Made by a program: the position numbers and the translations under genes. Below are positions 1 through 64,000 of a DNA stretch of 64,000 nucleotides, one piece after another. This stretch comes from Thalia democratica (taxonomy: Eukaryota): NCBI GenBank assembly GCA_965202585.1, contig OZ241829.1, forward strand, positions 65,782,001-65,846,000. Reading direction: 5' to 3'. Numbering within the stretch: the first letter of the stretch is position 1; each line of letters begins with the position of its first letter. The notes under the pieces were generated by a model. That model worked only from the letters and a program-made list of their open reading frames with translations, had not been told where the DNA came from and did no database searches.

Positions 1-3000
1 AGATATTCAAGATAAAGGTCCTTTCGGAAGATTAAACACGCTGCTTGGATTCTGTGCACCCGGTTAGCTTCTTTTAGTTTCAAAGATAAATTTTTGTAAA
101 CAAATTACAAAACAACTGAATGTTTTAAATTAACAACCGTAAGTATTTATCTTTTCTGTTTTTTAATATGTCGAATAATTTAGTTTTGTTAAAGCCTTTC
201 AGCGCAAAGTATTGCTACTGAAGTTTGTACATAAGTTTAAGGTAAAATAAAAAATTACTAATAACTTTTAGCTTGCCCGCCACTCCCATTTTTAATACGA
301 AACGGGGTTAAGCGAGTTATTAGGCAACCGAATCGAAGGAGCTTGGTTTCCTTCTCGACAACCATACACTACTTTTGCAACCAAGGATTCACTCCGACTT
401 TTGTAAACAGCCGATACAGTTGCAACTACGCTGGGAGCTGGCAAAATTCAGAGTTGAACCCTAGGTGTTTGAGGCGTAAGTTGTAACAATATTGATAAGT
501 GTTTGTTTATCAGTCCACCTACTATTTGACTTTAAGGCTGCCCTAACCTGCAAAACGATCCGTACGGAAGTCTTGAAGCATCTGTACAAGCTCGGACTAA
601 TTTCTATCTGGCCGGTGACCGAGTTGAACTAAGCTGTGATGATGACTACGTGTTGAGCTCAGACTTAACAGCTTCAAGTACAACTTTGTCCTGCCTGTCA
701 AACGGAAGGTGGAATTACGAAAAAATACCGGTTTGTATTAAAAGTGAGTTACGCTAATCAAAAGCTTTTATTCTTATTCTGTTGAACTTTCATTTATGTA
801 AGAAAAAAATTTAAGACGTTCTTTTATTTTGACACCTACACTTGTTTCAGAAGTTTTTCAGCACTAAAATTAGTGACCTAACAAGTTTAGTTGATTCGTT
901 TTTTCATTAGTTTAAATGCATTTAAACTAATTTATTAACTTAATTTTATCTACAATATACTTCTTTTCTACTCAATTTGTTTATTTTAAGGATGTGACGA
1001 CCCTCCTCGAGGCGACTTTCTAAATTCCACGATAAAGTTCAGTCACGCACAAGGAGAATACTGGTCGTACACCGTAGTGGAGTACGTATGCAAGGAAAAA
1101 CACACTTTTAAATATCCCGATGAGGACGGGACTCGCACTTGTGAAGGAGACGCAAACTGGAGCGATGACTCCCCTCCTGAGTGTGCTCCCGGTTAATAAA
1201 TGATGAAAATATTATCACTATCCCAACAAATACTTTTAGTTATATTTAAATCTGTGCGTAAGAAATAACAAATAAACTACACTTAACAGAATGTGAAACT
1301 CCTCCAGCCGTTGAAGGCTCAACAATTAATATTTTAAACGACTCATTTATTGAATACGAATGTTTAGACGGTTATCACATTGACAACGAGTCGAACAGCG
1401 TTTTCGAGTGCAGGCTCGGTCCTGTTTGGTTTCCCTTGGAAACTCCTGTCTGTCTAAAAGGTAAATAAATACCAGTTTTTACTGCAAACTGTTTGTTAGA
1501 CAAATTTCAAGCGTCTAAAAAGATCCTCTCAGGCTCAAATCAATTTCCTACTCTAAAATTTTTTAACGGACTGTTTTTAAGTGTCTTGAAATGTTATCAA
1601 ATTTATTACGAGTTTATCTTTTCTAGAATGCAACAGCATACCCGTGTACGATAAAACGTTGCCCGCTGTTGTTACAAAGAATGTTTCAAGGGAGGGCAAG
1701 CTTATAACCGGATCATCGTTGAATTTCAGCTGTCAACCAAACTACGGCCTGATCAACTCGATATCGAGTTGTGGCCTCGACGGCAGATGGACGCCCGAGA
1801 TCACGTGTGTTCGAGGTATGTATATTTGCACGTGAAAAAATAAATTAAAAACAACTCATTTTTTTGTTTTTAAAGATTGCGGGAATCCAGACGAGATCGA
1901 CAACGGATCTTTCCTGGTCAACGAAGAGTCGGATGAGTATCCTGAAGGTGAAGAGGAACTGTACAGCAGCAAGTATCCGCACCAGGTGACTTATTCTTGC
2001 AACCCGTTTCACTCGACGGTTCCCGGAAGCGAGATGGTGTTGAAATGCTCGAATACCAGCTTCACGTTTGAACCTGAGTTGCCGGTCTGCTTGCCAGGTG
2101 ACCAAGTCGTATACAAATGTTTAAGCTCATGATTTGTACTAAATTTTATTAAAAGTTTTAATCGGTTTTTTAAAGTTTTAATGTTTCAATTTATTTTAAA
2201 ACCACAGAGTGTTCAACCCCGCCAACCAACAATTATTCCACGTTTGATTTTTTCATGAGCACTCACCGTGTCTACCTACCGCCGAACAGAATAAAGTACA
2301 CTTGCGAAGCCGGCTACAGAACTTTGCCTTCAGGTCTCAGCGTGCTGCAGTGCGGTGATGACGGGGAATGGACATTTGATGATTTCAAAAGCTGCTACAC
2401 TGGTTAGATTGTTGACTAGGTTTATTTTGATGGCTTAAAAGTTAAAGTAAAACGGTCAGTTAAAAATATTGCTTAAGTAGTTATAGTATATTTTTATTCT
2501 ACTAAAAGGTGATTACAAAACTTAATATTATACTGCTTTAGTAATAATAAAAACATTTTTAAACAACGTTTTTGTAATTGGAACTATAAAAGATTACTTT
2601 AATTACATTGCGTTTTAAAAAAGTATATTTCTAAAAGCTTTAATACGTCATTCACAATACTTTGAGCAGAGTGTAAACTTTTTTCATAAGTTTTTATATT
2701 TAAATAATACTAAACAAATTTAAAACAGTTAAGCAAAAATTACGGAAAAAATATACAAATACTAATTAAAGTACATTAGTATAACTTTTTCCACAACTTT
2801 AATAGAAACAGAATGCAATTCTGCGACCCCACAATTAGACAATGCAACTCAGCATTTCAAATGGCAGTATGAAGGGGTGCATCTTCCAGGCACGCAAGTC
2901 AATTATGTTTGCCAGAACGGCTTCATCATGGCCCCGCAGTTTTTCCAGGGATTTGAATGCAGCGAAAATTCGTTAGAATACGACATTCCTCTCACAACCA

Positions 3001-6000
3001 GAGAGTCGTTTACTTCTGGAGCTTGCTATCCGGGTTTGGTTTCAGAATATGTATATTAATTAAAACTTCTTTTTTGCTTTTTTATTTTGTTTTTAAGTTT
3101 TTTCCCATTTTGAATTAACAAAATTAACTGGAAATCTTCAGACTGTGGCGACTGGCCAGACATCCCGAATGGCAAACGGTTCACTGCGGATTCACAGTTT
3201 CTATCGGACTTGGTAGGAGAAAGACACGTTTTGATAATTTCATCCAACTATTTGTGCAACACAGGATATCTTTACACGAGCGCAAATAGCCTTGTAACAT
3301 GCACTGATTCCTCAAAACCACTAGATGTTAAAAGTTGCTCTAGAGGTAATATTTTGTTTATAACTATTTATGAACAAAAACATAAACGTAACTAAAATTA
3401 AAAAAATAATATTTAAAAATCTAAACAAAGTTGAAAAGTGTATGTATTCCAGAATGTAAAAGTTTGCCAATTACAAGTATGGACTTTTGCAACCGTCGAA
3501 TATTACAAAAGGCCAAGGACAGATATTAATGTGGGAGGAACAGAATTCAGATTTGTTTGCGACCAAGGGTACTTCCTCGTGGACCGTCCTGGCTCGTTGC
3601 GTGTGAGCTGTGAAAAGCTACGCGATGGTTTTCAAGAAGATCTAGGAATATGCGGAGTCATTGGTTTCAGGTGTGATCTTAATGGTATCTGGCACTCTTT
3701 GGAAAGATCGCGCTGCATTACAAGTAAATTTAACGTACCACTTTGAATTAAACACTAGTATTTTTTGCATCAAACTAGTTGGCATGTTTAGTAGTTGAGT
3801 GAAACGTGTTTAATGAATTTAATTTAGGTTGTCTGACACCACCAAGCGACGATTTGGCAACTTGGAAAATTACCAGCACATATTGGGAAGGAAGACTGTT
3901 CACCGACACGGTTGTAGAGTACACTTGTCCTGAAACCCACACGCTGACCAACTTCACTGATTCAACTCGTACATGTGGAAGAGACGGAAGTTGGAGCGAT
4001 CCTGTTGCACCCAGCTGTATCCCTAGTAATATTCGTTATTATTTTTAGTGAACTCTAGTTTCCAGAGCTTTAGCTTATAGTTTTACCTCATTAAATACTT
4101 TTAAAGTAACGTGTTACAATACACATAAAACTATTTTTCTTAGCTGTTAAATCTCACGTACGATGAAAATAAAAGTTTATGAACACTTTGGACACGCTAC
4201 CAAAGTAAATTCTAAGGAGTGATATAGCTAACGTGTACTAAGTAATGATAATTATTGAGTATTTAATTTTCAGTTTTAAACCTTTATACTATCAATACTT
4301 CTTATGACAATCACTTCTGCATTAAAACATACATATGGGAAATCAACTACTTTTTTTTGTAAAACTTACTAATTTACGCAGCTTAATGAGTTTAAGGACG
4401 TCTGCTTAAGTTTTGTGTTCAATTTAGCTAACTTTAAGTCTTTTGCATAAAAATTTGGCTTTTAGATGGAAGACAATATATCAAAAAAACTTAATTACTG
4501 TTTACAAAAAGTTTGCCTTCTTTGGCAACAAATATAACTGTACCAAATATTGATTAGTTATAAAAGTTTTGAAAATTTCAACAAATTTCAGTTTGCGAAC
4601 TGTTGCCAACTTCCATCGAGAACGGTCAATTCCACCAGTTGACCGATCAGCATGCCAGCATGAAAGATGTAGAAGGAACAAGGAAGAGTTACGTTTGCGA
4701 CGAAGGCTACCACCTGCTCATATCCTCTTATTTTCCAGCTTCTTTTACATTCCACTGCAACCAACAAGTACCTCCGAATGCTGTGCAGTGGAATGAAGTC
4801 AGTTCTGGGAGCCAAGTGGCAAAACCGTTGTGCATTAAAAGTTGGTGTTTTTTTATTAAACGTTGTATATGAAAAGCAATATACGCCTTATTGATAAAAA
4901 ATTTTCAGGACAATGTAAAGCGTATCAAATAATAACGGATGCTCATTCGTACGATGAGGCAGTTGAAAAGTGCGACAATTTGTCTGCAGACCTTCTTGGA
5001 CCAACCCTTGACGATGTAGATTATAAAAAGTTTGTTTTAAAACACTTTGCTAACCCTACTACTTTTCTAGTTACGTTTTATAAAAAGAAAAAATTGCATT
5101 CAAAACGGTGATTGTTTATTTTCTATAACATTAAAAATGTAAACTTATACAACAGGTATTTGAAGGCTATAACTCAGCACATGAGTGATGAAAACTTCGA
5201 GTACACTTACATCTACGGAAAGCCAGAATTGAGCGACACCTTTTTAAACTGGTGTTCAGGCTTCCCAAAACCTTCCGCCTCTTCGATCTGCTATTTCATC
5301 CGCACAAACGGCTTCTGCGTTGTTAATTTAGACTGTGAAAGCAAACGGCCGATTGTATGCGAAGTTGACCGCTTCGAGCTTAGGCCAAGAGAAGAGTCAA
5401 ACTCATACCAGTTTGCCGACGATGCTTGCAGATCGGTAGAAGGTACCCTGATGTCTACGACTTTTTTCATCCCTGCTTATATGCCGTAAGTACTTTAGAG
5501 AAGTTATCTTTGTTTTTCTTGTTATTTGCATTGACAAATTTCGGTACTTGAATAGTAGAAAACGGTAAGTTAAAACATTTTCAAACTGAAATGTTTATTT
5601 TTATTAAAGTTCAACTGAGTTGACAAGTCGAGCAAAAATAATAATAAGCCGTATTTTGAAAATAGTTATATGAACATCTTTAAAATTTTACCACATTCAT
5701 AGAGAACAATAATAAAAAACAAGGGTTTATGTTGTCACAAAAACATTTTCTCAGGTCAAAATAGTTTTGCTAAACTTTTAAAAACTATACAAATAACTAA
5801 TTTCTAGAGGTAACATTAAGCACTTAAAATCTACATGTATTATACTATACCCAAATTACAGTCGAATAAAGAAGATCATAGACACATTACCAGGAAGCAA
5901 GATGTGGACTGGTTTGCAGCGGCCCGGGTCCGATTATTCCGCAAACGACTTCGTCACCCTGCCCGACGGTAAAAGAATTCTGATATCTCAAATATCGCAG

Positions 6001-7625
6001 TTCTGCCGGCGCGAACCCGACAACTTCCAAAGCATTCAGCATTGCGTGGACTACAACCGAGATCGCGGCTGTTTGAGCGACTTCGGGTGCTACCAATCCT
6101 ACCAGGCTTCAATCTGCGAAATTGCCGTCTGCTCAGCTCGAGACGCCAAAGTGCCAAATCTTCCTTACACGAGATGCAGCAGAGGAAGCTGGTACGTTTC
6201 AGCTGACAGATCAGAACGACTTGTCTGTTACGCAGGTACAACAACTGTTTCAAATATCGTTTTAGTGTTTTTTACTATCAATTTTGATTCTTCAGATGTT
6301 CAGCATTTGTTTTCAGACTTGTATACTACAGTAGAATTATTTTAAGACTAAAAAACATGTTACTATGTAAATTTTTCTATATCGTTTTTCAACTTAATGT
6401 TTTTTAATTTCCGTAATTACTTAAATGACAACTTATAATTTTTTATAATTTAGTACAATTTAGTAAATATATACACGTTTTCGTAAGTTAATTAGGATAA
6501 AAGTAAAGTTAAAAGTTGCTTAAAGCTTTCATGAGTTCATTCATGAGTTTAAAACTTAGAAAATATATTCAAATAGATAAGTATTGCTACCTAAGCTAAA
6601 ATAAAAGTCAAACTGAATTAAGACTCAAGTAACAAATTGTATGAGTTTTGTCTACAATTATTTGTAATTGGACTATAAATGCAAGAAAAATAAGTACCGT
6701 TTTGAACTAAAATTATAATAAGTGTATTTGCCACAAGCTCATATCAAGTGCTTTATATAAGTAATTAAAAGCTTATGATAAAAATTACGCACAAATTCTA
6801 TTCAAAAAAGCCAAGCAAAGACTTTAAGCATGTAGCATTCTGTTTGTACATTTGTAGACAAACTACTTATTCAAAAAGAGATGAACTGATCCTTCTCTAT
6901 ATACAATTCATCAACGACATTACTTTATAAAACAGGATTTGACATCAAACTGACAACGGAAAAAGGAAGTTGGGAAGAAACAAGAGACATGTGCGAAGAT
7001 ATGGGAGGTCAACTGGTCCACAACACTTTGAAGAGATACGTTGGAAGACTTCGTACATCGTATAAGGAGTAAGTAGCTAAAGAATTTACTCAAGTTAAGT
7101 TGTGTATTGCTACTGAGCAAGTGTAATGAACAAGTTTTTAAAATTTGGTATTATCCATTCAAGCTCATTAGATTGATTATTTTTATAAATCTTTTGATAA
7201 AACGTGTTTTGGACGTGGAATAAAACATGACACTTTATTTTTTTTTTTACCATTTCAAAATCTCATTGAGCATAAGTTTTTTCTACATTAATAAAATCTT
7301 AAATTAAATATTGAAAAATAAAAATTTTGAAATTTTTCACTTATTCAGTTTGGTGGAAGAAGCGATTGACAGCAACGATGTTTGGATCGGATGCCAGCGG
7401 GCCAAGGACAAAACTTTGAACAGCGAGTTCCAACTGTTGAACGGCGAATATTTGTTCGCTTCCCGCGCAAACCCGTTTGAACAGCTGCTCTACTATTGGT
7501 CGGCTTCAGTGCCACGTGACACCGAACTCGATCAAGCCGTTGTCATAAGGCACGAGAAAAAAGCGCTCGAAAACTTGCCCAAGTCACAAGAACTTTACGG
7601 GCTTTGTGAAATTGGACATTATTGA
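1..7625 (+). pseudogene. 3' part (CCP14-26 plus 3 CTLDs) of a second copy of the sushi/C-type lectin gene, with a +1 frameshift in CCP24
   Basis: Exons: <1-62, 272-475, 537-743, 991-1191, 1290-1460, 1627-1815, 1876-2097, 2208-2402, 2812-3033, 3142-3345, 3453-3723, 3828-4025, 4592-4840, 4909-5029, 5156-5485, 5862-6235, 6936-7068, 7349-7625. Exon 3453-3723 is 271 nt versus 270 nt in the other copy (GACTTTTGC vs GACTTTGC; TTTT at 3485-3488), giving TAA at 3527-3529. The extra T could be a sequencing error. Confidence 0.85.
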
Positions 7626-10600
7626 TTTATTCTGTTTTTATTTTTTCTATAAGTTAGTTTTTTCTATATTCAAACTTGTATCAAATGATTTCTTCTAAAA
7701 TGGTATAAGATTTAAATTTTAAATTTAAATTTTATAACGATATTTATCGTTTATATTTTGTCTAGTAGTATGTTTGATATATTAAGACATGGATAATTCA
7801 ACAAATTAGAAATATTCTGTTTTATTATATTTCAATGTTATTAAGCTTTGCATTTTGTTAAACTCCCGAAAACTAAATTTTATTTGTCAAACTTTCAAGT
7901 ATTGGATTATAACAATTTTATAGTTGTGTACTTTGAAAAGTTTCACTTGAAATAAAAATTGGTTTTTTTACTTCGTTGTTTACTTATTATATTTTAGTTT
8001 TAAAAGTTTGATTTATAATACTAAAGTTGTGGAGTGTATAAAGCAAAGTTATATTTTTTAAATAATCATAAGTATTTCAAGTTTCTAATATAAACTATAA
8101 GTAAATATAAGACTTAAAATAGTTTTCTTAAGGACGCTACAGTTTAAAATAAAAAAGACTATTTTTTATAATCAAATTTACCCAAGGTAAGTATTAAATT
8201 TTAATATATGTTTCTTAACATTTTTAAGCTACTTAAAAATGTAGCAGTAAGTAAAGTTTTTGTCTTAGAAAAACAAAAAAAGACCTTGTGAGTAATTTTT
8301 GTGATAGTTTGTTTTAACTATGACTTAGCATGTTTAAAAATATCACGAATGTATATAAATGTAATGAATAAAAACATAAAAAATTAATTGATCTTATAGG
8401 TCAAAAAAAAGCTATGCTGTTTTCTTTAGTCTTAATAAAAAGTGTAATATGTAAAAAAGCAAAAAAAAAAAACTTAAGACTTTTTTAAATTGAATAAAAA
8501 ATAAAAGTTTCTCTAAATTTATTCGAAACGTTTTGAACTTTATAAATGATAGAAGAGTAGAAAAATAAGTTGACTTTTAAGATCATGAAATTATTTTTTA
8601 ATGTTTTGATATAATCGAAACAAAAAACTTATTATCTATAAAGCAAAAATAAACGTTTAAAATGTATTTTTAACTGAATACGAACCTTAGGCTCAACTCC
8701 TTTATATTATCTCAAAAATGTGTTTAATTTTATAAAGAATACCCATGTAATAAAAATAGATGGGCTCTTATATACAAAAAAATGTAGTTTTTGTTTAATC
8801 TTAAAAAAATTTATTATACCTATGAAGTTAGATTATTAAGTTTTTTATCTAAACTTTTTATAAATCATAAGCTCAATTAAGTTTTTTTGAAACGTGTTTA
8901 TTTTTATAAATATAAACAATTAAAAAATAGTTGAACTTTAGGTCACAAAGTTTTTTATGATTACTCTATCTAAAAAAATTTGGTACTGAAAAACCAAGAA
9001 GTTTGAGCAAGATCTTGTTTGTTAAAATTGAAAAAAATTATAAGTGTAACAGATTAAATTAAAACTGAGTAAAAGTTAAAAAAAAGTTTTCAAAATGCAC
9101 GAATATCTAAAAGCTTCTCTTTCCCACTATAATAATATTAAAAGTTGTTTATACTCCACCAAGTCGAAAACTACTTAAATTTGTTATAAAATCATGTAAA
9201 CTTTTCCTTTTAAAATATAGTTTTACAAAAAAATTTTTTTTTTATTTTAAGAAAATTAATATGTCTTTTAAATATTGAAAAATATAAAATACTCGATATG
9301 ACAACATGCAAGAAAAAAAAATAATAAATTCATCAATTTTGTTGTCTACAAAATGTTGAATTGAATTAACAAAATCTTAATTAATGTTTAAAAAAAAGAA
9401 AATTTAAACTTATTAATGAAAATATAAGTAATCAAACTAAATAGTAACGCTAAAAAAAATAAGGAATTTTTCTTACCATGACGAAATATACCGATTGAAT
9501 AAGCAATTAGCAAGGCCTTATAATCGTTCTACATAATGAAAATATGACAAACAATGTTGTCTGCTGTTTTTTTTTTACTTTGAAGTATTTCAAACAACTC
9601 GTATTGATATTATGAATATGCTTGCGGTACGTTGTAAAAAAGTAGAACGAAAATATAAATTTGTAAAACTTTACATCGGAAAGCTACGAGAATTAGAATA
9701 TGGTGTATGTCTAGCTTTTAATGATATAGTTTCTTAAACTTAGATCGTACATCTTAGAAAATAATTTAGTTAGTGGAACGTCATATACAATGTTTTTTCT
9801 AACAAAAATGCCAGCACGGACCAAAAGTTATTTGATTTCGTAGGAAGAGTTCCAGAATTAGTTTACTATACCGCCTCAAATCTACTTGAACATAACGTTT
9901 TAATAAAAAATATGTTTTAGATTTAAAACTCTTTATTTCTGGATACCTTGCAATGGTGCTGGAAAGAATTATTTAAGATTCCCGCCAAATTCTTGCGATT
10001 CAAAACGAATATTTACAATCTAAATACTTCAACAAACGCCGACACGTATTAAGAAAAAAAAGATTACTGAGGATTAACTAAGAAGTTCATTGTAACTTTT
10101 ATAATATTCATATACAAACTAGTTTTTAAAAAACGACATATTATTTTTTCGTAAGATAAAATAGAAAAACGACTTTTAAGATAGTTATTGAAAAAACTTT
10201 TATCAAAATATATTTATGAGTTATGTGAAAAAAAAAACATTTATTTTAAGCTTCTAAGTTTCGAAAAATAACTGTTAAATGTTAATTAATGGTTTCAACT
10301 GCTGAGCTGATTTTAGTAACAAGTTTAGTTGGGTTACAAGTTGTTGAATATGTTATAACATTTTTTTATATTACAACGATTATTTTCAGGGAAAAAAAAA
10401 CTTTTCATTAGTTTTTATAATTTTACACTTGAAATTTTATGCTTACTTTGCAAATTTTAAGTTGTAACCCAAGACACATTTTACCCAATCTGATTTTTTT
10501 CTATAGAAAGTATATTATACTCTTTTTAGTCATTAAAAAACAATAAATTAAAAACCAAAATAAGTGATAGTTTTATAAAACTTATAAGTTTTTTAGTTTA

Positions 10601-11035
10601 TTGAAAACGATACAGAAATTGACATTCGGTAATATAGTCAAGGGAACTGATTTATGCTTAAATCTTTAAAAATATCAAAGAATTAAATTAATTAATAACC
10701 TCTAAAAATTTTTATACTGTAGATAAATGATTAGAAGAATATCTACATAAGTGACTTGTTGCATTTGCATAAATAATCTGAGTAACTTTTTAACTTTTTT
10801 ATAACTGTGTTTCTAAAAGTTGGCATAATAGCTTTTAAAAAGTTATTTTACTGTATTAGTGCTGATTAAATGTTTTTGTTAAACGTGTTTTAAAAAGAAT
10901 TTCTATATTTTTTTTTTGGGTAGATCTCAGCACTTATAACAAAAGAAAAAGTATTCAAACTAACAATGTCATAAATATCACTTCATTTCAATTTTAACAC
11001 AAAACTGTTAAATATTTTAAACATAATTTATTTTT

Positions 11036-11852
11036 TCACCATTCCTTTATGTTCTTTTCCGAAGAAACGAATTCACCGTTCGGGGACTCCACCCCGGCCG
11101 GAAGCGTCGCCAGGTAAACCGGGGGCTTCGGCGCCCTGATCGGGCGTCCTCGAGGCCTTATCCCCGCCCAAGTCCGTCTTCACCCATCCGGGGCACATCG
11201 CGTTGATTATGACGTCACTACCCTTTAGCTTCCTGGCCCACACGAAGGTGAGCGCGGACATGCCGACCTTGGACATTCCGTACGGCTGCTCCACGAACCC
11301 GTCTTCCTTGCAAGTCCCCCTCCGGCAGCTCTCGACGAACTCCTCCATCTTCCCCGTCAGCTCCTCCTCCGTCAGCGTCTCCCTCCTGAAGAACTTTTGG
11401 TTCTCCTCGCTCAACTGCTTGAGGTACATGATGCTCAAAGTGCTGGACACGTTGACGATCCTGCCACCCTTCCTCACAAATGGAAACAGGATCCTGCTGA
11501 TGTCGACGGTTCCAGTGTAGTTCGTCCTCACGCAGTCCTCCGCCTTTTTCACTAGCGGCGTCGCGTCGGTCGAGTTGTACGCGATGCCCGCGTTGTTCAC
11601 GATGACGTCGATGCCCCCGTACTGTGACGTCATGAAGCTTTTGAGCCGCTCGATGCTCTTGACGTCGCAAACGTCCAATTCGTGGAACTGGGGGTAGAGT
11701 CCCTCTCTCTCAAGGGTCTTCACCGCCTCCCTGCCGCGCTGCTCGTTCCTGGACAGAATGAAGACGTCCCCGTCGAACTTCTGGCACAGCCCCCTGACGA
11801 TGGCGAGCCCGATGCCCTTGTTGGAACCCGTTACTATGGCAACATTTGGCAT
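11036..11852 (-). pseudogene. CBR1: Second CBR1-like copy with a +1 frameshift near the 3' end
   Basis: Same sequence as 51,348-52,163 but 817 nt. An extra C at 11,119-11,120 (gtaaaccggggg vs gtaaacggggg) changes ...EAPVYLATLPAGVESPNGEFVSSEKNIKEW to ...EAPGLPGDASGRGGVPER* (stop at 11,073-11,075). Also P2/T2, F/I and M/V differences. Confidence 0.85.
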
Positions 11853-13253
11853 AATTTTCTCGTGTTTAAAATTTATCTGTCTTAATTTAAATTTTTTGAT
11901 ATTACATTTATTAATAATAATATTTTCATTTTTTTTCATAGTATGTAATACTAAATACTTAAAAAAAAAAGAAAAGCAAAGTACATGTTGGAAAAATATA
12001 TTATTTAACATGTTTTACTAACTAGTATGCTAATTAAATGTTTTATACTATTGTTTCAAAAAGGAACAAAATTTTCAAAAGTACTGTGAATAGTCAGTTT
12101 GACTGTTAAAATATTACATCATATAACTTTTTTATGTAAAGTTACTAATTTTCGCGCGAATGAAAGTTACTATGAATAAAAATTTGTGCATAAAGCATTG
12201 AGTCGAATAAACGTGTAAAGAAGTGTTTATACTTAACACATACTATTTATTTAAATATGTAAAATTGTGAAATTTAAGTTACAACAAAAAAGAGTTGTTT
12301 TATTTTTGTATTAAATATAAATATTAAAACAGTTGTAAATAATTTTGAGATTTGTTCAGCATAGTTAGTTTGTTTTCAGGCAAAATTGTAATCTAACTGA
12401 ATTTGTAAGTAATATATATATTTAATAAAACTTTTTACGAACCGTCTCAATTTTACACACAAAACACTTTGAAAGGTCTTCTGTTTATTTATATAAACAT
12501 TGTAAATCGTGTTTGAAAAATAAACTACGAACTGATGGTAAAACTAACTAAGTTAATTAAGTTTGAATTTAAACAAAAAAAGCTTAGTTTACTTAACTTA
12601 AAAACTTGTAAGTCACTTTCATGTATATTTGTTTACAACTACTGTCAATACATGAAAATGAAAAGGCAGCACTTGTTGGTTATAAGTAAAGAACTTAAAA
12701 CCAGTGAATGTTGGTGGATCATAAACTAAATGTTCTGTTTAGTCTTGCTGTCTGAGGACTGATTGTCAGTCAGACTTTTCTATACGCTTTACATTAAGAC
12801 GGGTAAACACTCTAGGGTTTTTCAAATATATAGTTTTATCATTTATGTTAACTTTGCGTAACAAAACACAAACTAATTTTTTACTAAAGTAAAGTATTAT
12901 TAAAAGCTTGTAAACTAGACACTATTTAAATTTGAAAAGTAGATACAAATAAATAAAAATCAGAGTAAATACGCTCAACGATTTAATTATAAAAAATTGA
13001 TTTACTTTTTTGTAACTAAAAAAATATTCACTTAACTAGTCTAAACGGCAAGTGCAAAATAAATAAGTTGTGAAGCTGCCTAGCTAACCAACTTTCGGTT
13101 ATAAACGAAATAAAAACAAGCAAGTCGAGTAAATTAATGTTACATCTTTTACTGATTCTAAAGAACTTTCTGTTGTAATTAAAAGGTTTTTTTTTAATAA
13201 AAAATTTCTTCACAATTTTCCAACACAAACTACCATGCAAATGTTAAAAAACA

Positions 13254-13324
13254 CGCTACCGGTTGGATTCGATCTCGGTCCACTCGAATGGAAATTTTTG
13301 TTTTTACCACTCGACCATCAAGGT
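13254..13324 (-). other. Degenerate tRNA-like sequence (tRNA pseudogene or tRNA-derived SINE head)
   Basis: The reverse strand has an A-box-like TGGTCGAGTGG and a B-box-like AGATCGAATCC at tRNA spacing, with TTCCA in the anticodon position. Stems are poorly paired. Confidence 0.45.
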
Positions 13325-15871
13325 TCATTCTAATTAATCTTGTAACGTTTATATACTTAGTTTTTATCATCATGTTATGAATATTTGTTGCTTTACCATC
13401 ACATAAAACCCATTAGAAAATGAACAATTTTCTCTGATACAAGGAGATTTTTTCAAATAAGAACTCTTATTTTGTGAAATAAAGCGACATTAAAAAAAAA
13501 TAAAGTATTTAAGCACAGACTAAACTCTTCTAAGTTAAGCCAGTTAATGTTATTCTTTTGAAAACTTAATATACGTGTTTACAATAAGAAGTTTTGTATA
13601 CAATTATTTTTTTTGTTTACAATCATATTCTAAACTGAGAAAACAAAATACTTAATTTTTATAGTATAAAATAAAAGCCGAAAAAGTGGTTAATGGCTAC
13701 AGCGAACAAACAACTTTGTGGTTGTTGCAATATAAACATAACAATTGAAATACATACTGAAATATGGAATTACAAGTAAAAACTAAACAGATACTTATTG
13801 GTATAACAATTATAATAATATATAGTGTAATTGTTGCTCGACACTTCTTTTACAAATAGTCAAAGAACATCTTTCTTCAAGTGTTAATTAATAGAACTCT
13901 GTCTTAAAATTACATTAGCAAATTCACTAACAGTATAAATAGCATATAAGAATGTAAACTTTCTTTAATTTCAAAATTGTTTGTTATGATTCTATTAACA
14001 ATAATATGAATGTGTTGAAAACTAAGTTTAGTAGGTTATCTTAGTTATGGTAATGAAAACTTTATTTTAAGGTAATTATAAAGTTGAATTCTTTAAAAAA
14101 ATAAACTTATACTTTTCAAAACTTCATAGTGAAAAAAAAAAGTTTTTTACAGATGAACTAAAGCTTTGTCAAAGGTTAATAGACTAAAACAGAAACGATT
14201 TACTACTTGCGATTTTTTAAAAGCTGAAAATTAGCTTAAGTTATGTAGTAAAAACAGTTTGATATAAGTAATTTTACTTTGATAAAGTTGTTTTTTACCT
14301 TGAGACAAATACTTCTAAACAAATAGATAACTTTAAGTGTAAAACCAGTAATTAATCAAAAATAAAACAAAAGCTTTATTCATTTTATTGAGTTTTTTTT
14401 TGAAAACTTGTAATCTAAAATTTAATAAAAATATCAACTTTCTTTGCTTTAAGTTCTTGAACTTTTTGTTTTAAACAATTAATCAGCTTGAATTCATACT
14501 ATATTATTTACAAAATAAAGTAATTTATTTTAGGCAAGTGATACAGAGTCAATTTTTTAATAACACAGCTTTTTTCGTTTTGTTTTATTTCATGTTTGAG
14601 CAATGTTTTTGTAATATTGATTTTCGTAAGGACTTATTTTGCAATAAACTTAAAACTTTTATAATGTTTGGAAATCTCCTTTGAAAATATTTTTCCGTGG
14701 TGAATTTAAAAATTAAAACTAGTCTAATGTTTTTTTTCTTAAAAATAAATTGCTTTTTAAGCTTATCAGTGGAAGAATTTTTTTAAGAAAGTTGTTAAAG
14801 TGAAAATGTTGTTAAAAAATACTTTCAAAAAATTCTCTACAATAGTAAGTAACTTAAAAAAAACTTATAATGAAAATGCAGTTTGTAAGCTATTAAATAA
14901 ACTAAGCAAGGAAAAATATGTCTCAAACAATATTATAAAAATAACTATATTTTTTGATCTTAAGTAATGTTGTACTTTACTAAACTTATTTAACTAGTAA
15001 CTATTACTTTTTGTTTTAGAACTTTATCGTAAAAGAGATATTGTTTTAAATAAATTACAAATGAATTAACATTAATTTTAATCAAATATTTTAAACTCTA
15101 CTTACAAGGAAAATGATTTTAAAGAACTTTTTGAAAGTTTTTTTTGTTTTTTGACTATAAAAATGATTGTAAAATATTTTTGCTGTGTATTAGTAAAAAC
15201 CGTTAGCTTAAACAACTTTGTTTAACTATTTAATTACAAATCTAGAATATCAATTAAAAACTAAATGCCACAAGGCTAATTTTTTCGTAAAAAATATCTA
15301 AAAATTTTAAATGCTCGTTTTGACCTAAAACTATGAAAAAATCGTTTAAAAGGGTGTGCTTTTTTTAAATTTATATTTCTTTATCTTTTTTAATATTAAA
15401 TTTAGAGTAGAATATTAAGTTATCGTCATTATTATATTTATCGTTAATTTAAGAAAAAAAATATTTTACCTTATAGTAAATAAGATTCATACCAAAGATA
15501 GTTATACAGTGTTAATTAACTTCTAAATTTATAGTTGTTTGAATTAAGATACGATAACTCAGTTTTAAGAAATATTCTGTTAACTTATTAAATACTTTAA
15601 GATTACGAGAATCTAATAAAGAAACAAAGACTTTATAGTGTAAGCTTTACGCGGTTAAACTTTGCAGATTCTATTTCATTTTAACATTTTTATAAAAAAT
15701 GAATTAAGTCTCTACTAAATAGTTTTTTGGACCTGGTTTGAAATTATAAAGTTTTAAAATTCTGAAGTTGACTCAAGCTTGACAAAGATAAACACAAGTT
15801 TGTAAACATTTGGAGGGAAAATTTATAAGAACTGAAGAAACAGGTCTGTAATTTTATATTATTTATATTTA

Positions 15872-16268
15872 CAGGGTTGCAACTTTACCTGGAAACCTGG
15901 AATTTGACAATTTAGGCAACAAAACCTAGAATTTGAGAATTTTTGAAAAAAACCTGGAATTTTGAAAAAAAATCACTAAAAAACCTGGAATTTTAAACAA
16001 GTTTTACATGTTAAGTAGAAAAATCTAGATTTGACAGAAAAATTCTACCCTAAAAATAAAAGTTTTTTGTCATTATCAAATTTTTTTTATTCAAAAGAAC
16101 ATTTAAATTAGCTTTACCATATCTTTTCAATATTTTTTACTATTTAAAACATTTTTTACCTCAAACTTAATTTTAAACTAAAAATAGACTCTAAAAGGGT
16201 ACTTTTAAAAAACTGAAGGAAGTTTTGAAAACCTTGAAAAAATTTTGAAAAAAAAAGTGGCAACCCTG
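15872..16268. mobile_element. MITE, family A (TIR CAGGGTTGC...GCAACCCTG), about 397 bp
   Basis: Terminal inverted repeats and an AT-rich interior with repeated aaaacctggaattt motifs. No clear TSD. The counterpart in copy 2 (from ~56,185) has lost the right TIR. Confidence 0.75.
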
Positions 16269-16564
16269 AGTTTAAAAAAAATGGTCATGCTTAACTTTAG
16301 ATGAGGACACTTTGGTTCAATATACAGGAAATTCTCAGCATTATTTTCAATGATATTCAATTTTATTTTAAAATTTATTCATATTAATTATTTATATTAC
16401 TGAATGTAATTTTAGCTGGCACTTTAGGTGGCTTTTCAACAATGCAACTTTCTAATTACAAAGTTTTTGTATGTTTTTTTGTATTCTAATGACAAAAATT
16501 TTATTAAAGTTAGCTTGAATTAAAACATCAAAATCAACTTTTTCTGTGAAATAATTGGTAGTTA

Positions 16565-17000
16565 CCTGGCATGATGTTGCATTAATATCGAACTGAATCT
16601 ATATATTGAAAATAACCATAGTTTTAGGCTAAATATGACATTTAAAAAAATAAAAAATAAAATCAAACTTTTTATTTATCATAAAGTAATAAAACTTGAT
16701 TATGCAATGATGCTATGAGCATGATATTGCTATGATTTAACATTATAAATCGATCATATAAATACAATGTTTATTTTTTATATCACTACAAATCTAAAAA
16801 AAAAAATGACTAAATGTTTAGTTTTATTAGTTTATTAAAAACAAATTTAATTCAACTTATGTATTTATAAAGCTTGGTTAAAATAAAGTATTTTTTCAGA
16901 ATATATTAAGCTTTAAACATAGTTTTCAGCCTAAAATTATGGTTAAAATGAACATTGAAATTAATTTATTTTCAGTTTGATATTGGTGCGACAGTAAATA
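16565..17000. mobile_element. MITE, family B (TIR about ACCTRGGATGATGTYGCAYYAATATCAAGCTGAA), degenerate right end
   Basis: 16,565-16,640 is the reverse complement of the sequence type found at 16,920-16,995, 18,060-18,137 and 19,210-19,286. Confidence 0.55.
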
Positions 17001-17719
17001 GTTACTAAATATTTTTACCTATTTTAAATTCCTAATGTTATGATCTTTTAAAGTATACAAGATTATTTAAAAGTATTTTTACAGTTTTCACCTTTTAGTA
17101 CATAAATTTTCAAGTTTTGATAATCTCAGGCTGAATCATAAAGATATTGAGTAAAATTTTTCAGGCTAGTTAAAACATTTTTGATAGTGTTTGCTTACAT
17201 AATTATAGTACAATTACATTATCTTTTTATTAATATAGCATTGTTTGAAAAAACATCTTTTATTTTAGATTTAAAGTTATATAAATAAAGACAAGAAAAA
17301 TTTAAAAATCCTGGCAGAATATTTAAAAACTTAAAACATAGTTCTAAAAAGCCAGTGGCCATCCTGTTAAGACATAAATTTCAGACATTTAAGGGTTTAA
17401 ACATTTTGTCATTAGGTTATTTTTAGTAGCTTTTTTCATTATACAGTTTTTATGATAAGTTTCTAATTTTAAACAATATATTAATACTATCAATTGCTTA
17501 ATATTTAAACTACTGCAGATCCACTGCTCTAATACCATTTATGACTAATAATTTAAACAAATTTATTACTATATAATTTTAGACTTAAAATAAAGGTTGA
17601 TGACAGTATTAATATTTAAATAAGTTAAAAAAAAAGGGTATAAAAGAATAATGTAATTACATAGAGTTGCACTGTTGTTTTGTATTTTGTTTTCATCTGT
17701 CTTTACTAGTTTTGGTATT

Positions 17720-18137
17720 TACCTGGGATGATGTCCACCAATATCAAGCTGAAATTGTATTGTATTCGATGTCTTTTAAAAACAATTTTAAAATAAGAAT
17801 TTATATTTTATACATACAAAAAATCATTTAAACTTATTTATCATAAACTAATAATACTGAAAGATTTGAACACTTTTATTTAAAATGTAAAGCGATTATA
17901 TAAATGAATTAGTTTATATCGATTACAATAATACTGTGATATAAAATCTATTAAATATTATAGTATGTAATAAATTTAATTATTTCTAATAAATAATGTA
18001 GCTAGTTCAAAACAAAGTATCTTTTTAGATTAAACATAATAGGTTTGAAACATTGATATTTAGCTTAAAAGTATGGTAAAATAGATATCGAATATAGTAT
18101 AATTTCAGCTTGATATTAGTGCGACATCACCCTAGGT
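17720..18137. mobile_element. MITE, family B
   Basis: Left end acctgggatgatgtccaccaatatcaagctgaa and right end ttcagcttgatattagtgcgacatcaccctaggt are imperfect inverted repeats. Confidence 0.65.
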
Positions 18138-18349
18138 CAGGGGTTGGCAGATCAAAAAAGGAACGTTTTTTATGTGGTTTCAAAAAACACATTTAAAGAT
18201 AATTTTTTGATCATTAAAAATTTAGGCGATAGATAATCCTTTAAAGATAACACTGTAATTTATTTTTTGTTTTTTGAGAATGTTAATATATCAAACAAGT
18301 TGAAAAAAAAACTTAATGCGGATCGCGGACCGCAGTTTGCCAACCCCTG
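18138..18349. mobile_element. hAT-type MITE, 212 bp, inserted at the end of a family-B MITE
   Basis: TIR CAGGGGTTGGCA/TGCCAACCCCTG with an 8-bp TSD ccctaggt/ccctagat. The paralogous empty site tcctaggtagttac lies at ~19,279-19,292. Confidence 0.85.
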
Positions 18350-18795
18350 CCCTAGATAGTTACTCATATTTATAGTAGAATTTCATTATCTTTTTATTAA
18401 TATAGCACTGTTTAAAAAATAATTTAGTTTTAGATTTAAAGTTATCTAAAAATGACAAGAGAAGTTTTAAAATCCTGGCAGAAAATCTAAAAACTTAAAA
18501 GATAGTTCTGTAAAGCTAGTTGCAATCCTGTTTAGACATAAACTTGGATTTTATTTGTCATTAGGTTATTTTAGGTAGCTCTTTTCATTATATAGTTTAT
18601 ATGATAAGTTTCTAATTTTAATAATATATTAATATTATCAGTTGCTTAATATTTAAACTACTGCAGATTCACTACTCTAATACCATTTATGACTAATAAT
18701 TTAAACAAATTTATTACTATATAATTTTAGACTTGAAATAAAGGTTGATGACAGTATTAATGTTTAAATAAGCTAAAAAAAGGAATAAAAGGATA

Positions 18796-20944
18796 ATGTA
18801 ATTACATAGAGTTGCACTGTTGTTTTGTATTTTGTTTTTATCTGTCTTTACTAGTTTTGGTAATTACCTAGGATGATGTCCACCAATATCAAGCTAAATT
18901 TATATTACATTCGATGTCTTTTTTAACTATAATTTTTACATAAAAATTTCTACTTTACATACACAAAAATATAATCTAATTTATTTATCATCAAATAATA
19001 AAACTAAAAAATTTGATCTTTTTTATTTACAATATCAAGCGATTATATAAATGAAATAATTTGTATCAATTAAGATGTTGTGAGATGAAATCGATTAAAT
19101 ATTTAAGTATGTACTAATTTATTTTTATTCATACTATTAATTTTCGTAGCCAGTTTGAAACAAAGTATCTTTTTAGATTAAACATAATAGGTTTAAAACA
19201 TTGGTTTTTAGCTTAAAAATGTGGTTAAAAAAACGTCGAATATAGTATATATTTCAGCTTAATACTGGTGCAACATCATCCTAGGTAGTTACCCTTATTT
19301 CATTTTACTAATTTTAAAAATTTAAAGGAATATTTAAGATTTGTTAGAACAAATTAAAAAAATTTAATTAGTTGCTTTAAAAAAACTCAAAATGAAAGTA
19401 TAAATCTGTGCCAACAAGGTATTTGAAATTTAGGTACATAGACTATATTTGTGTTTTAAATGATTTTATTAGTTTAGAAAACATAATAACACGTACAGAA
19501 GTTTTAAAAGTCATTTGCTGATTAAATATAAAACCAATAAAAATTCATTTTGAACGAATTTGTAATCTTGCCATTGTGTACTAATGGTTTAATAAATTGT
19601 TAGTACAGTCTGGCTCAAGTAAAACACCTTAATACTAACAGCCTGAAGGAATTGAGCAGTGCTTTTTGGAATCAGTTATATTCATGAATGAAGACGATGA
19701 AGCACTTTCGGACGCATTCGAGATAATTTACCCTGAAAATGTTGTACCAGGATGCGAAAGAGCGTCGCTGTACATTTACGGTAGGATTGGTTAAATACAG
19801 AACTTTCCATAAAATTTTAGACAAATTACTTATTTAAAAAAAATAATATATAGTATGGTCTATTACAAAAGATAATTCTTTATAGTTTTAAATATATAAA
19901 CCAAAGTTAACTATTATAACTATCCTGAAATAAGTTAATAACAAATACATTTAAAACATATAAATTAAATTACCACACTAGATAGTTTTGTATAATTATT
20001 TATTTTTCGGTTGTTTACGAAAGACTTTTGTTAACTTTTTTGATTAGTTTTGCTCAATAAAACAGCAGTTTTTTATTGATTACAGCTTGATACTTTTAAT
20101 ATCCCTAACTCTTTATTTCTTTTTAACATTTGTTATTGCTTGTAATCAAGTACTCTAAATCTACTTACAGGGTTGTCACTTTACCTGGAAACATTGAAAA
20201 ACCTGTAATTTTGAAGAAAATCACTAAAAAACCTAGAATTTTAAACAATTTTTACATGTTATGTCGAAAAATCTTGATATGACGCAACAAATTTATCATA
20301 TATATAATTTTTTTGATCATCATCAAAAATTTCCATTCAAAAACACATTTAAAGTAGCTTAACCGTATATTTTTAATGTTTTTATACTATTTAACACAGT
20401 TTTTACCTTAAACTCAATTTTAAACTAAAGATAAACCGAAAAATGTGTACTTTTCAAAACTTGGAGGAAATTCTGAATACCTGGATATTTTTTTTTAAAT
20501 GACTGATAACCCTGTACTAACTAACTATTAGCTCATCCAGATCCGCCTTAACTGCGTTGTTAAACTAAGATGGTTTTTATATCGTTAGTGATTGTTTCAA
20601 AATTTATTCATTAAGAAAAAGCCGTTTGCTCATTGATAATGTAATAAATGATGAAAACTTTGTGAGTAAATTATTAGACAATTTATTTTAGAGCTCTAAA
20701 GCTTTTTTGATTGAACAAAATTAATTAACTGTCTGAAAGAATATTAACAGAAATTTGTTCTGATCCCGGATGTACGGCTTACTTGAATTTATTCATCTAC
20801 TTTAAGGTATAATTGGTTTAGTTAAATACATTTTTGTGATGTCACAATTCAGAATACTTCCTCAGTTTTCGATATCAGTCGTTTTCTAATTGGGACTTGT
20901 ATCATTTTTATGGTGTCATTTTAATGGTGTTGTTTTCAGAATAA
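18796..20944 (+). pseudogene. Putative small secreted or membrane protein gene model (signal exon plus array unit 1), with a stop at codon 2
   Basis: Phase-compatible GT-AG join of 18796-18859, 19442-19509, 19642-19780, 20570-20665, 20751-20806 and 20879-20944 gives M*LHRVALLFCILFLSVFTSFDYICVLNDFISLENIITRTEVLKPEGIEQCFLESVIFMNEDDEALSDAFEIIYPENVVPGCERASLYIYDGFYIVSDCFKIYSLRKSRLLIDNVINDENFVKICSDPGCTAYLNLFIYFKSFSNWDLYHFYGVILMVLFSE*. Splice sites were chosen by eye. Only the 139-nt exon is strongly supported. Confidence 0.4.
18866..19286. mobile_element. MITE, family B
   Basis: Ends acctaggatgatgtccaccaatatcaagct and cagcttaatactggtgcaacatcatcctaggt. Confidence 0.65.
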
Positions 20945-23900
20945 CAAATTATTTTTATTCTATCTTTCAGAAAATTCAAAAATGTATATAACTAAGAATA
21001 AGTTTTTGAATAATTTTTTAGTTACACTGGTTTTTGCATTTTTAAACATTTGTCTGTGTTTTTTAATCAACTGTAATTGATTGTACATACAAGACACGGC
21101 TTAATTGCATTTTATAAAAATAAGTTTTCAAATTTAAAAAAAAATCAAAATTGAAGAATAAACCTTTTCCAACAAAGTATTTGAAATTTAGTTACAAAGA
21201 TTACTAGATTTGTGTTTTAAATGATTTTATTAGTTTAGAAAACATAATAACCCGTACAGAAGTTTTAAACGTAGTTTTCTGATTAAAAATAAGACCAGTA
21301 TCAATTCATTTTGAACGAATTTGTAATCTTGCCATTGTATACTAATGGTTTAATAAATTGTGTGTACAATCTGGCTCAAGTAAAACACCTTAATACTAAC
21401 AGCCTGAAGGAATTGAGCAGTGCTTTTTGGAATCAGTTATATTCATGAATGAAGACGATGAAGCACTTTCGGACGGATTCGAGATAATTTACCCTGAAAA
21501 TGTTGTACCAGGATGCGAAAGAGCGTCGCTGTACATTTACGGTAGGATTTGTTAAATTCAGAACTTTCCATTAAATTTTAGATAAATATCTTATTTAAAT
21601 AACGTCTAAAACCTTAAAATAATATATTATTTAGTATAACCTATTACAAAAGATAATTGTTTATAGTTTTAAATATATAAAGCAAATTTAACCATTATAA
21701 CTATCCTGAAATAAGTTAATAAAAAATACATTAAAAACATAAAAATCAAATTACCACACTAGATAGTTTTGTATAATTATTTATTTTTTGGTTGTAAACA
21801 AAAAACTTTTGTTCGCTTTTTCGATTAGTTTTTCCCAATAAAACAGCAGTATTTTACTGAGTACAGCTTGATACTTTTTATCTATCTTGCTCAATATTTC
21901 TTTTTAACGTTTGTTATTGCTTGTAATCAAGTACTCTCAAATCTACTTACAGGTTTGCCACTTTATCTGATAATATAAAAAAACCTGGAATTTTGAAGAA
22001 AAATCACCAAAAAACCTGGAATTTTAAACAATTTTTTAATGTTATGTCGAAGAATCTTGATATGACGCAAAAAAAATTATAATATAGAATTTTTTTTGGT
22101 CATCATCAAAAATTTTCATTTAAAAACACATTTAAAGTAGCTTAACCGTATGTTTTTAATGTTTTTATACTATTTAACACAGTTTTTACCTCAAACTCAA
22201 TTTTAAACTAAAGATAAACCGAAACATGTGTACTTTTCAAAACTTGGAGGAAATTCTGGAAACCTGGATATTTTTTTTTAAATGACTGATAGCCCTGTAC
22301 TAACTAACTATTAGCTCATCAAGATCCGTCTTAACTGCGTTGTTAAACTAAGATGGTTTTTATATCGTTAGTGATTGTTTCAAAATTTATTCATTAAGAA
22401 AATGCCGTTTGCTCATTGATAACATCAATAAATTATGAAAAATTTTTGAGTAAATAGTTTGGTTTGTATTTTATTAGACAGTTTATTTCTGAGCTCTAAA
22501 GCTTTTTTGACGGAACAAAATTATTTAACTGTCTGAAAGAATAATAACAGAAATTTGTTCTGATCCCGGATTTACGGCTTACTTGAATTTCTTTATCTAC
22601 TTTAAGGTATAATTGGTTTAGTTAAATACATTTTTGTGACGTCATAATTCAGAATACTTCCTCAGTTTTCGATATCAGTCGTTTTCTAATTGGGACTTGT
22701 ATCATTTTTACGGTGTCATATTAACGGTGTTGTTTTTGAGAAAAACATAAATTATTTTTATTCTATCTTTCAAAAAACTCGAAAATGTAAATAGTTAAGA
22801 ATAAGTTTTTGAATAATTCAGTAGTTACACTGGTTTTTGCATTTTTAAACATTTGTCTGTGTTTTTTAGTTACTGTAATTGATTATACATACAAGACACG
22901 GCTTAACTACATTTTATAAACATTAGTTCTGTAATTAAAAAAAAAATCAAAGTTGAAGAATAAACCTTTTCCAAAAAAGTATTTGAAATTTAGTTACATA
23001 GATTACTATATTTGTGTTTTAAATGATTTTATTAGTTATGATAAGATAATAACCCGTACAGAAGTTTTAAAAGTAATTTAATAATTAGAAATAAGACTTA
23101 TAAAAATTCATTTTGAACGAATTTGTATTATTGCCATTGTGTACTAATGGTTTAATAAATTGTGTGTACAATCTAGCTCAAGTAAAACACCTTAATACTA
23201 ACAGCCTGAAGGAATTGAGCAGTTCTTTTTGGAATCAGTTATATTCATTAATGAAGACGATGAAGCACTTTCGGACGCATTCGAGATAATTTACCCTGAA
23301 AATGTTGTACCAGGATGCGAAAGAGCGTCGCTGTACATTTACGGTAGGATTTGTTAAATACAGAACTTTCCATTGATTTTTAGACAAATAACTTATTTAA
23401 ATAAAATATTATATAGTGTGGTCTATTACAAAAGATAACTCTTTATAGTTTTAAATATATAAATCAAAGTTAACCATTATAACTATTCTGAAATAAGTTA
23501 ATAACAAATACAAACATGTATATAAATTACCACACTAGATAGTTTTGTATAATTATTTGTTTTTCGGTTGTTTACGAAAAACTTTTGTTAGCTTTTTCGA
23601 TTAGTTTTGCTCAATAAAGTAGCAGTTTTTTATAGATTACAGCTTGATACTTTTCATTTACCTTACTCTATTTCTTTTTAACGTTTGTTATTGCTCGTGA
23701 TCAAGTACTCTCAAATCTACTTACAGGTTTCCCATTTTACCTGGAAACATAGAAAATCCTGTATTTTTGAATAAAAATCACTAAAAAACCTGAATTTTTA
23801 ATTAATTTTTACATGTTAAGTAGAAAAATTTATCACTTAAATAATTTTTTGGTCATCATCAATTTTTTTTATTCATAAACAAATTCAAAGTAGCTTTACA

Positions 23901-26900
23901 GTATGTTTTCAATGCTTTTATACTAGTTGACAAAGTTTTTTTTACCTTAAAATTAACTTGAAACTAAAAGTACACCCTAATATGTGTACATTTAAAACCT
24001 GTAAAAATTTTGTTAAATGCGGCTGATAACCCTGTACTAACTAACTGTTAGCTCATCAACATTTTTAAGATTTTTCTGTGTTTTTTAATCAACTGTATTT
24101 GATTTTACATACAAGTCTCGGCTTAATTACATTTTATAACTATAGCATTACTAATTAAAGAAAAAATTAAAATGGAAGAATAAACCTTTGCCAACAAGGT
24201 TTTTGAAACTTAGTTACATAGATTACTATATTTGTGTTTTAAATGATTTTATTAGTTTATAAAACATTGTGACACGTACAGAAGTTTTAAAAGTAATTTG
24301 CTGATTGGAAATAAGACCGGTAAAAATTCATTTTGAATGAATTTGTAATATTCCTACTGTACACTAATGGTTTAATAAATTGTGTGTACAATCTGGCTCA
24401 ACTAAATACCTTAATACTAACAGCCTGAAGGAATTGAGAAGTGCTTTTTGGAATCAGTTATATTCATGAATGAAGACGATGAAGCACTTTCGGACGCATT
24501 CGAGATAATTTACCCTGAAAATGTTGTACCAGGATCCGAAAGAGCGTCGCTGTTCATTTACGGTAGGATTGGTTAAATACAGAACTTTCCATTAATTTTT
24601 AGACAAATAACTTATTTAATTAAAATGTTGTAAAGTATATTCTATTACAAAAGATAATTTTTTTTAGTTTTAAATATATAAACCAAAGCTAACCATTATA
24701 ACTATCCTGAAGTAAGTTAATAACAAATACATTAAAAACATATAAATTAAATACAACACTAGATAGTTTTGTATAATTATTTATTTTTTGGTTGTTTACA
24801 AAAAATTTTTACATGTTATGTCGAAAAATCTTGATATGACGCAAAAAAATTATCATATAGAATTTTTTTTGGACATCATCAAAAATTTCCATTTAAAAAC
24901 ACATTTAAAGTAGCTTAACCGTATGTTTTTAATGTTTTTATACTATTTAACGCAGTTTTTACCTTAAACTCAATTTAAAACTAAAAATAGACCGAAAAAT
25001 GTGTACTTTTAAAAACTTAGAGGAAATTCTGAATACCTGGATATTTTTTTTAAATGACTGATAGCTCTATACTAACTAACTATTAGCTCATCCAGATCCG
25101 CCTTAACTGCGTTGTTAAACTAAGATGGTTTTTATATCGTTAGTGATTGTTTCAAAAATTATTCTTTAAGAAAATGCCGTTTGCTCATTGATAATGTCAA
25201 TAAATGATGAAAACTTTGTGAGTAAATAGTTTGGTTTGTATTTTATTAGACAGTTTATTTCTGAGCTCTAAAGCTTTTTTGATTGAACAAAATTATTTAA
25301 CTGTCTAAAATTATAATATTTGGAATTTGTTCTGACCCCGGATTTACGGCTTACTTGAATTTCTTTATCTATTTTAAGGTATTATTGGTTTAGTTAAATA
25401 CATTTTTGTGATGTCATAATTCAGAATACTTCCTCAGTTTTCGATATCAGTCGCTTTCTTTTTGGCACTTGTATCTTTTTTATGGTGTCATATTAACGGT
25501 GTTGTTTTTCAGAATAACAACTTATTTTTATTCTATCTTTCAGAAAATTCGAAAATGTATATAACTAAAAATAAGTTTTTGAATAATTTTGTAGTTACAC
25601 TGGTTTTTGCATTTTTAAACATTTGTCTGTGTTTTTTAATCAACTGTAATTGATTTTACATACAAGTCTCTGCTTAATTACATTTTATAAAAATAAGTTT
25701 TCAAATTAAAAAAAAAAATCAAAATGGAAGAATAAACCTTTTCCAAAAAAGTATTTGAAATTTAGTTACATAGATTACTATATTTGTGTTTTAAATGATT
25801 TTATTAGTTATGATAAGATAATAACCCGTACAGAAGTTTTAAACGTAGTTTTCTGATTAAAAATAAGACCAGTAACTATTCATTTTGAACGAATTTGTAA
25901 TCTTGCCATTGTATACTAATGGTTTAATAAGTTGTTAGTACAGTCTGGCTCAAGTAAAACACCTTAATACTAACAGCCTGAAGGAATTGAGCAGTGCTTT
26001 TTGGAATCAGTTATATTCATGAATGAAGACGATGAAGCACTTTTGGACGCATTCGAGATAATTTACCCTGAAAATGTTGTACCAGGATGCGAAAGAGCGT
26101 CGCTGTACATTTACGGTAGGATTTGTTAAATACAGAACTTTCCATTAAATTTTAGACAAATAACTTATTTAAATAAAATATTATATAGTGTGGTCTATTA
26201 CAAAAGATAACTCTTTATAGTTTTAAATATATAAACCAAATTTAACCATTATAACTATCCTGAAATAAGTTAATAAAAAATACATTAAAAACATATAAAT
26301 CAAATTACCACACTAGATATTTTTGTATAATTATTTATTTTTTGGTTGTAAACAAAAACCTTTTGTTCGCTTTTTCGATTAGTTTTTCTTAATAAAGCAG
26401 CAATATTTTACTGAGTCTAGCTTGGTACTTTTTATCTATCTTGCTCAATATTTCATTTTAACGTTTGTTATTGCTGGTAATCAAGTACTCTCAAATCTAC
26501 TTACAGATTTGCCACTTTATCTGATAATATATAAAAACCTGGAATTTTGAAGAAAAATCACCAAAAAACCTGGAATTTTAAACAATTTTTACATGTTATG
26601 TCGAAAAACCTGGATTTATTATTTTAAATGACTGATAGCCCTGTACTAACTAACTATTAGCTCATCAAGATCCGCCTTAACTGCGTTGTTAAACTAAGAT
26701 GGTTTTTATATCGTTAGTCATTGTTTCAAAAATTATTCTTTAAGAAAATGCCGTTTGCTCATTGATAATGTCAATAAATGATGAAAACTTTGTGAGTAAA
26801 TAGTTTGGTTTGTATTTTATTAGACAGTTTATTTCTGAGCTCTAAAGTTTTTTTAATTGAACAAAATTATTTAACTGTCTGAAAGAATAATAACAGAAAT

Positions 26901-27110
26901 TTGTTCTGACCCCGGATTTACGGCTTACTTGAATTTCTTTATCTAATTTAAGGTATCATTGGTTTAGTTAAATACATTTTTGTGACGTCATAATTCAGAA
27001 TACTTCTTCAGTTTTTGATATCTATAGTTGTCTTTTTTGGTTTTAAATCTTTTCTAAGATGTCGTTTAAATGGTGTTGATTTTCAGAAAAAAAATTATCT
27101 TCTTTTTCAG
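19380..27110 (+). repeat. Tandem array of five 1.2-1.8-kb units, each with a 139-nt exon-like core and a family-A-like MITE
   Basis: Cores at 19642-19780, 21403-21541, 23205-23343, 24424-24562 and 25977-26115, each flanked by ctaacag and gtagga. MITEs at 20168-20514, 21950-22297, 23724-24034, ~24800-25068 (partial) and 26504-26643. Confidence 0.92.
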
Positions 27111-27809
27111 GATGAATGTGAATTTTTATCCAATATCCTTATTTTTCTACGTTTAATTTTCGATAATATATCCCTTTTTCTACAGTATTTGTTTTTAACG
27201 TAGTAATCTAGTTCAAGTTTTTTATTATAGAACCAACTAACACGTTTGATGTACTTTTAGTTTATATTAGTGATGAAAGAAACTTTTGTTACTCAAGTTT
27301 TTGTAGTTTTATATGGTTGTCTTAACTCAGTGAATACCGCTTGTTCTGTATTTATTTCCTTTCAACAACAACAAATAATATTTCTCTATTGTATTTGGTT
27401 AGAATCTTTTACAGAACCTTGAAATTGATCTTTATTTGACTTTTGTTCTTCTTAAAATTATTTTATATAGTTGTAAATTTATGCAAAGCTGGTTTGTGTT
27501 GACCTATCAATTTTACATTTTTGTACGTTTCTTCATTAGCAAACCAAAATGTATTTTTAATTAAGTTAATAGTTGTTATGTTTCGCAATAAAAATCCACG
27601 ATTTTCAAAAATGAATTTTGTTATGTTATTTAAATAAGTTTATAATTTAGCTTTGGTTGAAGTGCAGTTTGTACTTTGCTTTATTTTAAATAAGATTTTT
27701 TTTTTGACATTAAACAAACAATATTTAATTCTAGTAAGTACGTCTCTTTTTTAAACAGTGTTCTAAGTAGACTAATTGATTCATTATAATAATATTCAAT
27801 ATGATAATA

Positions 27810-27929
27810 AGTTTTTATACTATTTAACACATTATCTTACCTTAAACTTAACTTTAAATTAAAAATAGACCCAAAAAAGTGTACTTTTAAAAACCAGGAA
27901 AAAATTTGCCAACAGTATTTGGCAACCCT
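27810..27929. mobile_element. Right-hand fragment of a family-A MITE
   Basis: Matches the MITE interior (tttttatactatttaacac, ctaaaaatagac, gtgtacttttaaaaa) and ends in tggcaaccct. Confidence 0.55.
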
Positions 27930-28921
27930 ATTTTATGCCTTAAACTTGTGTTTTAAATATAAAACTAATGTTTTTGATTAAAGGGAAAGAAAATTAAACA
28001 CATTTAAACTGTAAAGTAAGTTGAACTAAAACTAGATAACACTTAACTAATTTTAAGTTGAATTTCTCGAATATGTGATTGCTTTTGTGTTAACAATATA
28101 AGTATATATTTCGAAACGCTACTTTTAATTTTGATGCTTTCAAATTTCTTAGTTTTTACTTATGTAATTAAATAACCAACATATCAAGATAGCAAGTTAA
28201 TCTCAAAATAAACGTCCTCTAAGGTAAATCTATGGTAAATTTTTACAGCTTCAGCTTAAAAGTTCAACGTTAGTAAAATAGAAATAATAATTTAATATAA
28301 AAGCAAGTACTAACTAAATTTTTGAATAAAAGCAAAACTAAATGAACACTTAATTGAATGATAATTTTAAACCATTTGTATTTTTGCTGTCATTTTTAAA
28401 TTTTGTGATGCGCTAAGTTGCAAACTAAGATTTTTAAAGAGTTTCTAACCTATAACCGTTCATAAAATTAGTGTTTGACAAAAGTGTGCACATTGAGCAG
28501 TAAACTTTGAGAAACCAACTTTAAACCACTTTATTTCTGTTTAATTTTGTATCAAACCGTTTCTGAAATTATAAAATTACTGAAGTATTTCTAGAGTATC
28601 GAGTTCTTAATTTGTTAAACCTAAATTCTTCGTATGTTTTTTAGCTTTAAAGTTAATATCAAAAGTAAAAGAACAAAAACGTTATGTGTTATTATTAAAA
28701 TTTTATTTATAAATCTTTTGTTATCCGATTTTTATTTATTTTTCATTCCAGTTTTGTACCTCAAGTCGTGCTTGTGGCCTCCTTTTCCTGACGCATCTTG
28801 TTAGTGTTATTTTACCCATAAAAACAGAACATACTATTAACAGACGAACAATTTTATAATTTTACGAAATAGAAACTAAAACTATTTATTATATTTAAAA
28901 TGTGTAATTTCATAGGTGATT

Positions 28922-29027
28922 ATGAAGAATGACCGAGAAGACGCAAAAAGAACCCGAGAACCAGAAGCGAAGTAACTAAAAATACTGCAAATTTGTTCCT
29001 ACGTCATAGTGTTTCTTACTTTGATAG
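28922..29027 (+). other. Candidate first coding exon (signal peptide or type II anchor) of the sushi/CTL gene, apparently disrupted
   Basis: After an acceptor-like ttcatag, ATG at 28,922 reads MKNDREDAKRTREPEAK*LKILQICSYVIVFLTLI. It ends in a phase-1 donor (G|gtgaac at 29,027/8) compatible with the phase-1 start of CCP1 at 33,677. There is an in-frame TAA at 28,973. Confidence 0.4.
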
Positions 29028-29160
29028 GTGAACATTGTTTGTTTTAGTTTATAAATTATAGTTATAGTTGTTAAAATTAGTTGTATTTTAATATTTAAGC
29101 ATACATTTCAATGTAATTCAGTATAATACAAGTCAAAAGGTAAAATACATTTTAAAGTAA

Positions 29161-29982
29161 AGTTTTTTACCATTATTACGTCATTAAATTATTTGGAATG
29201 AAGCAGGACCTGACCACAAGGATAGCCTAAACCAGAGGTCGCAGTGAAATTAAAAAAAAACGTTGTCCACACTTAATTAAAAAATTATAAAAACAAAAAT
29301 GGGATAAAATATACTATGATAAAGCACTCGTAAATAGTTTTATTATGAACATTCAAGTTCTTTTGTTTTTAAGTAGTGCTTAATGTTATCTGCTATTGAA
29401 ACTGTCGCTCTACAAACGAAATTTGGTTAAATGTTTAGTTATACATAAAGGTTAAGTGAGCTATCAATTAATTAGCATCAACTGCAAATCTGATGATACT
29501 CCTTTAACTTAATAGCTTAATACTCAATAAGAATTAAAAACCGCAGTCATATCATTCCAGGGCAAAACTAGTTTTTTACTATTATTACGTCATTAAATTA
29601 TTTGGAATGAAGCAGGACCTGACCACAAGGATAGCCTAAACCAGAGGTCACAGTGAAATTTAAAAAAAAACGTTGTCGCGGTCCACACTTAATTAAAAAA
29701 TTTAAAAAACAAAAATGGGATAAAATATACTATGATAAAGCACTCGTAAATAGTTTTATTATGAACATTCAAGTTCTTTTATTTAAAGTAGTGCTTAATG
29801 TTATCCGCCATTGAAACTGTCGCTCTACAAACGAAATTTGATTAAATGTTTAGTTATACATAAAAGTTAAGTGAGCTATCAATTAATTAGCCTCACGTGC
29901 AAATCTGATGATACTCCTTAAACTTAATTCCTTAATACTCAATAAAAATTAAAAACCGCAGTCATATTATTCCAGGGCAAAA
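29161..29982 (+). repeat. Tandem direct duplication of about 409 bp
   Basis: 29,161-29,569 is nearly identical to 29,570-29,982 (attattacgtcattaaattatttggaatgaagcaggacctgaccacaaggatagcc ... ttccagggcaaaa). Confidence 0.92.
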
Positions 29983-31139
29983 TTATGAGTTAACAGTAGC
30001 TTTAAAAGGTCCTTACAGTTCAAAAGAAAAACTTATGGAGTATTTGTTACATGTCGTTTTGTTGTAGTAGAAAAATGTAAAAGTTTAAATTACTGTGTAC
30101 ATCATATACACAACTGAATATTTATTTATATTATTTCGAACATAACCTTTAGAGTTGTACAACTCAGTACTATTGACTAAAAAGTTTATTTAAGCTTTTT
30201 ATTTTATAGGTTTTTCGTACTTTTATAAACTAAAAATACATACTCAGCTTGAATATATTTAATTATATCATTAATTGTTTAAAAACACAGTAGTAATAAA
30301 ATTAAAGTTTGCTTTACAGTGTTAAGCTTATTAACTGTACCACAAATTTCAAGTAATTTATTTTTTGATACGCAAAGTTTATGATAATTTTTAGCTTTGA
30401 TGATGTTGTTAAAAATAGTTTTTTGTTGAGAGTTACTTTTATTATTTACTTTAAACTTAGAGATTAAAACAAATACAATAATCAAACTTACTATCGAATT
30501 TGTAACAACTCAATGAGTAAAAAATGTATTATGTTTATAAAGTTTTCAAAATAGTATAGTTATTAATGAAACTTTAAGTACTTGCTATTCTTTAAAATAA
30601 AATATTAAAGTCAAAAACAAAAATAGTGTTGAAGTAAACTTATAAACTGCAGTAATTGTTATAAACGAAATTACAAAATGTTAAAAGTTAAATGTTATTA
30701 AACTTGTATTAATACTTGATCTTTGAAAAATAATACTTTATCTTAACTTAGATTTAAAAGTTGCGCAATATTTATATTCTATACAACATTAATTAAACAA
30801 TTTAAAATTTGAGTTTTTATTCTACACAGTGTTTAATGCGTAATGCAATGATCACGAACTAAAAGCTGTTTAAAGTAAGACTGACAAAGCTATATATACT
30901 AAATTATATAAGTCTGTTAAATTGACAAAAATTTCAAAGTCTTAATAACGAATTGAATAACTACTATAGAGCTATCATTCAAGTTATTATGAGTGTTAAA
31001 TTAGTTTTTTATACAAAAAACTTATTGGATACAGCTTACAATGAAATAAAAATATAAAATACCAATACGATATAAACACAAGCATAAATGCAACAAACTT
31101 AGAAAATGGTAAAGTATGCAATTACGGACACGAAAATGT

Positions 31140-32345
31140 TATGATTTTAGATATTTAGCGAAGTGTCTACATTTACCAATAAACTCAGTTCTGGAGTTGA
31201 GAGAGGAGTTTTTGTCAGCGATTGCTATTTCCTATTTTTTAATATTACACAGGGTGCATATTCTGCTCGGTTTGCGTTGATTAATTTTATGCATTATCTT
31301 CCATTTAACATTGTTCTTAATCATATCTTCATTGAACTTAGCGGAGTGAAAAAATGAGCTGAATTTTGTGGATTCTTTCAGATTTTAATTTCTGCAGCTA
31401 TGCATATTTTCGTTGTATCTTGTTTTAAAGTTTTTGCAGTGTATCCAAAATAATGCTGTTCTTTGTTATTATATGTGACAGTAGCTTTGTATATGACACG
31501 TCTGGAAAGGCATTTACCTTCCACTGGGCATGAGATTCTAATTCTACAATTGAAACTTGTTTCATTTTTCTTTTTGTTTTTACTTTCCTCTATGATTTTA
31601 GACTTGATTTGCTGATTTCGGATTCTATGTTGGGCATACATGAATAACTTATTTTGATTGCCTCTCTGTTGAGAATTTTATATATATTTGTTTTTAGGTA
31701 AAAGCTTATCTACTGATTTAATTTTTTTTTCCCTATTTTGGTCTTTAATGTTGCTCTAAAAGTAAGGTTGTAGTATAACACTTGTTTTTTTTTCTTTTTC
31801 TATCGCCCCTACCATCATTTTGATTTGAGTATTCTAAAACTTTATTAAAACCACTGTTTTTTAACGCTTTCTCGTATGATTTCTTGTAATTATCAGACAT
31901 AGTCATGTTTTTTGATAAATCAAATAGTATATTTTGTTTCATATTAGGTGGCTCTCTTTTGACGCTTGGTTAGATTTTATGTTTATGTTTTTTTCTTTAG
32001 CGTTTGGTTTTCTGTGGGGATGATATATCATTCTGTAGATCAAGTAATACATCCAGGAAGTCTATGTTACTGCTGTCTAATTCAATCTTATTTTTTAAGT
32101 TTTGGTCAGAGAAAACCGCTCTAATTTCTTTTCTTGTCTTTTCTATGACTCTTTTTGATCGCTTTTTAATTATAGAAATTCCATCATCGCGCTACTACTC
32201 GAAGTTATCTTTAGATAAAAATTAGTTTAGGTTATTCAATAGGAACAAAACGATTAACTTGCAAACTTCAGCGCCATGGTAGCTTCCCATCGGAACGTCA
32301 AATAGGTCTTCTTTTGCATTCTTTTTGATCCAAACTTCGTTGACA
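31140..32345 (-). mobile_element. Decayed, 5'-truncated Penelope-like retroelement (RT C-terminal half plus GIY-YIG endonuclease)
   Basis: Frame-hopping translation of the - strand gives WIKK..LFDVPMGSYHGAEVC, (**)RDDG, DFLDVLLDL, KILNREAIKISYSCMPNIES, NCR...CPVEGKCL..RVIYKATV....YFGYT, and CTLCN...LNSRTEFIGKCRH. These match the RT, linker and GIY-YIG/CCHH motifs of Penelope-like elements, with multiple stops and frameshifts. Confidence 0.88.
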
Positions 32346-33676
32346 TGCCTGAGAACTGTCTTGCACGAGTGTAGTATAGTATATATGTCTGAGTTTTGTT
32401 ATTTTCATATATTTTTTTTCAAGTTCGATCGATTTTTTTAGTAACAGATTTTTCGAGATACTTGGGTAGGATTCTTCTATATTAAATTTTATAAACGTGT
32501 AACTACTCTTGTTGTTGATTTTATTAAACCATTATATAACATTATCAATTTTTATCCATTGCTGTAACTTAGTTTTTTTCTTTAACTTTATTTTAAATTC
32601 TTAACAATAATTTTATATTATAAACAATCAAATAGTAAGTTAAACGCTTGTGCAACAGCAAACAATTAATGTATATGTTATAATACACAACATAAAGGTA
32701 ATTTTAAAGTAAATAAGATAACTGGTCACTCTTCTTAACATTCTTAAAACTATTGAAAAAATCAAAGACCTTATGTAAACACAAGAAATTTTTTCTTCAA
32801 TTAAAATATATTGCATTTGGTTTAAATTGTATATTTGTACAAAGTGTTTACATCCTTCTTTTTATTCAAAATTTCATTGCTTGCCTAAGCTTACCGATTT
32901 TCTGTATAAGATTCTATTTTTGTTTTGTAGTAACAACTGCCAGAAGTTTTTAAGCAATGGACATTAATTAAAACTGAGGATGTTTCTTAAAATCATGTCC
33001 ATCATACTAACTTTAAACCTCATAACAGTTTATACTGAAAAAAACTCTATTTATTAAAAATAAGTAAAGTATTTCAACTAAAACATTAAAAGACTTTAAA
33101 TTAAAACAGTAATGATAAAACAGAAGCGTTTAAATTTGTGTTATTTTTATCACACATGTTTTAATGAATTCACCTTGTTTATATCATAGTTTTAATTATA
33201 ACTGTATAAATCTATTCGTTTAACTTACAAAAATAACTATTATATACTATAACTTTTACTAACAACTTAAAAAGGACTTGGTAATTTGAAGCCCTTGGTG
33301 ATTTAAAATTTTTACAATTATTTTTGTGCAAAAAAAAAACGATGCTCACCTTTTATAATTTAAGACGAACTTTCTATAAAAAATAAATAGTCATTCTTAT
33401 GGAAAAAATTAGAAAATTTTGACTCTCTTGAGGTAGCTTACTTAGTAATTTTGATAAAAAAAAAGACCTTTCGTCTTTCGACGAAAAGCCTTTAGAAAAA
33501 AAAAAGGGAGAAAATGAAAAAAAAAAATGGCGCAAAAAAGCCCCCGACGAGTCACTTTGTACGCTTTTACCACAAACGGTGGTTTCTATTGAGAATACAA
33601 TACATAGTCAGGCGCGTTACACCACAGTGACTATCTGGTGAGTTGAAGGAAACTCATAACTTTTATTTTGTTTCAG

Positions 33677-36600
33677 TTTGCACGATCTTTCCCTACGTGG
33701 ACCATGCGATTCGCACCATCGAAAACTACGTGCAGGATGATGAGTACGAGTTCTTGTACATCCAGCTGAAGTTCACTTGCAAAAATGGTCACTCCTACGA
33801 GCAAAACCGCGCCAACAATCTGGTCGACTGCGAGATTGAAAGGGGATTTCCGGATTCCTCGCTGCTTCCCGTCTGCACGCAAGGTGAGACTCCGATAAAA
33901 CTAACATCTAAACAAAAATAACTTAAGTTTAGTTATAAGTTACAAAACTATAAACCAGAAACATTATTAGGTTGAGTGTACAAAATTAACATTTTAAATT
34001 AAAATCCAGGGTATAAAACATTATTACTGATTTGCTGCCTAATACTTATATCAATGTGTGGATAAAAATATTTACGAGTTGTTGTGGATAGTTAATTAAA
34101 ATATTCAGTGTGCAGCCCTATACCGGAAGTAGAGAACAGCGCCAGCTACAGAGTGTATTCGGATGTATATCCTCATTCAAATGAAAGCAACCCGTTCATT
34201 GGAAGCTCGGTTGAATATTTTTGCGAAAACCATTACGTGTCCTTGCAAACTTTCGCAAAATGTCTTCCGAACGGTACTTGGGACACCATTATGCAATGCT
34301 ATCCAGGTTTGAAACTTTTATTGCTCTTATATTTTAATATCTTTAGACAAAAAGTTTTGGAAGCAACGTTGTGTTGAATATATATATTACTGTCATGGAA
34401 GTTGTATTAGCTTTTCAAAGTTGTCATTTGTTGTATTCTACCTTATCTGTTCTGAAGACGAAAGCTAAGTCTAATATTCTTATTAAACTATAATTACTCT
34501 TTTTTGTAAATAATCAAAAAGTAATTTCAAGTAATACTCTCAGTAGTTTTCGTTTTAATGAAGACTAAATAAAAATAAAATGTACCATTTAAACGAATCT
34601 ACTCAAAAGTAATTAAAAGTTGTAACTAAATGTTGTTTGACTTTTACGTACATAGTATCTTTTAAATAATTAATTTTGCTCATGGGAATGTCAGACTAAA
34701 TCAGTAACTTCATAAAGTTAAATACTTTTTGCAGATTGTGGACAATCTCCAACGATTCTGAATGCAATCAAAAGTGTTACTTACCTTCAATTGAATGAAA
34801 CCTTGAGCTTGGAATCAAAAGCGACGTACACGTGTGAGGATGGCTATTGGAGCGTGCCTGCCATCAAAAATGTCACTTTCACGTGCCAAGAAGCTCCCTT
34901 GTGGAAGACTACTGAGTTTATATGTTCAAAAGGTGATACATAAACAACAACTTTAACTAAGCAAGTACTTATAAGTGTAATAAACTAGTTTACTAAAAAA
35001 TACTATTGAAAAAAAAGACAAACTTGTTAAAATTATCAAGCTTAAATTTCAGCTAAATTAAGTTATATAAGCTTAAGTTTTCAACAAATATATTAAGTTT
35101 AGTTATAATTTATATAGCTATGAGTAAAAAAAAGTTAAGTGGTCAAGTATGTAAAATTCGTATTTCAAATTAAAAATCCAGTATATAAAATTTTTAACAT
35201 ATATTTTAAACAAACCATGTCTACTGTAAATATGTCTTTAAAAAAAATGCTGTTGCAAAACTTTTTTTACTCTTTTAAGCTAAGTACATTTTAACAAACT
35301 ATGTGATAAACTTGTATTATTCAATCAACCAACGTTCACAATTCAGAATGCCCAAAAACTGAACCGTCAACCGGTGTGATAGCCTCACTAGAAAATCTTG
35401 CTTACGACGACTTGTTCGTAGCAGGCAGTAAACTCACGTTTTCATGTGGAAACAATGGAGTTTTGATTGGTGAGGAATCAGTAGAATGCCATGTCAATGG
35501 AAGTTGGAACTCTGCTTTTCCATCTTGTTACAGTCGTTAGTTTTAACTTACTTTTACTACACTAATGAAAAATCAAATAAAGAGAAATTTTAATGACTTC
35601 ATAAGTTCTTTTTTGGAGATACAGTATGTGTTCAGTTAATATTTTTGACATAAGAACTTTTTTTTATTCAAATAAACTAAATTACAGCTAAAAGAAAACT
35701 TAAATTTAAAACACATCTATATATAAAAGGATTTTTTTTAACTTTTTTTTTTCGCTGGAAATAACTTTTAACTAAGTAGTTAAATATACAGTTCTTGTTT
35801 TCAAACTTATTGTTTAAAAATAATTGCAAAAAGTCATCTAAAAAGTAGTTAAGTTCACATTAAAATTCACAAGTTTATAGCTACAAAACGCTTGTAAGAA
35901 TTCAAGTAATAAAAACACGTTGTTTTGAGCTATTTATCTATTTTTAAATAAAACAGAGTGTCCATCCATGGATCTGGAACTTGCCAACGGCTACGTTTAC
36001 TTCACCAACCCGCTTCGACGGGGCTACTTTCTCGCCAGTGACGTGTTGAGTTACGAGTGCAAGGAAGGTTATTTTTTCCTGGAGGGAGTCAAAGAAGATT
36101 ACGTGTACGAGTGTGCGGAGAATGGCGCGTGGAACAACACAAAAAGTCCCTTCTGTGTCACCGGTACGTTGACGCCAGTAGTCGTTCACCAACTGCATAT
36201 TTGTATTAAGGATTTATTTTCAAAGCAATAAGATTAATAACCTTTTTATGTTTCTTAGTTTATAAGTTAGTAAAAAAAAGTTATTTTACATGTTTTGTTG
36301 TGTGAAATTGATTTGCACGTGATTACAAAAGCCTTATGTATCAGATACAATTCTCAGAGTTCAAAAAAAAAAAATACAGTTGAAAATTTAAAAAACTTAT
36401 GCATGTGTCTAGCTTTTTTCAACTGCTGCAAATAAACTGACTTAGATTGTAAGCACACATCTGTTCATCTATAAAGAGCACAGAAAATAGTTAGCCAAAT
36501 GTATTTTAACGTATCAATAGTAGCTTTAAAAACAAGGTGTACATAGTTTTTAGCTGAAATTGTAACGATTCAAGTATTTAAGCAAAAACTTTAAAAAACT

Positions 36601-39600
36601 TGGAATTATAAAAAATCTAAATATTTCCACTGTTAAGTTTTAAATTGTAGAACAAAAATATTTTTGAAATTTATTTCAATAAGTAGTTATTAGCAGAGAG
36701 ATACTTGAAACTTTAAACCTGAGCAACTCAAAAATGCTAACATCTAAAAGTGTTTTTTACACACATAGATTGCGGCGACCCACCCGAAGGTGACTTGGTT
36801 TCTAGGAATGTCACTGACGGTCCGGCCGGAGACAAGCTGTGGAGCGGCGTGGAAGTCACCTACGAATGCAAACCCGACCACGAGCTGAAGTGGGGGGAAG
36901 CGGCAGTTGTGGTTTGCGGGAGCGACGGAAGTTGGAGCGAAGGTACCGCGCCTACATGCGCTCCCGGTACAGTTAACAAACTAATATCTAACACAGCTTG
37001 TTGTGTAATTATTTGTGTTGACTACAAAAAAGCTTAACTTACATAGTAAAGAGCTTTTTTAAATATTAACAATTACGAAAGTTCGAATTAACTATTACTA
37101 TTAGGTTTCGGTGAGAAAAATTCCGACCTTATCAAATACTAATAAAGTAGTAAACTGCACTATAGAGTGTTGTTTATGTAATGAGACCTGGTAACAAATA
37201 GAATAACTAAATCGCATTTTTATTATAACTATTTACTAACACAGCTTTTTAAAATATTTTGTTCTCTTCCTGTTAGTGTGCGACGTGCCACCCATGGTCG
37301 AGCATTCCACCACTTCCAACGACACCGTGGCGCTTGAAGCGGAGAGCTTGGCGTTGAGCGCGATCGAGTACCACTGCGACAGCGGGTACCACATAAACGA
37401 CGAATCGCTGAGAAGAATCAACTGCGAGTCCGGACCTGTTTGGAAGTACACGCGGCTGCCTACGTGCTTAAAAGGTGATAACATTAAACGTTTAGGTGAT
37501 TTTTAAAACGCGACGACCATAAACTACAGTACATGTGACATTCTGAGTAATAGTTTTTGCGGGGCAGTTTACTGCTTATTGGCTGATGGCGAAAACAGCA
37601 TTCCAGCTTTGCTGAACTTAGCCGAAATAACAACTAATTTTTGTAACTCAAAACAGATTTTAAGTACAGTTTTAATATTTCACAGTTTGTGATGATGTAC
37701 CCGACGTACCTAACGCCAGATCAACTAATTTTACTAACGTTGAAAGAATAGAGGATGATTATGTAAATGGTACTACGGTGGAAATAATTTGCAGTGAAAA
37801 TTACACACAAATCGAAACACAGACGGTGTGTGGCGTCGACGGCAAGTGGACACCAAAAATGAATTGCTACCCAGGTCTGAAACTATGTTTAGTTTTTATA
37901 AAAAAAAATCTTATTTAATTATATCTACAAACATATTTCTGTGCTAATCTTATCCAAGCTCAAAAAGGCATATGTTTTAAATAAAGTTAAGAGGTATGAT
38001 ATCTAAGTAACTAAGTTAATAAAATTTCATTAAATATATTTTTTTTCAGAATGCGAAGCATTAAAAGACCGTGACCATGCAAACAAAACTGTAATAAAGT
38101 CAGTGGTGATCAACGAAAATAAAACGCTTGAGTACGTAGTCAGCTACGCATGCGACGAAGGTTACAGAACTGAACCGAGAAATACTGACACGATCCACAC
38201 CTGCGACAACGGCAAATGGAGCTACAATGAGTTTGAATGCGTGGAGGATCTTAAAAGTTGGTAGTGTTACGTATAAGCATAGATTAACAATTTTTAATGT
38301 TACTTGAATACTTACTTGCTTTTTTCGTTAGCTTTTAATAGCTTTCATTACAAACAGTTTGCCCGGATTTACCGTTAGATGATCCGAACAGGGAGTTTAA
38401 GTTTTTAACTGAAGTTGAAAAAGGGTATTTGGTTGCTGGAACTGAGGTTACTGTGACCTGTAACGGCTTTACAGTTGTTAGCAACACGGATCTGACATAC
38501 AACAAGTGTCTTCGAAACGGAAAATGGCAAAATGTCTTTCCTATTTGTTTTCCAGGTTAAAACTTTAGATTTTGACTTTTGTTTTATAATTATTTAAATT
38601 ACAGTAAGATAACTCTGTTTTAATTTGTATTGGTAAAAGTTATTTAGAGGTATTTATATGTTAATCAGTGTAAAATCTTAATAAAATTTTTATCGATATA
38701 TATTTTTTTATTTACTAATCTACTTTTTTTTCAGATTGTTTGGATTTGAACACTTGGTCTTCTTCTGCTATTATGGTGAATATTATTAACTATGATCATA
38801 ACTACCAACAAAACAGTGGACGTTTGTATCCCACTCGAATTGAATACGACTGCTCACATGGTTATACGCCACTAAACCCTCACGACACAAATATTTATTG
38901 CAACCCGGAAACTGGCAAATACGAACCGGAACCAAAATGCCTTATTTGTAAGTAATTTCCTATGTTATTAAGTATGTTTCTCTCAATGAAAAATTATTGA
39001 AGATTATGTATATCAACCTAATTAAAAACTACATTTATTTTAACAAAACACTAATGCGCATCTATTTTTAAACTTTGTTTTAATTTTTGTTTTTTTAAAT
39101 TTTTCTATACTTGTTTTTTAGCTAAACGAGGTTGTATAAACAAAGTAAAACAAAAAATTTGTGTAATTTCTTATGTAACCAACAAAGTTGTACAAACAGA
39201 CAAGTAACTAACAACCTTTTTACGTTTCAGTCTGCCAAGGTGTACCGTCGTTCGACGGAGCAACGACCCACATCGTCCACCAGCGGCAGCCCCAACTGTC
39301 CAGTTTCGTCTACGGCGACGTGCTGACGTTTTCCTGCGACGGCCACAAACGGTTTCTTCCTTCCAACCCGTCGCTGACTTGCCAGGAAAACGGAAGGTGG
39401 GGACCCGACACGCTGATTGGCTGCGTTGAAGGTAAGAAAAAATCCCCAAAAGTATGAGTACAATCTAATTTGACTTTTTTTTTTACAGATGACGTGTGCC
39501 CGTCTCCACCGCAAATCGCCTTTTCCTCGCACCACGACTACTACAGGCCTCCGACTCCGGCAAACTCTACCGACTCGATGTGGCTTCCGGAAACGATCCT

Positions 39601-42600
39601 GCATTACGAATGCAACGATCAGTACCCGATAACCGTTCCCGACGACTTCTTCGGGGCGAAATGCACCAGCAGCGGCGCGTGGGTGGGCGCGTATGGAAAA
39701 TACCATCCTTCGCATGAAAAACCTCACGATATTAAAATGGACGACAAGAAGTTCAAGGAAAAGTTTGGAAAATGCGTCACTGGTATTTTTAATTTTTAAT
39801 GTTTAGTCAACCTTTTTGTGTTTATAATTCACTTGAAGTAAGCTAGTAGCAGTTTATAGTTTTTTAGTTAGAAATTACGTTCGAAAAGGTACATGATGTC
39901 AATTTCAAATTATTTTGATTTAAAAACTAAACTGCTACCACCAGTATCTTTGAAATATGTTGTTCCTAGGTTAACAATTACCACTTCTAATTAAGTTTTT
40001 AGCAAGCCTTTATGTTTCCAATTTTAGTTTGTTAAAACTTTTTTTTTACAATTGTCTATATTGACCCATGTACGACTCTGTTCTCGGCATGCTTTTTAGA
40101 AATTGCGCGGGATTTTTAAAAGGTTTATAAAATAAATTTATTTTAAAAATGCAAAATTTATTTCAGAGTGTGAGTTTCCCGATCCACATAACTCAATAAA
40201 AACTGTGCTAAAATATCTTGAAGTCAATGCGTCATACTCCATACCTTCAGTCGTCAGGTACACCTGTAACGAGGGTTACCATTGGACGCGGGTGGCAGTT
40301 GTGAGCTGTCGCCACCAAGATATTCAAGATAAAGGTCCTTTCGGAAGATTAAACACGCTGCTTGGATTCTGTGCACCCGGTTAGCTTCTTTTAGTTTCAA
40401 AGATAAATTTTTGTAAACAAATTACAAAACAACTGAATGTTTTAAATTAACGACCGTAAGTATTTATCTTTTCTGTTTTTTAATATGTCGAATAATTTAG
40501 TTTTGTTAAAGCCTTTCAGCGCAAAGTATTGCTACTGAAGTTTGTACATAAGTTTAAGGTAAAATAAAAAATTACTAATAACTTTTAGCTTGCCCGCCAC
40601 TCCCATTTTTAATACGAAACGGGGTTAAGCGAGTTATTAGGCAACCGAATCGAAGGAGCTTGGTTTCCTTCTCGACAACCATACACTACTTTTGCAACCA
40701 AGGATTCACTCCGACTTTTGTAAACAGCCGATACAGTTGCAACTACGCTGGGAGCTGGCAAAATTCAGAGCTGAACCCTAGGTGTTTGAGGCGTAAGTTG
40801 TAACAATATTGATAAGTGTTTGTTTATCAGTCCACCTACTATTTGACTTTAAGGCTGCCCTAACCTGCAAAACGATCCGTACGGAAGTCTTGAAGCATCT
40901 GTACAAGCTCGGACTAATTTCTATCTGGCCGGTGACCGAGTTGAACTAAGCTGTGATGATGACTACGTGTTGAGCTCAGACTTAACAGCTTCAAGTACAA
41001 CTTTGTCCTGCCTGTCAAACGGAAGGTGGAATTACGAAAAAATACCGGTTTGTATTAAAAGTGAGTTACGCTAATCAAAAGCTTTTATTCTTATTCTGTT
41101 GAACTTTCATTTATGTAAGAAAAAAATTTAAGACGTTCTTTTATTTTGACACCTACACTTGTTTCAGAAGTTTTTAAGCACTAAAATTAGTGACCTAACA
41201 AGTTTAGTTGATTCGTTTTTTCATTAGTTTAAATGCATTTAAACTAATTTATTAACTTAATTTTATCTACAATATACTTCTTTTCTACTCAATTTGTTTA
41301 TTTTAAGGATGTGACGACCCTCCTCGAGGCGACTTTCTAAATTCCACGATAAAGTTCAGTCACGCGCAAGGAGAATACTGGTCGTACACCGTAGTGGAGT
41401 ACGTATGCAAGGAAAAACACACTTTTAAATATCCCGATGAGGACGGGACTCGCACTTGTGAAGGAGACGCAAACTGGAGCGATGACTCCCCTCCTGAGTG
41501 TGCTCCCGGTTAATAAATGATGAAAATATTATCACTATCCCAACAAATACTTTTAGTTATATTTAAATCTGTGCGTAAGAAATAACAAATAAACTACACT
41601 TAACAGAATGTGAAACTCCTCCAGCCGTTGAAGGCTCAACAATTAATATTTTAAACGACTCATTTATTGAATACGAATGTTTAGACGGTTATCACATTGA
41701 CAACGAGTCGAACAGCGTTTTCGAGTGCAGGCTCGGTCCTGTTTGGTTTCCCTTGGAAACTCCTGTCTGTCTAAAAGGTAAATAAATACCAGTTTTTACT
41801 GCAAACTGTTTGTTAGACAAATTTCAAGCGTCTAAAAAGATCCTCTCAGGCTCAAATCAATTTCCTACTCTAAAATTTTTTAACGGACTATTTTTAAGTG
41901 TCTTGAAATGTTATCAAATTTATTACGAGTTTATCTTTTCTAGAATGCAACAGCATACCCGTGTACGATAAAACGTTGCCCGCTGTTGTTACAAAGAATG
42001 TTTCAAGGGAGGGCAAGCTTATAACCGGATCATCGTTGAATTTCAGCTGTCAACCAAACTACGGCCTGATCAACTCGATATCGAGTTGTGGCCTCGACGG
42101 CAGATGGACGCCCGAGATCACGTGTGTTCGAGGTATGTATATTTGCACGTGAAAAAATAAATTAAAAACAACTCATTTTTTTGTTCTTAAAGATTGCGGG
42201 AATCCAGACGAGATCGACAACGGATCTTTCCTGGTCAACGAAGAGTCGGATGAGTATCCTGAAGGTGAAGAGGAACTGTACAGCAGCAAGTATCCGCACC
42301 AGGTGACTTATTCTTGCAACCCGTTTCACTCGACGGTTCCCGGAAGCGAGATGGTGTTGAAATGCTCGAATACCAGCTTCACGTTTGAACCTGAGTTGCC
42401 GGTCTGCTTGCCAGGTGACCAAGTCGTATACAAATGTTTAAGCTCATGATTTGTACTAAATTTTATTAAAAGTTTTAATCGGTTTTTTAAAGTTTTAATG
42501 TTTCAATTTATTTTAAAACCACAGAGTGTTCAACCCCGCCAACCAACAATTATTCCACGTTTGATTTTTTCATGAGCACTCACCGTGTCTACCTACCGCC

Positions 42601-45600
42601 GAACAGAATAAAGTACACTTGCGAAGCCGGCTACAGAACTTTGCCTTCAGGTCTCAGCGTGCTGCAGTGCGGTGATGACGGGGAATGGACATTTGATGAT
42701 TTCAAAAGCTGCTACACTGGTTAGATTGTTGACTAGGTTTATTTTGATGGCTTAAAAGTTAAAGTAAAACGGTCAGTTAAAAATATTGCTTAAGTAGTTA
42801 TAGTATATTTTTATTCTACTAAAAGGTGATTACAAAACATAATATTATACTGCTTTAGTAATAATAAAAACATTTTTAAACAACGTTTTTGTAATTGGAA
42901 CTATAAAAGATTACTTTAATTACATTGCGTTTTAAAAAAGTATATTTCTAAAAGCTTTAATACGTCATTCACAATACTTTGAGCAGAGTGTAAACTTTTT
43001 TCATAAGTTTTTATATTTAAATAATACTAAACAAATTTAAAACAGTTAAGCAAAAATTACGGAAAAAATATACAAATACTAATTAAAGTACATTAGTATA
43101 ACTTTTTCCACAACTTTAATAGAAACAGAATGCAATTCTGCGCCCCCACAATTAGACAATGCAACTCAGCATTTCAAATGGCAGTATGAAGGGGTGCATC
43201 TTCCAGGCACGCAAGTCAATTATGTTTGCCAGAACGGCTTCATCATGGCCCCGCAGTTTTTCCAGGGATTTGAATGCAGCGAAAATTCGTTAGAATACGA
43301 CATTCCTCTCACAACCAGAGAGTCGTTTACTTCTGGTGCTTGCTATCCGGGTTAGGTTTCAGAATATATATATATTAATTAAAACTTCTTTTTTGCTTTT
43401 TTATTTAGTTTTTAAGTTTTTTCCCATTTTGAATTAACAAAATTAACTGGAAATCTTCAGACTGTGGCGACTGGCCAGACATCCCGAATGGCAAACGGTT
43501 CACTGCGGATTCACAGTTTTTATCGGACTTGGTAGGAGAAAGACACGTTTTGATAATTTCATCCAACTATTTGTGCAACACAGGATATCTTTACACGAGC
43601 GCAAATAGCCTTGTAACATGCACTGATTCCTCAAAACCACTAGATGTTAAAAGTTGCTCTAGAGGTAATATTTTGTTTATAACTATTTATGAACAAAAAC
43701 ATAAACGTAACTAAAATTAAAAAAATAATATTTAAAAATCTAAACAAAGTTGAAAAGTGTATGTATTCCAGAATGTAAAAGTTTGCCAATTACAAGTATG
43801 GACTTTGCAACCGTCGAATATTACAAAAGGCCAAGGACAGACATTAATGTGGGAGGAACAGAATTCAGGTTTGTTTGCGACCAAGGGTACTTCCTCGTGG
43901 ACCGTCCTGGCTCGTTGCGTGTGAGCTGTGAAAAGCTACGCGACGGTTTTCAAGAAGATCTAGGAATATGCGGAGTCATTGGTTTCAGGTGTGATCTTAA
44001 TGGTATCTGGCACTCTTTGGAAAGATCGCGCTGCATTACAAGTAAATTTAACGTACCACTTTGAATTAAACACTAGTATTTTTTGCATCAAACTAATTGG
44101 CATGTTTAGTAGTTGAGTGAAACGTGTTTAATGAATTTAATTTAGGTTGTCTGACACCACCAAGCGACGATTTGGCAACTTGGAAAATTACCAGCACATA
44201 TTGGGAAGGAAGACTGTTCACCGACACGGTTGTAGAGTACACTTGTCCTGAAACCCACACGCTGACCAACTTCACTGATTCAACTCGTATATGTGGAAGA
44301 GACGGAAGTTGGAGCGATCCTGTTGCACCCAGCTGTATCCCTAGTAATATTCGTTATTATTTTTAGTGAACTCTAGTTTCCAGAGCTTTAGCTTATAGTT
44401 TTACCTCATTAAATACTTTTAAAGTAACGTGTTACAATACACATAAAACTATTTTTCTTAGCTGTTAAATCTCACGTACGATGAAAATAAAAGTTTATGA
44501 ACACTTTGGACACGCTACCAAAGTAAATTCTAAGGAGTGATATAGCTAACGTGTACTAAGTAATGATAATTATTGAGTATTTAATTTTCAGTTTTAAACC
44601 TTTATACTATCAATACTTCTTATGACAATCACTTCTGCATTAAAACATACATATGGGAAATCAACTACTTTTTTTTGTAAAACTTACTAATTTACGCAGC
44701 TTAATGAGTTTAAGGACGTCTGCTTAAGTTTTGTGTTCAATTTAGCTAACTTTAAGTCTTTTGCATAAAAATTTGGCTTTTAGATGGAAGACAATATATC
44801 AAAAAAACTTAATTACTGTTTACAAAAAGTTTGCCTTCTTTGGCAACAAATATAACTGTACCAAATATTGATTAGTTATAAAAGTTTTGAAAATTTCAAC
44901 AAATTTCAGTTTGCGAACTGTTGCCAACTTCCATCGAGAACGGTCAATTCCACCAGTTGACCGATCAGCATGCCAGCATGAAAGATGTAGAAGGAACAAG
45001 GAAGAGTTACGTTTGCGACGAAGGCTACCACCTGCTCATATCCTCTTACTTTCCAGCTTCTTTTACATTCCACTGCAACCAACAAGTACCTCCGAATGCT
45101 GTGCAGTGGAATGAAGTCAGTTCTGGGAGCCAAGTGGCAAAACCGTTGTGCATTAAAAGTTGGTGTTTTTTTATTAAACGTTGTATATGAAAAGCAATAT
45201 ACGCCTTATTGATAAAAAATTTTCAGGACAATGTAAAGCGTATCAAATAATAACGGATGCTCATTCGTACGATGAGGCAGTTGAAAAGTGCGACAATTTG
45301 TCTGCAGACCTTCTTGGACCAACCCTTGACGATGTAGATTATGAAAAGTTTGTTTTAAAACACTTTGCTAACCCTACTACTTTTCTAGTTACGTTTTATA
45401 AAAAGAAAAAATTGCATTCAAAACGGTGATTGTTTATTTTCTATAACATTAAAAATGTAAACTTATACAACAGGTATTTGAAGGCTATAACTCAGCACAT
45501 GAGTGATGAAAACTTCGAGTACACTTACATCTACGGAAAGCCAGAATTGAGCGACACCTTTTTAAACTGGTGTTCAGGCTTCCCAAAACCTTCCGCCTCT

Positions 45601-47954
45601 TCGATCTGCTATTTCATCCGCACAAACGGCTTCTGCGTTGTTAATTTAGACTGTGAAAGCAAACGGCCGATTGTATGCGAAGTTGACCGCTTCGAGCTTA
45701 GGCCAAGAGAAGAGTCAAACTCATACCAGTTTGCCGACGATGCTTGCAGATCGGTAGAAGGTACCCTGATGTCTACGACTTTTTTCATCCCTGCTTATAT
45801 GCCGTAAGTACTTTAGAGAAGTTATCTTTGTTTTTCTTGTTATTTGCATTGACAAATTTCGGTACTTGAATAGTAGAAAACGGTAAGTTAAAACATTTTG
45901 AAACTGAAATGTTTATTTTTATTAAAGTTCAACTGAGTTGACAAGTCGAGCAAAAATAATAATAAGCCGTATTTTGAAAATATTTATATGAACATCTTTA
46001 ATATTTTACCACATTCATAGAGAACAATAATAAAAAACAAGGGTTTATGTTGTCACAAAAACATTTTCTCAGGTCAAAATAGTTTTGCTAAACTTTTAAA
46101 AACTGTACAAATAACTAATTTCTGGAGGTAAAACTAAGCACTTAAAATCTACATGTATTATACTATACCCAAATTACAGTCGAATAAAGAAGATCATAGA
46201 CACATTACCAGGAAGCAAGATGTGGACTGGTTTGCAGCGGCCCGGGTCCGATTATTCCGCAAACGACTTCGTCACCCTGCCCGACGGTAAAAGAATTCTG
46301 ATATCTCAAATATCGCAGTTCTGCCGGCGCGAACCCGACAACTTCCAAAGCATTCAGCATTGCGTGGACTACATCCGAGATCGCGGCTGTTTGAGCGACT
46401 TCGGGTGCTACCAATCCTACCAGGCTTCAATCTGCGAAATTGCCGTCTGCTCAGCTCGAGACGCCAAAGTGCCAAATCTTCCTTACACGAGATGCAGCAG
46501 AGGAAGCTGGTACGTTTCAGCTGACAGATCAGAACGACTTGTCTGTTACGCAGGTACAACAACTGTTTCAAATATCGTTTTAGTATTTTTTACTATCAAT
46601 TTTGATTCTTCAGATGTTCAGCATTTGTTTTCAGACTTGTATACTACAGTAGAATTATTTTAAGACTAAAAAACATGTTACTATGTAAATTTTTCTATAT
46701 CGTTTTTCAACTTAATGTTTTTAAATTTCCGTAATTACTTAAATGACAACTTATAACTTTTTATAATTTAGTACAATTTAGTAAATATATACACGTTTTC
46801 GTAAGTTAATTAGGATAAAAGTAAAGTTAAAAGTTGCTTAAAGCTTTCATGAGTTCATTCATGAGTTTAAAACTTAGAAAATATATTCAAATAGATAAGT
46901 ATTGCTACCTAAGCTAAAATAGAAGTCAAACTGAATTAAGACTCAAGTAACAAATTGTATGAGTTTTGTCTACAATTATTTGTAATTGGACTATAAATGC
47001 AAGAAAAATAAGTACCGTTTTGAACTAAAATTATAATAACAGTATAATAAGTGTATTTGCCACAAGCTCATATCAAGTGCTTTATATAAGTAATTAAAAG
47101 CTTATGATAAAAATTACGCACAAATTCTATTCAAAAAAGCCAAGCAAAGACTTTAAGCATGTAGCATTCTGTTTGTACATTTGTAGACAAACTACTTATT
47201 CAAAAAGAGATGAACTGATCCTTCTCTATATACAATTCATCAACGACATTACTTTATAAAACAGGATTTGACATCAAACTGACAACGGAAAAAGGAAGTT
47301 GGGAAGAAACAAGAGACATGTGCGAAGATATGGGAGGTCAACTGGTCCACAACACTTTGAAGAGATACGTTGGAAGACTTCGTACATCGTATAAGGAGTA
47401 AGTAGCTAAAGAATTTACTCAAGTTAAGTTGTGTATTGCTACTGAGCAAGTGTAATGAACAAGTTTTTAAAATTTGGTATTATCCATTCAAGCTCATTAG
47501 ATTGATTATTTTTATAAATCTTTTGATAAAACGTGTTTTGGACGTGGAATAAAACATGACACTTTATTTTTTTTTTTACCATTTCAAAATCTCATTGAGC
47601 ATAAGTTTTTTCTACATTAATAAAATCTTAAATTAAATATTGAAAAATAAAAATTTTGAAATTTTTCACTTATTCAGTTTGGTGGAAGAAGCGATTGACA
47701 GCAACGATGTTTGGATCGGATGCCAGCGGGCCAAGGACAAAACTTTGAACAGCGAGTTCCAACTGTTGAACGGCGAATATTTGTTCGCTTCCCGCGCAAA
47801 CCCGTTTGAACAGCTGCTCTACTATTGGTCGGCTTCAGTGCCACGTGACACCGAGCTCGATCAAGCCGTTGTCATAAGGCACGAGAAAAAAGCGCTCGAA
47901 AACTTGCCCAAGTCACAAGAACTTTACGGGCTTTGTGAAATTGGACATTATTGA
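33677..47954 (+). CDS. Giant sushi/CCP-repeat plus C-type lectin protein: 26 CCP domains, CTLD1, CTLD2, short Cys/Trp linker, CTLD3; about 2,225 aa from the first CCP exon; start exon not securely identified
   Basis: 31 GT-AG exons join into one open frame of 6,677 nt ending in TGA. CCP exons (all phase 1-1, typical C..C..C..W..C pattern, with W missing in some): 33677-33883, 34109-34306, 34735-34932, 35347-35535, 35957-36163, 36769-36966, 37277-37474, 37686-37874, 38050-38256, 38358-38555, 38735-38947, 39231-39431, 39489-39782, 40167-40379, 40589-40792, 40854-41060, 41308-41508, 41607-41777, 41944-42132, 42193-42414, 42525-42719, 43129-43350, 43461-43664, 43772-44041, 44146-44343, 44910-45158. 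Lectin exons: 45227-45347, 45474-45803, 46180-46553, 47265-47397, 47678-47954 (phases 1-2, 2-2, 2-1, 1-2, 2-stop). CTLD hallmarks: SYDEAVEKC, SWEETRDMCEDMGGQL, MWTGL, VWIG, REPDN..HCV, IVCE/SICE/GLCE. Confidence 0.92.
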
Positions 47955-50900
47955 TTTATTCTGTTTTTGTTTTTTCTATAAGTTAGTTTTTTCTATAAAA
48001 CTCAAACTTGTATCAAATGATTTCTTTTAAAATTGTATGAGATTTAAATTTTAAATTTAGATTTTATAACGATATTTATCGTTTATATTTTGTCTAGTAG
48101 TATGTTTGATATATTAAGATATGGATAATAAAAAAATTAGAAATATTCTGTTTTATTATATTTCAATTTTATTAAGCTTTGCATTTTGTTAAACTCCCGA
48201 AAACTAAATTTTATTTCTCAAACTTTCAAGTATTGGATTATAACAATTTTATAATTGTGTACTTTGAAAAGTTTCACTTGAAATAAAAGTTGTTTTTTTA
48301 CTTCGTTGTTTACTTATTATACTTTAGTTTTAAAGGTTTGATTTATAATACTAAAGTTGTGGAGTGTATTAAGCAAAATTATATTTTTTAAATAATCATA
48401 AGTATTTCAAGTTTCTAATATAAAGTATAAGCAAATATAAGACTTAAAATAGTTTTCTTAAGGACGCTACAGTTTAAAATAAAAAAGACTATTTTTTATA
48501 ATCAAATTTACCCAAGGTAAGTATTAAATTTTAATATATGTTTCTTAACATTTTTAAGCTACTTAAAAATGTAGCAGTAGGTAAAGTTTTTGTCTTAGAA
48601 AAACAAAAAAGACCTTGTGAGTAATTTTTGTGATAGTTTGTTTTAACTATGACTTAGCATGTTTAAAAATATCACGAAGCAGCAAATATATATAAATGTA
48701 ATGAATAAAAACATAAAAAATTAATTGATCTTTTAGGTCAAAAAAAAGCTATGCTGTTTTCTTTAGCCTTAATAAAAAGTGTAATATGTAAAAAAGTAAA
48801 AAAAAAAACTTAAGACTTTTTTAAATTGAATAAAAAATAAAAGTTTCTCTAAATTTATTCGAAACGTTTTGAATTTTATAAATAATAGAAGAGTAGAAAA
48901 ATAAGTTGACTTTTAAGATCATGAAATTACTTTTTAATGTTTTGATATAATCGAAACAAAAAAGTTATTATCTATAAAGCAAAAATAAACGTTTAAAATT
49001 TTTTTTTAACTGAATACGAACCTTAGACTCAACTCCTTTATATTATCTCAAAAATGTGTTTAAATATTATAAAGAATACCCATGTAATAAAAATAGATAG
49101 GCTCTTATATACAAAATAATGTAGTTTTTGTTTTATCTTAATTAAAATTATTATACCTATGAAGTTAGATTATAATGTTTTTTATCTAAACTTGTTATAA
49201 ATCATAAGCTCAATTAATTTTTTTTGAAACGTGTTTATTCTTATAGATATAAACAATTAAAAAATAATTGAACTTTAGGTCACAAAGTTTTTTTTGATAA
49301 CTCTATCTAAAAAAATTTGGTACTGAAAAACCAAGAAGTTTGAGCAAGATCTTGTTTGTTAAAATTGAAAAAAATTATAAGTGTAACAGATTAAATTAAA
49401 ACTGAGTAAAAGTTAAAAAAAAGTTTTCAAAATGCACGAATATCTAAAAGCTTCTCTTTCCCACTATAATAATATTAAAAGTTGTTTATACTCCACATCA
49501 TACATCATGTAAACTTTTCCTTTTAAAATAAAGTTTTACAAAAAAAAAGTTTTTTTATTTTAAGGAAAATTAATATATCTTTTGAATATTGAAAATATAA
49601 AATACTCGATATGACAAAATGCAAGAAATAAAAATAAATAAATTCATCAATTTTGTTGTCTACAAAATGTTGAATTGAATTAACAAAATCTTAATTAATG
49701 TTTAAAAAAAAGAAAATTTAAACTTATTAATGAAAATATAAGTAATCAAACTAAATAGTAACGCTAAAAAAAATAAGGAATTTTTCTTACCATGACGAAA
49801 TATACCGATTGAATAAGCAATTAGCAAGGCCTTATAATCGTTCTACATAATGAAAATATGACAAACAATGTTGTTTGCTGTTTTTTTTTTTTACTTTGAA
49901 GTATTTCAAACAACTCATATAGATATTATGAATATGCTTGCGGTACGTTGTAAAAAAGTAGAACGAAAAATATAAATTTTTAAAACTTTACATCGGAAAG
50001 CTACGAGAATTAGAATATGGTGTAAGCCTAGCTTTAAATGATTTAGTTTCTTAAACTTAGATCGTACATCTTAGAAAATAATTTAGTTAGTGGAACGTCA
50101 TATACAATGTTTTTTCTAACAAAAATTCCAGCACGGACCAAAAGTTATTTGATTTCGTAGGAAGAGTACCAGAATTAGTTTACTAAACCGCCTCAAATCT
50201 ACTTGAACATAACGTTTTAATAAAAAAAATGTTTTAGATTTAAAACTCTTTATTTCTGGAAATCTAGCAATTCTGCTGGAAGGAATTATTTAAGCTTCAC
50301 GCCAAATTCTTGCGATTCAAAACGAATGTTTACAATCTAAATACTTCAACAAACACCGACACGTATTAAAAAAAAAGATTACTGAGGATTAACTAAGAAG
50401 TTCATTGTAACTTTAATTGAAAGTGATATACAAACTAGTTTTTTAAAAACGACATTTTATTCTTACGAAAGATAAAATAGAAAAACGACTTTTAAGATAG
50501 TTATTGAAAAAACTTTGGTCAAAATATATTTATGAGTTATGTGAAAAAACATTTATTTTAAGCTTCTAAGTTTCGAAAAATAACTGTTACATGTTAAATA
50601 ATGGTTTCAACTGCTGAGCTGATTTTAGTAACAAGTTTAGTTGGGTTACAAGTTGTTGAATATTTTATAACATTTTTTGTTTATTATAACGATTATTTTC
50701 AGGAAAAAAAAAACTTTTCATTAGTTTTTATAATTTTACACTTGAAATTTTATGCTTACTTTGCTAATTTTATTTTGTAACCCAAGACACATTTTACCCA
50801 ATCTGATTTTTTCTATAGATAGTACATTATATTCTTTTTAGTTTTTAAAAAACAACAAATTGAAAACTAAAATAAGTGATAGTTATATAAAACTTATAAA

Positions 50901-51347
50901 CTTTTAAGTTTATTGAAAACGACAAAAAAATTGACATTCGGTAATATGGTCAAGGGAACTGATTTATGCTTAAATCTTTAAAAATATCAAAGAATTAAAT
51001 TAATTAATAAACTCTAAAAATTTTTATACTGTAGATAAATGATTAGAAGAATATCTACATAAGTGACTTGTTGCATTTGCATAAATAATCTGAGTAACTT
51101 TTTAACTTTTTTATAACTGTGTTTCTAAAAGTTGGCATAATAGCTTTTAAAAAGTTATTTTACTGTATTAGTGCTGATTAAATGTTTTTGTTAAACGTGT
51201 TTTTAAAAGAATTTCTATATTTTTTTTTTGGGTAGATCTCAGCACTTATAACAAAAGAAAAAGTATTCAAACTAACAATGTCATAAATATCACTTCATTT
51301 CAATTTTAACACAAAACTGTTAAATATTTTAAACATAATTTATTTTT

Positions 51348-52163
51348 TCACCATTCCTTTATGTTCTTTTCCGAAGAAACGAATTCACCGTTCGGGGACT
51401 CCACCCCGGCCGGAAGCGTCGCCAGGTAAACGGGGGCTTCGGCGCCCTGATCGGGCGTCCTCGAGGCCTTATCCCCGCCCAAGTCCGTCTTCACCCATCC
51501 GGGGCACACCGCGTTGATTATGACGTCACTACCCTTTAGCTTCCTGGCCCACACGAAGGTGAGCGCGGACATGCCGACCTTGGACATTCCGTACGGCTGC
51601 TCCACGAACCCGTCTTCCTTGCAAGTCCCCCTCCGGCAGCTCTCGACGAACTCCTCCATCTTCCCCGTCAGCTCCTCCTCCGTCAGCGTCTCCCTCCTGA
51701 AGAACTTTTGGTTCTCCTCGCTCAACTGCTTGAGGTACATGATGCTCAAAGTGCTGGACACGTTGACGATCCTGCCACCCTTCCTCACAATAGGAAACAG
51801 GATCCTGCTGATGTCGACGGTTCCAGTGTAGTTCGTCCTCACGCAGTCCTCCGCCTTTTTCACTAGCGGCGTCGCGTCGGTCGAGTTGTACGCGATGCCC
51901 GCGTTGTTCACGATGACGTCGATGCCCCCGTACTGTGACGTCATGAAGCTTTTGAGCCGCTCGATGCTCTTGACGTCGCAAACGTCCAATTCGTGGAACT
52001 GGGGGTAGAGTCCCTCTCTCTCAAGGGTCTTCACCGCCTCCCTGCCGCGCTGCTCGTTCCTGGACAGAATGAAGACGTCCCCGTCGAACTTCTGGCACAG
52101 CCCCCTGACGATGGCGAGCCCGATGCCCTTGTTGGAACCCGTTACTATGGCAACATTTGTCAT
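51348..52163 (-). CDS. CBR1: Carbonyl reductase [NADPH] 1-like short-chain dehydrogenase/reductase, intronless, 271 aa
   Basis: True start is MTNVAIVTGSNKGIG (ATG at 52,163); the upstream extension in the ORF track is AT-rich non-coding sequence. Motifs: Rossmann TGxxxGIG, NNAG, VNVSS, catalytic YGMSK, CPGWVKTD, GAEAPVYLA, C-terminal W. The order matches animal CBR1/CBR3, including the helical insertion before the catalytic Tyr. Orthology to CBR1 specifically is not shown. Confidence 0.93.
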   Translation of the reverse strand: MTNVAIVTGSNKGIGLAIVRGLCQKFDGDVFILSRNEQRGREAVKTLEREGLYPQFHELDVCDVKSIERLKSFMTSQYGGIDVIVNNAGIAYNSTDATPLVKKAEDCVRTNYTGTVDISRILFPIVRKGGRIVNVSSTLSIMYLKQLSEENQKFFRRETLTEEELTGKMEEFVESCRRGTCKEDGFVEQPYGMSKVGMSALTFVWARKLKGSDVIINAVCPGWVKTDLGGDKASRTPDQGAEAPVYLATLPAGVESPNGEFVSSEKNIKEW

Positions 52164-53564
52164 AATTTTCTCGTGTTTAAAATTTATCTGTCTTAATTTA
52201 AATTTTTTGATATTACATTTATTAATAATAATATTTTCATTTTTTTTCATAGTATGTAATACTAAATACTTTAAAAAAAAAGAAAAGCAAAGTACATGTT
52301 GGAAAAATATATTATTTAACATGTTTTACTAACTAGTATGCTAATTAAATGTTTTATACTATTGTTTCAAAAAGGAACAAAATTTTCAAAAGTACTGTGA
52401 ATAGTCAGTTTGACTGTTAAAATATTACATCATATAACTTTTTTATGTAAAGTTACTAATTTTCGCGCGAATGAAAGTTACTATGAATAAAAATTTGTGC
52501 ATAAAGCATTGAGTGGAATAAACGTGTAAAGAAGTGTTTATACTTAACACATACTATTTATTTAAATATGTAAAATTGTGAAATTTAAGTTACAACAAAA
52601 AAGAGTTGTTTTATTTTTGTATTAAATATAAATATTAAAACAGTTGTAAATAATTTTGAGATTTCTTCAGCATAGTTTGTTTGTTTTCAGGCAAAATTGT
52701 AATCTAACTGAATTTGTAAGTAATATATATATTTAATAAAACTTTTTACGAACCGTCTCAATTTTACACACAAAACACTTTGAAAGGTCTTCTGTTTATT
52801 TATATAAACATTGTAAATCGTGTTTGAAAAATAAACTACGAACTGATGGTAAAACTAACTAAGTTAATTAAGTTTGAATTTAAACAAAAAAAGCTTAGTT
52901 TACTTAACTTAAAAACTTGTAAGTCACTTTCATGTATATTTGTTTACAACTACTGTCAATACATGAAAATGAAAAGGCAGCACTTGTTGGTTATAAGTAA
53001 AGAACTTAAAACCAGTGAATGTTGGTGGATCATAAACTAAATGTTCTGTTTAGTCTTGCTGTCTGAGGACTGATTGTCAGTCAGACTTTTCTATACGCTT
53101 TACATTAAGACGGGTAAACACTCTAGGGTTTTTCAAATATATAGTTTTATCATTTATGTTAACTTTGCGTAACAAAACACAAACTAATTTTTTACTAAAG
53201 TAAAGTATTATTAAAAGCTTGTAAACTAGACACTATTTAAATTTGAAAAGTAGATACAAATAAATAAAAATCAGAGTAAATACGCTCAACGATTTAATTA
53301 TAAAAAATTGATTTACTTTTTTGTAACTAAAAAAATATTCACTTAACTAGTCTAAACGGCAAGTGCAAAATAAATAAGTTGTGAAGCTGCCTAGCTAACC
53401 AACTTTCGGTTATAAACGAAATAAAAACAAGCAAGTCGAGTAAATAAATGTTACATCTTTTACTGATTCTAAAGAACTTTCTGTTGTAATTAAAAGGTTT
53501 TTTTTTAATAAAAAATTTCTTCACAATTTTCCAACACAAACTACCATGCAAATGTTAAAAAACA

Positions 53565-53635
53565 CGCTACCGGTTGGATTCGATCTCGGTCCACTCGAAT
53601 GGAAATTTTTGTTTTTACCACTCGACCATCAAGGT
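53565..53635 (-). other. Degenerate tRNA-like sequence (duplicate of 13,254-13,324)
   Basis: Same A-box- and B-box-like motifs in copy 2. Confidence 0.45.
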
Positions 53636-56600
53636 TCATTCTAATTAATCTTGTAACGTTTATATACTTAATTTTTATCATCATGTTATGAATATTTGTT
53701 GCTTTACTATCACATAAAACCCATTAGAAAATGAACAATTTTCTCTGATACAAGGAGATTTTTTCAAATAAGAACTCTTATTTTGTGAAATAAAGCGACA
53801 TTAAAAAAAAATAAAGTATTTAAGCACAGACTAAACTCTTCTAAGTTAAGCCAGTTAATGTTATTCTTTTGAAAACTTAATATACGTGTTTACAATAAGA
53901 AGTTTTGTATACAATTATTTTTTTGTTTACAATCATATTCTAAACTGAGAAAACAAAATACTTAATTTTTATAGTATAAAATAAAAGCCGAAAAAGTGGT
54001 TAATGGCTACAGCGAACAAACAACTTTGTGGTTGTTGCAATATAAACATAACAATTGAAATACATACTGAAATATGGAACTGCAAGTAAAAACTAAACAG
54101 ATACTTATTGGTATAACAATTATAATAATATATAGTGTAATTGTTGCTCGACACTTCTTTTACAAATAGTCAAAGAACATCTTTCTTCAAGTGTTAATTA
54201 ATAGAACTCTGTCTTAAAATTACATTAGCAAATTCACTAACAGTATAAATAGCATATAAGAATGTAAACTTTCTTTAATTTCAAAATTGTTTGTTATGAT
54301 TCTATTAACAATAATATGAATGTGTTGAAAACTAAGTTTAGTAGGTTATCTTAGTTATGGTAATGAAAACTTTATTTTAAGGTAATTATAAAGTTGAATT
54401 CTTTAAAAAAATAAACTTATACTTTTCAAAACTTCATAGTGAAAAAAAAAAATTTTTTACAGATGAACTAAAGCTTTGTCAAAGGTTAATAGACTAAAAC
54501 AGAAACGATTTACTACTTGCGATTTTTTAAAAGCTGAAAATTAGCTTAAGTTATGTAGTAAAAACAGTTTGATATAAGTAATTTTACTTTGATAAAGTTG
54601 TTTTTTACCTTGAGACAAATACTTCTAAACAAATAGATAACTTTAAGTGTAAAACCAGTAATTAATCAAAAATAAAACAAAAGCTTTATTCATTTTATTG
54701 AGTTTTTTTTTGAAAACTTGTAATCTAAAATTTAATAAAAATATCAACTTTCTTTGCTTTAAGTTCTTGAACTTTTTCTTTTAAACAATTAATCAGCTTG
54801 AATTCATACTATATTATTTACAAAATAAAGTAATTTATTTTAGGCAAGTGATACAGAGTCAATTTTTTAATAACACAGCTTTTTTCGTTTTATTTTATTT
54901 CATGTTTGAGCAATGTTTTTGTAATATTGATTTTCGTAAGGACTTGTTTTGCAATAAACTTAAAACTTTTATAATGTTTGGAAATCTCCTTTGAAAATAT
55001 TTTTCCGTGGTGAATTTAAAAATTAAAACTAGTCTAATGTTTTTTTTTCTTAAAAATAAATTGCTTTTTAAGCTTATCAGTGGAAGAATTTTTTTAAGAA
55101 AGTTGTTAAAGTGAAAATGTTGTTAAAAAATACTTTCAAAAAATTTTCTACAATAGTAAGTAACTTAAAAAAAACTTATAATGAAAATGCAGTTTGTAAG
55201 CTATTAAATAAACTAAGCAAGGAAAAATATGTCTCAAACAAAATTATAAAAATAACTATATTTTTTAATCTTAAGTAATGTTGTACTTTACTAAACTTAT
55301 TTAACTAGTAACCATTACTTTTTGTTTAAGAACTTTATCGTAAAAGAGATATTGTTTTAAATAAATTACAAATGAATTAACATTAATGTTAATCAAATAT
55401 TTTAAACTCTACTTACAAAGAAAATGATTTTAAAGAACTTTTTGAAAGTTTTTTTTGTTTTTTGACTTTAAAAATGATTGTAAAATATTTTTGCTGTGTA
55501 TTAGTAAAAACCGTTAGCTTAAACAACTTTGTTTAACTATTTAATTACAAATCTAGAATATCAATTAAAAACTAAATGCCACAAGGCTAATTTTTTCGTA
55601 AAAAATATGTGAAAACTTTAAATGCTCGTTTTGACCTAAAACTATGAAAAAAATCGTTTAAAAGGGTGTGCTTTTTTTTAAATTTATATTTCTTTATCTT
55701 TTTTAATATTAATTTTAGAGTAGAATATTAAGTTATCGTCATTATTATATTTATCGTTAATTTAAGAAAAAAAATATTTTACCTTATAGTAAATAAGATT
55801 CATACCAAAGATAGTTATACAGTGTTAATTAACTTCTAAATTTATAGTTGTTTGAATTAAGATACGATAACTCAGTTTTAAGAAATATTCTGTTAACTTA
55901 TTAAATACTTTAAGATTACGAGAATCTAATAAAGAAACAAAGACTTTATAGTGTAAGCTTTACGCGGTTAAACTTTGCAGATTCTATTTCATTTTAACAT
56001 TTTTATAAAAAATGAATTAAGTCTCTACTAAACAGTTTTTTGGACCTGGTTTGAAATTGTAAAGTTTTAAAATTCTGAAGTTAACTAAAGCTTGACAAAG
56101 ATAAACACAAGTTTGTAAACATTTGGAGGGAAAATTTATAAGAACTGAAGAAACAGGTTTGTAATTTAATATTATTTATATTTACAGGGTTGCAACTTTA
56201 CCTGGAAACCTGGAATTTGACAATTTAGGCAACAAAACCTAAAATTTGAGAATTTTTGAAAAAAACCTGGAATTTTGAAAAAAAATCACTAAAAAACCTG
56301 GAATTTTAAACAATTTTTACATGTTAAGTAGAAAAATCTAGATTTGACAGAAAAATTCTACCCTAAAAATAAAAGTTTTTTGTCATTATCAAAATTTTTT
56401 TTATTCAAAAGATTATTTAAATTAGCTTTACCATATCTTTTCAATATTTTTTACTATTTAACACATTTTTTACCTCAAACTTAATTTTAAACTAAAAATA
56501 GACTCTAAAAAGTGTACTTTTAAAAAACTGAAGGAAGTTTTGAAAACCTTGAAAAATTTTTGAAAATACAGTGGTCATGCTTAACTTTAGGTGAGGACGC

Positions 56601-58423
56601 TTTGGTTCAATATACAGGAAATTCTCAGCATTATTTTCAATGATATTCAATTTTATTTTGAAATTTATTCATTTTAATTATTTATATTACTGAATGTAAT
56701 TTTAGCTGGCACTTTAGGTGGCTTTTCAACAATGCAACTTTCTAATAACAAAGTTTTTGTATTCTTTTTTGTATTCTAATAACAAAAATTTTACTAAAGT
56801 CAGTTTTAAATTAAAACATCAAAATCAACATTTTCTGTGAAATAATTGGTAGTTACCTGGCATGATGTTGCATTAATATCGAACTGAATCTATATATTGA
56901 AAATAACCATAGTTTTAGGCTAAATATGACATTTTTAAAAAAGTTAAAAATAAAATCAAACTTTTTATTTATCATAAAGTAATAAAACTTGATTATGCAA
57001 TGATGCTATGAGCATGATATTGCTATGATTTAACATTATAAATCGATCACATCAATACAATGTTTATTTTTTATATCACTACAAATCTAAAAAAAAAAAT
57101 TGACTAAATGTTTAGTTTTATTAGTTTATTAGAAACAAAATTAATTCTACTTATGTATTTATAAAGCTTGGTTAAAATAAAGTATTTTTTTCAGAATATA
57201 TTAAGCTTTAAACATAGTTTTCAGCCTAAAATTATGGTTAAAATGAACATTGAAATTAATTTATTTTCAGTTCGATATTGGTGCGACAGTAAATAGTTAC
57301 TAAATATTTTTACCTGTTTTAAATTGCTAATATTATGATTTTTTAAAGTGTACAAGATTATTTTAAAGTATTTTTACAGTTTTCACCTTTTAGTACATAA
57401 ATTTTCAAGTTTATGATAATCTCAGGCTGAATCATAAAGATATTGAGTAAAATTTTTCAGGCTAGTTAAAACATTTTTGATAGTGTTTGCTTACATATTT
57501 GTAGTAGCATTACATTATCTTTTTTATTAACATAGCATTGTTTGAAAAAACATCTTTTATTTTAGATTTAAAGTTATATAAATAAAGACAAGAAAAATTT
57601 AAAAATCCTGGCAGAATATTTAAAAACTTAAAACATAGTTCTAAAAAGCCAGTGGCCATCCTGTTAAGACATAAATTTCAGACATTTAAGGGTTAAAACA
57701 TTTTGTCATTAGTTTATTTTTAGTAGCTCTTCTCATTATATAGTTTTTATGATAAGTTTCTAATTTTAAACAATATATTGATATTATCAGTTGGTTAATA
57801 ACAAAACTACTGCAGATCCACTGCTCTAATACCATTTATGACTAATAATTTAAACAAATTTATTACTATATAATTTTAGGCTTAAAATAAAGGTTGATGA
57901 CAGTATTAATGTTTAAATAAGCTAAAAAAAGGAATAAAAGGATAATGTAATTACATAGAGTTGCACTGTTGTTTTGTATTTTGTTTTTAATTGTCTTTAC
58001 TAGTTTTGGTAATTACCAGGGATGTCCACCAATATCAAGCTGAAACTGTTTTCGATGTCTTTTTAAAACAATTTTAAAATAAGAATTTGTATTTTATACA
58101 TGCAAAAAATCAATTAAACTTATTTATCATAAACTAGTAAAACTGAAATATTCGATCACTTTTATTTATAATGTAAAGCGATTATATAAATGAATTAGTT
58201 TATATCGATTACAATAATACTGTGATATAAAATCTATTAAATATTTTAGTTAGTAATAAATTTAATTATTTCTATTAAATAATGTAACGAGTTCAAAACA
58301 AAGTATCTTTTTAGATTAAACATAATAGGCTTAAAACATTGATATTTAGCTTAAAAGTATGGTAAAATAGATATCGAATATAGTATAATTTCAGCTTGAT
58401 ATTAGTGCGACATCACCCTAGGT

Positions 58424-58636
58424 CAGGGGTTGGCAGATCAAAAAAGGAACGTTTTTTATGTAGTTTTAAAAAACACATTTAAAGATAATTTTTTGATCAT
58501 TAAAAATTTAGGCGATAGATAATCCTTTAAAGATAACACTGTAATTTATTTTTTGTTTTTTGAGAATGTTAATATATCAAACAAGTTGAAAAAAAAAGCT
58601 TAATGCGGATCGCGGACCGCAGTTTGCCAACCCCTG
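58424..58636. mobile_element. hAT-type MITE (duplicate of 18,138-18,349)
   Basis: Same TIRs and 8-bp TSD in copy 2. Confidence 0.85.
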
Positions 58637-59659
58637 CCCTAGATAGTTACTCATATTTATAGTAGAATTTCATTATCTTTTTATTAATATAGCACTGTTT
58701 AAAAAATAATTTAGTTTTAGATTTAAAGTTATATAAAAATGACAAGAGAAGTTTTAAAATCCTGGCAGAAAATCTAAAAACTTAAAAGATAGTTCTGTAA
58801 AGCTAGTTGCAATCCTGTTTAGACATAAACTTGGATTTTATTTGTCATTAGGTTATTTTAGGTAGCTCTTTTCATTATATATTTTTTATGATAAGTTTCT
58901 AATTTTAAATAATATATTAATACTATCAATTGCTTAATATTTAAACTACTGCAGATTCACTACTCTAATACCATTTATGACTAATAATTTAAACAAATTT
59001 ATTACTATATAGTTTTAGACTTGAAAAAAAGGTTGATGACAGTATTAATGTTTAAATAAGCTAAAAAAAGGAATAAAAGGATAATGTAATTACATAGAGT
59101 TGCACTGTTGTTTTGTATTTTGTTTTTATCTGTCTTTACTAGTTTTGGTAATTACCTAGGATGATGTCCACCAATATCAAGCTAAATTTATATTACATTC
59201 GATGTCTTTTTTAACTATAATTTTTACATATAAGTTTCTACTTTATATACACAAAAATATAATCTAATTTATTTATCATCAACTAATAAAACTAAAAAAT
59301 TTGATCTTTTTTATTTACAATATCAAGCGATTATATAAATGAAATAATTTGTATCAATTAAGATGTTGTGAGATGAAATCGATTAAATATTTAAGTATGT
59401 ACTAATTTATTTTTATTAATACTATTAATTTTCGTAGCCAGTTTGAAACAAAGTATCTTTTTAGATTAAACAAAATAGGTTTAAAACATTGGTTTTTAGC
59501 TTAAAAATGTAGTTAAAAAAACGTCGAATATAGTATATATTTCAGCTTGATACTGGTGCAACATCATCCTAGGTAGTTACCCTTATTTCATTTAACTAAT
59601 TTTAAAAATTTAAAGGAATATTTAAGATTTGTTAGAATAAATTAAAAGAATTTAATTAG

Positions 59660-62600
59660 TTGCTTTAAAAAAACTCAAAATGAAAGTATAAATCTGTGCC
59701 AACAAGGTATTTGAAATTTAGTTACATAGACTACTATATTTGTGTTTTAAATGATTTTATTAGTTTAGAAAACATAATAACACGTACACTAGTTTTAAAA
59801 AACTTACCCTGAAAATGTTGTACCAGGATCCGAAAGAGTGTCGCTGTAAATTTACGGTAGGATTGGTTAAATACAGATCTTTCCATTAAATCTTAGACAA
59901 ATTACTTATTAAAAAAAAATATTTTATAGTATGGTCTATTACAAAAGATAACTCTTTATAGTTTTAAATATATAAACCAAAGTTAACTATTATAACTATC
60001 CTGAAATAAGTTAATAACAAATACATTAAAAACATATAAATTAAATTACCACACTAGATAGTTTTGTATAATTATTTATTTTTCGGTTGTTTACGAAAGA
60101 CTTTTGTTAACTTTTTTGATTAGTTTTGCTCAATAAAACAGCAGTTTTTTATTGATTACAGCTTGATACTTTTAATCTCCCTAACTCTTTATTTCTTTTT
60201 AACATTTGTTATTGCTTGTAATCAAGTACTCTAAATCTACTTACAGGGTTGTCACTTTACCTGGAAACATTGAAAAACCTGTAATTTTGAAGAAAATCAC
60301 TAAAAAACCTAGAATTTTAAACAATTTTTATATGTTATGTTGAAAAATCTAGATATGACGCAACAAATTTATCATATATATATTTTTTTGATCATCATCA
60401 AAAATTTCCATTCAAAAACACATTTAAAGTAGCTTAACCGTATATTTTTAATGTTTTTATACTATTTAACACAGTTTTTACCTTAAACTCAATTTTAAAC
60501 TAAAGATAAACCAAAAAATGTGCACTTTACAAAACTTGGAGGAAATTCTGAAAACCTGGATATTTTTTTAAAATGACTGATAATCCTGTACTAACTAACT
60601 ATTAGCTCATCCAGATCCGCCTTAAGTGCGTTGTTAAACTAAGATGGTTTTTATATCATTAGTGATTGTTTCAAAATTTATTCATTAAGAAAAAGCCGTT
60701 TGCTCATTGATAATGTAATAAATGATGAAAACTTTGTGAGTAAATAGTTTAGTTCATATTTTATTAGACAATTTATTTTAGAGCTCTAAAGCTTTTTTGA
60801 TTGAACAAAATTAATTAACTGTCTGAAAGAATATTAACATAAATTTGTTCTGATCCCGGATGTACGGCTTACTTGAATTTATTCATCTACTTTAAGGTAT
60901 AATAGTTTTAGTGTTGTTTTCAGAAAAACAAACTATTTTTATTCTATCTTTCAGAAAATTCGAAAATGTATATAACTAAGAATAAGTTTTTGAATAATTT
61001 TGTAGTTACACTGGTTTTTGCGTTTTTAAACATTTGTCTGTGTTTTTTAATCAACTGTAATTGATTTTACATACAAGTCTCTGCTTAATTACATTTTATA
61101 AAAATAAGTTTTCTAATATAAAAAAAAATCAAAATGGAAGAATAAACCTTTTCCAACAAAGTATTTGAAATTTAGTTACAAAGATTCTGTAACTTTATTA
61201 TTTGTGTTTTAAATGATTTTATTAGATTAGAAAACATAATAACCCGTACAGAAGTTTTAAACGTAGTTTTCTGATTAAAAATAAGACCAGTATCTATTCA
61301 TTTTGAACGAATTTGTATTATTGCCATTGTGTACTAATGGTTTAATAAATTGTTCGTACAGTCTGGCTTAAGTAAAACACCTTAATACTAACAGCCTGAA
61401 GGAATTGAGCAGTGCTTTTTGTAATCAGTTATATTCATGAATGAAGACGATGAAGCACTTTCGGACGCATTCGAGATAATTTACCCTGAAAATGTTGTAC
61501 CAGGATCCGAAAGAGCGTCGCTGTACATTTACGGTAGGATTTGTTAAATACAGAACTTTCCATTGATTTTTAGACAAATAACTTTTTTAAATAAAACATT
61601 ATATAGTGTGGTCTATTACAAAAGATAACTCTTTATAGTTTTAAATATATAAATCAAAGTTAACCATTATAACTATTCTGAAATAAGTTAATAACAAATA
61701 CAAACATATAATTAAATTACCACACTAGATAGTTTTGTATAATTATTTGTTTTTTGGTTCTTTACGAAAAACTTTTGTTAGCTTTTTCGATTAGTTTTGC
61801 TCAATAAAGTAGCAGTTTTTTATAGATTACAGCTTGATACTTTTCATCTACCTTACTCTTTATTTCTTTTTAACGTTTGTTATTGCTCGTGATCAAGTAC
61901 TCTCAAATCTACTTACAGGTTTCCCATTTTACCTGGAAACATAGAAAATCCTGTATTTTTGAATAAAAATCACTAAAAAACCTGAATTTTTAATTAATTT
62001 TTACATGTTAAGTAGAAAAATTTATCACTTAAATAATTTTTTGGTCATCATCAATTTTTTTTATTCATAAACACATTCAAAGTAGCTTTACAGTATGTTT
62101 TCAATGCTTTTATACTAGTTGACAAAGTTTTTTTTTACCTTAAAATTAACTTGAAACTAAAAATACACCCTAATATGTGTACATTTAAAACCTGTAAAAA
62201 TTTTGTTAAATGCCACTGATAACCCTGTACTAACTAACTGTTAGCTCATCAACATTTTAAAGATTTTTCTGTGTTTTTTAATCAACTGTATTTGATTTTA
62301 CATACAAGTCTCGGCTTAATAACATTTTATAACTATAGCATTACTAATTAAAAAATAATTAAAATGGAAGAATAAACCTTTGCCAACAAGGTATTTGAAA
62401 TTTAGTTACATAGATTACTATATTTGTGTTTTAAATGATTTTATTAGTTGAGAAAACATTGTGACACATATAGAAGTTTTAAAAGTAATTTGCTGATTGG
62501 AAATAAGACCGGTAAAAATTCATTTTGAACGAATTTGTAATATTCCTACTGTACACTAATGGTTTAATAAATTGTGTATACAGTCTGGCTCAACTAAATA

Positions 62601-64000
62601 CCTTAATACTAACAGCCTGAAGGAATTGAGAAGTGCTTTTTGAAATCAGTTATATTCATGAATGAAGACGATGAAGCACTTTTGGACGCATTCGAGATAA
62701 TTTACCCTGAAAATGTTGTACCAGGATCCGAAAGAGCGTCGCTGTTCATTTACGGTAGGATTGGTTAAATACAGAACTTTCCATTAATTTTTAGACAAAT
62801 AACTTATTTAAATAAAATATTGTATAGTATAATCTATTACAAAAGATAATTTTATATAGTTTTAAATATATAAACCAAAGCTAACCATTATAACTATCCT
62901 GAAATAAGTTAATAACAAATACATTAAAAACATATAAATTAAATACAACACTAGATAGTTTTGTATAATTATTTATTTTTTGGTTGTTTACAAAAAATTT
63001 TTACATGTTATGTCGAAAAATCTTGATATGACGCATAAATTATCATATAGAATTTTTTTTGGTCATCATCAAAAATTTCCATTTAAAAACACATTTAAAG
63101 TAGCTTAACCGTATGTTTTTAATGTTTTTATACTATTTAACGCAGTTTTTACCTTAAACTCAATTTTAAACTAAAAATAGACCGAAGAATGTGTACTTTT
63201 AAAAACTTGGAGGAAATTCTGAAAACCTGGATATTTTTTTTAAATGACTGATAACCCTGTACTAACTAACTATTAGCTCATCAAGGTCCGCCTTTACTGC
63301 GTTGTTAAACTAAGATGGTTTTTATATCGTTAGTGATTGTTTCAAAATTTATTCTTTAAGAAAAAGCCGTTTGCTCATTGATAATGTCAATAAATGATGA
63401 AAACTTTGTGAGTAAATAGTTTGATTTGTATTTTATTAGACAGTTTATTTCTGAGCTCTAAAGCTTTTTTAATTGAACAAAATATTTTAACTGTCTAAAA
63501 TTATAATATTTGGAATTTGTTCTGACCCCGGATTTACGTCTTACTTGAATTTCTTTATCTATTTTAAGGTATTATTGGTTTATTTAAATACATTTTTGTG
63601 ATGTCATAATTCAGAATACTTCCTCAGTTTTCGATATCAGTCGCTTTCTTTTTGGAACTTGTATCTTTTTTATGGTGTCATATTAACGGTGTTGATTTTC
63701 AGAAAAACAAATTATTTTTATTCTATTTTTCAGAAAACTCGAAAATGTATATAACTAAGAATAAGTTTTTAAATAGTTTTGTAGTTACACTGATTTTTGC
63801 ATTTTTAAACATTTGTCTATGTTTTTTAATCAACTGTAATTGATTTTACATACAAGTCTCTGCTCAATTACATTTTATAAAAATAAGTTTTCTAATATAA
63901 AAAAAATCAAAATGGAAGAATAAACCTTTTACAAAAAAGTGTTTGAAATTTAGTTACAAAGATTACTATATTTGTGTTTTAAATGATTTTATTAGTTTAG
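59660..64000 (+). repeat. Same tandem array in copy 2 (fewer, rearranged units; runs off window)
   Basis: Cores: a truncated one at ~59,805-59,856, then 61395-61533 (GAA>TAA nonsense) and 62616-62754. A further unit begins at ~63,880. Confidence 0.9.

Follow-up and report, generated by a model that had tools for sequence, protein, structure and literature searches.

The window, by which we mean the whole 64,000-nucleotide stretch of Thalia democratica DNA that was analysed (contig OZ241829.1, here C5), probably contains a young partial copy of a giant (CCP)n-CTLD gene. Judging from the sequence, positions 33550–47954 are likely to have arisen by segmental duplication of that gene's 3′ portion, with the 5′ part cut away. 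At face value, the locus would add a new 26-CCP "inverted selectin" to the recognition molecules, and this is how the first-pass annotation had described it. The order that it described is present, with a CCP stalk that leads into CTLD-like modules and a stop, and with no anchor. What did not hold is that this is a whole gene: it corresponds to the back half of a predicted 59-CCP parent. We therefore regard the window gene as probably an ordinary partial duplicate and not as a new architecture.

The coding part of the locus consists of 31 exons on the forward strand, all intact and flanked by canonical splice sites, with an open reading frame of 2,225 codons. The proposed stalk of 26 CCP (Sushi) modules was confirmed in count and coordinates. 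These modules span positions 33677–45158, and each is encoded by a single phase 1-1 exon with an AG two bases before the first cysteine and, behind the last one, a GT in phase 1 (26 of 26). Four cysteines are invariant in all 26 modules, the tryptophan column before the fourth cysteine is more than 70% conserved, and 22 modules match Pfam Sushi (PF00084) at E ≤ 0.01 (best 4.9e-9). By cysteines, tryptophan and Pfam match, the modules belong to PF00084. A profile built from the 26 modules recovers all 26 of them, which is circular by construction.

Splice sites and the four cysteines place every CCP exon. CCP1 (33677–33883), which has no Pfam match of its own, is equivalent to CCP34 of the parent. 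It is followed by CCP2 (34109–34306), CCP3 (34735–34932), CCP4 (35347–35535), CCP5 (35957–36163), CCP6 (36769–36966), CCP7 (37277–37474), CCP8 (37686–37874), CCP9 (38050–38256) and CCP10 (38358–38555). CCP11 (38735–38947) and CCP12 (39231–39431), the latter being the first CCP of the short array units, come next. CCP13 (39489–39782) contains a long insert ahead of its fourth cysteine. This exon is followed by those of CCP14 (40167–40379), CCP15 (40589–40792), CCP16 (40854–41060), CCP17 (41308–41508), CCP18 (41607–41777), CCP19 (41944–42132), CCP20 (42193–42414), CCP21 (42525–42719), CCP22 (43129–43350) and CCP23 (43461–43664). For CCP24 (43772–44041), CCP25 (44146–44343) and CCP26 (44910–45158) the additional evidence is an RNA contig from a marine metatranscriptome, in which the donor at 44041 is joined to 44146, and 45158 to the first lectin exon at 45227. 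This contig covers the 3′ 2 kb of the gene; it is spliced from CCP26 through the first CTLD-like module to the last exon, within which it reads across the stop without a further splice.

The last five exons, all of them present in the RNA contig, encode three modules that are diverged but CTLD-like, followed by a TGA at 47952–47954. The N-terminal half of module 1 lies at 45227–45347, with both splice joints in the RNA contig. The exon at 45474–45803 encodes the C-terminal half of module 1 and the start of module 2, and the exon at 46180–46553 encodes the C-terminal part of module 2, with an EPD...LSD motif, and the N-terminal hairpin of module 3. Module 3 is completed by a middle exon (47265–47397; local hmmsearch i-E 4e-4 at Z=1) and by the C-terminal exon that contains the stop (47678–47954). 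When the exons were searched singly, Pfam Lectin_C (PF00059) scored 18.3 bits for the C-terminal half of module 1 (E = 0.0042) and 14.6 bits for that of module 2 (E = 0.056), against a cut-off of 22.6, and gave no match to the exons of module 3. The weak PDB matches of the 45474–45803 exon all fall on the C-terminus of the SP-D CRD, and local hhalign of the 46180–46553 exon with canonical CTLDs returned a probability of 57%. Among the Atlas clusters that have a name, the 100 nearest to the last exon include 96 assigned to Lectin_C (score 0.91). With Lectin_C scores below threshold and this Atlas assignment, the earlier claim of three C-terminal CTLDs stands in the form of three diverged CTLD-like modules. 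None of them contains a canonical sugar site (EPN or QPD with WND). EPD followed by LSD occurs in module 2 only, and modules 1 and 3 have neither; ocean-metagenome relatives carry EPN (P0001) or QPD (P0002) at the position of the module 2 motif. For the CTLD2 exon we found a single distant paralogue, near C5:29.9 Mb (38% identity).

We also agree with the earlier description that the protein stops without a C-terminal transmembrane segment or hydrophobic tail. The highest 19-residue Kyte–Doolittle mean is 1.41, the tail is hydrophilic, and in the RNA contig the 3′ UTR continues unspliced past the TGA to at least position 48399. Scans of the exons gave no match to EGF.

The beginning of the gene fared differently. 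A first exon with a hydrophobic segment had been proposed on the forward strand at 28922–29033, with an ATG at 28922, a "hydrophobic" stretch rich in T and, at 29034, a GT that is conserved. By direct reading, all three frames of this exon are closed in the window copy. An in-frame TAA stands at codon 18; since this stop precedes the segment and no ATG follows, the exon cannot encode the hydrophobic segment and was ruled out as its source. The phase-1 frame is interrupted by a TAA, with no later ATG, in 17 aligned copies of the array. We found no other ATG-containing hydrophobic exon with a phase-1 donor in positions 12000–33677, nor in the upstream 8 kb of one short unit. We thus found no start codon with a signal-peptide or anchor exon in phase to CCP1 in the window copy, which for this reason most likely yields no secreted product on its own. 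The reading as a type II anchor has no support. The alternative suggestion of a giant secreted lectin is supported in the parent only, by its candidate signal-peptide exon.

What lies ahead of CCP1 is the distal end of an array unit. The window sits in a tandem array of about 480 kb, in which 18 copies of the lectin end were found (97–100% identical), 12 on C5, where the units are spaced by 28–60 kb, and 6 on unplaced contigs. Sixteen of these copies begin at CCP12 and contain 15 CCPs each; their homology starts at 38992–38994 in the CCP11/CCP12 intron. DNA for CCP1–11, of which CCP11 is the last to be so restricted, is limited to the window unit and the leftmost unit (C5:65659298–65664991). 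Within the window, positions 1–19509 are 97.9% identical to 40318–59800. The gene part of this neighbouring short unit (copy A, 1–7637, forward strand, CCP14 to the stop) differs from 40318–47954 at 13 of 3829 exon and 20 of 3795 intron sites, and its CCP24 is shifted out of frame by one extra T (+1), at the counterpart of position 43803. Further signs that the sister units are in decay include TAA and TAG codons in three copies and a 33-bp deletion in CTLD2 common to four; the SDR gene is disrupted in five of its copies and only partly matched in a sixth.

The parent occupies the left edge of the array, 156 kb upstream of the window gene (about C5:65,644,538–65,673,700). Upstream of the leftmost unit is unique DNA with 33 further CCP exons that are likewise of phase 1 and bounded by AG and GT, preceded by a candidate signal-peptide exon, MLCGSCQILSLLFNF, which was predicted from sequence and ends in a strong phase-1 donor. 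Together, this exon and the 33 CCP exons give 2,203 codons with no stop, the last of them ending in phase 1 some 160 nt short of the CCP1 homologue. In the window copy, homology to the parent intron starts at 33550, 127 nt before the CCP1 acceptor and directly after a 4.8-kb repeated module (28745–33542) that contains the rejected first exon; the junction maps to 33543–33550 in one assembly. The locus thereby has the features of a partial tandem duplicate: a full-length parent at the edge, copies that comprise the 3′ part with downstream DNA, and breakpoints in introns.

Such a structure would arise by tandem duplication of a segment with one end within the gene and the other in the intergenic DNA behind it, where the 4.8-kb module, satellite-like repeats and an SDR gene lie. 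The first gene would then remain whole and each later copy would be headless. Most units would have their breakpoint in the intron before CCP12, which leaves 15 CCPs, and the window unit, with 26, would stem from a second breakpoint, one that lies in the intron ahead of CCP1. Parent and window copy differ at 17 of 6664 exon and 86 of 7688 intron sites, a fourfold lower divergence in exons. Their coding changes, 9 synonymous and 8 non-synonymous, fit one constrained and one free lineage. Among eight copies, exon changes are 16:7 synonymous to non-synonymous, and variation is 1.2% in exons and 3.3% in introns. Along with the parent comparison, these figures suggest that constraint may extend to the truncated copies; gene conversion with the selected parent could also account for their low exon divergence.

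The same figures bear on the reading of the window copy as an independent, functional gene with 26 CCPs and three CTLDs, the first exon of which was missed, for instance a non-coding leader formed by the conserved exon-like piece of the module, a spliced leader or an exon far upstream. The intact frame, the synonymous bias and the conservation of exons well above introns speak for this reading, and so does the repeated module. The latter recurs in other arrays at 78–88% identity, and across these arrays hardly any change is seen in the 50 nt ahead of position 29034, where the GT stands. In paralogues on C4 and C476, the piece equivalent to the proposed first exon is an open frame from ATG to phase-1 donor with a signal-peptide-like core. 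However, the 17 aligned array copies have this piece closed in the phase-1 frame, the searches described above turned up no other start exon, and a non-coding leader would still leave CCP1 without start codon and signal peptide. Moreover, CCP exons are absent downstream of the module in the C4 array, and the sole RNA contig observed is of the parent type: at 14 diagnostic variants it carries 13 parent-type alleles and none of the window copy. The window copy's own variants include G at 43869 and T at 46374. We consider an independent gene unlikely. It is still less probable that the array is in part an assembly artefact, in which haplotypes or collapsed repeats were strung together one after another, perhaps including the window's long unit. 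Three successive units with equal scores lie exactly 41,758 bp apart, and two unplaced contigs hold copies identical to each other; both points speak for this explanation. Yet the copies differ at many sites and have private lesions, contigs from other DNA runs cross whole 6-kb stretches of the unit, and the 103 differences between window copy and parent, spread over 14 kb, argue that these are not the same reads placed twice.

Since all CCP exons are phase 1-1, any CCP–CCP join across units would stay in frame. The truncated units could in principle serve as alternative 3′ cassettes, with an upstream CCP transcribed from the parent promoter and spliced into CCP12 (or CCP1) of a downstream unit, and this would account for the synonymous bias among copies. 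Against this stands the distance: the units lie 37–450 kb away, past a stop, at least 445 nt of 3′ UTR and an antisense SDR gene. The cassettes would also add almost no diversity, because the copies are 97–100% identical, and no cross-unit joint is seen in the RNA, the coverage of which is confined to the 3′ 2 kb. Of the alternatives, we find this one very hard to credit. In a broader version, the array would be an expressed store of 3′ cassettes that join in frame, each with 15 or 26 CCPs and the lectin head, used through parent splicing or through a promoter and leader in the module and kept coding by selection. The 16:7 bias and the low exon divergence hint at such selection; we hold this version to be a long shot.

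If the locus is a truncated duplicate, a tandem duplication that started inside a gene has left a series of gene bodies that look intact but lack the head, and a reading of the raw sequence or automatic annotation would tally about 17 lectin genes too many. It is the parent, transcribed in the open ocean, that is of real interest. Its predicted product is about SP-(CCP)59-(CTLD)3, a secreted-type protein of roughly 4,430 residues with a candidate signal peptide and a three-module lectin-like end. A CCP module extends over some 3.5–4 nm, and at this length the protein would form a rod of roughly 200 nm. The lectin-type head of this rod would have kept a sugar-site-like motif (EPD...LSD) in the middle CTLD only. 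The parent is probably a soluble or matrix- or mucus-bound recognition or adhesion molecule, a role that we predict, and it might be relevant to the binding of particles, of microbes or of the animal's own mucus in a planktonic filter feeder.

Vertebrate selectins (E-, L- and P-selectin) likewise combine a CTLD with a run of CCPs in one extracellular chain. They are built as CTLD-EGF-(CCP)2–9-TM-tail, with the lectin at the free N-terminus. The window gene has neither the N-terminal CTLD with EGF nor the C-terminal transmembrane helix with cytoplasmic tail. Where selectins have this plan, the parent has a signal peptide, 59 CCPs (26 in the window copy) and three CTLD-like modules, and no EGF, transmembrane segment or tail.

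Factor H, with 20 CCPs, and CR1, with 30, are long proteins made of CCPs only. Complement regulation, by C3b/C4b binding and cofactor or decay-accelerating activity, depends on specific CCPs, which are not recognisable in the present sequence, and the likeness of the present gene to regulators of the factor H/CR1 type is in the CCP fold only. A further long CCP-only protein is encoded by a polymorphic CR-like CCP gene of Ciona, cited in PMC5465252. All three resemble the present gene as beads-on-a-string rods of single-exon, phase-1 CCPs that grow by block duplication, but none has C-type lectin modules at its end.

Among proteins that do combine both modules, oyster CgCLec-CCP is a tested example. 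It consists of one CCP and one C-type CRD, the sugar site of which has CPD/WPD residues; it binds to microbes and, via a MASP-like protease, sets off the cleavage of C3 (PMC8605247); the present gene, known from sequence, differs from it in size by about two orders of magnitude. The bivalve type A "P-selectin-like" CCP proteins, named so by automatic annotation, are CCP-dominated, some with CLECT, and are mostly tandemly duplicated as whole genes into clusters of 2 to 12 (PMC9484242). In contrast to these clusters, the array described here consists of one giant gene followed by about 11–17 copies of its 3′ end, headless and almost identical to one another, in units of 28–60 kb.

The four-cysteine pattern of CCP modules recurs in 26 open segments on the plus strand. 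Nearly every segment has an AG two bases 5′ of the first cysteine codon and a phase-1 GT ten bases past the last cysteine codon, and therefore each module corresponds to one phase 1-1 exon of 171–294 nt. The four cysteines are invariant in the alignment (26 of 26) and 22 of the 26 modules match Pfam Sushi at E ≤ 0.01, which confirms the number of CCPs claimed in the first-pass annotation. By eye, one CCP subtype (C.DPP.GD...W....V.Y.C....H...) appears at every 8th to 11th position: CCP6 (36769–36966), CCP17 (41308–41508) and CCP25 (44146–44343). The intron between CCP6 and CCP7 contains a dispersed repeat of about 190 bp (36998–37186) with dozens of matches at 71–87% identity on many contigs.

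Five exons follow 3′ of the CCPs (45227–47954), the last one closing at a TGA (47952–47954). We read these exons as three very diverged C-type-lectin-like modules (CTLD1–3), which span residues of about 1800–1925, 1926–2053 and 2054–2225 in the protein model. The Pfam Lectin_C matches to the C-terminal halves of module 1 (E 0.0042) and module 2 (E 0.056) are below threshold. A search of PDB sequences with the two largest lectin exons gave no significant match, and the top hits to the module 1 half were all to the C-terminal part of the SP-D carbohydrate recognition domain (CRD; E ≥ 0.12, best 0.12). In the Atlas feature search, Lectin_C accounts for 96 of the 100 named clusters closest to the last exon (score 0.91). 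A local CTLD profile built from two proteins, and hence narrow (Neff 1.6), supported module 2 alone in hhalign comparisons, and only module 2 keeps a sugar-site-like EPD...LSD motif. The order proposed earlier, with the CCP stalk first and the lectin-like modules last, holds; the count of three lectin heads is provisional.

One RNA run, a marine metatranscriptome, matched part of the window, and we aligned its contigs to positions 42400–48399. The RNA joins 44041|44146, 45158|45227, 45347|45474, 45803|46180, 46553|47265 and 47397|47678, all with GT..AG borders, and sets the donor of the CTLD1 exon at 45348. Beyond the last join the RNA shows no further splicing: it passes the stop and reaches the limit of the aligned segment. 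CCP stalk and lectin end therefore belong to one mRNA, with CCP26 and the lectin exons joined in a single RNA contig, and no later coding exon adds a C-terminal anchor. This RNA covers the 3′ 2 kb, and the 5′ end lies outside it. The 2,225-residue model contains no 19-residue window with a mean hydropathy above 1.41 and has a hydrophilic tail. This value and the unspliced RNA bear out the prediction that the protein stops without a transmembrane (TM) segment or hydrophobic tail. Near-identical DNA and RNA are present in marine plankton samples.

The proposed first exon at 28922, with its hydrophobic segment, had to be abandoned. Read from the ATG at 28922, codon 18 is a TAA; neither of the other two frames is open, and the hydrophobic-looking stretch lies behind the TAA without an ATG. 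This piece belongs to a repeated 4.8-kb module (28745–33542) and shows no open reading frame conserved across 30 homologous copies. The genome contains at least 40 copies of it, 17 in the present array and others at 78–88% identity in further tandem arrays (C4:34.7 Mb, C476 and C2:92.6–93.7 Mb on other contigs; C5:64.7–64.9 Mb and C5:0.75 Mb on the same contig). Indels of 1, 7 and 10 nt leave the alignment without a conserved frame. Only in the C4 and C476 copies does a 10-nt deletion open a frame from ATG to phase-1 donor (MKNDREDAKRTQESEAKILQICSYVIVFLTLI); across all arrays, the 50 nt 5′ of this donor hardly vary. The module is shared with the C4 array at about 86% identity, and the 4.6 kb after it in that array contain no CCP exon. 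At least five further tandem arrays contain it, at a spacing of 28–48 kb (C476 and C4:34.72–34.78 Mb among them). The module could be a promoter or leader, or a large mobile element. Within it, a 415-bp unit stands twice in tandem at 29161–29982 (93% match).

Scanning 12000–33677 for an ATG and hydrophobic exon with a phase-1 donor yielded nothing convincing. The candidate at 27273–27390 (MKETFVTQVFVVLYG...) has only weak phase-1 donors; 31905–31968 falls within a stretch of the module containing minus-strand ORFs that look transposon-like by eye, without Pfam support; 20982/25555 is an AT-rich chance ORF in satellite; and a 38-nt "mini-intron" at 33639–33676 leads to the wrong frame on direct reading. 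The satellite consists of units of about 1.2–1.8 kb in tandem at 19376–27098 and again at 59801–64000. A 51-codon open segment (QPEGIEQCFLES...VVPGCERASLYIYG) is common to all units, on the plus strand with a phase-1 GT at its end (19639, 21400, 23202, 24421 and 25974). We take this segment to resemble the stretch before the thioester site of alpha-2-macroglobulin (A2M); Pfam gave no match to it and no other A2M exon was found nearby.

A start candidate was found at the left end of the array. The leftmost unit is preceded by 18 kb of unique DNA, of which only the last 103 nt are common to the window (from 33550). With a profile made from the 26 CCPs of the window, we detected 33 further CCP modules on the plus strand of this segment, with the same AG/GT phase-1 exon design and canonical sites in all 33. 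By eye, the CCP subtype of the window appears three times more among them. The sole exon candidate with a strong phase-1 donor 5′ of the first of these CCPs is MLCGSCQILSLLFNF, at C5:65644538–65644583. Spliced together, the 34 exons form a stop-free chain of 2,203 codons whose phase-1 end lies about 160 nt upstream of the CCP1 homologue, and the parent's own part from CCP1 to the stop is intact. From the candidate signal peptide (SP), the 33 CCPs and the intact 3′ part, we derive a parent protein of about SP-(CCP)59-(CTLD)3 with about 4,430 residues. The recurring subtype suggests that this stalk may have grown by duplication of multi-CCP blocks. In this assembly, the window unit begins in the CCP33/CCP34 intron of the parent, fused to the module at 33543–33550. 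Tandem duplication of a segment that starts inside the gene and ends downstream of it would produce this layout; the first copy would remain whole and all later copies would be headless.

The distribution of the units, which we derived from one assembly, match tables and eight partial copies, is as follows. Window 1–19509 is a copy of 40318–59800 (97.9%). The lectin end occurs 18 times in the genome at 97–100% identity, 12 times on C5 (65.67–66.12 Mb, spacing 28–60 kb) and 6 times on four unplaced contigs; a single old paralogue, 38% identical, is located near C5:29.9 Mb. A genome search with 33560–45200 returned 15 other full-length unit matches, which start at 38992 in the intron before CCP12, and therefore these units carry 15 CCPs; one more match, the sixteenth, sits on a short unplaced contig and spans the 3′ part only. 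The DNA of 33543–38991 exists in two places, the window and the leftmost unit (C5:65659298–65664991). One short unit that we examined consists of the module, a private 2-kb segment and the sequence from window position 38994 onward; the segment private to short units holds no start exon with a usable donor.

Every unit also contains satellite-like repeats, the module and a minus-strand intronless short-chain dehydrogenase (SDR) gene. In the window this carbonyl-reductase-like ORF is found at 11076–12014 and 51351–52325 (Pfam adh_short, E 1e-34). Genome-wide, at least 13 copies are open at 96–100% identity, a TGA or frameshift disrupts another five, and one match is partial; older paralogues elsewhere share 40–57% identity. 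Amplification could have been selected for SDR dosage and not for the lectin fragment. In four units (C5:65903328, 65945086, 65986844 and 66028602) the CTLD2 exon has the same in-frame deletion of 33 bp and the SDR gene is broken; the three intervals among these units are exactly 41,758 bp each. Either a unit that already carried this damage was re-amplified very recently, or the assembly is redundant here. The identical copies on unplaced contigs may likewise be duplicates of very young age or a product of redundant assembly.

Whether the headless copies are used is a question on which the data point both ways. Against use, we found no start exon for them, and at 14 variant sites the RNA contig carries the parent-type allele 13 times and the window allele never; two unplaced copies fit this contig as well as the parent does. 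Sites diagnostic for assigning RNA to individual copies are 43869, 46374, 47969, 47976, 48001, 48027, 48039, 48130, 48133, 48145, 48217, 48253 and 48284. Copy A, the neighbouring short unit whose 3′ part occupies window 1–7637, has a +1 frameshift in CCP24; three copies have a TAA in CCP24 and a TAG in the CTLD2 exon; and the 33-bp deletion affects four copies, in the very units with a broken SDR. In favor of use, exon changes among eight copies are 16 synonymous to 7 non-synonymous, exon variation in the same copies is 1.2% compared to 3.3% in introns, and the CCP24 protein sequence is the same in 14 of 18 copies. Parent and window copy differ by 9 synonymous and 8 non-synonymous changes, a ratio that fits one constrained and one free lineage. 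Their divergence is 0.26% in exons and 1.1% in introns, and the low exon value reflects either constraint or homogenisation with a selected parent copy.

CCP and CTLD folds are disulfide-bonded extracellular modules, and therefore secretion is expected for the parent product. It has no anchor at either end other than the short candidate signal peptide. Its likely role is to display a lectin-type head on a long rod, either soluble or bound to matrix or mucus. Of the three CTLDs, only the middle one is a likely sugar binder. A whole-library profile search with the CTLD2 exon returned two short ocean-metagenome relatives (P0001 and P0002, 86% and 45% identity) and no full-length protein. Both read through the same splice donor, and they replace EPD with EPN and QPD, so that the putative sugar-specificity tripeptide differs between related plankton genomes. 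This suggests that the sugar-site position of CTLD2 matters and varies. Project PRJEB4352 is a Tara Oceans project. A tested precedent for this domain pair is an oyster CCP+CRD lectin that activates C3 via a MASP-like protease (PMC8605247).

Our full-text literature search for a (CCP)59-(CTLD)3 protein found no paper. In contrast to selectins, the parent and window proteins carry the lectin at the opposite end and have no EGF module, TM segment or tail; by its predicted architecture the protein is not a selectin. In invertebrates, "P-selectin-like" is a widespread annotation for CCP-rich proteins that contain CLECT domains, and these have expanded by tandem duplication (PMC9484242). The (CCP)59-(CTLD)3 protein is assembled from common parts.
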